This document shows, piece by piece, positions 1-32,000 of a stretch of DNA of 32,000 nucleotides (position 1 is its first letter; each line of letters begins with the position of its first letter). Made by a program: the position numbers and the translations under genes. Where the stretch lies: the NCBI RefSeq assembly GCF_002844595.1, contig NZ_PJNW01000016.1:827-32826 (forward strand), given 5' to 3'. The notes beneath the pieces are model-generated. The model saw nothing but the letters and a program-made list of their open reading frames with translations. It was not told where the DNA came from and made no database searches. Source of the DNA: Pleomorphomonas diazotrophica (GTDB taxonomy: Bacteria > Pseudomonadota > Alphaproteobacteria > Rhizobiales > Pleomorphomonadaceae).

Positions 1-515
1 ATGATCAATGCCGCCTCACCCGACAGCCACTTGCCGATGGTCTCATAGGCGCTGCCGAACAGATAGCCGAGAGCAATGAAGAAGAGACACTTCGGAATGC
101 CGGCCAGGATATTGGCGACGAGAAAATCCGAAAATGGCATGCGTGCAGCGCCGGCGGCCGTCAGGGCGGCAAAGCCGGCGGCGTGGGTCAACTTGGCCGC
201 CACCAGAATGCGGGTGCCATTGCGCCGGAATCCACGCATCAGGCAGTACAGTCGGTGCGGCGACAAGCCCAACCGACCGCGCCAGGCAGGGCTGAGACCG
301 CCGAGTGCCAGGCGGCCGAGGAAATACAGCAGGCTGTCGCCCAGGATGTCGGCCACGACCACGCAAGGAACGACCTGCCAGAGGCTGAGGATCGACAGCT
401 TGGCGAGGTAACCGGCGATGACGGTGACGATCGGCCCCTCCAGCACGGCGAGCGGTGTCAGCACCCACAGGCCGTAGCTCGACATCATCGAGACGAGTTC
501 GGCGTGCTCAATCAT
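1..515 (-). CDS. DedA/VTT-family inner-membrane protein; the gene continues beyond window start, so the C-terminus is missing
   Basis: Absent from the ORF track because it runs off the edge. My reverse-strand translation from ATG 515-513 gives MIEHAELVSMMSSYGLWVLTPLAVLEGPIVTVIAGYLAK..VVADILGDSLLYFLGR..FLVANILAGIPKCLFFIALGYLFGSAYE, with no stop down to position 1. LEGPI..AG and GDxxxYxxGR are DedA hallmarks. The ATG overlaps the stop (510-508) of the upstream glycosyltransferase by 8 nt. Confidence 0.8.
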   Translation of the reverse strand, partial: MIEHAELVSMMSSYGLWVLTPLAVLEGPIVTVIAGYLAKLSILSLWQVVPCVVVADILGDSLLYFLGRLALGGLSPAWRGRLGLSPHRLYCLMRGFRRNGTRILVAAKLTHAAGFAALTAAGAARMPFSDFLVANILAGIPKCLFFIALGYLFGSAYETIGKWLSGEAALI

Positions 516-1650
516 GGTCGGCCAGGGCCGGCGTCATGCGCTCATCGGAACTGAGCGGCTCGATGGCATTGCCGCGCCATTCGATGTCGCGTTTCCGGAA
601 GGTCGCCAGCCACAGGACCGGCAACAGCGCGTCCCGGAGCGGCAGAGCCAGAACGTCGCGCCAGGACGATGGCCAACCGGCCCGCCGCATCAGCACATAC
701 TCGGCGCCATACCAGATGGCGGCGATGGCCGGCAGCAGAACGATCGACATATCCAGCCGGGCAGCGGCGATCCCCGCCAGGATGAAAGGCACCATCGGCC
801 CGTTGAAGGGTTCGGCGGCGAACAGGAGCGGGAAGCCGTCGCGGCGCACCCGGCTCCAGCGGAGCTGACGATTCCACACGTCGCGAAACGACCGCCGGCC
901 GATCGGCTGGGCGAAGGGCAGCGGCGTCAATCTCACCTTGAGGCCGGCGCCGCGCACCAGCTTGGTGGCGTTGACGTCCTCGGCGAGATAGCGCCCGAGC
1001 GCCTCGAGACCACCTGCCTCGTTCAGCATCCTGCGGTTCCAGAACAGCGTCTTGCCCTGGGCGAACCCATTGCCGAGGCTGTCGGAGGCAAACTGCAGAC
1101 GGGCCTGGTTGCCATTGAGGAAGGCGCATTCCAGCGAGCCGGCCAAACCATCGGGCCGCTCGCCCATCGGTGGTGAGGAAACGAGGCCGGTTTCTTCATC
1201 CCATGACGCGACGACGGTGCGAAGATAGTCGGCCGGCAGACGAAGGTTGCTGTCGGCCATGCACACCCAGTCGGCATCGGCAGCCTGCCAGCCGGACCAG
1301 AGATTGTTGAGCTTGGGATTGCGGGTCACCCGCCGTTCGCCAACAAGAAGGCGGGCCTGACGATGTGTATGTTCGGCAATCAGTTCACGAAGCAAGGGCA
1401 CCGACGGATCTTCCTCCGACGGTGCACAGAAGATCACCTCGTAGTCGGGATAATCCTGCGCGAAGGAACTCGCGAGCGTTTCCCTGTCGAAAGCCTCCCG
1501 GCCGCAGACCGGTCGAAGCAGGGTCACCCTGGGCATGCCGATCGCGCCTTCCGCCGGCAACCGGCGTCGCAATCGGAAAAGATAGAGGCTTACGGTCAGG
1601 AGATGGGCGGCGAGCAAGGCTGCGGCAAGAACGATCACGGCTTCTGTCAT
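508..1650 (-). CDS. GT21/GT2-family lipid glycosyltransferase (ceramide glucosyltransferase-like; Pgt-like processive glycosyl-diacylglycerol synthase candidate)
   Basis: 380-aa ORF with an N-terminal TM helix, a GT-A core with acidic motif CMADSN, the (Q/R)xxRW motif NRQLRWSRV, and C-terminal hydrophobic segments. ATG 1650-1648 overlaps the TGA 1649-1647 of the upstream gene (ATGA). Confidence 0.85.
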   Translation of the reverse strand: MTEAVIVLAAALLAAHLLTVSLYLFRLRRRLPAEGAIGMPRVTLLRPVCGREAFDRETLASSFAQDYPDYEVIFCAPSEEDPSVPLLRELIAEHTHRQARLLVGERRVTRNPKLNNLWSGWQAADADWVCMADSNLRLPADYLRTVVASWDEETGLVSSPPMGERPDGLAGSLECAFLNGNQARLQFASDSLGNGFAQGKTLFWNRRMLNEAGGLEALGRYLAEDVNATKLVRGAGLKVRLTPLPFAQPIGRRSFRDVWNRQLRWSRVRRDGFPLLFAAEPFNGPMVPFILAGIAAARLDMSIVLLPAIAAIWYGAEYVLMRRAGWPSSWRDVLALPLRDALLPVLWLATFRKRDIEWRGNAIEPLSSDERMTPALADHD

Positions 1651-2489
1651 GCGTGAACCACCTGGGCTTCAGTGCGGAGACCAGAGCCGAAAACCGACAG
1701 GGCCTGGCCGTCGACCAGATGCAGGCGGCCATTGTAGTCCTCGGACAGGCACGTGATGCTTGTAACCCAGTCGCCACAGTTGGCATAGAGGAGACCGTGG
1801 CGGTCGTGCAAGCCAGCCATATGATAGTGGCCGCAAATCACCCCGTCGACACCCCGCTGGCGCGCCAGCTCGACCAAGCGGCGCTCGTGCCCCCGGCCGA
1901 GATGCAACGCGGCGTTGACCGCGGCGAACGCCCTGTCGACCCGGCCGCCGAACCGCGGCGCGCCCCTCCCCTCGCTTGGCATGACAGCGGCGCAGAGCAG
2001 GCGGGCAAGGCTTTCGAGATAGGTGCCGATGCGCGTCAGGAGGTGGCTGCGAATGAAGGCCCGATCCTGACAGTCGCCGTGGACGACCAGATAGCGGCGG
2101 CCGTCGGCGGCGACATGCACCATCTCCTCGATGGGATCGACCGGCAGGCGGCGATGGTCGGGCGTGAGTGCGGGAGCCGGATCGTGGTTGCCGATCAGGT
2201 AGATCAGCTCGGCGCCCTCGGCATGCCGCCGGCGCAGATGGTCGATCACCGCGTCACAGGCGGCGGCGCGCCCCAGAGAGAACGGGACACCAGCGTCGAG
2301 AATATCCCCGACGAGGATGTAGGTGTCGGCCCGGTTCTGATCGAGGAAGCGGAGAACCAGATCGGCCCGCGCGCCGATCGCACCGAGATGCAGGTCGGAA
2401 AGAAACAGACTGCGATGGCGACGGACCGGTGCCTTTTTGGGTGCGGGATCGGACAAGGCGCTCTCCTTCAGTTCCTGCATCTTCCCCAT
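1647..2489 (-). CDS. LpxH-family calcineurin-like metallophosphoesterase (annotated type: UDP-2,3-diacylglucosamine diphosphatase; context suggests PlcP-like phospholipase C)
   Basis: 280-aa ORF with metallophosphoesterase motifs SDLHLG, VGDILD, IGNHD, VVHGD and CGHYH. It is first in a three-gene overlapping unit with a lipid glycosyltransferase. Confidence 0.8.
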   Translation of the reverse strand: MGKMQELKESALSDPAPKKAPVRRHRSLFLSDLHLGAIGARADLVLRFLDQNRADTYILVGDILDAGVPFSLGRAAACDAVIDHLRRRHAEGAELIYLIGNHDPAPALTPDHRRLPVDPIEEMVHVAADGRRYLVVHGDCQDRAFIRSHLLTRIGTYLESLARLLCAAVMPSEGRGAPRFGGRVDRAFAAVNAALHLGRGHERRLVELARQRGVDGVICGHYHMAGLHDRHGLLYANCGDWVTSITCLSEDYNGRLHLVDGQALSVFGSGLRTEAQVVHA

Positions 2490-2524
2490 GGGCAGAAGAT
2501 CGACTGATTACCCGCCAAAGAAAC

Positions 2525-2605
2525 TTTGCAGAATGATGACGGTTCCACCGGAATGCACGGTCAGAAACACAATACCTTTGCCAATGCGCAATATTATTCT
2601 GCAAA
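2525..2605 (-). promoter_or_regulatory. Upstream control region of the metallophosphoesterase operon: 13-bp inverted repeat plus weak Pho-box-like and EcfG-like motifs
   Basis: tttgcagaatgat (2525-2537) and attattctgcaaa (2593-2605) are reverse complements at 12 of 13 positions. The minus strand reads CCGTCAT-catt-CTGCAAA (2542-2525), about 10 of 14 matches to CTGTCAT-N4-CTGTCAT. The minus strand also reads GGAAC(2546-2542)-N16-AGTT(2525-2522). Confidence 0.3.
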
Positions 2606-2691
2606 TAGGACAGAATACATCGCTCGCTGCCTTATGTTTGTTCGATTATGCTTGAATGCAAGGGGCCCGGCTTTCGTAACCGAGCCGACAG

Positions 2692-2714
2692 GCGCCAGCG
2701 GTGAACACTGGCGC
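2692..2714. other. GC-rich hairpin downstream of the ROK gene (possible factor-independent stop, no clear U-tract)
   Basis: gcgccag (2692-2698) and ctggcgc (2708-2714) form a perfect 7-bp stem with a 9-nt loop. On the + strand it is followed only by gtttcc. Confidence 0.25.
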
Positions 2715-2822
2715 GTTTCCGCAGCGACGGCACGGCTGAGCCAGACGGAATGGTTCGGTGCAGACGGGACAGCTGGGGCTGACGCTCTCAAGAACAAGTC
2801 CGCATCTCGGAGCCTAAATGGA

Positions 2823-4085
2823 TCAGTCGGCCCGCTCCATCGAACGCTCTCCGTTTGCCGACCGACCAGTGGGCGATCGGGCTGCGGCGGAGGCGATGCG
2901 GTTGAGCAAAGCCACCGCGCCGGCCGGAGAGAAGGCATTGTCGACCACCAGTTGGCCGGTGCCGAACAGGGCGATATCGGCCTGCGGCGGCGCAAGCACG
3001 ATGGTCAGCTCCCGCGTCGCCAACGGCAGGCCGCGTTGGTAGACCAGCTCGCGAATACCTGACAGCAGGAAGTCGCCGCCGCGCGCCAGGGTCCCGCCCA
3101 CCACGATCAAGCCTGGATTGAGGATACTGACCACGTCGGCCGTCACCTCGCCGATGACGCGGCCAGCCTTGCGCAGCATCATGATCGCTTCGGGGACTTG
3201 TTGCTCGACGAGCGCGATCACGTCACGGGCATTGTCGGCCTTGAAGCCACGCGTTCGCAAATCGCGCGCGATGGCCCAGCCTGCCGCGCGCGCCTCGACG
3301 CAACCCAGTTTTCCGCAACGGCAGAGGGGCGCATCGGCCGAATCGAACTGGATGTGGCCGATATCGCCCGAGGCGCCATGGGCACCGCGGAAGATCTTGC
3401 CGTCGGCGATGAAGCCGGCGCCGATGCCGGTACCAACCTTGATGAACAGCATGTCGTCGGCTTGCGGAAAGTGCCGGCGGTATTCGTAGAGGGTCATCAG
3501 GTTGACGTCGTTGTCGACATAAACGGGCACGCCGAAATGCTCGACCATCGGTCCGATGATGTCGACGTCGTCCCAGCCCCTCATGATCGAAGGCCCGACG
3601 ACGCGGCCACGCTTGTAATCCACCGGGGCGGGCAGACTTAGCCCTATACCGAGCAGGATACCGTTGCCGCCACCGGCGTCCGACAGCAGGCGGCGGAATC
3701 CGTCGGCAATCTTGTCCAGCGTTGCCGCAGGTCCCTCGGCCACCTCGTAGCGCAACGTGCTCTGGGCGATGACCGCCGGCTCCGGCGACATCAGCGCCAA
3801 ATGAAGGTGCGCCTCGCCGATGTTGGCCACCAGCACATGGCCGGCCCGCCTGTTGACGGCCAACACCCTGGTGGGCCGCCCGCCACTCGGTAGCGTCCGT
3901 GCCGCCTCCTCGATGAGATCGGCGGCGATCAACGCATTCAGTCGCTGGGTCACGGTGACCCGTGACAGGCCCGACCGTTCGAGCAGCGCCGAGCGCGATA
4001 CCGCCTCGCCGGTGGCAATCAGCGAGAAGATGTCGCTGGCGTTGGTCAGCGCGGAGGCGTCGCTGGCGCTGTCTTTGATCGGCAT
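2823..4085 (-). CDS. ROK-family transcriptional regulator (NagC/XylR type)
   Basis: 420-aa ORF with an N-terminal winged HTH (SRSALLERSGLSRVTVTQRLNAL), a sugar-kinase-like fold (IKVGTGIGAG) and the ROK zinc motif CRCGKLGCVE. AGGAG lies about 8 nt upstream of the ATG. Confidence 0.9.
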   Translation of the reverse strand: MPIKDSASDASALTNASDIFSLIATGEAVSRSALLERSGLSRVTVTQRLNALIAADLIEEAARTLPSGGRPTRVLAVNRRAGHVLVANIGEAHLHLALMSPEPAVIAQSTLRYEVAEGPAATLDKIADGFRRLLSDAGGGNGILLGIGLSLPAPVDYKRGRVVGPSIMRGWDDVDIIGPMVEHFGVPVYVDNDVNLMTLYEYRRHFPQADDMLFIKVGTGIGAGFIADGKIFRGAHGASGDIGHIQFDSADAPLCRCGKLGCVEARAAGWAIARDLRTRGFKADNARDVIALVEQQVPEAIMMLRKAGRVIGEVTADVVSILNPGLIVVGGTLARGGDFLLSGIRELVYQRGLPLATRELTIVLAPPQADIALFGTGQLVVDNAFSPAGAVALLNRIASAAARSPTGRSANGERSMERAD

Positions 4086-4161
4086 CCCAATACTCCTGCT
4101 GGGTCACGTGTAGCCAAGAATCGGGGCCGGATAAAGCGTCGAGGAGCGTCGTCGCTATTAC

Positions 4162-4183
4162 TTATGTATAGAAATATACAAAA
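4162..4183. promoter_or_regulatory. Candidate operator (imperfect palindrome) in the ROK/kinase divergent intergenic region
   Basis: TTATGTATA-gaaa-TATACAAAA: 9-bp arms matching at 8 of 9 positions. It sits in an AT-rich island and is followed by TTGACT at 4189-4194. It shares TA(G/A)AAATATACAAA with 5942-5955. Confidence 0.4.
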
Positions 4184-4312
4184 TGATGTTGACTTTTGAC
4201 CATACCAAGCCTTTGTTCGGATGAGGAGAGAGCTCTGCCGGCCGGAAGCAATGTGGCCGAGGCCGCTTCCAGTATGGGGCGGACGCAGCAGCGTCGATCA
4301 GGGGAGCGGTGC

Positions 4313-5944
4313 ATGACCGGGCGGTATCTCATCGGCCTCGACTTCGGGACGCTGTCAGTACGCGGAGTGCTGATCGACGCCGAGTCGGGCATCGCGATCG
4401 ATTACCATGCCTCACCCTACCGCCATGGTGTCATGAGCGGGTCTTTGGCGGACGGCACGCCCCTGCCCTCCGGCTTCGCCCTGCAAGACGCCCATGATTA
4501 CGTCGTTGCCGCCGAGGAGGTGCTCTGTCGCCTGGGGCAGCATCGCCATATCCTGTCGATCGGCATTGATTTCACGGCCTCGTCTCCCCTGCCGGCGACG
4601 GCCGACGGCACGCCTCTGTCGGCACTGTTGCCAAACGAGCCCCACGCCTATGTGAAGCTCTGGAAACACGCTGCCGCCCAACGCTACGCCGACGCCATCA
4701 ACGCCGCGGGCGGCGCCTTTCTCGACAACTTCGGCGGGCGGCTGTCGGGGGAGTGGCTGCTCGCCAAGGCGGCGCAGGTGGCGAGCGAAGCGCCGACGGT
4801 CTGGGCGCTGACCGAACGCTTCATCGAGGCCGGCGACTGGATGGTCTCGCAGCTTACCGGATGTGAGGCGCGCAATCTCGGTTTCGCCGCCTACAAGGCG
4901 CAATACTCTGCCGCTACCGGCTATCCGGAAGGCATCGTTCCCGGTCTGAACGCCCGCCTTGCTCCGCCACTGAAGGCCGGCAGCCCGGCCGGTGAGCTCA
5001 ACGCCGAGTGGCGCCGAAAAGCCGGCATCAAGGGGCCGGCAGTGGTGGCCGTGGCAGTGATCGACTCGCATGCAGTCTTGCCCGCGGTCGGCGCGGTCGA
5101 GGACGGCATGGCAGCCGGAGCTCTCGGAACATCGGCCGCATATTTGTTTCTAGCCGAGCGTCCGCTCAGCCTGCCTGCCGGTCTCGAAGGCATGGCGCGC
5201 GACGGCTCCCTGCCGGGCTTCTGGCTCCACGAGGCAGGACAAGCGGCCTTCGGCGACCTCCTCGCCTGGTTCGTCCGCACCTTCCCGCGCGGCTCAGATC
5301 TGGCGGCAAGCTTCGCAGCCTACAACGCCGAGGCGGCGATGCTGGAGCCGGGCGACAGTCATCTCGTCGGTCTCGATTGGTGGAATGGAAATCGCGTCCC
5401 CCACGCGGACTCACGGCTTTCGGGACTTCTGATGGGCTTCGGCATGGATACGACGGCCGCTGGCATCTACAGGGCTCTGATGGAGGCGATCTGCTACGGA
5501 ACGCGGCAGGTCATGGAGCTGGCCGCCGCAGGCAGCCTCGGCACGGGGCGGGTCGTCATGACCTCAGGCCTCGCCGAGACCAACCCGCTCTTGTTGACGA
5601 TCATGGCGGATGTCCTCGGCAGGGACATCGAGCTGCCGGAGATCGCGCATGCCACGGCGACCGGAGCCGCCATCCATGGCGCCGTCGCCGCGGGCGTGGT
5701 CGCCGATTTCCGCGACGGCGCCGCACGCTTCGGCGCGCGCTCGCGGCGGGTCTTCCATCCCGACCCGGACCGGTCCAAGCGCTATCAGCCGCTGTTTTCC
5801 ATCTACTGCGAGTTGGCAAGCCTCACGCCTGTGCAGGCGGCGATGCGGCGTATCGGACCGCAGAGGCGCGCACCTGACAACGCGCCGAACGCCATCGCCG
5901 GCCCATCGCTTGAAGATGGCAAACTGACGGCTACTTTTGGATAA
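4313..5944 (+). CDS. araB: FGGY-family carbohydrate kinase, ribulokinase (AraB)-like
   Basis: In-frame part of ORF 4196..5944. I chose ATG 4313 because GGGGAG lies 7 nt upstream. The N-terminus YLIGLDFGTLSVRGVLID...LPSGFALQDAHDYV closely resembles Bacillus-type AraB (IGVDFGTLSGRAVLV...LPRDWALQHPADYI). Length is 543 aa. Confidence 0.7.
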   Translation: MTGRYLIGLDFGTLSVRGVLIDAESGIAIDYHASPYRHGVMSGSLADGTPLPSGFALQDAHDYVVAAEEVLCRLGQHRHILSIGIDFTASSPLPATADGTPLSALLPNEPHAYVKLWKHAAAQRYADAINAAGGAFLDNFGGRLSGEWLLAKAAQVASEAPTVWALTERFIEAGDWMVSQLTGCEARNLGFAAYKAQYSAATGYPEGIVPGLNARLAPPLKAGSPAGELNAEWRRKAGIKGPAVVAVAVIDSHAVLPAVGAVEDGMAAGALGTSAAYLFLAERPLSLPAGLEGMARDGSLPGFWLHEAGQAAFGDLLAWFVRTFPRGSDLAASFAAYNAEAAMLEPGDSHLVGLDWWNGNRVPHADSRLSGLLMGFGMDTTAAGIYRALMEAICYGTRQVMELAAAGSLGTGRVVMTSGLAETNPLLLTIMADVLGRDIELPEIAHATATGAAIHGAVAAGVVADFRDGAARFGARSRRVFHPDPDRSKRYQPLFSIYCELASLTPVQAAMRRIGPQRRAPDNAPNAIAGPSLEDGKLTATFG

Positions 5945-5978
5945 AAATATACAAATATAGATCGTTTATGTTTGACTT
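5942..5978 (+). promoter_or_regulatory. Second copy of the AT-rich motif plus TTGACT -35-like hexamer upstream of the binding-protein gene
   Basis: TAAAAATATACAAA at 5942-5955 differs from 4169-4182 at one position. ATGTTTGACTT at 5968-5978 corresponds to ATGTTGACTT at 4186-4195. Motif-to-TTGACT spacing differs by 10 bp between the two copies. Confidence 0.35.
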
Positions 5979-6068
5979 CATCCATAATAGGTGTCAAATC
6001 GAGGTGGCCTCGGAGGAAGGCCAGGAGCCGACGAGGAACCGGCTCCGAACATAAACCGGGAGGAAACG

Positions 6069-7091
6069 ATGCAGGCTTCTCGTCACGGCAGGTCTCGCCA
6101 TGCGATCTCGGAGTTCACGGCGGGCTGCGCCGCATTTGCGCTCGTCTTCGGCCTCGCCGGCGCAGCCGGTGTCTCCGGCGCCCAGGCTGCCGACGTTATC
6201 GTCGGTCTGGTGACCAAGACCGAGGTCAATCCATTCTTCGTCAAGATGCGTCAGGCGGCCGAGGCCGAGGCAAAGGCCAAGGGGCTGACGCTGATCGCCC
6301 GCGCCGGCAAGTTCGACGGCGACAATGAGGGTCAGGTCGCAGCCATCGAAGACCTGATCTCGGCCGGCGCCAAGGGCATTCTGGTGACGCCCAACAACTC
6401 CTCCGGCATGCTCGGCGTCATCAAGAAGGCACGCGACGCCGGCGTGCTGGTGATTGCGCTGGATACGGCCACCGATCCGGCCGACGCGGTCGATGCCACC
6501 TTCGCCACCGACAACTTCCAGGCCGGCGTGCAGCAGGGCGCCTATGCCAAGGCGGCGCTCGGCGACAAGACGCCGGTGATTGCCATGCTCGACGGCACGC
6601 CCGGTGGCACGGTGGACACCTTCCGCCACGACGGCTTCCTGAAGGGCTTCGGCATTGCCGAAGGCGATCCGGCCATTGCCGGCGCCGCCATCACCAACGG
6701 CGCCCAGGACAAGGGCCAGATCGGGATGGAAAACCTTCTGTCCAAGAACGGCGACATCAACGTCGTCTATACCATCAACGAACCGGCGGCGGCCGGCGGC
6801 TACCAGGCCCTGAAGTCCTTCGGCAAGGAAAAGGACGTGATCCTGACCTCGATCGATGGCGGCTGCGCCGGCGTGCGCAATGTCCAGGCGGGGGTCATCG
6901 CGGCAACCGTGATGCAGTTCCCCTACAAGATGGCGTCGATGGGCGTCGACGCGGTGGCCGAATATGCCGCGTCGGGCAAGAAGCCGTCCGGTTTCGTCAA
7001 CACCGGCTCCTATCTGATCACCGACAAGCCGATGCCGGGGCTCGAGTCCAAGGACAGCGCATGGGGCCTCGAGAACTGCTGGGGTGACTGA
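6069..7091 (+). CDS. Sugar ABC transporter periplasmic binding protein (PBP1/CUT2, FrcB-like)
   Basis: In-frame part of ORF 5991..7091. ATG 6069 is preceded by GGGAGGA. Signal peptide ...GVSGAQA/AD. VTKTEVNPFFVKM and ALDT...ATFATDN are typical of ribose/fructose-type binding proteins. The C-terminal ...ENCWGD resembles FrcB. Confidence 0.8.
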   Translation: MQASRHGRSRHAISEFTAGCAAFALVFGLAGAAGVSGAQAADVIVGLVTKTEVNPFFVKMRQAAEAEAKAKGLTLIARAGKFDGDNEGQVAAIEDLISAGAKGILVTPNNSSGMLGVIKKARDAGVLVIALDTATDPADAVDATFATDNFQAGVQQGAYAKAALGDKTPVIAMLDGTPGGTVDTFRHDGFLKGFGIAEGDPAIAGAAITNGAQDKGQIGMENLLSKNGDINVVYTINEPAAAGGYQALKSFGKEKDVILTSIDGGCAGVRNVQAGVIAATVMQFPYKMASMGVDAVAEYAASGKKPSGFVNTGSYLITDKPMPGLESKDSAWGLENCWGD

Positions 7092-7103
7092 CCTCCTCCC
7101 AGT

Positions 7104-7143
7104 CCCGATGGTGCGCATTCGGCAGCGAAGGCGCGCCATCGGG
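7104..7143 (+). other. Intra-operon stem-loop after the binding-protein gene
   Basis: cccgatggtgcgc (7104-7116) pairs with gcgcgccatcggg (7131-7143) in a 13-bp stem with one G-U pair and a 14-nt loop. Confidence 0.5.
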
Positions 7144-7209
7144 TGCCGGCAGGCGTCTGGCGTCGCCGTTCTTCGGCTTCCCCCTGAGCCGACCGGCTGA
7201 TGCCTTCAC

Positions 7210-7240
7210 GGACCGGCGGGCTGACAGCGTCCGCCGGTCC
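7210..7240 (+). other. Second intra-operon stem-loop
   Basis: ggaccggcgg (7210-7219) and ccgccggtcc (7231-7240) form a perfect 10-bp stem with an 11-nt loop, followed by gctttc. Confidence 0.5.
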
Positions 7241-7271
7241 GCTTTCACGATACGTCAGTTGCGAGGTCCCC

Positions 7272-8257
7272 ATGAGCAGCGCAACCCCGTCAGCCCCCGA
7301 GGCCAGCGCCGGATTGCTTTCGCGCGTCAAGACCATACCCTCGGTGGGACCGGTCCTGGTTCTCCTGGCGTTTTGCCTGGTGTTCGCCGTCACCAACCCG
7401 CGCTTTCTTGCCCCACACAATCTGTCGATCATCCTGCAGCAGACCATCGTGGTAGGTACCCTGGCCATCGGCCAGACACTGGTGATCCTCACCGCCGGCA
7501 TCGATCTCGCCGTCGGCGCCATCTGCGTGCTCGGAACCATCGTCGCCGGAAAACTCGTCAATCTCGGCTACGATCCGATGCTGTCTATGCTGTTCGCAGT
7601 GGTCCTCTGCACCCTCTCGGGGCTTGTCGCGGGAACGCTGGTGAGCCGGCTCGACCTGCCACCGTTCATCGTGACTCTTGGCACACTCGGCATTCTGACG
7701 GCCGCCTTACGCCTCATCTCGCAGGGCGGTGCCTTTCCAGTGCAGGACAGCTTTCTCGGCCTGACCGGGAACACCTTCCGGGTCGGAAGCTTCGTTCTCA
7801 CCTATGGCGTGCTGGCCATGCTGCTGCTTTACGCGGCGGCCTGGTATCTTCTCAACGAGACGCGCTGGGGGCGACATGTCTACGCCATCGGCAACAACCC
7901 CGAGGCAGCACGACTGGTCGGCATTCCGGTTCGGCGACACCTCCTGCAGGTCTATGCGCTGGCCGGACTCATCTACGGCATCACCGCCTGGCTCGCCCTC
8001 GGCCGCATTCCCAACGCCGATCCCAACGCCCTACAGACCGCCAATCTCGATTCCATCACCGCCGTGGTGATCGGCGGTACCAGCCTGTTCGGCGGGCGCG
8101 GCGGCCTTGTGGGAACCTTGATCGGCGCCCTGATCGTCGGCGTTCTTCGCAACGGCCTGACGCTGGCCGGCATCGACCCGCTCTGGCAGGACCTCGTCAC
8201 CGGCATCCTGGTGATCCTGGCCGTGGCCTTCGACCAGCTTTCCCGCAGGAGGCGCTG

Positions 8258-8258
<1 letters not shown>
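7272..8258 (+). CDS. Sugar ABC transporter permease (CUT2, FrcC/RbsC-like)
   Basis: In-frame part of ORF 7200..8258. I chose ATG 7272 (MSSATPSAPE...). Multiple TM segments, and GGTSLFGGRGG is typical of the RbsC family. Confidence 0.85.
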
Positions 8259-9058
<800 letters not shown>

Positions 9059-9066
9059 TGGCCGGG

Positions 9067-9894
9067 TCAGCCGGCATCCGCCTCGCCGTCGTCGGGCGCG
9101 ACGATGAGCAGCGTGCCGGCGGCCTCAAGCGCCGCCTGGATATCGGACGGCGGCGGCGTGTCCGTAACCAGCGCGAAGACCCGCTCGAGCGAAGCCACCT
9201 TGGCGAAGGCATGACGACCGAACTTGCGACTGTCGGCCAGGACGATGGTCCGCCGCGCCGCCTCGATCATCGCCGCCATCATGGTGGCCTCGGACAGGTG
9301 GCTGGTCCAGAAGCCGGTGGCGTCGACGCCACCAACGCCGATGACGGCCGTGTCGGCGGCAATGGCTCCGGTGCCGACGAAGCCGACCGGACCGACCGTC
9401 ACCTGGGCGCCGGTGCGGATTTCGCCCCCGAGCAGATAGAGGTTCAGGATGGCGGCCGGCGGCACGACCGGCGGCAATCCGAGATTGTTGGTGACGATGG
9501 TCAGGCGCCGACGCATCTCCAGCGCTGCGGCAAAAGCGAGCGTGGTGGTACCGCCATTGACCAGCAGCGTCTCGCCATCGGCGATCAGCTCCGCCGCCGC
9601 CTGCCCGATGCGTGTTTTTGCCGCATGATGCGACTTCATGCGGAGATCGAAGGGCGTATCGGCGGTAGCCATGCTGGACGAAGGAAGCGCACCGCCATGG
9701 ATCCGGCTGACCAGACCCTGCTCGGCCAGGATGTCGAGATCGCGCCGGATGGTATCGAGCGACACGTCGAAACGCGCGCTCATATCCGTCACGGTGATCT
9801 GCCCCAACTGTTGGGCAAGACGGAGAATATCGGCCCGCCGTCGCGCCGGCAGCGTCGCGTCCGAGCCCGCCTTTTCCACGTCTTCCGTCATCAT
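9067..9894 (-). CDS. DeoR/GlpR-family transcriptional regulator
   Basis: 275-aa ORF with an N-terminal HTH (ITVTDMSARFDVSLDTIRRDLDIL) and a DeoR C-terminal sensor domain (LVNGGTTT, VIGVGGVD). It is divergent from the operon that starts at 10107. Confidence 0.9.
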   Translation of the reverse strand: MMTEDVEKAGSDATLPARRRADILRLAQQLGQITVTDMSARFDVSLDTIRRDLDILAEQGLVSRIHGGALPSSSMATADTPFDLRMKSHHAAKTRIGQAAAELIADGETLLVNGGTTTLAFAAALEMRRRLTIVTNNLGLPPVVPPAAILNLYLLGGEIRTGAQVTVGPVGFVGTGAIAADTAVIGVGGVDATGFWTSHLSEATMMAAMIEAARRTIVLADSRKFGRHAFAKVASLERVFALVTDTPPPSDIQAALEAAGTLLIVAPDDGEADAG

Positions 9895-10004
9895 CGCCGC
9901 CTGGACCGCTGTTGCACATATTCAGATTTGATCGAACCCTAGCATACCGCATTTGACGTCACAAAGTGGCACAAAGACGCATAATGACGCAAAATATCGT
10001 GCTG

Positions 10005-10043
10005 TTTTATGCTTGACAGTTCCGCTTTATGCGGCTTTTATCG
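10005..10043 (+). promoter_or_regulatory. Sigma70-type promoter (CTTGACA-N17-TTTTAT) overlapped by direct repeats (candidate DeoR operators)
   Basis: TTGACA at 10013-10018 and TTTTAT at 10036-10041 with a 17-nt spacer. Repeats are TTTTATGC (10005-10012), CTTTATGC (10025-10032) and TTTTATCG (10036-10043). An inverted GCATAA lies at 9979-9984. Further upstream are CACAAAG twice (9960-9966, 9970-9976) and the palindrome TGACGTCA (9954-9961). Confidence 0.5.
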
Positions 10044-10106
10044 GCCAGCTCATGAGAGAAGTTTCGCCAATCGGACGAAACCCCGGAGCACAAGGGAGTG
10101 AAACGC

Positions 10107-11423
10107 ATGACTGACAAAGACGATCATGTCGGCAAGCCCATGGGTGTCGGGCGCCGTCAATTCCTGAAAGTGGCTGGTCTCACCACCGGCGGCGTGCTGG
10201 CCGCACCGGCGATCCTGAAGCTCACGTCGGTCGCCTCCGCGGCGGACCGCACCAACATCACCTTCGCCAGCGCGAAGTTCTTCGGCAAGCGCACCGTCGC
10301 CGAGATGGTGGATGTGTTCAACCAGTCCCAGAGCCGCATCCTCGTCCGCTACGACGAGCTGCCGCCGCCGAGTTCCTCGACGGAAGTCCATCAGGGCTTG
10401 GTGCAGCGCCTCGCCAAGAAGGACGGCTCGCCCGACGTCTTCACGCAGGACGTCGTCTGGATCGCCGAATTCGCTGGCGCCGGCTGGGCTCTGCCGCTCG
10501 ACGAGTATGTGAGCGCCGACGAGGCGGGAGCCTATTTCCCCGGCGTGCTGGCGGCCTGCAAATGGCAAGGCAAGCTGACCGCCCTGCCCTGGTATGTCGA
10601 CAGCGGCATGCTCTACTACCGAAAAGATCTCGTCTCCAAGGCGCCGGAAACCTGGGACGAGCTGGTCGCCGCCGCGACGGACCTCATGAAGGCAGGCAAG
10701 GCCAAGATCGGCTTCTCCTGGCAGGCCAAGCAGGCCGAGGTGCTGATCTGCGATCTCGTGGAGTTCGTGACCTCCAACGGCGGCAGCATCCTCGGCGACG
10801 ACGGCAAGACCGTTCACATCGCCGACGACGCGGCGATCGAGGCCGTGCAGTTCATGTATGACACCATCGAGAAGTACAAGATCAGCCCGCCGGACGTCCG
10901 GAGCTGGGACGAGGAGCCCTCGCGCACGCCGTTCACCGGCGGCGACGTCGCCTTCCTGCGCAACTGGTCCTACGTTTACTCCATCTGCCAGGACAAGGCG
11001 GCCTCCTCGGTGGTCGACAAGGTCGGCGTCGTGCCGCTGCCGCATTTTGCCAACGGCAAGAGCGCTGCCTGCCTCGGCGGCTACCAGTATGGCGTCAATG
11101 CCTCGACCAAGAACCGGGACGCGTCCGTCGAGTTCCTGAAATGGCTGTCGAGCCCGGAGACGCAGCTGCTGTTCGCCACCGAACTCGGTCTCGCTCCGAG
11201 TCGGCCGGCCGTGTTCGACAGCGCCGAACTCGGCAAGGCGCAGCCGTTCATGCAGACGCTGAAGCCGGTGTTCGTCGGCGCCACGGCGCGTCCGGTCACG
11301 CCGAAATACTCTCAGGTCTCCCTGGCGCTGCAGTCGGCCGTTTCCAAGGCCGTCACCAACGGCAACGTCGCCGACGCGCTCAAGGACGCCAAGGCCAAGC
11401 TTGAGGGCATCGTCGGCGCATGA
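10107..11423 (+). CDS. ABC transporter extracellular solute-binding protein, family 1 (CUT1), Tat signal
   Basis: ORF 10098..11423. ATG 10107 is preferred because AAGGGAG lies about 9 nt upstream; GTG 10098 is also possible. Twin-arginine motif GRRQFLKVAG and a MalE-like fold (DVFTQDVVWIAEFAGAGW, WYVDSGMLYYRKD). Confidence 0.85.
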   Translation: MTDKDDHVGKPMGVGRRQFLKVAGLTTGGVLAAPAILKLTSVASAADRTNITFASAKFFGKRTVAEMVDVFNQSQSRILVRYDELPPPSSSTEVHQGLVQRLAKKDGSPDVFTQDVVWIAEFAGAGWALPLDEYVSADEAGAYFPGVLAACKWQGKLTALPWYVDSGMLYYRKDLVSKAPETWDELVAAATDLMKAGKAKIGFSWQAKQAEVLICDLVEFVTSNGGSILGDDGKTVHIADDAAIEAVQFMYDTIEKYKISPPDVRSWDEEPSRTPFTGGDVAFLRNWSYVYSICQDKAASSVVDKVGVVPLPHFANGKSAACLGGYQYGVNASTKNRDASVEFLKWLSSPETQLLFATELGLAPSRPAVFDSAELGKAQPFMQTLKPVFVGATARPVTPKYSQVSLALQSAVSKAVTNGNVADALKDAKAKLEGIVGA

Positions 11424-12367
11424 CCACGCTTCCGTCAGCCGGCCTCACGGCCGGCAACCGACGGAGCAAACGACTGACGCAGAGGAGCCGTGCCGAACGG
11501 TGGGCGCCTCTGCTCTTTCTCCTGCCCGCGGTCCTCACCCTCATCACCGTCTCCGTCTATCCCGTTCTCGACGGCATGCGCCTTTCCTTGCGCAACACCA
11601 TGCTGTCGACCCAGGAAGACGACTTCGTCGGCCTCGCCAACTATGTCCGGCTCACCGGCGATCCGCAATTCTGGTCGGCCTGGCAGCACACCATGCTGTT
11701 TACCGCCGCATCGACGCTGCTCGAGACGGTGATCGGCATGGCCATGGCGCTGGTTCTCTACGAGACCTTCAAGGGCCGGGGCTGGGTGAGGGCCGCGATG
11801 CTGGTTCCCTGGGCCATTCCCACCGTCGTGACCTCCAAGATGTTCGGCTGGCTGTTCGACGGCCAGCACGGCGTGGTCAACTGGTTGCTGAGGCAAGCCG
11901 GCCTGATCGACGGCTACGTCAACTGGTATGGCGACAGCCAGACCGCGCTTCTCACCATCATCATCGCCGACGTCTGGAAGACGACGTCCTTCATGGCGCT
12001 GTTGCTGCTGGCCGGTCTGCAAACGGTGCCGCATTCGCTGGTCGAGGCCGCACGGATCGACGGCGCGGGTTCCTGGCAGTGCTTCTGGTCGATCCGGCTG
12101 CCGCTGTTGTTCACGACGCTGCTGATCGCCGGCATGTTCCGCGCCCTCGACGCCTTCCGCATCTTCGACCTCGTCTACGTGCTGACGGGCGGCGGGCCGG
12201 CCGACTCCACCGAGGTTCTGTCGACCCTGTCCTACAAGGTCCTCTTCTCGGGGCTCGACTTCGGCTACGGCAGCGCGCTCTCGGCGGCCATGTTCATCAC
12301 CGAGGCGATCATCGCGCTGGGCTTCGGTCTTTTCATCGTTCGCCGCATGCGGCGCGACAACGGCTGA
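11420..12367 (+). CDS. Carbohydrate ABC transporter permease (MalF/UgpA-like)
   Basis: 315-aa ORF. ATG 11420 overlaps the binding-protein TGA (ATGA). EAA-loop region EAARIDGAGSWQCFWSIRLPLL. Confidence 0.9.
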   Translation: MTTLPSAGLTAGNRRSKRLTQRSRAERWAPLLFLLPAVLTLITVSVYPVLDGMRLSLRNTMLSTQEDDFVGLANYVRLTGDPQFWSAWQHTMLFTAASTLLETVIGMAMALVLYETFKGRGWVRAAMLVPWAIPTVVTSKMFGWLFDGQHGVVNWLLRQAGLIDGYVNWYGDSQTALLTIIIADVWKTTSFMALLLLAGLQTVPHSLVEAARIDGAGSWQCFWSIRLPLLFTTLLIAGMFRALDAFRIFDLVYVLTGGGPADSTEVLSTLSYKVLFSGLDFGYGSALSAAMFITEAIIALGFGLFIVRRMRRDNG

Positions 12368-12377
12368 GGAGGAAACC

Positions 12378-13223
12378 ATGCTGTCTTCCTGGCGCACCCA
12401 GCTCCTGATCACCCGGATCGCGCTCTACGTGGCCTCGGCCCTGATCGTCGTCTGGTCGGTGGCGCCCTTCCTGTGGCAGGTGTCGACGTCCTTCCAGGAG
12501 GATCGACTACTGTCGGCGCCAACACCGAGTTTCCTGCCCTGGCCGGGCACCCTCGACCATTTCCGCAACATCTTCGTCGAGAAAGAGTTCCACCTCTACA
12601 TAGTCAACTCGGCCATCGTGGCGGGATTGACCACGCTGTTCTGTCTCGCCATCGGCGGAGCCGCCGCCTTCGCTCTGGCCCGTCTGCGCGTCTACTACCG
12701 CTTCGGCATCCTGGCGCTGATCCTGTCGGTGTCGATGTTCCCGCAGATCGCCATCGTCGCGCCGCTCTATCTCGCCGCGTCGGCGCTCGGGCTGATGAAC
12801 ACCTACACCATCCTCGTCATCATCTACCTGTCGCTCGGCCTGCCGCTGGTGATCTGGGTGCTGTTCGGCTACTTCCAGACCATTCCGCGAGAGATCGACG
12901 AGGCCGCCATCATCGACGGCGCCGGGCCGTTGCGCCTGATGATCTCGGTCATCCTGCCGATGTCGCTGCCCGGCTTCGTCACCACCGGCCTCCTCGCCTT
13001 CATCATGGCCTGGAACGAGTTCATGTTCGCGCTCGCCTTCACCTCGGGCGTCGATCGCCAAACCATTCCCGTCGGCATCGCCAACTTCACCAACCTCTAC
13101 TACGTCCCCTGGGGCGACCTCGCCGCCGCCTCCGTGGTGGTGACGCTGCCGCTGGTCCTGCTGGTGCTCGGCTTCCAGCGCTGGATCATCCAGGGGCTGA
13201 CGCAGGGCGCGGTCAAGGAATGA
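12378..13223 (+). CDS. Carbohydrate ABC transporter permease (MalG/UgpE-like)
   Basis: 281-aa ORF with GAGGAGGA upstream. EAA loop DEAAIIDGAGPLRLMISVILPM. Confidence 0.9.
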   Translation: MLSSWRTQLLITRIALYVASALIVVWSVAPFLWQVSTSFQEDRLLSAPTPSFLPWPGTLDHFRNIFVEKEFHLYIVNSAIVAGLTTLFCLAIGGAAAFALARLRVYYRFGILALILSVSMFPQIAIVAPLYLAASALGLMNTYTILVIIYLSLGLPLVIWVLFGYFQTIPREIDEAAIIDGAGPLRLMISVILPMSLPGFVTTGLLAFIMAWNEFMFALAFTSGVDRQTIPVGIANFTNLYYVPWGDLAAASVVVTLPLVLLVLGFQRWIIQGLTQGAVKE

Positions 13224-14542
13224 TCGCCATGAGCATCCCCCATGCCAAACCCACGGCGTCGATCGATTGGGCCCGCGCCTATGACCGGCTCGTTGACGGG
13301 ATACCGGCTGTCGTTGCGGACGCGACAAGGCTGGTCACCGGCTTTGCCGTCTGCCTCGATCGGCGGATCGACCTGCACGCCGTCGCACCAATCCTCGCCG
13401 ATCGCCCGGAAGTCGGCGCCCAGCGCCTGTTCGCCGAGTTGATGGCCCGCGCCAAGGCCGGTCGCGGCGGTGAAATGCTGGTAGGCGACTGGCCCGGCGG
13501 GCCATCCTTCTTCGATCCGCATACCTTGCCGGGCGGCACGGCGATCGGCGGCACGTCGGCCCAGGCGGCCTGGACGCTGGCGGCGATCGGAGCGCCCTCC
13601 CTGCTCGCTCTCGGCGAGGTCGGGCCGGAGGAGCTCGCCGCGCTGCACGCCGGCATCGGATTGGCCGAAAGCGAGACGACGGTCGGCTCGCCGCGCCGCC
13701 GCTGGCCGGCGCTTTGCGACAAGCCGGCGCACTACATCGTCGAGTATACCGCCGGCCACCCCCTGCCCGGCTTCGTTGCCGAACGGTCGACCCGCATCAT
13801 CGTCCGTTTCGCCGACGAAGCCCTGCATGAAGACGCCCTGTTCGACCGTTGGGTCGCGGCGAATGGACATCAGTTGCGCGCCGGTCTGCTGTCATCTCCG
13901 AATACCATTCCGCTTGCCGAGCTGCCGGTCGCCCTTGCGCGCCTGTCAGGGGCGGCACGGGCCTGGCGCAGGTCCGGCTTGTCGGTCGTCCACCTCGAAC
14001 TCGGCGCCTATCCCTGGCCCGGAACGCTCGATGCGACGCTGGAAAGCCTGGCGCCCGAGGTCACGTCGATCGGTCTCAATCAGAACGAGCTGCGCGGCCT
14101 GGTGCCGGGCGATGATCCGGTCGAGCAGGCGGACGCGCTGTCGCGGTGGCTCGGCGTCGATCGCCTGGTCGTTCACGCCGACGGTTGGGCGCTTGCCGTC
14201 ACCCGCGGCGACGCAAGGGTGGAGATGGACGCGCTCGCCATGGGCTGCCTGCTCGCCGCCTCGCGTGCCGAGGCCGGCCAGCCGTCGTCGCGACCACGTA
14301 TCCCGCATGGAGCGCGCTTCGATCCGCCGCCTGCTCCGCCGGTGTCGCGGCTGCCGGATGGTCGCCAGATCGTCTGCGTCGCCGCTCCCTATCTCGAACG
14401 CCCCGCCTCGACCGTCGGCCTCGGCGACAGTTTTACCGCCGGCTGCCTCCTCATTCATTCCATCGTCGATCACCAGCCCGTTCTCGGCTTGGCCGATTTG
14501 GCCGCGCCGGCTGGCTCCGAAACAGACTTACGGAGACCGTAA
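13220..14542 (+). CDS. ADP-dependent glucokinase/phosphofructokinase-family sugar kinase (ribokinase superfamily), substrate unknown
   Basis: C-terminal 440 aa of ORF 12473..14542. ATG 13220 overlaps the permease TGA 13221-13223. It can be aligned block by block with Pyrococcus ADP-GK from memory: GFAVCLDRRIDL vs LLGYNTNIDA, TAIGGTSAQAA vs LRMGGQAGIMA, VVHLELG (HxE, 13991-13999), IGLNQNEL (NxxE, 14078-14089), LVVHADGWALAVT vs IHFHTYGYYLALT, STVGLGDSFTAG (GxGD, 14417-14428) vs STVGIGDTISSS. Confidence 0.75.
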   Translation: MIAMSIPHAKPTASIDWARAYDRLVDGIPAVVADATRLVTGFAVCLDRRIDLHAVAPILADRPEVGAQRLFAELMARAKAGRGGEMLVGDWPGGPSFFDPHTLPGGTAIGGTSAQAAWTLAAIGAPSLLALGEVGPEELAALHAGIGLAESETTVGSPRRRWPALCDKPAHYIVEYTAGHPLPGFVAERSTRIIVRFADEALHEDALFDRWVAANGHQLRAGLLSSPNTIPLAELPVALARLSGAARAWRRSGLSVVHLELGAYPWPGTLDATLESLAPEVTSIGLNQNELRGLVPGDDPVEQADALSRWLGVDRLVVHADGWALAVTRGDARVEMDALAMGCLLAASRAEAGQPSSRPRIPHGARFDPPPAPPVSRLPDGRQIVCVAAPYLERPASTVGLGDSFTAGCLLIHSIVDHQPVLGLADLAAPAGSETDLRRP

Positions 14543-15618
14543 TGGCACCCGTTTCCCTCAGGTCCGTCACCAAGGCCTATGGCTCATTCGAGGTGATCCA
14601 CGGCATCGATCTGGAGATCGAGGACGGTGCCTTCGTCGTCCTGGTCGGCCCGTCGGGCTGCGGCAAGTCGACGCTGCTCCGAATGATCGCCGGCCTTGAA
14701 ACGATCAGTGGCGGTGAGGTGGTCATCGACGGCGAGGTGATGAACGATGTGCCGCCCAAGCACCGCGACATTGCCATGGTGTTCCAGAACTACGCGCTTT
14801 ACCCGCATATGACGGTGGCGCAGAACATGGGCTTCTCGCTACGCCTCACCAAGGTGCCCCAGGCGGAAGCGGCGGAAAAGATCAGGGCCAGCGCCGACAT
14901 CCTCGGCCTCACCGACCTGCTCGACCGCTATCCCCGCCAGCTGTCCGGCGGTCAGCGCCAGCGCGTCGCCATGGGCCGGGCGATCGTCCGCAACCCCAAG
15001 GTCTTCCTGTTCGATGAGCCGCTCAGCAACCTCGACGCTGCCCTGCGCATGCAGATGCGCGTCGAGATCGCCGAACTGCACCAGAAGCTCGGTACCACCA
15101 TGATCTACGTGACGCACGATCAGGTGGAGGCGATGACGCTCGCCACCAAGATCGCCGTCGTCAACAAGGGCAGGCTCGAACAGGTGGCGCCGCCGGTTCG
15201 TCTCTATGAGCGGCCGCAGAACCTCTTCGTCGCCCGGTTCATCGGCGCACCGCAAATGAACATTCTGCCCGCCCGCCTTGCCGGCGCCGCTGAGGCGCGC
15301 CTTGGCGATGGAAGCGTGATCGCCCTGCGGCGATCGATGCCGCTTGGCGAAGGGAGCGGCGTGAGCGTCGGCATCCGCCCCGAAGCCCTGCTGCTTTCAG
15401 AAGACGGACCGCTCGGTGGCCGCGTCACCCTCGCCGAGCATCTCGGCGGCCTGACGCTCGTCCATATCGCCCTCACCGACGGAACGCCGGTGGTTCTACA
15501 GGCGGTCGGAGCTCCCACCGTCGCAGTGGGCGACCTCGTCCGCCTGCGCATCGATCCGGCTGGATTGCATCTGTTCGATCCAGAGGGGCGCCGCATCTCC
15601 ACCCCCGGCGAAAGCTGA
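14542..15618 (+). CDS. Carbohydrate ABC transporter ATP-binding protein (MalK/UgpC-like)
   Basis: C-terminal 358 aa of ORF 14146..15618. ATG 14542 overlaps the TAA of the kinase gene (TAATG). Walker A GPSGCGKST, LSGGQRQRVA, Walker B FLFDEPLSNLD, and a C-terminal MalK-type regulatory/TOBE domain. Confidence 0.9.
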   Translation: MAPVSLRSVTKAYGSFEVIHGIDLEIEDGAFVVLVGPSGCGKSTLLRMIAGLETISGGEVVIDGEVMNDVPPKHRDIAMVFQNYALYPHMTVAQNMGFSLRLTKVPQAEAAEKIRASADILGLTDLLDRYPRQLSGGQRQRVAMGRAIVRNPKVFLFDEPLSNLDAALRMQMRVEIAELHQKLGTTMIYVTHDQVEAMTLATKIAVVNKGRLEQVAPPVRLYERPQNLFVARFIGAPQMNILPARLAGAAEARLGDGSVIALRRSMPLGEGSGVSVGIRPEALLLSEDGPLGGRVTLAEHLGGLTLVHIALTDGTPVVLQAVGAPTVAVGDLVRLRIDPAGLHLFDPEGRRISTPGES

Positions 15619-15689
15619 CCTTCCCGCAACGCCGCCACGAAAGCCGGCGGCAACCCAACCCAAGAAACCAAGTACCCAAGGAGAACTCG

Positions 15690-16694
15690 ATGTTTCGCAT
15701 GAATGCCAAGCTCGCCAAGATCCGGGCCGGCAACTACGCCAAGGGCGACTTCATCATCGCCGACGCCAAGGACGGCGACATGTCCAACCCTATCCCCGGC
15801 ACCGGGCCGATCCGCGACAAGGACGGCAAGTTCGTCCGTTTCCGGACGCGAGCCGAGTTCCTGGAGATGATCACCGATCTGATCCGCCAGGACCTGCTCG
15901 ACATCATGCTGGTGTCCTGTTCCAACCTTGAGCTGCTGCAGGAGGCCGGTGCCTTCAAGAACAGCCCGGTGCGGCCGGCCTTCCGCGCCAACGACACCAC
16001 CGACATCTGGGGCGCCCGGCCCAACGGCTATGGCAAGCTCGGCCCGTCGCGCCCGTTCCGCACCCCGTCGCTGAAGCGGATATCCGAGGCCAAGCTCGGA
16101 AACCTCGGCCTTTACTCGATCACCTTCGTCAACGACATCGAGGCCGACTTGAGGTCGCTCGAAGCCTTCAGCGAGTTCCGCGAGGACGCGGCCAAGAACG
16201 GCATCGAGTATTTCCTGGAAGTGTTCAATCCCAACGTCGAGTGCGGCATCGCGCCGGCGGACGTCGGCTCGTTCGTCAATGACAACCTCGCCCGCTGCCT
16301 GTCGGGCGTGCTGCGCGCCGACCGGCCGCAGTTCCTGAAGTATCCCTACAACGGCGCCAAGGCGCTGGAGGAACTGGCCTCCTATGACCCGCAGCTGGTG
16401 GTGGGCGTGCTCGGCGGTGGTGCCGGCACCACGCGCGACACCTTTGAGCTGCTGTTCCAGGCCGAGAAATACGGCGCTCGCGTCGCCCTGTTCGGCCGCA
16501 AGATAAATCTCGCCGAAAGCCAGCTCGACATGGTCCGCCACATGCGCGCGGTGGCCGACGGCGAGATGAGGCCGCTCGAAGCCGTCAGGTCCTACCACGC
16601 CGTGCTCAAGGAAAAGGGCATCTCCCCGGTCCGCAGTCTCGACGACGACAGCATCGTCACCGAGGCGGTCCTGAAGGCCGCGGCCTCCGCCTGA
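15690..16694 (+). CDS. Class I aldolase-like TIM-barrel protein (DeoC/DhnA-FbaB archaeal type), substrate unknown
   Basis: 334-aa ORF with GGAG upstream. QFLKYPYNG (Lys codon 16338-16340) resembles the Schiff-base segment GADIVK(x)xYTG of archaeal/DhnA aldolases. VGVLGGGAG..D....GARVALFGRKI resembles NSGGAAG...GGMGLILGRKAF of E. coli FbaB. N-terminal FIIADAKDGD lies where the DHG substrate-binding strand is expected. Confidence 0.6.
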   Translation: MFRMNAKLAKIRAGNYAKGDFIIADAKDGDMSNPIPGTGPIRDKDGKFVRFRTRAEFLEMITDLIRQDLLDIMLVSCSNLELLQEAGAFKNSPVRPAFRANDTTDIWGARPNGYGKLGPSRPFRTPSLKRISEAKLGNLGLYSITFVNDIEADLRSLEAFSEFREDAAKNGIEYFLEVFNPNVECGIAPADVGSFVNDNLARCLSGVLRADRPQFLKYPYNGAKALEELASYDPQLVVGVLGGGAGTTRDTFELLFQAEKYGARVALFGRKINLAESQLDMVRHMRAVADGEMRPLEAVRSYHAVLKEKGISPVRSLDDDSIVTEAVLKAAASA

Positions 16695-16715
16695 CACCGT
16701 TTCCATGCAGCCTCT

Positions 16716-16748
16716 CGCCCGGAGCGATCCTCCCGCTCCGGGCGTTTT
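16716..16748 (+). terminator. Rho-independent terminator closing the DeoR-linked operon
   Basis: cgcccggagcg (16716-16726) and cgctccgggcg (16734-16744) form a perfect 11-bp stem with a 7-nt loop, followed by TTTT (16745-16748). It lies 22 nt after the stop at 16694. Confidence 0.85.
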
Positions 16749-16785
16749 CCGGACGCCGGGGTGGAGCTGTCGATCCAGAGCGCTT

Positions 16786-16815
16786 TAGAAAAAAATTCTA
16801 CCCACCCCGAGAATT
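16786..16815. promoter_or_regulatory. Interleaved inverted repeats upstream of the amino-acid transporter operon (candidate regulator site)
   Basis: TAGAA-N5-TTCTA at 16786-16800 and AATTCT-N10-AGAATT at 16794-16815. Confidence 0.25.
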
Positions 16816-16904
16816 CGCCCACTTCTTGCCCATACTGCCAACCGAAATGATGCGAGGATAGGCAATCAGAAAGTTTTTCCTCCATTTTTCGGGGCAAGAA
16901 GACA

Positions 16905-17678
16905 ATGAAATCTGTTGGTCTCTGGGCGGCCGCTGCTGCCATCAATCTCGCGTTTGCCGGCGCAGCCGTAGCTGCCGACGACCTCGCCGCTGTCAAGGAA
17001 GCCGGCGTTCTCCGCATCGGCACCGAAGGTACTTATGCGCCCTTCACCTACCATGACGAGAGCGGCAAGCTGGTCGGCTTCGACGTCGAGATCGGCGAGG
17101 CGATTGCCGGCAAGCTGGGCGTCAAGCCCGAGTTCATCGAGGGCAAGTGGGACGGCCTGATCGCCGGCCTCGACGCCAACCGCTACGACACCGTCATCAA
17201 CCAGGTCGGCATCACCGAAAAACGCAAGGAGAAGTATGACTTCTCCAAGCCCTACATCGTGTCCAAGGCTGTGCTGATCGTCCGCGCCGATGACGAGAGC
17301 ATCAAGGGCTTTGCCGATCTCAAGGGCAAGAAGTCGGCTCAGTCGCTGACCAGCAACTTCGGTGCGTTGGCCACCGAAGCGGGAGCCGAACTGGTCGGCA
17401 CCAACGGCTTCGACGAGTCGATCCAGCTCGTGCTGACCCGGCGTGCCGACGCGACCATCAACGACAGCCTGTCCTTCCTGGACTTCAAGAAGCACAAGCC
17501 CGACGCGCCGGTGAAGATCGTCGCCGAAAAGGAGGAAGCCGACGCCTCCGGCATCATCGTGCGCAAGGGGCAGACGGACCTGGTCGCCGCCATCGACAAG
17601 GCGCTCGATGACATCAAGGCCGACGGTACCTACCAGAAGATCGCTGACAAGTATTTCGGGCAGGACGTGTCGAAATAA
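16905..17678 (+). CDS. Polar amino acid ABC transporter substrate-binding protein (cystine-binding FliY/TcyJ-like)
   Basis: 257-aa ORF with signal peptide ...AGAAVA/ADD. PBP3 motifs GTEGTYAPFTY, GFDVEIGEAIA and KYDFSKPY. Confidence 0.85.
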   Translation: MKSVGLWAAAAAINLAFAGAAVAADDLAAVKEAGVLRIGTEGTYAPFTYHDESGKLVGFDVEIGEAIAGKLGVKPEFIEGKWDGLIAGLDANRYDTVINQVGITEKRKEKYDFSKPYIVSKAVLIVRADDESIKGFADLKGKKSAQSLTSNFGALATEAGAELVGTNGFDESIQLVLTRRADATINDSLSFLDFKKHKPDAPVKIVAEKEEADASGIIVRKGQTDLVAAIDKALDDIKADGTYQKIADKYFGQDVSK

Positions 17679-17741
17679 TCGGTGCCCCAGGCCGGAACCG
17701 AACATCGACGTTGCGTTTTCCTGACAAGTGCTCTGAACTGA

Positions 17742-17766
17742 CCGGGGTGGCAACCTGCCGCCCCGG
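17742..17766 (+). other. Stem-loop between the binding-protein and permease genes
   Basis: ccggggtggc (17742-17751) pairs with gccgccccgg (17757-17766) in a 10-bp stem with one G-U pair and a 5-nt loop, followed by pyrimidine/U-rich ctctgctgtgtctgctttcc. Confidence 0.5.
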
Positions 17767-17804
17767 CTCTGCTGTGTCTGCTTTCCGAATTCGAGGAGTC
17801 CGAG

Positions 17805-18485
17805 GTGCCCCCCTGGCTTCATCTCATGGCGGAGTCGCTGCCTTCCCTGCTCTGGGCCGGGCTCGTCTTCACCATCCCGCTGACCCTTCTGTCTTTCACC
17901 TTCGGACTGGCGCTGGGTCTTGTGACCGCGCTGGTGCGCCTGTTCGGGCCGCTGCCGCTCGCCCTCCTCGCCCGTTTCTTCGTCTGGGTCTTCAGAGGAA
18001 CGCCGCTGCTCGTCCAGCTGTTCGTGATCTTCTATGGACTGCCGAGCCTCGGCATCTATCTCGACGCTTTCCCGGCCGCGCTGATCGGCTTCACCCTCAA
18101 CGTCGGCGCCTATGGCTCCGAGACCATCCGCGCGGTGATCTCGGCGGTTCCCAAGGGGCAATGGGAGGCCGCCTACTCGATTGGCATGAGCTGGCGGCAG
18201 TGCCTCATCCGAACCATCCTGCCGCAGGCCACCAAGATCGCCGTGCCGCCGCTCTCCAACAGCTTCATTTCCCTGGTGAAGGACACATCGCTCGCTGCCG
18301 CCATCACCGTGCCGGAGCTGTTCCAAGCGGCACAGCGCATCGTCGCCACCACCTATGAGCCGCTCATCCTCTATATCGAGGCGGCGCTGATCTACCTTGC
18401 GCTGAGCTCGGTGCTGTCGCATCTGCAGCAGCGCCTCGAGCAGCGCTTCGGCCGCTATGGTGGCAGCCTGGAGGCGAACCCGTGA
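17805..18485 (+). CDS. Amino acid ABC transporter permease (His/Glu/Gln/Arg/opine family; YecS/TcyL-like)
   Basis: 226-aa ORF. GTG 17805 has GAGGAG 6 nt upstream; ATG 17826 is an alternative. FRGTPLLVQLF and EAAYSIGMSWRQCLIRTILPQA motifs. Confidence 0.85.
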   Translation: MPPWLHLMAESLPSLLWAGLVFTIPLTLLSFTFGLALGLVTALVRLFGPLPLALLARFFVWVFRGTPLLVQLFVIFYGLPSLGIYLDAFPAALIGFTLNVGAYGSETIRAVISAVPKGQWEAAYSIGMSWRQCLIRTILPQATKIAVPPLSNSFISLVKDTSLAAAITVPELFQAAQRIVATTYEPLILYIEAALIYLALSSVLSHLQQRLEQRFGRYGGSLEANP

Positions 18486-19243
18486 TCGAGCTCAGGAACA
18501 TCGTCAAGCGCTTCGGCGAGACCACCGTTCTCAACGATATCAACGTCGCCATCGCCGAGGGTACGGTGACGGCGCTGGTCGGGCCATCCGGCGGCGGCAA
18601 GAGCACGCTCCTGCGCTGCATCAATCTCCTGGAGATTCCCACCTCCGGCACGCTCCTCCTCGGCGGCGAGAGCCTCACCTTCCGGCCGGGCCACCGACCC
18701 GGCTGGCCGGCGATCCAGGCCATCCGCCGCCAGACCGGCATGGTGTTCCAGAACTTTCAGCTCTTCCCCCACCGCACCGCCATCGAGAATGTCATGGAGG
18801 GACCGCTGACGGTGCTGAACTGGCCGAAGGACAAGGCACGGCAACGGGCCGGCGAGTTGCTCGAAAAGGTCGGCCTTTCGCAGAAGGCGGATGCCTGGCC
18901 CTCAACGCTGTCGGGCGGCCAGCAGCAGCGCGTCGCCATCGCCCGGGCGCTCGCCATGTCGCCGCGCGTGTTGCTCTGCGACGAACCGACCTCGGCGCTC
19001 GATCCGGAACTGGCGCTCGAGGTGGTGGACGTGTTGAGCCGGCTCGCCGACGAAGGCACCACCATGGTGATCGCCACACACGATCTCCGCCTCGCGTCCC
19101 GCATCGCCAGGAACGTCGTGTTCCTGGAAGGCGGCCTCGTCGTGGAAACCGGTCCGTCGCAGCAGATCTTCACCAACCCGGCCCAGGAGCGCACCAAGCG
19201 CTTCGTGTCGTCGATCACAGCGCCGCAGGTCTACGACATCTAG
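18482..19243 (+). CDS. Amino acid ABC transporter ATP-binding protein (YecC/TcyN-like)
   Basis: 253-aa ORF. GTG 18482 overlaps the permease TGA (GTGA). Walker A GPSGGGKST, LSGGQQQRVAIARAL, Walker B LLCDEPTSALD. Confidence 0.9.
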   Translation: MIELRNIVKRFGETTVLNDINVAIAEGTVTALVGPSGGGKSTLLRCINLLEIPTSGTLLLGGESLTFRPGHRPGWPAIQAIRRQTGMVFQNFQLFPHRTAIENVMEGPLTVLNWPKDKARQRAGELLEKVGLSQKADAWPSTLSGGQQQRVAIARALAMSPRVLLCDEPTSALDPELALEVVDVLSRLADEGTTMVIATHDLRLASRIARNVVFLEGGLVVETGPSQQIFTNPAQERTKRFVSSITAPQVYDI

Positions 19244-19261
19244 AGTCCAACATTCGATGCG

Positions 19262-19286
19262 GGAACCTTTTCGATTGCTGCATGTT
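19262..19286 (+). promoter_or_regulatory. EcfG/RpoE2-type general stress response promoter motif
   Basis: GGAAC (19262-19266), N16, TGTT (19283-19286). The alphaproteobacterial EcfG consensus is GGAAC-N16-CGTT. The -10 element lies about 34 nt upstream of ATG 19320. Confidence 0.45.
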
Positions 19287-19319
19287 TGCAAGCGATCCAC
19301 TGGTAACTGGAGTCGCGTG

Positions 19320-19634
19320 ATGGCCAATGCCTATGAAATCCGCGCCAACCTGGAAAAGCAGGTTGCCGATCTGATGAAAGAAGTATTGCACATCAACAAG
19401 TTGCTATCCTCGCGAGCGTCCGGCGCAATGGAAGATGCGCAAGAGGTATTCGAGGACGGCAAGGGTCATGCCCGCCACGCGGTCGCTCATGTGCGCGAAC
19501 AAGCCAATGTTGCGGTCGGCGCAATGCGCGATAATCCCGGCACTGCCGCGACCATCTTGTCGACCGTTGGTATTCTCGGCGTCGTAGCAGGCTTCGTGCT
19601 TGCCGGAATTGTCTTTGAGAATCGTCGCCGCTGA
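19320..19634 (+). CDS. DUF883 (ElaB/YqjD/YgaM-like) membrane-anchored stress protein
   Basis: In-frame part of ORF 19257..19634. ATG 19320 has TGGAG about 9 nt upstream. 104 aa: a coiled-coil N-terminus, then NPGTAATILSTVGILGVVAGFVLAGIVF as a C-terminal TM anchor, ending in basic RRR. Confidence 0.75.
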   Translation: MANAYEIRANLEKQVADLMKEVLHINKLLSSRASGAMEDAQEVFEDGKGHARHAVAHVREQANVAVGAMRDNPGTAATILSTVGILGVVAGFVLAGIVFENRRR

Positions 19635-19643
19635 GGGTTTGGC

Positions 19644-20639
19644 ATGACACGGAGGGCGGAGGAGGTCATCTACCCCACTGACGCGGGGCTTTACTGCGTG
19701 CCGGGGGACTTCTACATCGACCCGCTCCGTCCTGTTCCCCGCGCCCTCGTCACACACGGCCATGCCGATCACGCCCGTCCCGGCCATGGCGCAGTGATGG
19801 CCACCCGCGAGACGCTCGACATCATGGCGATCCGCTACGGCGACGATTTCGCCGGTAGCCGCCAGATCGCCGAGGGACCGGTCCGGATCGGGGCCGTGAC
19901 GGTGAGCTTCCATCCGGCGGGCCATGTGCTCGGCTCGAGCCAGATCCTGATCGCCCCCGATCACGGCCCACGCATCCTGATCTCGGGCGATTACTGTCGC
20001 ACGCCGAACCCGGTCTGCCAGCCTTGGGAGCCGGTTAACTGCGATATCTTCATCACGGAGGCGACCTTCGGCCTGCCGATCTTTCGCCACCCAGATCCCA
20101 TGACCGAGGCCGGACGGTTATTGACCAGCATGGCCGAGTTTCCGGGCCGCCCTCACCTGATCGGGGCCTATGCCCTCGGCAAGGCGCAGCGCGTGATCGC
20201 GTTGGCGCGGGCGGCGGGCCATCATGGCCCCATTGCCATTCATGGCGCGCTGAAACGCCTCTGCGACTATCACGTCGACCAGGGGATTGACCTTGGCCCG
20301 CTGGTTCCGGCAACCGATCCCGGCGAGGCGCAACTGATTTTGGCGCCGCCCTCGGCCTTTGCCTCACCCTGGGTGCAGCGCTTCCGCGATCCGGTTCTCT
20401 CCTACGCCTCCGGCTGGATGACCGTCCGCGCCCAAGCCCGCCGGCGCGGCATCGAGCTACCGCTGGTGATCAGCGACCATGTCGACTGGCCGCAACTGAC
20501 CGCTACCATCCGCGAACTCGCCCCACAGGAGGTCTGGATTACCCATGGCGCCGAGGACGGCCTGACGCGGTGGTGCGAGATCGAGGGCATTTCCTCCCGT
20601 CCGCTCAGGCTGATCGGCTATGAGGACGAGCCGGAATGA
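19644..20639 (+). CDS. Ligase-associated DNA damage response exonuclease (metallo-beta-lactamase/beta-CASP fold)
   Basis: 331-aa ORF with MBL motif VTHGHADHA. It starts 9 nt after the DUF883 stop, and its stop overlaps the ligase ATG (ATGA at 20636-20639). This pairing is typical of the bacterial Lhr/ligase/exonuclease/PdeM gene set. Confidence 0.8.
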   Translation: MTRRAEEVIYPTDAGLYCVPGDFYIDPLRPVPRALVTHGHADHARPGHGAVMATRETLDIMAIRYGDDFAGSRQIAEGPVRIGAVTVSFHPAGHVLGSSQILIAPDHGPRILISGDYCRTPNPVCQPWEPVNCDIFITEATFGLPIFRHPDPMTEAGRLLTSMAEFPGRPHLIGAYALGKAQRVIALARAAGHHGPIAIHGALKRLCDYHVDQGIDLGPLVPATDPGEAQLILAPPSAFASPWVQRFRDPVLSYASGWMTVRAQARRRGIELPLVISDHVDWPQLTATIRELAPQEVWITHGAEDGLTRWCEIEGISSRPLRLIGYEDEPE

Positions 20640-22195
20640 AAGCCTTTGCCCGCCTCTTGGAGCGCCTGGCCTTCACGCCCGCCCGCAATGCCAAGCTCAC
20701 CATCCTCTCGCATTATTTCCAGACCACGCCCGATCCCGATCGCGGCTATGCCCTGGCGGTTCTGACGGGAACGCTGGATCTCAGACAGGTGTCGCCCTCG
20801 CTCCTGAAACGTCTGGTCTCCGAGCGCGTGGACGAGCAGCTTTTTCGTCTGTCCTATGATTTCGTCGGCGACCTGGCCGAGACCATCGCGCTGATCTGGC
20901 CAACGGACGCGGAGGCCAGAGCGGAGGAGGTTTCCCTCTCGCAGGCGGTGACGGTGCTGCGCGAGACCGGCAAGCTGGCGCTGCCCGGCGTGATCGCCGA
21001 CCTTCTCGACCGTCTGACCCCACCCGAACGGCTGGCCCTCCTGAAGCTTGCGACGGGCAATCTCAGGATCGGCGTCTCGGCGCGGCTCACCCACACGGCG
21101 CTGGCGATGGGCACTTCCCGCAGCAGCGAGGAGATCGAGGAGATCTGGCACGGCCAAGCTGCTCCTTTCCTGCCGCTCTTCACCTGGCTCGCCGGCGGCG
21201 CGTCCCCTGCCGTGGCACTCGCACCGTTTCGCCCGGTGATGCTCGCCACCCCGATCACCCCGGAGGAGCTCGCGCCGCTCGACCCCGCTGCCCATGTTGC
21301 CGAGTGGAAGTGGGACGGCATCCGCGTCCAGGCGGTTGCCGAGGGTGGACTGCGCAAACTCTATACCCGCGCGGGAGAGGAGATCGGCACCGCCTTCCCC
21401 GACATCATCGAGGCCATGACCTTCGAGGGCGCGGTGGACGGGGAACTGCTAATCCGCCGCGGCGAGGAGATCGCGCCTTTCGGCGACCTGCAAAAGCGGC
21501 TCGGCCGCAAGTCGATCAGCCGGACCATGCTGCAAAGCCATCCGGCGGCGCTCATGCTCTACGATATACTGACCTGGGAGGGCGAGGACCTGCGCCCGCT
21601 GCCGCTTTCCGCCCGGCGCGCGCGCCTGGAATCCGCGCAGTTCGACAGTCCTCGAATAGGCCTGTCGCCGCTTCTCCCATTCGAAACCTGGGAAGAGCTC
21701 ACCCGGATACGCGCCGAGCCCCATTCCCCGGTGATCGAGGGCGTGATGATCAAGCGCCTGGACACGCCCTATATCGCCGGTCGGCCGCGCGGTCCCTGGT
21801 TCAAATGGAAACGCGATCCGATGGTGATCGATGCGGTGCTGCTTTATGCGCAGTCCGGGCATGGGAAACGCTCGGGTTTCTACAGCGATTTCACCTTCGG
21901 GCTCTGGGAGGGTGAAGAGCTGATCCCAGTCGGCAAGGCCTATTTCGGCTTCACCGATGAGGAACTGCGGGAACTCGATCGCTTCGTGCGCAAGAACACC
22001 GTCCAGCGCTTCGGCCCCGTGCGCCAGCTGGCACCCAACCTGGTGGTCGAGGTGGCGTTCGAGGGGCTGAATGTCTCGCAGCGTCACCGCTCCGGCATCG
22101 CGATGCGCTTTCCCCGCATCTCGCGCATCCGAACCGACAAGCCCGCTTCCGAAGCCGACCGGCTCGAGACGCTCAAGGCCATGCTGCGATCATAG
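20636..22195 (+). CDS. ATP-dependent DNA ligase (ligase-associated damage-response type)
   Basis: 519-aa ORF. Adenylation motif I is EWKWDGIR (Lys codon 21308-21310). Motifs FEGAVDGELL, EGVMIKR and KWKRD match nucleotidyltransferase motifs III, IV and V. OB domain at the C-terminus. Confidence 0.9.
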   Translation: MKAFARLLERLAFTPARNAKLTILSHYFQTTPDPDRGYALAVLTGTLDLRQVSPSLLKRLVSERVDEQLFRLSYDFVGDLAETIALIWPTDAEARAEEVSLSQAVTVLRETGKLALPGVIADLLDRLTPPERLALLKLATGNLRIGVSARLTHTALAMGTSRSSEEIEEIWHGQAAPFLPLFTWLAGGASPAVALAPFRPVMLATPITPEELAPLDPAAHVAEWKWDGIRVQAVAEGGLRKLYTRAGEEIGTAFPDIIEAMTFEGAVDGELLIRRGEEIAPFGDLQKRLGRKSISRTMLQSHPAALMLYDILTWEGEDLRPLPLSARRARLESAQFDSPRIGLSPLLPFETWEELTRIRAEPHSPVIEGVMIKRLDTPYIAGRPRGPWFKWKRDPMVIDAVLLYAQSGHGKRSGFYSDFTFGLWEGEELIPVGKAYFGFTDEELRELDRFVRKNTVQRFGPVRQLAPNLVVEVAFEGLNVSQRHRSGIAMRFPRISRIRTDKPASEADRLETLKAMLRS

Positions 22196-22250
22196 TGTCA
22201 GGCAGACGTTCGAGGCAGCGGCCCCATCCCGCCCGCAGGTCATCTTCACC

Positions 22251-23261
22251 TCAGGCGGCATCCTTGGCCGGATCGCCAAGACCCACCGTCAGCGCCGATC
22301 TGGCAGCCGCCTGACGAACTCTTTCGCGATAAGCCCGAAACTGGACGTCGGCGATGACACCCAAGAGGATCACGGTGCCCATCACGGCGAAGTTCAGCGA
22401 CGAGGGAATGCCCAGGAGGTTCACCAGGTTCTGCAATATCTGTAGGAGCACCACACCGAGGACGACGCCGACGATCGATCCCTCCCCTCCGCGAAGCGAA
22501 AACCCGCCGAGCACCGCGGCCGCAATGCCATAGAGTTCATAGAAGTTTCCATGCGAGGACGGCTGGACGGACTTGGTGTACATGGCGAAGAAGACGGCGG
22601 AGACGCCGGTGAGGAACATGCAGATCACATAGGCGCACACGATCACCCGCCTGGTGTCGATCCCCGAATAGCGCGCCGCCTCCTCGTTCTTCCCGACAGC
22701 AAGGAGATGACGGCCAAACACCGTCCGATGCAGGAGAAACCACGCCGCGACGGCGAACACCGCGAAGGCGATCACGGAATGGGGGACGCCCGCCGTTCGT
22801 CCGACGAAGAGATAGTCGAGCGTCGGCATGTCGGCCCCGAATGTGAAGCCGGCCGTACCGTCCTTGGTGTAGAAGCGCGCGACGCCGCGATAGATCAAAA
22901 GTCCGCACAGCGTCACGACAAATGGCTGCAGTCTGAGTCTGGTGATCAGCCAGCCATGCAGAAGTCCGATGACCACCGCCAGCGCGAGAACAACACTAAG
23001 CGCGACGGGCCATGGCACGCCGTAGGAGGCAATCAGGTCGACGAAGACGACGCCGAGAAGGGCAATGACGGAGCCAATCGAAAGTTCTATGCCGGCCGTC
23101 ACGATGACGAAGGCTTCGGCGATCGAGAAAAGGCCGAACAGGCCGATCAGGTTGGCGGTGTTGGCGAGGTTGATCGGGGAGAGGAAGCGCGGGTTGACGA
23201 TCGCGACGATGGCGCCGACCGTGATGACGAGCAGGGCTAGGCCGATATCTTTCTTGTGCAT
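22251..23261 (-). CDS. Sugar ABC transporter permease (CUT2, RbsC-like)
   Basis: 336-aa ORF with multiple TM helices. AAAVLGGFSLRGGEGS motif. AGAGGAAG upstream. Confidence 0.9.
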   Translation of the reverse strand: MHKKDIGLALLVITVGAIVAIVNPRFLSPINLANTANLIGLFGLFSIAEAFVIVTAGIELSIGSVIALLGVVFVDLIASYGVPWPVALSVVLALAVVIGLLHGWLITRLRLQPFVVTLCGLLIYRGVARFYTKDGTAGFTFGADMPTLDYLFVGRTAGVPHSVIAFAVFAVAAWFLLHRTVFGRHLLAVGKNEEAARYSGIDTRRVIVCAYVICMFLTGVSAVFFAMYTKSVQPSSHGNFYELYGIAAAVLGGFSLRGGEGSIVGVVLGVVLLQILQNLVNLLGIPSSLNFAVMGTVILLGVIADVQFRAYRERVRQAAARSALTVGLGDPAKDAA

Positions 23262-23272
23262 CTCTTCCTCTC

Positions 23273-24778
<1,506 letters not shown>

Positions 24779-24849
24779 TGGCAGCCCCTCCCCGATCGGC
24801 TGGGCCTGGCGGAAGCATGTCCGCGCAGGCCCAGGCAAGTGTCAGCGGA

Positions 24850-25797
24850 TCAGCCGCCAATGCGCTCCTTGAGTTGTTTCTCGAACGCATCGACATTGCC
24901 CTTGTCGATCACCTGCGTCGGGACGATGATCAGCCCGTCGGCCGGAATCTGCGACCTGTCGCCCTTCAGGTAGGATGCCATCAGCTTCATGCCCTGATAG
25001 CCCCACTGATAGGGATCCTGGACCACGGTTCCGGCGAAGGATCCTTCCCGAACGGCGCCGAGCGTGATCGGATCCTCGTCGAAGGCGATCACCGTGACGC
25101 TTCCGAGCTTGCCGGCCGCTTGCAACGCCTCGTAGATCTTCGGCGGGTTGTAAGAGTAGAAGCCAACCATGCAGTCGATCTCGGGATTTGCCGCAAGCAC
25201 GTCGTCGACGTTGGAGCGGGCGCGGGCGAAATCGACATCGTCGCCACGCACGTCGATGAGTTCGATCCCCTTGCCCTCGACCGCTTGGCGGAAACCTTCG
25301 ATCCGCTCCTTGGCGTTGTCCGCGCCAAGAAACCCGACGAAGCCCATGCACTTTCCGCCTTTTGGCAGGGCCTTGACGGCGATCTCGCCGGCCTGAATGC
25401 CTGCCTGCGTGTTCGACGAGCCGAGATAGGCGATGCGCTTGGACTGCGGTGCGTCGCTGTCGGTGGTAAACAGCGGCACCTGTTCGGCAATGCGATTGAA
25501 TGCATCGACGGAGCTCTTGGGATCCACCGAGGAGATCATGATCGCATCCGTCCCGGCCGCGACAAGATCGTCCATCAGGGCATTCTGCAGCGCCGCCGTC
25601 CCTTGCGCCGGATAGCGGAACTGCAGTTCGTAATCGGGGAGTTCGGCTTGGGCGGCCTTCACTCCGGCTTCGGCGAGTTTCCAGAAATCGGATGCCGCGT
25701 TCACCACGAAGGCGAGCGCCTGCTTTTCCTGTGCAAGCACTGGGGTCGCGGTCATGGTCAGGATGGCCGCAAGGGCCGCAATTGAAACTCGTTTCAT
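24850..25797 (-). CDS. Sugar ABC transporter periplasmic binding protein (PBP1, RbsB-like), copy B
   Basis: 315-aa ORF with signal peptide ...ATPVLA/QEK. GGGAGGA upstream. Type I periplasmic binding fold motifs (ISSVDP, FTTDSD, AFDEDP). Confidence 0.85.
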   Translation of the reverse strand: MKRVSIAALAAILTMTATPVLAQEKQALAFVVNAASDFWKLAEAGVKAAQAELPDYELQFRYPAQGTAALQNALMDDLVAAGTDAIMISSVDPKSSVDAFNRIAEQVPLFTTDSDAPQSKRIAYLGSSNTQAGIQAGEIAVKALPKGGKCMGFVGFLGADNAKERIEGFRQAVEGKGIELIDVRGDDVDFARARSNVDDVLAANPEIDCMVGFYSYNPPKIYEALQAAGKLGSVTVIAFDEDPITLGAVREGSFAGTVVQDPYQWGYQGMKLMASYLKGDRSQIPADGLIIVPTQVIDKGNVDAFEKQLKERIGG

Positions 25798-25923
25798 CTC
25801 ATCCTCCCGCAGCCTCTCCTCCGGCTGCCAATGTGGTGGGGTCGCGATCCGGACGCCGCATACGGCCTTCCGGATGGCTCTACGCGGTGCGATGTGGGAG
25901 ACGTTGCCTCTCCTCGGCGTCGC

Positions 25924-26916
25924 TCAGTTGTCCTTGCAGAAGCCAGGATCTTCCGTGTTGCAGACGTCGAGGCCGGTGAACAACGGATCCTCCACGCTCT
26001 CGCCCTTGATCAGCTGGATCATCACGTCGGGCGCCTTGTAGCCCATCTCGAAGGGCCGCTGGCCGACCTGGGCATGGCTGCGCCCCTCCCGGAAAGCCTG
26101 GGCCTGCGGCGGCAGCGTGTCGCCGGCGACGATGATCAGCTCCTTGGACTTCAGCTTGGCCATCACCTGGTCGGTCACCTGGGTGTAGGCCTGCGGCGCA
26201 AACTGCGCCCAGCCCCCAACAAGAATGAAGGCGTCGAGGTCCGGATTGGCGGTGAACACGTCCGACATCTGCTGATTGGCGAGATCGGCCTGGTCGTTGG
26301 TGTAGACCGGGCAGCCGGCGATCTCCGTCCAGCCGTTCTGTCCCGTGAGGCGGTCGACACCCTTGACACCGGCGATCGTATCGCGGAACCCTTGGGCACG
26401 GGCGTTGATGTTGGCAGCAGCAACATTGCCAAGCTGGAGGCAAACCGAGCCTCCCTCCGCCTTCAGCTTCTTGGCCTCCTCGGCCATCTTCACGCCCATC
26501 AGGTAATTGTCGGTTCCGAGATAGGTCTTGCGAAGATCGTGGTCCTTCTCGAGGAAGTCCGCGTCGACGGTCATCACGGGAATGGTTGGAGCGATCTCGC
26601 GTATCCGGTTTGCCATTGCCGGCGCATTCGATGGCGAGATCGCGATCGCGGCAACGCCTCGCGAGAGAAGATCGTCGACGATCTGCACTTCGCCTGCCTC
26701 GTCGGCGGACGATGCCGGACCGGTATAGAGGCATGCGTATTCGCTGTCGGGATTCTCCGACAGCCACTTCTTGCATCCGAGGTTGATCTGCTCGAAGAAC
26801 GGATTATCGAGACCCTTGACGACAATCGCCAGCGTCTTCTTGTCCTGGGCGGCCGTTTCTCCTGCCAGAAGCATGAGGACGGGTATCGCCGTACCTGCCA
26901 AGACTTTGATATCCAT
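25924..26916 (-). CDS. Sugar ABC transporter periplasmic binding protein (PBP1), copy A, cysteine-containing
   Basis: ORF 25924..26973. ATG 26916 is preferred because GGAGGAGGAAAC lies upstream. Signal peptide ...LLAGETAA/QDK. VVKGLDNPFFEQI motif. Five Cys residues, including INLGC, EYAC and a C-terminal VCNTEDPGFC pair. Confidence 0.85.
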   Translation of the reverse strand: MDIKVLAGTAIPVLMLLAGETAAQDKKTLAIVVKGLDNPFFEQINLGCKKWLSENPDSEYACLYTGPASSADEAGEVQIVDDLLSRGVAAIAISPSNAPAMANRIREIAPTIPVMTVDADFLEKDHDLRKTYLGTDNYLMGVKMAEEAKKLKAEGGSVCLQLGNVAAANINARAQGFRDTIAGVKGVDRLTGQNGWTEIAGCPVYTNDQADLANQQMSDVFTANPDLDAFILVGGWAQFAPQAYTQVTDQVMAKLKSKELIIVAGDTLPPQAQAFREGRSHAQVGQRPFEMGYKAPDVMIQLIKGESVEDPLFTGLDVCNTEDPGFCKDN

Positions 26917-26957
26917 TGCCGTTTCCTCCTCCAAACCCCCGGCGAAAGCCCTCATGC

Positions 26958-27938
26958 TCAGCCGGGATACCAAATGATGCGGGGATCATTCTCCGCGCGG
27001 CGGTAGCTCCAGGCGCGGTCGATAAGCCCGGAGAGATCGATGTCGGGCGTCCAGCCGAGCACCTTGCGGGCCTTGGAGTTGTCGAGCCAGTTGCTGTGAA
27101 ACGATGTCTCGACGTCGCAAGGGGCAAGATCTGCGACCCGGGCGGCGAGGTCGGCGGCTCGCCGGTAGTCGACCGGTTCGTTCATGGCGATGTTGAAGAG
27201 CTCGCCGAAGGCCTTTTCGTTGTCGATGCTGGCCAGGATCGCGCGAACCAGATCATCCACGTGGATGAAGCCGCGCTTCAGCGGTCGCCCTTCCGCATCC
27301 CGCATGACCGGGAAAGCCCGTTGGCATCGAAGCTGGGCAAGGCGCTCCGGCTCGACGATCTCATCCCAGGAAGGTCCCCCGAACTGCGCGTCCGACAGAT
27401 CAAAGGCGAACCGAAAGTCGTCCTTCTCCATGACCCAAGGCGCTCTCAGCGTCGTCCAGTTGAGGCCATACTGGATGCCGAATTGCTCCAGCATGACCTC
27501 CTCGAGAACCTTGGTGAGGGCATAGCTGCCTTTATAGGCCTTGCGAGGGGACTGCTCGGTGATCGGGTCGGCATATTTCTGGAAGACATGTCCGACGACG
27601 CAGTCACCGCTCAGCAAGATGAACTGACGCGCATCCGCCTTGTGTCGGAAACCTTCGAGCAGAAGGAAGAGCCCCTTCAAGGCCACGTCGATGGCCCGAT
27701 CCGGGCTTTCCTTGACCGCGGCGAGATGCAGCACATGGGTCACGCCGTCGAGAGCTCGTGAAACCGTCTGCGCATCAGCGATCGACCCCTGCACGACAGA
27801 CAGTCTGGCACGCGTCTCCACCGGCCGATTGTTGCAGAGCGCGACCACATCCCACCGCGAGAACCGCGGCTCATCGAGGAAGGCTGGCAGGAAGACCTGA
27901 CCAACCTTTCCGGACGCGCCAGTCACAAGCAGCTTCAT
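26958..27938 (-). CDS. NAD-dependent epimerase/dehydratase-family (extended SDR) protein
   Basis: 326-aa ORF with Rossmann motif VTGASGKVG and catalytic YALTK (YxxxK). GGGAGG upstream. It is the first gene of the minus-strand transporter operon. Confidence 0.85.
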   Translation of the reverse strand: MKLLVTGASGKVGQVFLPAFLDEPRFSRWDVVALCNNRPVETRARLSVVQGSIADAQTVSRALDGVTHVLHLAAVKESPDRAIDVALKGLFLLLEGFRHKADARQFILLSGDCVVGHVFQKYADPITEQSPRKAYKGSYALTKVLEEVMLEQFGIQYGLNWTTLRAPWVMEKDDFRFAFDLSDAQFGGPSWDEIVEPERLAQLRCQRAFPVMRDAEGRPLKRGFIHVDDLVRAILASIDNEKAFGELFNIAMNEPVDYRRAADLAARVADLAPCDVETSFHSNWLDNSKARKVLGWTPDIDLSGLIDRAWSYRRAENDPRIIWYPG

Positions 27939-27957
27939 TCGCGCCTCCCTTCTTTCC

Positions 27958-28020
27958 CGTTGACCATTTAATGTTTAGTAATAATATTAAGTCAAGACGC
28001 GATTGATAATATTTATAGCC
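27958..28020. promoter_or_regulatory. AT-rich divergent promoter/operator region shared by the two sugar-transport operons
   Basis: + strand: TTGACC (27960-27965), N16, TAATAT (27982-27987). - strand: TTGACT is the reverse complement of 27990-27995. The two -35-like hexamers form the outer arms of an inverted repeat, TTGAC...GTCAA. Confidence 0.4.
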
Positions 28021-28083
28021 GGCATGACCTCCGGCCATTGATCGGGGTCGCGTCGGTTGGGAGAACAACGGGAGGAGTCAGCA

Positions 28084-28824
28084 GTGACGCGACTGAAACT
28101 TGAAGGGATTTCAAAACACTATGGGGCAATCCAAGCGCTGTCGGCGGTGTCTCTGTCGATCGCGCCCGGCGAGGTGCTGGGCCTCATGGGAGACAACGGC
28201 GCTGGCAAGAGCACACTGGTGAAGATCATCGCTGGGAATTTTTCGCCATCTTCCGGCGAGATCCGGATCGATGATCGCCCGGTCGCCTTTCATAGTCCCC
28301 GCGATGCACAGCGTGAGGGGATAGAGGTCGTCTACCAGGACCTCGCCCTGTGCGACAACCTTTCGGCCGCGTCCAACGTCTTCTTGGGGCGTGAACCGGT
28401 AAGGCGGGTCGGTCCGGTCGCATACGTCGATTATGCCGAGATGAACCGCGTATCAGCGAGGCTCTTCAGCCGCCTCAAGTCGGAGACGCGGCCGCGCGAT
28501 CTCGTCCGGCGCATGTCCGGCGGGCAACGTCAGGCGGTGGCGATCGCCCGCACCCTTCTGTCGGAACCGAAGATCGTCATGATGGACGAGCCGACGGCCG
28601 CCATCTCGGTGCGCCAGGTGGCCGAGGTGCTGGACGTCATCCGCCGCCTCAGGGATCACGGCATCAGCGTCATCCTGATCAGTCATCGCATGCCGGATGT
28701 GTTCGCCGTCTCCGACAGGATCGCTGTCCTGCGGCGTGGGGAACTCGTGGCCAACAAGAAGGCTGCCAACTCTTCGCCAGAAGAGGTCACCGGTCTCATC
28801 ACCGGCGCGATCCAGGCGGCGTAA
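28084..28824 (+). CDS. Sugar ABC transporter ATP-binding protein, single NBD (FrcA-like paralogue of 8258..9058)
   Basis: ORF 28057..28824. GTG 28084 is preferred because GGGAGGAG lies 6 nt upstream. Walker A GDNGAGKST, MSGGQRQAVA, Walker B VMMDEPTAAI. Confidence 0.9.
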   Translation: MTRLKLEGISKHYGAIQALSAVSLSIAPGEVLGLMGDNGAGKSTLVKIIAGNFSPSSGEIRIDDRPVAFHSPRDAQREGIEVVYQDLALCDNLSAASNVFLGREPVRRVGPVAYVDYAEMNRVSARLFSRLKSETRPRDLVRRMSGGQRQAVAIARTLLSEPKIVMMDEPTAAISVRQVAEVLDVIRRLRDHGISVILISHRMPDVFAVSDRIAVLRRGELVANKKAANSSPEEVTGLITGAIQAA

Positions 28825-28837
28825 CGGAGGAAAGCCG

Positions 28838-29827
28838 ATGACCACAGTTGACGACGTCATTTCGACGAGCGAGCACAAGAACTGGTTTTCACGGATCACA
28901 AGCCTGCAGTCATTTTGGGTGTTCATGGCAGCTATCGTCGCCTGCCTTGCACTCACCTTCCTCACGGATTCCTTTGCGAGCGAGAGAAACCTCTTCAACG
29001 TCGCCCGGAATTTCGCCTTCGTGGCGATCATCGCCATCGGCATGACGGCGGTTATCGCATCCGGCGGCATCGACCTGTCGGTTGGGTCGAGCGTGGTCCT
29101 GAGCGCCATGGTCATCAGTATCACGATGGCTGCCGGTTCGCCCTTCTGGCTGGCCGCCGCTCTGGCGCTCGGGGCCTCGCTGCTGGTCGGTCTGCTCAAT
29201 GGACTGCTGGTGGCCTATGCCGGAATGCCGGCATTCGTCGTCACACTCGGTACCCTGTCGGCCGCGCGCTCTCTCGCAATGGTGCTGTCCGACAACAAGA
29301 TGATCTGGGAGTTTGGTCCCGATCACAACGTCCTCCTGTGGGTCGGCGGCGGCTCGACACTCGGCGTTCCGCATCCACTTTTCGTACTGACGGCCCTAGC
29401 CGTGTTGATGTCTTGCATCTTCAGGTGGACGCGCTGGGGCCAGCATCTCTTTGCGATCGGCGGCAACGAAAACGCGGCCCTTCTGACCGGAATCCCCGTG
29501 CGACGCATGAAGGTCAGCATCTACATGTTTTCGGCTTTCACCGCCGGGCTTGCCGGCATTCTGATGGCGGGCTGGCTCGGCAGCGTCACCACCAATCTCG
29601 GACAGGGGATGGAGCTGACGGTCATCGCGGCAGCCGTCATCGGCGGCGCCAATCTCGCCGGCGGCGAAGGCAGCGCATTGGGCGCGGTGGTCGGAGCGCT
29701 GCTGATTGAGGTCATTCGCAACTCCCTGATCCTACTTGGCATCTCGACATTCTGGCAAGGAATGTTCATAGGTACCTTCATCGTGGTCGCCGTCGCCTTC
29801 GATCGTGTCCGGCATTTCAGGTCCTGA
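28838..29827 (+). CDS. Sugar ABC transporter permease (CUT2, FrcC/RbsC-like)
   Basis: In-frame part of ORF 28697..29827. ATG 28838 follows GGAGGAAAG. Multiple TM helices; AAVIGGANLAGGEGS motif. Confidence 0.9.
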   Translation: MTTVDDVISTSEHKNWFSRITSLQSFWVFMAAIVACLALTFLTDSFASERNLFNVARNFAFVAIIAIGMTAVIASGGIDLSVGSSVVLSAMVISITMAAGSPFWLAAALALGASLLVGLLNGLLVAYAGMPAFVVTLGTLSAARSLAMVLSDNKMIWEFGPDHNVLLWVGGGSTLGVPHPLFVLTALAVLMSCIFRWTRWGQHLFAIGGNENAALLTGIPVRRMKVSIYMFSAFTAGLAGILMAGWLGSVTTNLGQGMELTVIAAAVIGGANLAGGEGSALGAVVGALLIEVIRNSLILLGISTFWQGMFIGTFIVVAVAFDRVRHFRS

Positions 29828-29855
29828 AGACCGGGCCGCTGCGCTGGCGACCAGG

Positions 29856-30875
29856 ATGCTTGCCGGGGAGACTGCCTTGAAACCGACGATGATGGATGTT
29901 GCCGCGCTGGCGCGCGTATCTCAGGCGACAGTCTCCCTCATTCTCAACGGCAGCTCGGGCGCCCGCTTCAGCGAAGCCACTCGAAAGCGGGTTTTGGATG
30001 CAGCGCAGGAGCTCGGATACCGTCTTTCCAGCAGATCGGTGGCATCGGCGAACTCGAACAGCAAGGTGATCGTCTTCGCCGTTGACGAGCTCACCACGGA
30101 TCCATGGATGTCACTGGCCTTCGAGGGGGCCCGCGAGAAGGCGCTGGAGCTTGGCATCAGGGTCGTCCTTGGGGTCTTTCGGCAGGACGAGGATCCCGAG
30201 GGAAGCATCTTTTCCGTCTCCGACAGCCAGTCCTTGGTGGGCTATATCTTCGGGACGATCCTTACGCGCAAGATCGACCCACCCGAGCCTCTCTTCAAGG
30301 TGCCGTCAGTTCTGGTCAACTGTTACGATCAGCAACGACGCCTACCCTCGATCTTGCCGGGCGATGTGGCGGGAGGGCGCGCGGCAACCGAGCGGCTGAT
30401 CGCGGCCGGCTGCAAACGCATAGCGTTGATCAACGGACAGGAAGGATTGGACAACCCGCGCGACCGCCTGCGAGGCTACAAGCAGGCCCTCGCGAGCAAC
30501 GATCTCGCCTACGACCCGGAGCTCGTGCATTACGGGAACTGGGAACCTTCGTCCGGCTACGAGAAAACGCACGCCCTGATGAAGCTGCCGGATCCGCCGG
30601 ACGGCATATTCTGCGCCAATGACCTTATGGCGCTTGGCTGTATCGAAGCCCTGAAGGAAATCGGAAAGACCATCCCGTCCGACGTCGCGGTCGTCGGCTT
30701 CGACAATCGCGACATCGCCCAATTCACGTTTCCGCCGCTCACGACCTTCCACCTCCCCATGTTCGAGATGGGCGGAATGGCGGTCGAGATGATGACCGAC
30801 ATTGCCGGCGGCCTGAACAGCTCGCACGATCAGCTGAAGGTGGAATGCCGTCTGGTGGAACGACAATCCGCTTGA
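29856..30875 (+). CDS. LacI-family transcriptional regulator
   Basis: ORF 29805..30875. The start is uncertain: GTG 29805 would overlap the permease end, and I list ATG 29856. HTH is MMDVAALARVSQATVSLILNG. The periplasmic-binding-like effector domain contains IFCANDLMALG and VVGFDN. Confidence 0.85.
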   Translation: MLAGETALKPTMMDVAALARVSQATVSLILNGSSGARFSEATRKRVLDAAQELGYRLSSRSVASANSNSKVIVFAVDELTTDPWMSLAFEGAREKALELGIRVVLGVFRQDEDPEGSIFSVSDSQSLVGYIFGTILTRKIDPPEPLFKVPSVLVNCYDQQRRLPSILPGDVAGGRAATERLIAAGCKRIALINGQEGLDNPRDRLRGYKQALASNDLAYDPELVHYGNWEPSSGYEKTHALMKLPDPPDGIFCANDLMALGCIEALKEIGKTIPSDVAVVGFDNRDIAQFTFPPLTTFHLPMFEMGGMAVEMMTDIAGGLNSSHDQLKVECRLVERQSA

Positions 30876-30959
30876 AACCATAGTCCCGGGTGGTGACCTC
30901 GAGACCGACATTCTCTGGAAGGACTGATTTAGTCTGCAACACCCGATCCTTCCGCGCCG

Positions 30960-31730
30960 TCAGACTTGAAGCGTGAAGCGGATAGGAGCGAAGCCTTCGA
31001 TGGTGGCGACCGCTGTCTCGCCTCTAGCGATGGGGTGGCCGCCGCCGAAAGCGCCAGTGGTCACCACATCGCCCTTCTTCAGCGGATGCCCGACCGCCGC
31101 GAGCGCGTTGGCGAGCCATGTCAACGCATGCGCGGGATGGCCGGAGGGATGGCCGCCTTTCTGGTCCACCACGGCGCGCCCTCCAACTTCGAGCCGAACG
31201 GAAAGGTTGGCGTGCACGCGGGTGCTCCAGTCCGCGGCGACAGGGCTGCGAACGAGCCCCCAGTTGCTCAGGAAGTCGGCACGGCTCAGTAGGGGGGACG
31301 GTTTCGGCTCGGCGGCGAGACGGGTTTCCAGGATCTCGAAGGCGACAAAAGCCCCCTCGACCGCCTCACCGACCTCGCCCGCCGAGTAAGGGGTGCCATC
31401 TGCCTTGCCGGGCAGATCGCGGGCAAACAAGAAAGCCACCTCGGCCTCGACCTTGAGATCGGACAGTGAATAGCCAACGGCGGCGGGCGCCTCATAGATG
31501 CGCTCGGCTAGAATGGGCGACCAGGCGCCGGCGGCATCGCCCACCTGCAGCACCTTGTAACCGCCGATCGGCCCGAGGCGACCGGCAACGGCGAGTTGCA
31601 CCGCATCGGCTGACGCGCCATCCTTCGGAACAAGGCCGCCTATCGCCTCAGGCGTGAGTTTTGTTCCCTTGCTGCGCGCCTCAATCAACAGATCGACCAG
31701 CGCGGCGACGGACCTACTATCCTGACACAC
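30960..31730 (-). CDS. 2-keto-4-pentenoate hydratase / 2-oxohepta-3-ene-1,7-dioate hydratase family protein (MhpD/HpcG-like, FAH superfamily)
   Basis: 256-aa ORF with a GTG start and GGGAG about 9 nt upstream. VEAEVAF, PLKKGDVVTTG and the C-terminal beta-rich region are typical of this hydratase family. Confidence 0.65.
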   Translation of the reverse strand: MCQDSRSVAALVDLLIEARSKGTKLTPEAIGGLVPKDGASADAVQLAVAGRLGPIGGYKVLQVGDAAGAWSPILAERIYEAPAAVGYSLSDLKVEAEVAFLFARDLPGKADGTPYSAGEVGEAVEGAFVAFEILETRLAAEPKPSPLLSRADFLSNWGLVRSPVAADWSTRVHANLSVRLEVGGRAVVDQKGGHPSGHPAHALTWLANALAAVGHPLKKGDVVTTGAFGGGHPIARGETAVATIEGFAPIRFTLQV

Positions 31731-31816
31731 CTTTGAAACTCCCTGTCCCGAACCAGCAGCCGGATCGGCTGATGGTCATTGTTCGTCAAGAACATGTCTC
31801 ACGAGGCTTTCACCGC

Positions 31817-32000
31817 TCAGTTCCGACCGCCATCCGACGTGGGCGGAGAATGGCGCGACATGCGAAGGTCCAAAAGGCCACCGCCAAACAAGCGGTCGCG
31901 CGAATGCTCGAGATGAGCCCGCATCAACGCCGCCGCTTGCGGACCGTCGCCCGTCGAGATCGCGGCAAACAGGCCGGCATGCTCCGCCAGCGTCTCCTCC
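31817..32000 (-). CDS. GntR-family regulator, C-terminal FCD domain only (N-terminus beyond window end)
   Basis: My reverse-strand translation from 31999 gives EETLAEHAGLFAAISTGDGPQAAALMRAHLEHSRDRLFGGGLLDLRMSRHSPPTSDGGRN, with stop TGA at 31819-31817. The H..I..AI..GD...A...M..HL pattern is typical of FadR-type C-terminal domains. Confidence 0.6.
   Translation of the reverse strand, partial: EETLAEHAGLFAAISTGDGPQAAALMRAHLEHSRDRLFGGGLLDLRMSRHSPPTSDGGRN

Follow-up and report, generated by a model that had tools for sequence, protein, structure and literature searches.

Several described systems resemble parts of the locus reported here. In the sulfo-EMP pathway (YihV/YihT) and in a Paracoccus pair consisting of a PfkB kinase and the aldolase 8tnf, a ribokinase-superfamily kinase generates a ketose 1-phosphate, which is split by a class I aldolase into dihydroxyacetone phosphate (DHAP) and an aldehyde. 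In the LacC/LacD tagatose-6-phosphate pathway and the D-tagatose cluster of E. coli Nissle, ketohexose phosphorylation and subsequent cleavage are likewise linked to a transporter (ABC or PTS); both routes split a bisphosphate after two phosphorylations, and the Nissle cluster uses a class II aldolase. LsrF, which together with LsrK and the Lsr transporter handles a kinase-made phosphorylated keto compound imported by an ABC system, is a CoA-dependent thiolase of AI-2 processing. The Nissle D-tagatose cluster is of the ABC-linked kind (PMC9720028). The IolC-DUF2090 (Cgl0159-type) fusions are 5-dehydro-2-deoxygluconokinase/aldolases of myo-inositol catabolism (PMC9007349); they represent a divergent family of LacD-like aldolases, recognised only recently, whose members are fused to or adjoin a PfkB kinase. 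In the ADP-dependent kinase family (PF04587), which comprises the archaeal and eukaryotic enzymes ADP-GK, ADP-PFK and ADPGK, the GXGD Asp and the HXE and NXXE-type motifs have been reported to constitute the catalytic base and the Mg-ADP motifs (PMC7948494).

The window, that is, the whole stretch of 32,000 nucleotides of Pleomorphomonas diazotrophica DNA analysed here, contains on its + strand an operon of six genes (10107-16694) encoding a CUT1 binding protein, two permeases, a kinase, a MalK-type ATPase and an aldolase-like protein, with a DeoR gene lying divergently. The preliminary description of a DeoR-linked CUT1 ABC operon, whose enzymes are limited to a kinase of the ADP-dependent family and a protein of the aldolase superfamily, was borne out. 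The coordinates of the seven genes are as given there, except that the ATPase gene starts at 14542 and not at 14540, and the 4-base and 1-base gene overlaps (ATGA at 11420-11423 and 13220-13223, TAATG at 14540-14544) were found as described. A terminator-like hairpin followed by UUUU is located at 16716-16744 (+ strand; -29.7 kcal/mol, z -2.9). The proposed terminator has a good G+C-rich stem of 11 bp, but only four U follow it, and it is missing from the terminator scan because the T-run is short.

The gene at 9067..9894 on the - strand encodes a DeoR/GlpR-family transcriptional regulator (Pfam HTH_DeoR 59 bits, DeoRC 135 bits), which scored below the cutoff of every NCBIfam equivalog model. 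An ortholog sharing 50-92% identity adjoins the kinase gene in most related loci. Within the divergent intergenic region of 212 bp, a promoter-like site can be read at 10013..10041 (+ strand). Its -35 element (TTGACA) is perfect and the spacer is 17 nt long, as expected of the promoter proposed earlier, but the -10 element (TTTTAT) is weak, matching 4/6 positions, and the consensus scan did not report the site. The same region contains a direct repeat (GTGCTGTTTTATGC / GTTCCGCTTTATGC) and an inverted repeat (9973-9984 / 10027-10038). These repeats may be operators.

The first gene of the operon (10107..11423, + strand) encodes a CUT1-type periplasmic solute-binding protein (Pfam SBP_bac_1, E 5e-44). 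The Tat signal ascribed to it is present as the twin-arginine motif GRRQFLKVAG, and the spacing to the AAGGGAG ribosome-binding site favours the ATG at 10107 over the alternative GTG at 10098. The best solved relative of the protein is the T. litoralis trehalose/maltose-binding protein 1eu8. Trehalose/maltose-binding proteins match it at E 3e-75 (1eu8) and 3e-71; the sulfoquinovosyl-glycerol binder SmoF and the trehalose-binding LpqY rank after them, and Thermotoga MalE3 is also among the best solved relatives. The 6j9w series, titled only "ABC transporter periplasmic substrate-binding protein" and presumably representing a Thermus beta-glucoside binder, was also found among the solved relatives. 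The binding-protein gene is followed by genes for a MalF/UgpA-like permease (11420..12367, + strand; BPD_transp_1), which overlaps it at an ATGA, and a MalG/UgpE-like permease (12378..13223, + strand; BPD_transp_1, NCBIfam MalG 122 bits, below cutoff). The ATPase gene (14542..15618, + strand), overlapping the kinase gene at the TAATG, encodes a MalK/UgpC-type protein with a TOBE regulatory domain (ABC_tran, OB_MalK, TOBE_2), which scored 469 bits, above cutoff, with the NCBIfam UgpC subfamily model.

The gene at 13220..14542 (+ strand) encodes a member of the ADP-dependent sugar kinase family. As anticipated, the protein matched PF04587 (ADP_PFK_GK; 57.2 bits against a cutoff of 27), and its family profile matched ADP-GK/PFK in the PDB with E 5e-20. 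Foldseek searches with the AF2 model (pLDDT 92) returned 22 ADP-dependent kinase chains (E 4e-22 to 4e-15, best TM 0.72-0.76) and, more weakly, PfkB ribokinases (E about 1e-8). The residues H258-x-E260, E290 (NXXE-type) and G400-L-G-D403, the last containing the GXGD Asp403, are invariant in the kinase family; the GXGD Asp, HXE and N/DXXE-type Glu are shared with ADP-GK, ADP-PFK and ADPGK. The identity to archaeal and mouse ADP-dependent kinases is 14-19%. While the catalytic motifs are intact, the residues binding glucose or fructose-6-P are substituted (N-x-N-x-D by A-x-C-x-D and G-G-Q by G-G-T). Scores with the NCBIfam GK and PFK equivalogs all fell far short of the cutoff (39 against 387 in one case). 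The clade is bacterial and mainly alphaproteobacterial; its members bear the automated database name "ADP-dependent glucokinase/phosphofructokinase". Unlike the archaeal and eukaryotic enzymes of PF04587, the kinase of the window has its gene within a transporter operon, with an aldolase as partner, and lies outside central glycolysis.

The last gene (15690..16694, + strand) encodes an aldolase-like protein, a candidate Schiff-base aldolase with Lys217 as the reactive residue. It had been regarded as a DhnA/FbaB-type class I aldolase, to be checked with PF01791 (DeoC/LacD); this assignment was not sustained, as the protein is not recognisable as a DhnA/FbaB or DeoC/LacD member, has no aldolase Pfam match and gave none with PF01791 at any threshold. 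Searches of Pfam, NCBIfam and PDB sequences with the protein returned no match, and none of 22 diverse members of its family matched PF01791 or PF09863, even at E<=10. The broader claim of a class I aldolase keeps the superfamily placement suggested by predicted fold and family profile. The AF2 model (pLDDT 81, with two low-confidence loops) has a (beta/alpha)8 fold, and its top Foldseek matches are LsrF, ADH synthase, archaeal FBP aldolase, LacD, YihT and Cgl0159, all with probability 1.0 and modest TM values of 0.53-0.60. LsrF ranks first, followed by the M. jannaschii ADH synthase, and Cgl0159 (3fok) is 17th. LsrF is also the sole significant match of the family profile (E 2.6e-5), at an identity of only 14%; the identity to archaeal FBP aldolase is 12-16%. 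K217 aligns with a residue that is lysine in 3glc but alanine in 4p2v, which we take to be the Schiff-base lysine K203 of LsrF, mutated to Ala in 4p2v. Residues D25, K27, D28, E177, K217, G242-G243, G269 and R270 are invariant or near-invariant in the family, including the phosphate-site motifs G-G and G-R; the aligned lysine is absent from a few very divergent members. One member has been named "DhnA family aldolase" by automated annotation. Fold and profile place the protein within the class I aldolase superfamily, in a large unnamed family, and its aldolase nature is proposed from the predicted fold, the weak profile match and the genomic context.

The genome-neighbourhood analysis suggested in the preliminary description showed that the adjacency of kinase and aldolase recurs in dozens of independent loci, above chance. 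A ribokinase-superfamily kinase adjoins the aldolase-like family gene in 70 of 87 loci (53 PfkB, 17 ADP-type), and two cluster representatives are aldolase-like::PfkB fusions. The usual PfkB partner scored best with the IolC model. All 8 retrieved loci whose aldolase-like protein shares 76% or more identity with that of the window carried an ADP-type kinase, and 7 of them DeoR. When loci were fetched by the kinase alone (n=26, flanked by 2.5 kb or more on either side), 24 contained an aldolase: 14 of the aldolase-like family and 10 of the canonical PF01791 type immediately downstream. In sister operons with a binding protein 57-68% identical to that of the window and the same type of DeoR and kinase, a canonical PF01791 aldolase occupies the last-gene position. 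This aldolase is closest to the sulfohexulose-1-P aldolase 8tnf (E 2e-39), YihT and LacD, all of which are ketohexose-1-phosphate aldolases; a YihT/8tnf-like enzyme substitutes there for the last gene of the window. For some members of the aldolase-like family, the gene is preceded by an FGGY kinase and a GlpD-like FAD dehydrogenase, a pair that would be a source of ketose 1-phosphate. Other locus variants carry an SDR, or a Gfo/Idh/MocA oxidoreductase with a xylose-isomerase-like barrel. The enzymes of all three variants are ketose-generating and feed the module.

We propose that the operon is substrate-inducible and catabolic. The Tat-exported binding protein and the ABC transporter would bring in a keto-sugar-like compound, whose primary hydroxyl adjoining the carbonyl would be phosphorylated by the ADP-dependent-family kinase. 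The resulting phospho-ketose would be cut to DHAP and an aldehyde by the last protein, acting as a divergent class I aldolase through a Schiff base at Lys217. Repression by the DeoR protein is probably relieved once the phosphorylated intermediate builds up. The earlier idea of direct phosphorylation followed by cleavage into a triose phosphate and an aldehyde was strengthened by the comparative genomics. The analysis establishes which genes are present, their families and folds, the conserved catalytic residues and the recurrent pairing of kinase with aldolase; where the compound is phosphorylated, DHAP as a product, the phosphate donor, the mode of regulation and the substrate are what we infer. 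Import, phosphorylation and class I aldolase cleavage under DeoR control appear reasonably probable as the whole explanation. No aldehyde-processing enzyme is encoded in the operon. Compared with the sulfo-EMP and Paracoccus pairs, the present system lacks an isomerase and genes for sulfonate processing or export, its kinase is of the ADP type instead of PfkB, and its aldolase comes from another family, one without a name. The structural neighbours of the aldolase-like protein include LacD, but the enzymes of the LacC/LacD and Nissle routes are not orthologous to those of the window. PfkB fusions are shared with the Cgl0159-type family, whereas PF09863 matches and other inositol genes are absent; relative to the Lsr system, LsrG, LsrK and LsrR are lacking.

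The boundaries proposed earlier (9067-16748) are probably too narrow because the orthologs of the operon upstream end in an aldolase-like family gene and a PfkB kinase. This operon (2823-9058), assigned by Pfam and NCBIfam, encodes a ROK regulator (2823-4085, - strand), a ribulokinase-like FGGY kinase (4322-5944), a CUT2 binding protein (5991-7091), a CUT2 permease (7200-8258) and a CUT2 ATPase (8255-9058), and probably forms one island with the CUT1 operon. Its ortholog on Shinella plasmid p1 (identities: binding protein 85%, permease 81%, ATPase 86%, ROK 62%, FGGY 59%) runs into the aldolase-like gene and the PfkB kinase as a single unit. Seventeen other loci of the aldolase family include a related CUT2 binding protein (49-89% identity), and about 10 of these have the aldolase-like gene directly downstream of it. 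These observations would agree with a tagatose- or PFK-like route over both operons, with CUT2 import of a ketose, distal phosphorylation by the FGGY kinase, phosphorylation at C1 by the ADP-type kinase and splitting of the bisphosphate into DHAP and an aldose phosphate by the aldolase-like protein; ADP-PFKs belong to the kinase family, and LacD-type aldolases cleave bisphosphates. We consider such a two-kinase route rather unlikely, as just 6 of the 87 loci gave an FGGY match of any identity and, among the 17 other CUT2-linked loci, just 3 gave a strong one (59-61%). Moreover, many genomes possess the DeoR/CUT1/kinase/aldolase unit but no FGGY kinase, the kinase has Ala and Cys where ADP-PFK uses Asn residues to bind the phosphate of fructose-6-P, and the two operons are separately transcribed under different regulators.

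The prominence of LsrF, a thiolase, followed by ADH synthase, and the divergence of the family from any aldolase Pfam model could mean that the lysine acts on the phosphorylated product in an LsrF-like CoA-dependent thiolase or acyl-transfer reaction, or in an ADH-synthase-like transaldol reaction. This is improbable, since a canonical YihT/8tnf/LacD-type aldolase holds the same position in sister operons, the surroundings of the aldolase-like family genes show no conserved LsrG-like isomerase or CoA-related gene, and the GlpD-like dehydrogenase contexts predict a plain ketose-1-phosphate substrate. The idea that a small ketose is imported was weakened by the disaccharide binders among the best solved relatives of the binding protein; because these bind disaccharides and the operon lacks a glycosidase, the imported compound may be something other than a simple ketose. 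CUT1 systems typically transport di- and oligosaccharides. An imported glycoside or disaccharide, possibly ketose-containing or anionic, might be phosphorylated intact, with hydrolysis or further steps encoded elsewhere, and the relationship to SmoF, LpqY and the 6j9w series would fit as well. We give this little credence: none of the cluster variants examined has a conserved glycoside hydrolase or phosphorylase, ligand specificity is not reliably transferable among such distant binding proteins, and kinase followed by aldolase needs no glycosidase. It is highly improbable that the genes encode ordinary glycolysis as in Euryarchaeota, with a common sugar processed by an ADP-glucokinase or ADP-phosphofructokinase and a class IA fructose-bisphosphate aldolase. 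The kinase shares the family of these enzymes, and the automated names agree, but the identities to characterised enzymes are only 12-19%, the sugar-site residues are changed, the equivalog scores are far under cutoff and the genes are housed in a dedicated regulated transporter operon. As for the modified Embden-Meyerhof pathway invoked in the preliminary description, the connection amounts to family-level resemblance, and the likeness to archaeal glycolysis is superficial.

In the literature searched, coverage of which is incomplete, no published characterisation of the kinase-aldolase module was found. The operon is genuine and is predicted to import a sugar-like compound, to phosphorylate it with a divergent kinase of archaeal type and, most likely, to cleave it. 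It points to an uncharacterised catabolic route rather than to a new type of system.

The gene map of the preliminary description was borne out by the ORF listing and the domain searches of the window. The regulator (9067-9894, minus strand) carries an N-terminal HTH_DeoR and a C-terminal DeoRC sensor domain, the domain pair of DeoR/GlpR repressors. The plus strand encodes an SBP_bac_1 binding protein with the twin-arginine signal RRQFLK (10107, or 10098, to 11423), two BPD_transp_1 permeases identified by domain search (11420-12367 and 12378-13223), a kinase of 440 amino acids (13220-14542), a MalK/UgpC-type ATPase with OB_MalK and TOBE_2 domains (14542-15618), and a protein of 334 amino acids without any family match (15690-16694), referred to here as the aldolase-like protein. 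The binding protein, the two permeases and the MalK-type ATPase with its TOBE domain make up a CUT1 ABC importer. The overlaps ATGA (11420), ATGA (13220) and TAATG (14540) are present in the sequence. The promoter-like site, previously called strong, has a perfect -35 element, but its -10 element is weak and the site is absent from the promoter scan output. The proposed terminator forms a strong hairpin, but its U-run is short. Repeats in the intergenic region between the regulator and binding protein genes are too short and too few for an operator to be assigned.

The kinase is a true member of the ADP-dependent sugar kinase family, as had been proposed. The product of 13220-14542 scores 57.2 bits with PF04587, for which the gathering score is 27, and the domain is present in all 120 kinase homologs among the matches listed. 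The profile of the kinase family, built from 21 members, retrieves exclusively ADP-dependent glucokinases and phosphofructokinases from the PDB (E 5e-20). The two-domain ribokinase-like fold specific to these enzymes is present in the predicted kinase model (pLDDT 92), which matches 22 of their chains at E-values from 4e-22 to 4e-15 with TM-scores of at most 0.76; PfkB ribokinases follow only below a clear gap, at about 1e-8 at best. In ADP-dependent kinases, the GXGD aspartate serves as the base in catalysis, and Mg-ADP is bound by the HXE and N/DXXE motifs (PMC7948494). The window kinase contains G400-L-G-D403, H258-L-E260 and N287-Q-N-E290; H258, E260 and D403 are invariant in the 21 family members, and E290 is conserved in at least 90% of them. 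The enzyme is probably catalytically active.

The sugar-binding residues differ from those of the characterized enzymes. ADP-dependent phosphofructokinases contact the sugar through N-x-N-x-D and G-G-Q (PMC7948494). The consensus of the kinase family reads G-l-a-a-c-v-D opposite G-y-N-T-N-i-D and G-G-T opposite G-G-Q, which places Ala and Cys at the positions of N32 and N34 and Thr at that of Q116; the Asp and both Gly residues are retained. The NCBIfam equivalogs are not reached by the kinase, with 39 bits against 387 for the glucokinase and 19 against 408 for the phosphofructokinase, at least tenfold below the cutoff. The kinase is thus predicted to have neither a specific ADP-glucokinase nor a specific ADP-phosphofructokinase function, and its specificity is probably directed to neither glucose nor fructose 6-phosphate.

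The product of the last gene had been described as a DhnA/FbaB-type class I aldolase, for which a match to PF01791 was expected. This expectation failed: the window protein is unmatched by this model at E<=0.01, and none of 22 diverse family members (31-92% identity) matches it even at E<=10. The same members give no match to PF09863 (DUF2090/Cgl0159) and none to any other aldolase model at E<=10, and searches of Pfam, NCBIfam and PDB sequences with the window protein gave no usable match. The AlphaFold model (pLDDT 81) consists of eight beta/alpha units. Among its top 50 Foldseek matches, all with a probability of 1.0, 48 are proteins of the DeoC/LacD/DhnA type, namely LsrF, ADH synthase, archaeal class IA fructose-bisphosphate aldolase, LacD (tagatose-bisphosphate aldolase), the sulfo-EMP aldolase YihT, the Paracoccus sulfohexulose-1-phosphate aldolase (PDB 8tnf) and Cgl0159 (3fok, the 17th match). 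The remaining two, a Slackia heliotrinireducens fructose-bisphosphate aldolase and N-acetylneuraminate lyase, are likewise class I aldolase-type TIM barrels. The leading matches have TM-scores of 0.53-0.60 and 12-16% identity.

The profile of the aldolase-like family matches LsrF at E 2.6e-5. In this alignment, K217 of a conserved F-L-K motif stands opposite an LsrF residue that is Lys in 3glc but replaced by Ala in the mutant chain 4p2v, and the G-G and G-R-K/N phosphate-site motifs align too. K217, the proposed Schiff-base lysine, lies within the predicted strand 216-219, which is strand beta-6 of the model; it is invariant in an alignment of 29 sequences and present in 19 of the 22 more diverse members. 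Within the family, conservation is complete or almost complete at D25, K27, D28, E177, K217, G242, G243, G269 and R270. On account of the predicted fold, the LsrF profile match and the conserved residues, the last protein is placed by fold in the class I aldolase superfamily, and by sequence criteria it lies outside PF01791 and PF09863. Its family comprises at least 7,971 significant clusters at 90% identity and 891 representatives at 50% identity, nearly all annotated as "hypothetical protein". Most members are found in Alphaproteobacteria, others in Verrucomicrobia, Myxococcota, Actinobacteria, Vibrio, and beta- and gammaproteobacteria.

Gene neighborhoods provide the strongest argument for the last gene product as the cleaving enzyme, since two aldolase lineages occupy one position behind the same kinase and transporter. 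The preliminary description had called for co-occurrence analysis of the pair, and the pairing proved to be widespread. Of 80 metagenomic loci retrieved by the kinase profile alone, 26 extend for 2.5 kb or more on each side of the kinase. A member of the aldolase-like family is present in 14 of these, and in 10 others the gene directly after the kinase encodes a canonical PF01791 aldolase; an aldolase of either type is thus present in 24 of 26. In these sister operons with a canonical aldolase, the regulator is about 50%, the permeases are 64-70% and the binding protein is 57-68% identical to those of the window. The canonical aldolase of one sister operon (L117, 9244-10278) scores 70 bits to PF01791 and is closest to 8tnf (E 2e-39), followed by the sulfofructose-phosphate aldolase YihT and LacD, all of which are ketohexose 1-phosphate or bisphosphate aldolases. 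Since YihT- and 8tnf-like aldolases take the place of the last gene in sister operons, aldol cleavage to DHAP by the last protein is indirectly suggested.

From the side of the aldolase-like family, 87 loci were retrieved. A PfkB kinase gene lies immediately downstream of the aldolase-like gene in 53 of them, and 17 have an ADP-type kinase. Eight of the retrieved loci encode an aldolase-like protein that shares 76% identity or more with that of the window; an ADP-type kinase is present in all eight and a DeoR regulator in seven. The exchange of PfkB and ADP-type kinases and of the two aldolase types around similar transporters is a clear case of non-orthologous displacement. Two cluster representatives of the family, P0252 (727 aa) and P0258 (674 aa), appear to be fusions of an N-terminal aldolase-like and a C-terminal PfkB part, analogous to the IolC-DUF2090 fusions. 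In P. oryzae DSM 16300 (locus L020, 10001-12045), a second aldolase-like copy, 60% identical, is followed by a PfkB kinase, which implies that a single genome can carry both kinase variants; this copy adjoins a further FGGY kinase with a CUT2 transporter, and gpsA is nearby.

Further genes accompany the kinase in some loci. In one subgroup of the sister operons (L117, L116, L131, L133, L161 and others), a shikimate-dehydrogenase-like gene (10332-11189 in L117) comes after the genes of the ADP-type kinase and of the canonical LacD/YihT-like aldolase. The encoded enzyme may convert the aldehyde that is released, or may point to the class of substrate. Few kinase loci have no aldolase nearby; in one of these (L148), a 3-hydroxyisobutyrate/YihU-type dehydrogenase gene (7405-8577, minus strand) adjoins the kinase instead. 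In a Rhizobium leguminosarum WSM strain (L087), one operon combines genes for an ADP-type kinase, a CUT1 transporter and an SDR with the aldolase-like gene and ends with a PF01116 class II fructose-bisphosphate-type aldolase (13497-14555), giving two different aldolases in one locus.

Just upstream of the DeoR operon, the segment 2823-9058 encodes a CUT2 ABC transporter together with a ROK regulator and a ribulokinase-like FGGY kinase. Its ortholog, with 59-86% identity (binding protein 85%, permease 81%, ATPase 86%), is an operon on a Shinella plasmid that runs straight into a gene of the aldolase-like family and one for a PfkB kinase. The window segment is without these two genes; the DeoR operon comes next, across a convergent gap of 8 bp. 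Another 17 loci of the aldolase-like family encode a related CUT2 binding protein, and in about 10 of these its gene immediately precedes the aldolase-like gene. In the window, the DeoR operon contains the only kinase-aldolase pair that adjoins this CUT2 transporter. In view of the Shinella orthology, the recurrent CUT2 neighbor and the sole nearby pair, both operons probably form one catabolic island. A two-kinase route spanning both operons is a less likely alternative. A kinase/transporter module shared between the window and locus L020 of P. oryzae was considered and discarded: the FGGY/CUT2 genes of L020 are only 26-35% identical to those of the window, and their adjacency is coincidental, in contrast to the Shinella synteny, which is real.

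The density of uptake systems in the window is unusually high. Downstream of the DeoR operon lie an amino-acid ABC system (16905-19243), a CUT2 (ribose-type) permease, double ATPase and binding protein (22251-25797, minus strand), a second binding protein (25924-26973) followed by an NAD-dependent epimerase (26958-27938), and a further CUT2 system (28057-29827) adjoining a LacI-family regulator (29805-30875). Between these, an ORF of 331 amino acids without a Pfam match (19644-20639) overlaps by 4 bp the gene of an ATP-dependent DNA ligase with all three ligase domains (20636-22195). At the other end, on the minus strand, a calcineurin-like metallophosphoesterase gene (1647-2489) is followed by a family 21 glycosyltransferase gene (508-1650), and the end of the former overlaps the start of the latter.

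In several variants, enzymes that could generate a ketose are encoded in front of the module. An FGGY kinase and a GlpD-like FAD dehydrogenase precede it in Agrobacterium pAt plasmids and in one Vibrio plasmid, where an alcohol dehydrogenase and an aldehyde dehydrogenase are present as well. An SDR accompanies it in Rhizobium, Mesorhizobium and Sinorhizobium, and a Gfo/Idh/MocA oxidoreductase with a xylose-isomerase-like barrel in Kaistia. When a GlpD-type enzyme oxidizes a polyol phosphate, a ketose 1-phosphate results, as happens at the EryB step in the breakdown of erythritol, and DHAP-dependent aldolases act on substrates of this type. None of the cluster variants examined has a conserved glycosidase. 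The nearest solved relatives of the window's binding protein bind trehalose/maltose or sulfoquinovosyl-glycerol, and the 6j9w series, further relatives, presumably represents a beta-glucoside binder. As these are disaccharide or glycoside binders, a small free ketose should not be assumed as the substrate. The window operon encodes no aldehyde-processing enzyme; related loci occasionally hold aldehyde dehydrogenases or beta-hydroxyacid-dehydrogenase-type reductases.

We propose that the CUT1 system imports a keto compound, which would be phosphorylated directly by the kinase and cleaved through a Schiff base by the aldolase-like protein into DHAP and an aldehyde, with DeoR sensing the phosphorylated intermediate. 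This is the best-supported model, and we regard it as rather probable. The same logic is found in YihV/YihT of the sulfo-EMP pathway, LacC/LacD, IolC/IolJ, IolC-DUF2090 and mammalian ketohexokinase/aldolase B. An analogue of the myo-inositol route through IolC/IolJ was rejected because other iol genes are absent and PF09863 is unmatched, and an erythritol-type pathway because analogues of EryC, EryH and EryI are absent beside the GlpD-like variants. The suggested kinship with the modified Embden-Meyerhof pathway of Euryarchaeota came down to family-level resemblance. Recent transfer from archaea was likewise rejected, the G+C content of the operon being uniform (0.64-0.70 for its genes) and near that of the whole window (0.64), and identity to the archaeal enzymes being below 20%. 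The closest relatives of the operon proteins are from Pleomorphomonas (for the last gene, a Pleomorphomonas oryzae protein with 96% identity), and a megablast search of the whole operon against plasmids matched the transporter genes alone, at about 75% identity.

A broader reading is offered tentatively, as one joint claim that we hold with somewhat less than even confidence. The operon would represent a modular phosphorylate-and-cleave system of Alphaproteobacteria and scattered soil and aquatic bacteria, with a new class I aldolase family lacking a Pfam model at its core; this family would pair interchangeably with PfkB kinases or with a truly ADP-dependent bacterial kinase clade of new substrate specificity; and the system of the window would catabolize a compound not yet recognized as a bacterial growth substrate. 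That growth substrate may be a ketose that is substituted or glycosylated. No published characterization of the module was found in the mainly open-access literature searched, and the module is likely to be new to the literature. It involves one unnamed enzyme family and one misannotated family, and the succession of a kinase and a class I aldolase is already familiar from other catabolic routes.

Both enzymes represent unassigned branches of their superfamilies, and the kinase is misnamed in databases as "ADP-dependent glucokinase/phosphofructokinase", although the sugar-binding residues of these enzymes are absent. Identification of the substrate would allow thousands of annotations to be corrected and would establish a new carbon-source pathway in Alphaproteobacteria that live with plants or in peat and soil. 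The use of ADP-dependent phosphorylation, usually associated with archaea, would also become testable in mesophilic aerobic bacteria.

Follow-up and report, generated by a model that had tools for sequence, protein, structure and literature searches.

ADP-dependent sugar kinases are a textbook feature of the modified glycolysis of archaea, with one further enzyme in animals. The archaeal ADP-dependent glucokinases (GK) and phosphofructokinases (PFK), represented by the structures 1UA4 (Pyrococcus furiosus GK), 1U2X (P. horikoshii PFK), 5K27 (AncMT) and 6XIO (AncMsPFK), operate in central glycolysis. A literature search found no characterised proteobacterial ADP-dependent sugar kinase, and the bacterial homologues are known as annotations. 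Several described catabolic systems pair a sugar kinase with a dedicated enzyme for the phosphorylated product. In LacC/LacD (tagatose-6-phosphate kinase and class I tagatose-1,6-bisphosphate aldolase) and YihV/YihT (a kinase acting on sulfofructose, and an aldolase for sulfofructose-1-phosphate), a kinase of the ribokinase superfamily phosphorylates a ketohexose derivative at its C1, after which dihydroxyacetone phosphate (DHAP) is set free by a class I aldolase. Inositol catabolism uses IolC (5-dehydro-2-deoxygluconokinase) and IolJ or a DUF2090 protein (5-dehydro-2-deoxyphosphogluconate aldolase), which also occur fused (NCBIfam NF047869); here the hydroxymethyl group beside the keto group is phosphorylated and DHAP is again released. 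In autoinducer-2 processing, the Lsr ABC importer is combined with a sugar-type kinase, LsrK, and with LsrF, which acts on the phosphorylated product.

We analysed a 32,000-nucleotide stretch of the Pleomorphomonas diazotrophica genome (hereafter the window), in which a DeoR-regulated catabolic operon encodes an ABC importer, a kinase of the ADP-dependent sugar kinase family and an aldolase-like protein, orf334 (Table 1). We propose, with a probability of about 0.55, that the kinase belongs to a DeoR-controlled catabolic module of kinase and aldolase that is fed by a CUT1-type importer, and that orf334 is a new class I aldolase-like TIM barrel. The pairing of the kinase with orf334 points to an undescribed sugar pathway of the "phosphorylate then split" kind. 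The proposed module resembles LacC/LacD and YihV/YihT in its order of reactions and shares a DeoR-type regulator with YihV/YihT. Unlike those systems, it has a PF04587 kinase in place of a PfkB kinase, and orf334 matches LacD at the level of fold only; the window also has no isomerase, sulfoquinovosidase or sulfolactaldehyde enzymes of the YihV/YihT type. IolC is the nearest relative of a PfkB kinase found in sister clusters, and a DUF2090 protein is the nearest relative of a LacD-like aldolase that partners other members of the kinase clade, both similarities being weak; IolB, IolD and IolE are absent here. At the level of sequence, orf334 is matched best by LsrF, marginally (E 0.02) and with the catalytic lysine aligned, but LsrF is a thiolase that acts after the isomerase LsrG, whereas the window has no LsrG and a different kinase family.

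Table 1. Features of the window discussed in the text, with the evidence for each assignment.
Feature	Coordinates	Strand	Evidence
Adjacent cluster that may form one catabolic island with the operon	2823-9058	.	Pfam and NCBIfam
ROK regulator	2823-4085	-	Pfam/NCBIfam
Ribulokinase-like FGGY kinase	4196-5944		Pfam/NCBIfam
RbsB-like binding protein	5991-7091		Pfam/NCBIfam
Permease of adjacent cluster	7200-8258		Pfam/NCBIfam
ATPase of adjacent cluster	8255-9058		Pfam/NCBIfam
DeoR/GlpR-family transcriptional regulator, divergent from operon	9067-9894	-	Pfam HTH_DeoR and DeoRC
Promoter-like site between DeoR and binding-protein genes (weak)	9958-9985	+	Consensus scan, 9/12 matches
Periplasmic solute-binding protein, CUT1-type sugar ABC importer	10098-11423	+	Pfam SBP_bac_1
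ABC permease 1	11420-12367	+	Pfam BPD_transp_1
ABC permease 2	12378-13223	+	Pfam BPD_transp_1
Member of PF04587, the family of ADP-dependent sugar kinases; 440 aa	13220-14542	+	Pfam, AF2, Foldseek, clade profile
D47, predicted sugar-binding Asp (AncMsPFK D36, PfuGK D34)	13358-13360	+	Alignment; invariant
E85 (aligned to AncMT E72, AncMsPFK E90)	13472-13474	+	Alignment; invariant
R192 (AncMsPFK R206), predicted ADP beta-phosphate contact	13793-13795	+	Alignment
R196, aligned with a 2-residue gap to PFK-type R212	13805-13807	+	Alignment
HxE motif, H258-L-E260, predicted Mg-ADP binding	13991-13999	+	Aligned to archaeal VHLEF; H258 and E260 invariant
NxxE motif, N287-Q-N-E290, predicted Mg-ADP binding	14078-14089	+	Aligned to NEVE/DETE/DEAE
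GxGD motif, G400-L-G-D403, D403 predicted catalytic base	14417-14428	+	Aligned to GIGD/GLGD; invariant
MalK/UgpC-type ABC ATPase of importer	14542-15618	+	Pfam ABC_tran, TOBE_2 and OB_MalK; NCBIfam UgpC subfamily, 469 bits
orf334, class I aldolase fold (model), no Pfam family	15690-16694	+	AF2, Foldseek
K217 of orf334, candidate Schiff-base Lys	16338-16340	+	Aligned to LsrF K203

The kinase reading frame is free of internal stops over its 440 codons and carries HLE, NQNE and GLGD motifs exactly where an earlier interpretation of the DNA (the sequence-only reading) had placed them. The true start codon is more likely ATG 13229 (M4), giving a protein of 437 aa, because M4 is invariant in our alignment, a 96%-identical homologue (P0001) is 437 aa long, and an AAGGA sequence (13215-13219) lies 9 nt upstream. 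The choice of start affects the proposal that the gene, lying as described between permease and ATPase genes, overlaps both neighbours. Its stop codon TAA (14540-14542) does overlap the ATPase ATG at 14542 (TAATG), but the permease stop codon TGA (13221-13223) forms an ATGA overlap only with ATG 13220, and a start at ATG 13229 leaves a 5-nt gap instead. Base composition, which had been described as native, is nearly but not fully so, with a GC content of 0.696 (0.643 to 0.657 in the four flanking transporter genes) and a GC3 of 0.80 (0.83 to 0.92 in the other same-strand genes of the operon). Antisense ORFs at 13100-13870 and 13946-14473 were rejected as high-GC artefacts; homologues exist for the forward frame.

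The protein matches Pfam family PF04587 with 57.2 bits (cut-off 27, E 1.6e-15, profile positions 86 to 429 of 430), a match well outside what chance would produce, and the same family was detected in all 160 of its homologues (160/160). Its AF2 model (pLDDT 92.2) has a ribokinase-like large domain and the enlarged alpha/beta lid typical of ADP-GK/PFK, the two-domain fold of the archaeal enzymes. When this model was searched with Foldseek, the top 22 matches were all ADP-GK/PFK structures (E 1e-16 to 1e-22, TMq 0.59 to 0.77), with ribokinases appearing from rank 23 (E ~1e-8, TMq 0.35 to 0.5). ADP-dependent kinases were also the only matches of a kinase-clade profile in the PDB (best 2e-19), and the Pfam search gave no PF00294 (PfkB) match at E ≤ 0.01. 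The kinase thus does not group with PfkB kinases or ribokinases, and from its sequence and modelled fold we regard it as truly homologous to the ADP-dependent sugar kinases of archaea, with an intact predicted active site, which upholds both the homology and the mapping of motifs onto the archaeal active site suggested by the sequence-only reading.

Rather than being orthologous to archaeal GK or PFK, the kinase represents a deep bacterial clade. It scored 39.4 and 22.4 bits against the NCBIfam ADP-GK equivalogs NF010642 and NF010641 (cut-offs 387 and 554) and 18.8 bits against the ADP-dependent phosphofructokinase equivalog TIGR02045 (cut-off 408), reaching none of the cut-offs. Identity to the archaeal structures is 14% to 19% and the clade spans Alphaproteobacteria and Verrucomicrobiota, so any exchange with archaea must be old, as had been supposed. 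The gene is less singular than had been implied, as relatives are encoded on 228 stretches of species-representative genomes and NCBI already names such genes "ADP-dependent glucokinase/phosphofructokinase".

We aligned 24 kinase sequences (37% to 81% identity) and compared them with the archaeal enzymes. There is no variation at D47, E85, the glycines 110 and 111, R189, R192, H258, E260 and G400 to D403 (GLGD), and almost none at E290 and H319; N287 is replaced by serine in more distant members of the clade. The roles of the corresponding HxE, NxxE, catalytic-base, sugar-binding Asp and ADP-binding Arg residues in ADP-dependent kinases are documented (PMC7948494). The kinase shares with the archaeal enzymes, to which its model aligns with a TM of up to 0.77, the GxGD aspartate, both Mg-ADP motifs, R192, the ribose-contacting histidine (H319) and the sugar aspartate (D47). 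Of the family-wide residues N32, D36 and R206 (AncMsPFK numbering), D36 and R206 are kept (D47 and R192) and N32 is lost (A43); N34 corresponds to C45. The kinase has the Glu and His of archaeal ADP-dependent glucokinases: the E85 column is exactly where the rows of wild-type AncMT and its E72A mutant differ, and a GK-type histidine (H171) stands at the N181 position. The glutamate equivalent to AncMsPFK E90 is conserved only in glucokinases and bifunctional enzymes, K179 is critical for binding the phosphate of fructose-6-phosphate, and N181 is another residue that binds this phosphate (PMC7948494). There is no lysine at the K179 position of the kinase. The motif spacing had been likened to that of archaeal GK, which holds between HxE and NxxE (29 residues, 28 in P. 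furiosus GK); the interval from NxxE to GxGD is about 32 residues shorter (113, 145 in P. furiosus GK). Relative to the archaeal enzymes, the nucleotide loop ahead of GxGD is shortened by two residues. The P-x-S-T-V-G-L-G-D segment framing ADP is conserved. An alanine is aligned to Tyr357 of Thermococcus litoralis GK, a residue that we take to be important for excluding ATP.

The operon has further features of a regulated sugar-uptake locus. A DeoR homologue is encoded close to the kinase gene in 58 of 79 related loci. Among solved proteins, the binding protein is closest to the trehalose/maltose-binding protein of T. litoralis (1EU8, 2.9e-75), to Thermotoga MalE3 and to SmoF, and its orthologues (58% to 96% identity) occur in many kinase loci. 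The promoter consensus scan found two sites where 0.8 were expected, which is suggestive only, and predicted terminators were no commoner than chance, so that the terminator scan is uninformative about operon boundaries. The adjacent cluster is orthologous to clusters that elsewhere run straight into an orf334 paralogue and a PfkB kinase (82% to 89% identity for the transporter parts), and a cluster of the same type lies beside a PF04587/orf334 cluster on a pAt plasmid of Agrobacterium tumefaciens. The order permease, kinase, ATPase is found in 9 of the 79 loci; a permease gene directly precedes the kinase in 29, and in the remaining loci the kinase gene either diverges from the transport genes or lies far from them. 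Co-transcription of kinase and transporter is likely in the lineage of the window, which says nothing about stoichiometry, and a gene order limited to nine loci gives no support to the earlier proposal that uptake and phosphorylation are coupled obligately and stoichiometrically.

The constant partner of the kinase is an aldolase-like enzyme rather than the surrounding transporter. orf334 was found near the kinase in 52/79 loci and an aldolase of the PF01791 LacD/DUF2090 type in 21/79; at least one is present in 73/79 loci and both in none. Four of the six loci with neither are cut off on one side at no more than ~1.2 kb from the kinase. The LacD-like partner is a sequence relative of the LacD and YihT aldolases, scores above the NCBIfam subfamily cut-off for "tagatose 1,6-diphosphate aldolase", and has a sulfohexulose-1-phosphate aldolase as its best solved relative (8.7e-51). 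The kinase itself alternates in the same manner: among metagenomic loci centred on orf334, a PfkB kinase lies immediately downstream in 43 and a PF04587 kinase in 11, with both in none, and most orf334-PfkB gaps are only -4 to 22 nt. One and the same aldolase is thus served by two kinase families that are distant relatives. The minimal cluster, in Roseibium, consists of importer, DeoR regulator, kinase and orf334; in 20 loci, an SDR resembling polyol dehydrogenases occurs with the kinase.

orf334 belongs to a family of at least 7971 sequence clusters, mostly named "hypothetical", and had no Pfam match even at E 10, including PF01791 (DeoC/LacD). Its AF2 model (pLDDT 80.9) has the TIM-barrel fold of the DeoC/LacD/FbaB-LsrF superfamily, and Foldseek matched it to LacD, LsrF, ADH synthase and archaeal FBP aldolase (probability 1.00, E 2e-9 to 1e-7, TM 0.55 to 0.61). 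K217 is invariant and, in the weak LsrF profile match, aligns to the catalytic K203; the row of the LsrF K203A mutant differs at exactly this column. A comparison of the orf334 and LacD-like partner families with hhalign gave no significant similarity, so that the suggestion that they do the same job rests on their mutual exclusivity and their fold. We also considered orf334 as a tagatose-6-phosphate 4-epimerase and rejected this, as the Sinorhizobium epimerase is reported to resemble GatZ in structure, kin of the metal-dependent class II aldolases, whereas orf334 has a class I fold. The tagatose kinase of that Agrobacterium/Sinorhizobium pathway is a sugar kinase homologous to an E. coli Nissle enzyme, and presumably of the PfkB type.

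In the proposed pathway, the imported sugar would be held in a glucokinase-like pocket formed by D47, E85, G110-G111 and H171; in sister lineages, the SDR dehydrogenase may first oxidise a polyol to the keto-sugar. D403 would deprotonate the primary hydroxyl beside the carbonyl, which is C1 in a ketose or the corresponding terminus in a keto-acid sugar, and the terminal phosphate of Mg-ADP, held by R192, H258/E260, N287/E290 and H319, would be transferred to it. orf334 would then form a Schiff base through K217 and split the product into DHAP and an aldehyde. Phosphorylation is probably at the hydroxymethyl group beside the keto group, such that cleavage would yield DHAP; both the position and the sugar are ones that we infer. 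Counting against the module are the alanine at the N32 position, the shorter nucleotide loop and the alanine at the Y357 position. The aldolase step depends on a model of pLDDT 81, TM values of 0.55 to 0.61 and a profile match of E 0.02 to an enzyme that is a thiolase, and the resemblance of the binding protein to disaccharide binders is a poor fit to a free keto-monosaccharide. An FGGY kinase in or beside some clusters, including that of the window, counts against a single-kinase route.

Judged by its active site, the kinase would somewhat more probably use ADP than another phosphoryl donor. The same place in the pathway could be filled by an enzyme that had switched to ATP or another nucleotide triphosphate, as with the PfkB kinases that replace it. 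The interchange with kinases of the ATP-dependent type within one module suggests such a switch, as do the shortened loop, the alanine for Y357 and the low identity (14% to 19%) to characterised ADP-dependent enzymes; the retention of R192, H319, HxE, NxxE and the P-x-S-T-V-G-L-G-D segment argues for ADP. Every characterised PF04587 enzyme uses a nucleoside diphosphate, to our knowledge, and we consider a change of donor to be somewhat unlikely.

The FGGY kinases also point to an alternative, a bisphosphate route. The PF04587 enzyme would then be a PFK-like second kinase, adding the C1 phosphate to a ketose 5- or 6-phosphate made by the FGGY enzyme or by one of the housekeeping kinases. The bisphosphate would be split into two triose phosphates, by orf334 or by the LacD-like enzyme, as in the LacC/LacD (tagatose-6-phosphate-like) scheme. 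The aldolases that partner the kinase most resemble tagatose-1,6-bisphosphate aldolases, R196 is aligned with R212 of the PFK and bifunctional type, and an FGGY kinase stands beside orf334 and the kinase in seven loci. The ribulokinase-like cluster adjoins the operon here and on a pAt plasmid, and elsewhere it is fused to orf334 and PfkB. However, most kinase loci and several orf334-PfkB loci contain one kinase only, the GK-type Glu and His are present without an equivalent of K179, and the PfkB partner is nearer to IolC and ribokinase than to the 1-PFK hexose-phosphate kinase subfamily. We therefore regard two successive phosphorylations as unlikely.

An ordinary ADP-dependent glucokinase or hexokinase, acting on glucose from an imported disaccharide, is the role implied by the NCBI clade name and by the sequence-only reading, and is compatible with E85, H171 and a binding protein most like trehalose/maltose-binding proteins. 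The ADP-GK equivalog score of 39 bits against a cut-off of 387 (and 19 against 408 for PFK), the loss of N32, the lack of any glycoside hydrolase or phosphorylase in the operon or among the gene families recurring in related loci, and an aldolase pairing in 73/79 loci that a glucose 6-phosphate product leaves unexplained make this role very improbable. Sulfoquinovose catabolism (sulfo-EMP), considered on account of the DeoR regulator, the likeness of the binding protein to SmoF and the match to a sulfohexulose-1-phosphate aldolase, was rejected as its isomerase, sulfoquinovosidase and sulfolactaldehyde enzymes are missing; the Paracoccus pathway has a PfkB kinase. Inositol, N-acetylgalactosamine and Lsr pathways are partial analogies only, with signature genes absent.

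If the kinase and aldolase module is as we propose, the clade is a dedicated catabolic kinase, exchangeable with PfkB and near-universally paired with an aldolase, and not a stray glycolytic enzyme. It offers a concrete two-enzyme pathway and a first functional handle on the large "hypothetical protein" family of orf334. More tentatively, aerobic bacteria could have in this clade their first functional ADP-dependent sugar kinase, acting on a keto-sugar other than glucose, with orf334 founding a new class I aldolase family and PfkB (ATP) and PF04587 (ADP) versions of one pathway coexisting in related soil- and plant-associated bacteria. The two versions would then be a natural experiment on why cells choose ADP as phosphoryl donor, and such naturally paired systems would let one ask what a bacterium gains from depending on ADP. 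For genetics, hosts in culture are at hand: Pleomorphomonas oryzae DSM 16300, A. tumefaciens strains with pAt, Shinella, Rhizobium gallicum and R. etli, and Sinorhizobium medicae.

In a plasmid cluster of A. fabrum, orf334 is reached through an FGGY kinase and a dehydrogenase like GlpD, and the annotation shows neither a PF04587 nor a PfkB-type kinase within 9 kb, a layout consistent with a ketose-1-phosphate substrate. Separately, a class II aldolase and an aldose epimerase lie beside the R. leguminosarum homologue, an arrangement unique to that locus.

The kinase gene (ORF 13220-14542, + strand) translates to 440 residues, and the translation contains all three catalytic motifs described in the sequence-only reading (HLE, NQNE and GLGD), each at the coordinates given there. 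The homology to ADP-dependent kinases proposed there was also borne out: the protein scores 57.2 bits against PF04587 (ADP_PFK_GK; cut-off 27) and has no PfkB match in Pfam. Foldseek comparison of an AlphaFold model built from 24 homologues (pLDDT 92.2) with the PDB returned ADP-dependent glucokinase or phosphofructokinase chains as the first 22 matches (E 1e-16 to 1e-22, TM ≤0.77), with ribokinase-type ATP-dependent kinases only from rank 23 (~1e-8), so the protein does not cluster with PfkB enzymes. The 14 distinct PDB sequences matched by a profile of the kinase clade were without exception ADP-dependent kinases (best 2e-19). NCBIfam equivalog scores are far under their cut-offs for both ADP-GK (39 bits; cut-off 387) and ADP-PFK (19 bits; cut-off 408), and by this measure the kinase is not an orthologue of either archaeal enzyme.

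Active-site residues were mapped using profile alignments to PDB enzymes together with published mutational and structural data (PMC7948494), with numbering referred to the reconstructed ancestral archaeal enzymes AncMsPFK and AncMT. The position of AncMsPFK E90 (AncMT E72) is conserved in glucokinases and bifunctional enzymes only, and K179 is critical for fructose-6-phosphate binding (PMC7948494). No equivalent of K179 was found when the kinase was aligned to the archaeal and ancestral enzymes. As E85 and H171 are kept while the equivalents of N32, N34 and K179 are missing, the pocket looks glucokinase-like but altered. Relative to the archaeal enzymes, the loop preceding GxGD has two residues fewer, and the NxxE-to-GxGD spacing is ~32 residues below that of P. 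furiosus GK.

Motifs and mapped active-site positions of the kinase (roles predicted by alignment)
Residue(s)	Motif or equivalent	Window position	Strand	Predicted role or remark
258-260	HLE (HxE)	13991-13999	+	
287-290	NQNE (NxxE)	14078-14089	+	
400-403	GLGD (GxGD)	14417-14428	+	
E260	HxE			Mg-ADP binding
N287, E290	NxxE/DxxE			Mg-ADP binding
D403	GxGD Asp			catalytic base
R192	AncMsPFK R206			contact to ADP beta-phosphate
H319	AncMsPFK H360			contact to ribose
D47	AncMsPFK D36			sugar-binding Asp
E85	AncMT E72 / AncMsPFK E90			glucokinases and bifunctional enzymes only
H171	position of N181			His in glucokinases
R196	AncMsPFK R212			PFK-type Arg; 2-residue gap required in alignment
A43	AncMsPFK N32			loss of family-wide Asn
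C45	AncMsPFK N34			loss of Asn

The operon consists of a divergent DeoR regulator followed by an SBP_bac_1 binding protein, two permeases, the kinase, an ATPase and orf334 (15690-16694). The best solved relatives of the binding protein (10098-11423) are trehalose/maltose-binding proteins, the closest being that of the archaeon Thermococcus litoralis (E 2.9e-75), whose mal cluster reportedly likewise has an enzyme gene between permease and ATPase genes. The binding protein carries a twin-arginine-like signal, RRQFLK. Stop/start overlaps had been read on both sides of the kinase. That on the ATPase side stands, with the kinase stop TAA overlapping ATG 14542 of the MalK/UgpC-type ATPase gene (TAATG). 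On the other side, ATG 13220 overlaps the stop codon of the permease gene upstream (ATGA). However, a 24-sequence alignment shows no variation at M4 (ATG 13229), the closest homologue has 437 aa and an AAGGA Shine-Dalgarno sequence lies 9 nt upstream of ATG 13229, which is therefore probably the true start, leaving a 5-nt gap after the permease. The choice between the two codons is ambiguous, and the ATGA overlap may not be the translated arrangement. The claim of native composition needs slight adjustment: composition is near-native, with mild deviation in GC content (0.696 vs 0.643-0.657 in the four flanking transporter genes) and GC3 (0.80 vs 0.83-0.92 in the other + strand operon genes), GC1 and GC2 being higher than in neighbouring genes and GC3 lower. 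Two long antisense ORFs with high GC3 lie opposite the kinase (13100-13870, 256 aa, and 13946-14473, 175 aa, both - strand). These are typical high-GC artefacts; homologues, Pfam match and predicted fold were all obtained with the + frame translation.

We compared the kinase neighbourhood across 79 genome loci, calling genes with a simple script that relies on GC3 and using tblastn as support. Only nine loci, all from Pleomorphomonas, Ancalomicrobiaceae and related MAGs, show the permease-kinase-ATPase order, and comparative gene order thus does not support the stoichiometric coupling of uptake and phosphorylation previously read from it. A permease is directly upstream of the kinase in 29/79 loci; the remaining loci have the kinase divergent from orf334, then an SDR and DeoR, or other arrangements. 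The conserved feature is an aldolase partner, present in 73 of the 79 loci as either orf334 (52) or a PF01791 LacD-like aldolase (21), never both. Of the six loci with neither, four have one end lying within ~1.2 kb of the kinase. The LacD-like partner scores above the NCBIfam tagatose-1,6-diphosphate aldolase subfamily cut-off; among solved proteins it is nearest to a sulfohexulose-1-phosphate aldolase (8.7e-51) and then to LacD and YihT. A polyol-dehydrogenase-like SDR is found near the kinase in 20 loci, and the smallest cluster, in Roseibium, comprises an importer, DeoR, the kinase and orf334.

Orf334 has no Pfam family and no significant sequence match in the PDB; nearly all of its homologous clusters (at least 7971) are named 'hypothetical'. 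Its model (pLDDT 80.9) matches the class I aldolase folds of LacD, LsrF, ADH synthase and archaeal FBP aldolase. The family profile aligns weakly with LsrF (E 0.02); this alignment pairs the invariant K217 with the catalytic K203 of LsrF, the very column at which a K203A mutant chain differs. A C-terminal GGG...GRK segment was aligned to the phosphate-binding end of class I aldolase barrels. The predicted fold and this one weak alignment point to orf334 as a candidate class I aldolase.

Viewed from the orf334 side (80 metagenomic loci), a PfkB kinase (PF00294) is present in 43 loci and a PF04587 kinase in 11, with no locus containing both. PfkB directly follows orf334 where gene order was resolved, mostly with gaps of -4 to 22 nt, and the PfkB of these clusters was found in none of 82 kinase-anchored loci. 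Shinella provides a cultured PfkB-type example (locus inspected), and orf334 homologues are present in Rhizobium gallicum, Rhizobium etli and Sinorhizobium medicae. Three of the four possible pairings were thus seen (PF04587 with orf334, PfkB with orf334, and PF04587 with the LacD-like aldolase), and such combining of two kinase families with two aldolase types is what a single two-step function would be expected to produce.

PfkB-type clusters usually open with the ROK, RbsB-like ABC and sometimes FGGY genes of the kind found upstream in the window, where a second sugar cluster (2823-9058: ROK regulator, ribulokinase-like FGGY kinase, RbsB-like binding protein, permease, ATPase) directly precedes the operon; the binding protein, ATPase and permease are 89%, 87% and 82% identical, respectively, to those of the window. 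In other bacteria, clusters orthologous to 2823-9058 run straight into an orf334 paralogue and PfkB (loci L095, L104, L166 and L164), and on an A. tumefaciens pAt plasmid a PF04587 cluster lies beside the same ROK/FGGY/RbsB-like cluster type, rearranged. This suggests that the two neighbouring clusters may form one catabolic island. On the A. fabrum plasmid pAtN33_94, an FGGY kinase, a GlpD-like dehydrogenase and a CUT1 importer precede an orf334 homologue, itself followed by a SorC-type regulator; a PF04587- or PfkB-type kinase is not annotated within 9 kb of it, nor in the 19-kb stretch. This layout resembles erythritol-type logic (kinase, then dehydrogenase) and would give another route to a ketose phosphate phosphorylated beside the carbonyl.

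In the most economical reading, the kinase would phosphorylate the primary hydroxyl adjacent to the carbonyl of a keto-sugar, imported or made by a dehydrogenase, and the class I aldolase would then free DHAP and an aldehyde. LacC/LacD, YihV/YihT and IolC with IolJ or DUF2090 are known analogues of this kinase-then-aldolase step. DeoR probably senses the phosphorylated intermediate, as DeoR-family regulators usually do. The main rival is a bisphosphate variant, in which an FGGY kinase may act first. The aldolase pairing and the low equivalog scores make a plain glucokinase function unlikely. A conserved, uncharacterised kinase-aldolase pathway with interchangeable parts is a more interesting result than the sequence-only reading of the kinase.

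We consider ADP the phosphoryl donor with a probability of roughly 60%, since the clade has kept the nucleotide-contact residues along with the P-x-S-T-V-G-L-G-D segment and every PF04587 enzyme characterised so far depends, to our knowledge, on a nucleoside diphosphate. The shortened loop before GxGD, an Ala at the T. litoralis Y357 position and the free exchange with PfkB kinases count against ADP use.

The nearest genomes belong to Pleomorphomonas species (77-84% identity), which makes the host an alphaproteobacterium of the Hyphomicrobiales. Species-representative genomes were scanned and encode 228 relatives, mostly in Alphaproteobacteria and some in Verrucomicrobiota (Chthoniobacterales), and plasmid copies in Agrobacterium, Rhizobium, Sinorhizobium and Aureimonas already carry the annotation 'ADP-dependent glucokinase/phosphofructokinase'; the singularity of the gene had thus been overstated. 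Matches are few in a set of 1.84 billion representative proteins, with 815 at E ≤ 1e-3 and 158 at ≤ 1e-30, the next tier being ~450-aa proteins intermediate towards ADP-GK.

Two loci (L001, L007) were used to compare divergence of the kinase and its neighbours. The P. oryzae kinase is 84% identical vs 92-96% for neighbouring genes, and that of an Ancalomicrobiaceae MAG is 50% identical, with orf334 at 80% and operon neighbours overall at 61-80%. By these identities the kinase evolves much faster than every other operon gene. In Chthoniobacterales, the binding protein and permeases are 58-73% identical to those of the window and the kinase 37-41%, and a LacD/DUF2090-type aldolase replaces orf334 (L017, L024, L029, L030 and others). 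This sharing of binding protein, permeases and kinase with another aldolase suggests a transfer of the transporter-kinase block from one phylum to another. Three Verrucomicrobiota loci (L024, L029, L030) also contain a shikimate-dehydrogenase-like gene.

Elsewhere in the window, a Pfam-less 331-aa ORF overlaps the start of an ATP-dependent DNA ligase gene (DNA_ligase_A_N/M/C; 19644-22195), and the two may be a ligase-associated DNA-damage-response pair. At the left edge (508-2489, - strand) lie genes for a family 21 glycosyltransferase and a calcineurin-like metallophosphoesterase, which appear to have no connection with the sugar clusters.

Follow-up and report, generated by a model that had tools for sequence, protein, structure and literature searches.

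The last gene of a plus-strand operon in Pleomorphomonas diazotrophica encodes a 334-residue protein and stands behind the genes for a binding-protein-dependent transporter and a sugar kinase, raising the question of which reaction this protein catalyses and on which compound. The first-pass annotation of the 32,000-nucleotide stretch analysed here (the window) had read the protein as a divergent class I aldolase of DhnA/FbaB layout with a putative Schiff-base lysine at position 217. Our data from profile searches, structural comparison, residue conservation and gene neighbourhood lead us to a reading that we consider probable, namely that the gene encodes a Schiff-base (class I) aldolase cleaving a ketose phosphate made by the neighbouring kinase.

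The frame 15690-16694 contains no internal stop codon, and its translation includes all the motifs that had been quoted for it: FIIADAKDGD (residues 21-30), QFLKYPYNG (residues 214-222), VGVLGGGAGTTRD (residues 238-250) and GARVALFGRKI (residues 262-272). The codon of Lys217 likewise lies where it had been placed, at 16338-16340 (15690 + 216 x 3). Because homologues are found at 45-96% identity and 14 columns are invariant in a 50-sequence alignment (A2), we take the frame, as judged from these sequences, to be a real coding gene and no chance frame. A 500-aa minus-strand ORF (15204-16706) was rejected as an antisense shadow, clustering only with antisense frames of the same gene elsewhere. 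RNA folding of 16695-16770 yielded a hairpin with an 11-bp GC-rich stem and a 7-nt loop, followed by UUUU. Since this hairpin and its U-tract come after the stop codon, the aldolase-like gene closes the plus-strand unit, as had been proposed. The features of the locus are collected in Table 1.

Table 1. Genes, expression signals and candidate functional residues of the operon; positions are counted from the first letter of the window.
Feature	Position	Strand	Basis
DeoR/GlpR-family regulator, divergent	9067..9894	-	NCBIfam GlpR/AgaR/SrlR-like, E 3e-47
CUT1-type binding protein (10098..11423) and two permeases	10098..13223	+	Pfam SBP_bac_1, two BPD_transp_1; binding-protein start provisional
ADP-dependent-type sugar kinase (PF04587)	13220..14542	+	Pfam ADP_PFK_GK, E 1.1e-14
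MalK-like ABC ATPase, directly upstream of the aldolase-like gene	14539..15618	+	Pfam ABC_tran, OB_MalK, TOBE_2; start provisional
Ribosome-binding site GGAGA	15680..15684	+	5 nt 5' of ATG, read from sequence
Aldolase-like protein gene	15690..16694	+	Open frame, 334 aa, homologues, AF2 TIM-barrel model
Asp25-Ala26-Lys27-Asp28 codons, end of strand 1, place of DhnA 'DHG'	15762..15773	+	Conservation, hhalign
Glu177 codon, strand 5, candidate proton-shuttling residue	16218..16220	+	Conservation, alignment
Lys217 codon, strand 6, candidate Schiff-base lysine	16338..16340	+	Conservation, alignments, model
G239-T247 (GVLGGGAGT) codons, strand-7 glycine-rich predicted phosphate-binding loop	16404..16430	+	Conservation, LsrF alignment
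G269-R270-K271 codons, strand-8 predicted phosphate-binding GR motif	16494..16502	+	Conservation, LsrF alignment
Intrinsic terminator	16716..16748	+	Hairpin 16716-16744, then UUUU

No Pfam or NCBIfam model recognised the 334-aa protein or any of 50 relatives, in line with the earlier impression that most of its sequence is diverged. The Pfam search with the protein returned only a chance-level match (hnRNP_Q_AcD, E 0.07), and phmmer against the PDB with the single sequence only OPA1 (E 0.5). PF01791 (DeoC/LacD) gave no match to the protein at E<=10, and neither PF01791 nor PF09863 matched any of the 50 diverse relatives at E<=1; applied to the whole genome, PF01791 found three other genes, the aldolase-like gene not being among them. 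The NCBIfam model for LsrF (NF006081) scored 13.3 bits vs a cut-off of 297, covering the C-terminal 80 residues only, and the ADH synthase model scored 12.3 bits vs a cut-off of 241. A search of the PDB with the A2 family profile reached LsrF with an E-value of 5.9e-06, the only solved protein with a significant E-value by sequence profile. Furthermore, hhalign comparison of A2 with nine DhnA-family proteins, drawn from this genome and its relatives, resulted in a probability of 97% and an E-value of 1.1e-10 over 273 columns, corresponding to almost the whole protein. This full-length match needed the nine-sequence DhnA alignment, single-sequence templates being weak: the genome's LsrF-like protein was aligned at 74% over the C-terminal 85 columns only, and the genome's DUF2090 domain, a weak test with its single-sequence template, at a probability of 0.1%. 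We found no paper in the literature describing a characterised member of the family.

The AlphaFold2 model calculated with A2 as input (mean pLDDT 95.7, pTM 0.93) adopts an eight-stranded β/α (TIM) barrel, in which Lys217 is located on the sixth strand, formed by residues 216-219. Foldseek retrieved LsrF, the ADH synthase MJ0400, the T. tenax FBP aldolase, LacD and YihT as best matches. In VIA-align superpositions, the closest structure was the M. jannaschii ADH synthase MJ0400 (2qjg/2qji), with Z 23.9-24.1 and an rmsd of 2.9-3.0 Å over 255 residues at 12% identity, the upper Z value and the lower rmsd being those of 2qji. E. coli LsrF, a 3-hydroxy-5-phosphonooxypentane-2,4-dione thiolase (3glc, 4p2v), followed with Z 23.4-23.9 (4p2v, 23.9), and then the DhnA/FbaB-type class IA aldolases (COG1830; part of PF01791), represented by T. 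tenax FBPA (1ojx/2yce), with Z 22.5-23.3 (2yce, 23.3) and an rmsd of 2.7-2.9 Å over ~245 residues. YihT and LacD matched slightly less well than this DhnA group (Z ~21; 20-21.4) and gave no sequence-profile match, and eukaryote-type FBA (FBA-I) scored ~19-20. A Foldseek-independent search of 48,161 representative chains placed DHAP-type class I aldolases in all of the first 11 rows (Z 23.9-17.5), the best non-aldolase fold reaching Z 15.1. Sequence identity to the solved aldolases amounted to 10-16%.

Structural and remote-homology searches therefore both point to aldolases and not to another TIM-barrel family, and on the basis of the predicted model the 334-aa protein is to be placed in the class I aldolase superfamily, nearest to the DhnA branch. 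It shares with the DhnA/FbaB enzymes the barrel, a lysine at the Schiff-base position of strand 6 and the GG loop of strand 7, as well as a GR(N/K)I motif with a conserved helix behind it at the C-terminus. However, its chain exceeds theirs by ~80 residues and has insertions behind strands 1 and 3, and it escapes PF01791. Nor does it have the strand-1 DHG and strand-5 W-x-Y-P-R-G motifs known from archaeal FBPA and ADH synthase; DAKD and L-E-V-F-N-P, respectively, stand in their place, so that at the latter site the Tyr donor is gone and a Glu is present. The family is a distant offshoot of the DhnA/FbaB branch. The fold alone leaves the reaction unfixed, since the nearest solved relatives include a thiolase (LsrF) and a transaldolase-like enzyme (ADH synthase). 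The ADH synthase MJ0400 serves a biosynthetic archaeal pathway, in contrast to the kinase-linked operon of catabolic type studied here.

We next turn to the individual residues. Lys217 is kept in 214 of the 218 full-length relatives, and the four relatives lacking it (P0147, P0189, P0240 and P0224) are the most remote ones, at 30-39% identity. Two independent profile alignments superimpose it on a catalytic lysine: hhalign places it on the lysine of the DhnA family, and in the LsrF alignment it falls on K203, a position occupied by Lys in 3gkf/3glc and by Ala in the mutant chain 4p2v. K203 of LsrF is the structural equivalent of the Schiff-base lysine in all class I aldolases (PMC2728841). The lysine singled out in the first-pass annotation is hence conserved among the relatives, as well as matched to the catalytic position of both reference groups.

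A similar picture was obtained for the predicted phosphate site. G242-G243 align with G226-G227 and G269-R270 with G253-R254 of LsrF, the four residues that serve as its phosphate ligands (PMC2728841). Among the full-length relatives, no exchange occurs at G239 or G242, and G243, G269 and R270 are each kept in 217/218; D71, R99 and D198 are invariant in all 218. These data bear on the reading that the protein merely shares the TIM-barrel fold and is not a Schiff-base enzyme, or not catalytic at all, a reading for which the missing Pfam and NCBIfam matches, the 10-16% identity to solved aldolases and the loss of the lysine in four remote members might be taken to speak. Yet homology at the profile level is significant over the full length, the lysine and the phosphate-site residues align exactly and are nearly invariant, and a gap of ~8 Z units separates the top aldolases from the other barrels (best other 15.1), making it very improbable in our view.

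The acid/base residues are less easily equated with those of known enzymes. The DHG motif of DhnA proteins holds the general-base Asp, and FIIADAKDGD had been proposed to occupy the position of this strand. In gap-free rows, D25 and D28 are each conserved in 211/214 and K27 in 209/214 sequences, and hhalign matches the DAKD segment to A-x-DH of the DhnA proteins. The proposed alignment of strand 1 is supported by this result, whereas the match of Asp25 or Asp28 to the catalytic Asp is ambiguous because hhalign inserts a two-residue gap at DAKD.

On strand 5, Glu177 is kept in 217 of the 218 full-length relatives. The surrounding L-E-V-F-N-P motif aligns with 'MVEPL' of several DhnA relatives, and also with A-V-T-G of LsrF and the 'Y-P-R' motif of other DhnA relatives; the alignment places the archaeal-type Tyr at F179, which is itself kept in 215/218. 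For T. tenax FBPA, a W144E/Y146F variant has reportedly been constructed in imitation of the classical active site, and the E-x-F arrangement of this variant occurs naturally in the aldolase-like family. Glu is the proton shuttle in most class I aldolases, Tyr takes this role in archaeal FBPA and, instead of Glu, in the ADH synthase MJ0400, and LsrF has neither Glu nor Tyr at the strand-5 acid/base site (PMC2728841). By sequence, the family would then carry the glutamate used as proton shuttle by most class I aldolases, with E177 as the candidate for this role.

Strand 5 is also where an alternative assignment has to be weighed, in which the protein is a DhnA-fold Schiff-base enzyme but no simple lyase, acting on the kinase product as an LsrF-like thiolase, an ADH-synthase-like transaldolase or an isomerase. 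LsrF and ADH synthase, the two best sequence and structure matches, are of exactly that kind, and LsrF acts downstream of a sugar-type kinase, LsrK. On the other hand, the NCBIfam scores for LsrF and ADH synthase are far under the cut-offs, and the family retains with Glu177 the strand-5 Glu typical of true aldolases, in contrast to LsrF. Moreover, an aldehyde dehydrogenase directly downstream of the family gene in a Vibrio cluster (see below) fits an aldehyde product. We therefore regard a reaction other than simple cleavage as quite unlikely, and retain the aldolase assignment.

To describe the neighbourhood of the gene, ORFs of 80 genomic loci and of the window were clustered, and the recurrent clusters annotated. 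A sugar kinase is located no further than 4.5 kb from the aldolase gene in 77/81 loci, which are mutually related and do not yield independent counts. The kinases belonged to four types, PfkB (56 loci), ADP-dependent (9), FGGY (9) and prokaryotic ketohexokinase (3), and several loci contained two kinases (FGGY and PfkB). The PfkB partner, usually the next gene downstream of the aldolase, fits the IolC model best, albeit weakly (70 bits vs a cut-off of 300), and natural aldolase-PfkB fusions exist in two proteins, P0133 (727 aa) and P0139 (674 aa). A quick maximum-likelihood tree shows the aldolase phylogeny following the type of partner kinase: the window falls into a 7-row clade (SH-aLRT 100) with an ADP-dependent-type kinase of one and the same cluster beside the aldolase in 7/7, and a separate 44-row clade (SH-aLRT 95) has PfkB throughout. 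Related loci likewise include a DeoR gene with the cluster. Three further clusters without Pfam, NCBIfam or PDB match (u16, u19 and u29), located upstream of the aldolase on the same strand in 12-20 loci, were rejected as partners, as they proved to be antisense shadows of argininosuccinate synthase, a pyruvate-kinase-like gene and a PAP2 phosphatase.

Other members of the family are embedded in gene sets of differing composition. A Vibrio nigripulchritudo plasmid carries, in this order, genes for an FGGY kinase, a Zn-alcohol dehydrogenase, a GlpD-like dehydrogenase, the family protein and an aldehyde dehydrogenase. Agrobacterium and Martelella plasmids combine the family protein with a GlpD-like dehydrogenase, an FGGY kinase, a CUT1 transporter and a SorC regulator, and in Verrucomicrobia a D-lyxose-type isomerase and a ketohexokinase come after it. 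All three arrangements fit a cleavage in which a phosphorylated ketose yields DHAP and an aldehyde. In the window's clade, the imported compound is probably already a ketose, because only transporter, regulator, kinase and aldolase are present there. We infer that the ADP-dependent-type kinase supplies the substrate of the aldolase.

The resulting scheme, in which the lyase reaction, the site of phosphorylation and the nature of the sugar are predicted, would run as follows. The transporter would import a free keto-sugar or a related alpha-hydroxy-ketone, and the ADP-dependent-type kinase would phosphorylate the primary hydroxyl adjoining the carbonyl. This phosphate would be held by the aldolase via its strand-7 GG loop and strand-8 GR motif, while Lys217 on strand 6 would form an imine with the substrate carbonyl. 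With Glu177 and one Asp of the DAKD motif shuttling protons, cleavage of the C3-C4 bond would yield dihydroxyacetone phosphate (DHAP) and an aldehyde.

A variant of this scheme assumes two phosphorylations, such that the substrate is a ketose-1,n-bisphosphate, similar to FBP or tagatose-bisphosphate, which is cleaved into DHAP and a phosphorylated aldehyde. FBP and TBP aldolases are among the closest structural relatives, and in some loci the gene has an FGGY kinase as well as a PfkB kinase for neighbours. That sugar phosphates are themselves substrates of ADP-dependent PFKs and of PfkB enzymes, LacC and 1-PFK among them, counts in the same direction. So does the route in haloarchaea, where 1-PFK and FBP aldolase act after a ketohexokinase (PMC11519228). 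In the window's clade, however, there is just one kinase and the transporter is one for an unphosphorylated solute, a class II FBP aldolase is already present in the genome, and the clusters with GlpD-like and aldehyde dehydrogenases point to a non-phosphorylated aldehyde product. We thus consider a bisphosphate substrate unlikely and favour cleavage of the singly phosphorylated ketose.

The kinase-then-cleave logic is known from LacD and YihT, class I aldolases encoded beside the PfkB kinases LacC and YihV. LacD (tagatose-1,6-bisphosphate aldolase) and YihT (sulfofructose-phosphate aldolase) have a catalytic strand-5 Glu, for which Glu177 is the candidate counterpart in the aldolase-like family, but their strand-1 and strand-6 motifs differ from those of the 334-aa protein. 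In myo-inositol catabolism, DUF2090 (PF09863) was a long-unrecognised aldolase-like domain, fused to or adjoining the PfkB kinase IolC, and was identified from its context (PMC9007349). PF09863 itself matched neither the 334-aa protein nor the 50 relatives nor the PfkB fusions, and in these fusions the aldolase is N-terminal, the reverse of the order in IolC-DUF2090. By analogy, the aldolase-like protein may work with its kinase as in the LacC/LacD, YihV/YihT or IolC/IolJ(DUF2090) pairs, its activity being a prediction.

The family is large and widely distributed. A word-indexed search in which 8,000 candidates were scored gave at least 7,971 significant family clusters at 90% identity; among the matches listed, the best was 96% identical and came from Pleomorphomonas oryzae, and nearly all significant ones carry the name 'hypothetical protein'. 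An exhaustive search of 50%-identity representatives resulted in 891 clusters at E<=0.001, of which 164 reached E<=1e-30. According to the genome records, members occur in many Alphaproteobacteria, in Gamma- and Betaproteobacteria, and also in Verrucomicrobiota, Chloroflexota, Myxococcota and Actinomycetota (one Solirubrobacterales MAG); some reside on plasmids of Rhizobium, Sinorhizobium, Shinella, Agrobacterium and Vibrio. Across 121 relatives, the family is present in 23 genomes.

The same genome encodes a second, ~60% identical copy on another contig (C6), adjoining a PfkB kinase. This PfkB-linked copy is found in almost all of the 17 genus genomes searched, and the window-type copy in 6/17. 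An LsrF-like gene (contig C36) and an IolC-DUF2090 fusion are present as separate genes. A search with the PF00274 profile gave no match in this genome nor in the control genomes and is hence uninformative. A role as housekeeping FBP aldolase was rejected, as a class II FBP aldolase is encoded in the genome and the window-type gene shows a patchy occurrence across the genus. For these same two reasons, the distribution fits an accessory catabolic role and not one in glycolysis.

Taken as a whole, the family fits none of the named families as these are defined in databases and is a new family-level member within the known class I aldolase superfamily. That it forms a new specificity subgroup of this superfamily, as suggested in the first-pass annotation, is a plausible hypothesis. 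More tentatively, we propose that one or more sugar or polyol catabolic routes so far undescribed may have this family as their signature enzyme, and that in the window's clade the ADP-dependent-type kinase may act as a ketose 1-kinase whose product is split by a class I aldolase family missed by annotation pipelines. Kinase-paired class I aldolases define classic sugar pathways, namely those of tagatose, sulfoquinovose and inositol catabolism. The family described here displays this kinase-aldolase logic together with an intact predicted catalytic core, yet its members bear the annotation 'hypothetical', and neither Pfam nor NCBIfam has a model for it. As fold and mechanism are both known, the gain for enzymology would be incremental, and the value lies in annotation. 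If the proposal is correct, thousands of 'hypothetical protein' genes in at least five bacterial phyla mark unrecognised carbon-source pathways. Naming the family and its substrates would close gaps in the metabolic reconstructions of soil and rhizosphere bacteria, anchor the function of the bacterial ADP-dependent-type kinases, and add DHAP-dependent aldolases for biocatalysis, possibly with new stereochemistry or acceptor range.

The source genome (G000) encodes a second copy of the aldolase-like family on contig C6, with an identity of ~60%, directly followed by an ORF of 337 aa whose counterpart in the related loci L008 and L016 is a PfkB kinase. Almost every genome of the genus has a copy of this C6 type, in contrast to the copy in the window. 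Additionally, a close LsrF homologue is encoded on contig C36, suggesting an AI-2 (lsr-type) processing locus in G000; this homologue is shared by 15 of the 16 other genomes of the genus and by few other genera of the order.

Coordinates and loci of the family-related features
Feature	Location	Source
Close LsrF homologue	C36:22750-23643 (L092)	G000
Second aldolase-like family copy	C6:33882-34898 (L086:1501-2529)	G000
337-aa ORF	L086:2532-3545	G000
Gene string of aldolase-like protein, D-lyxose-type isomerase (PF07385) and prokaryotic ketohexokinase (PF25270)	L056, L073, L077 (~10-12 kb in each)	Verrucomicrobiota MAGs
Aldolase-like gene, GlpD-like FAD dehydrogenase, FGGY kinase and CUT1 transporter	L081	Agrobacterium fabrum pAtN33_94
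Same gene set	L123	Martelella pMM593
Same gene set	L084	Vibrio nigripulchritudo pVNTG1

The family proteins P0133 (727 aa) and P0139 (674 aa) are natural fusions of an amino-terminal aldolase-like domain with a carboxy-terminal PfkB carbohydrate kinase, a domain order opposite to that of IolC-DUF2090. In one PfkB-linked clade (L028, L034, L035, L043, L044, L046, L048, L076) a histidine phosphatase gene (PF00300) comes next after the aldolase–kinase pair, often with an MFS transporter and a transaldolase further downstream, and this aldolase–PfkB–histidine phosphatase module is separate from that of the window. Long same-strand ORFs located upstream of the aldolase in L035 (positions 4000-10000) and ~20 related Roseiarcus-like loci yielded no database match. 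We rejected them as partner genes, as each is only the antisense shadow of a gene for argininosuccinate synthase, a pyruvate-kinase-like protein or a PAP2 phosphatase, illustrating how readily ORF lists mislead in high-GC DNA.

The most remote family members, P0189, P0240, P0224 and P0147 (30–39% identity), lack the candidate Schiff-base residue Lys217, exhibiting L, F, Q or E at that position. P0189 and P0240 contain a Pro/Ala-rich linker and have a carboxy-terminal tail in common (…DPDFD.MT..EKL.YNQ+.RDRIFG). These Lys217-less proteins may represent offshoots that lack catalytic activity or use a different mechanism.

The plasmid clusters of L081, L123 and L084, of which the Vibrio one additionally contains an aldehyde dehydrogenase, look like polyol-phosphate routes similar to the eryA/eryB loci, except that the isomerases are replaced by the aldolase. 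The Verrucomicrobiota gene string is a compact putative module leading from aldose to ketose, to ketose-phosphate and finally to cleavage.
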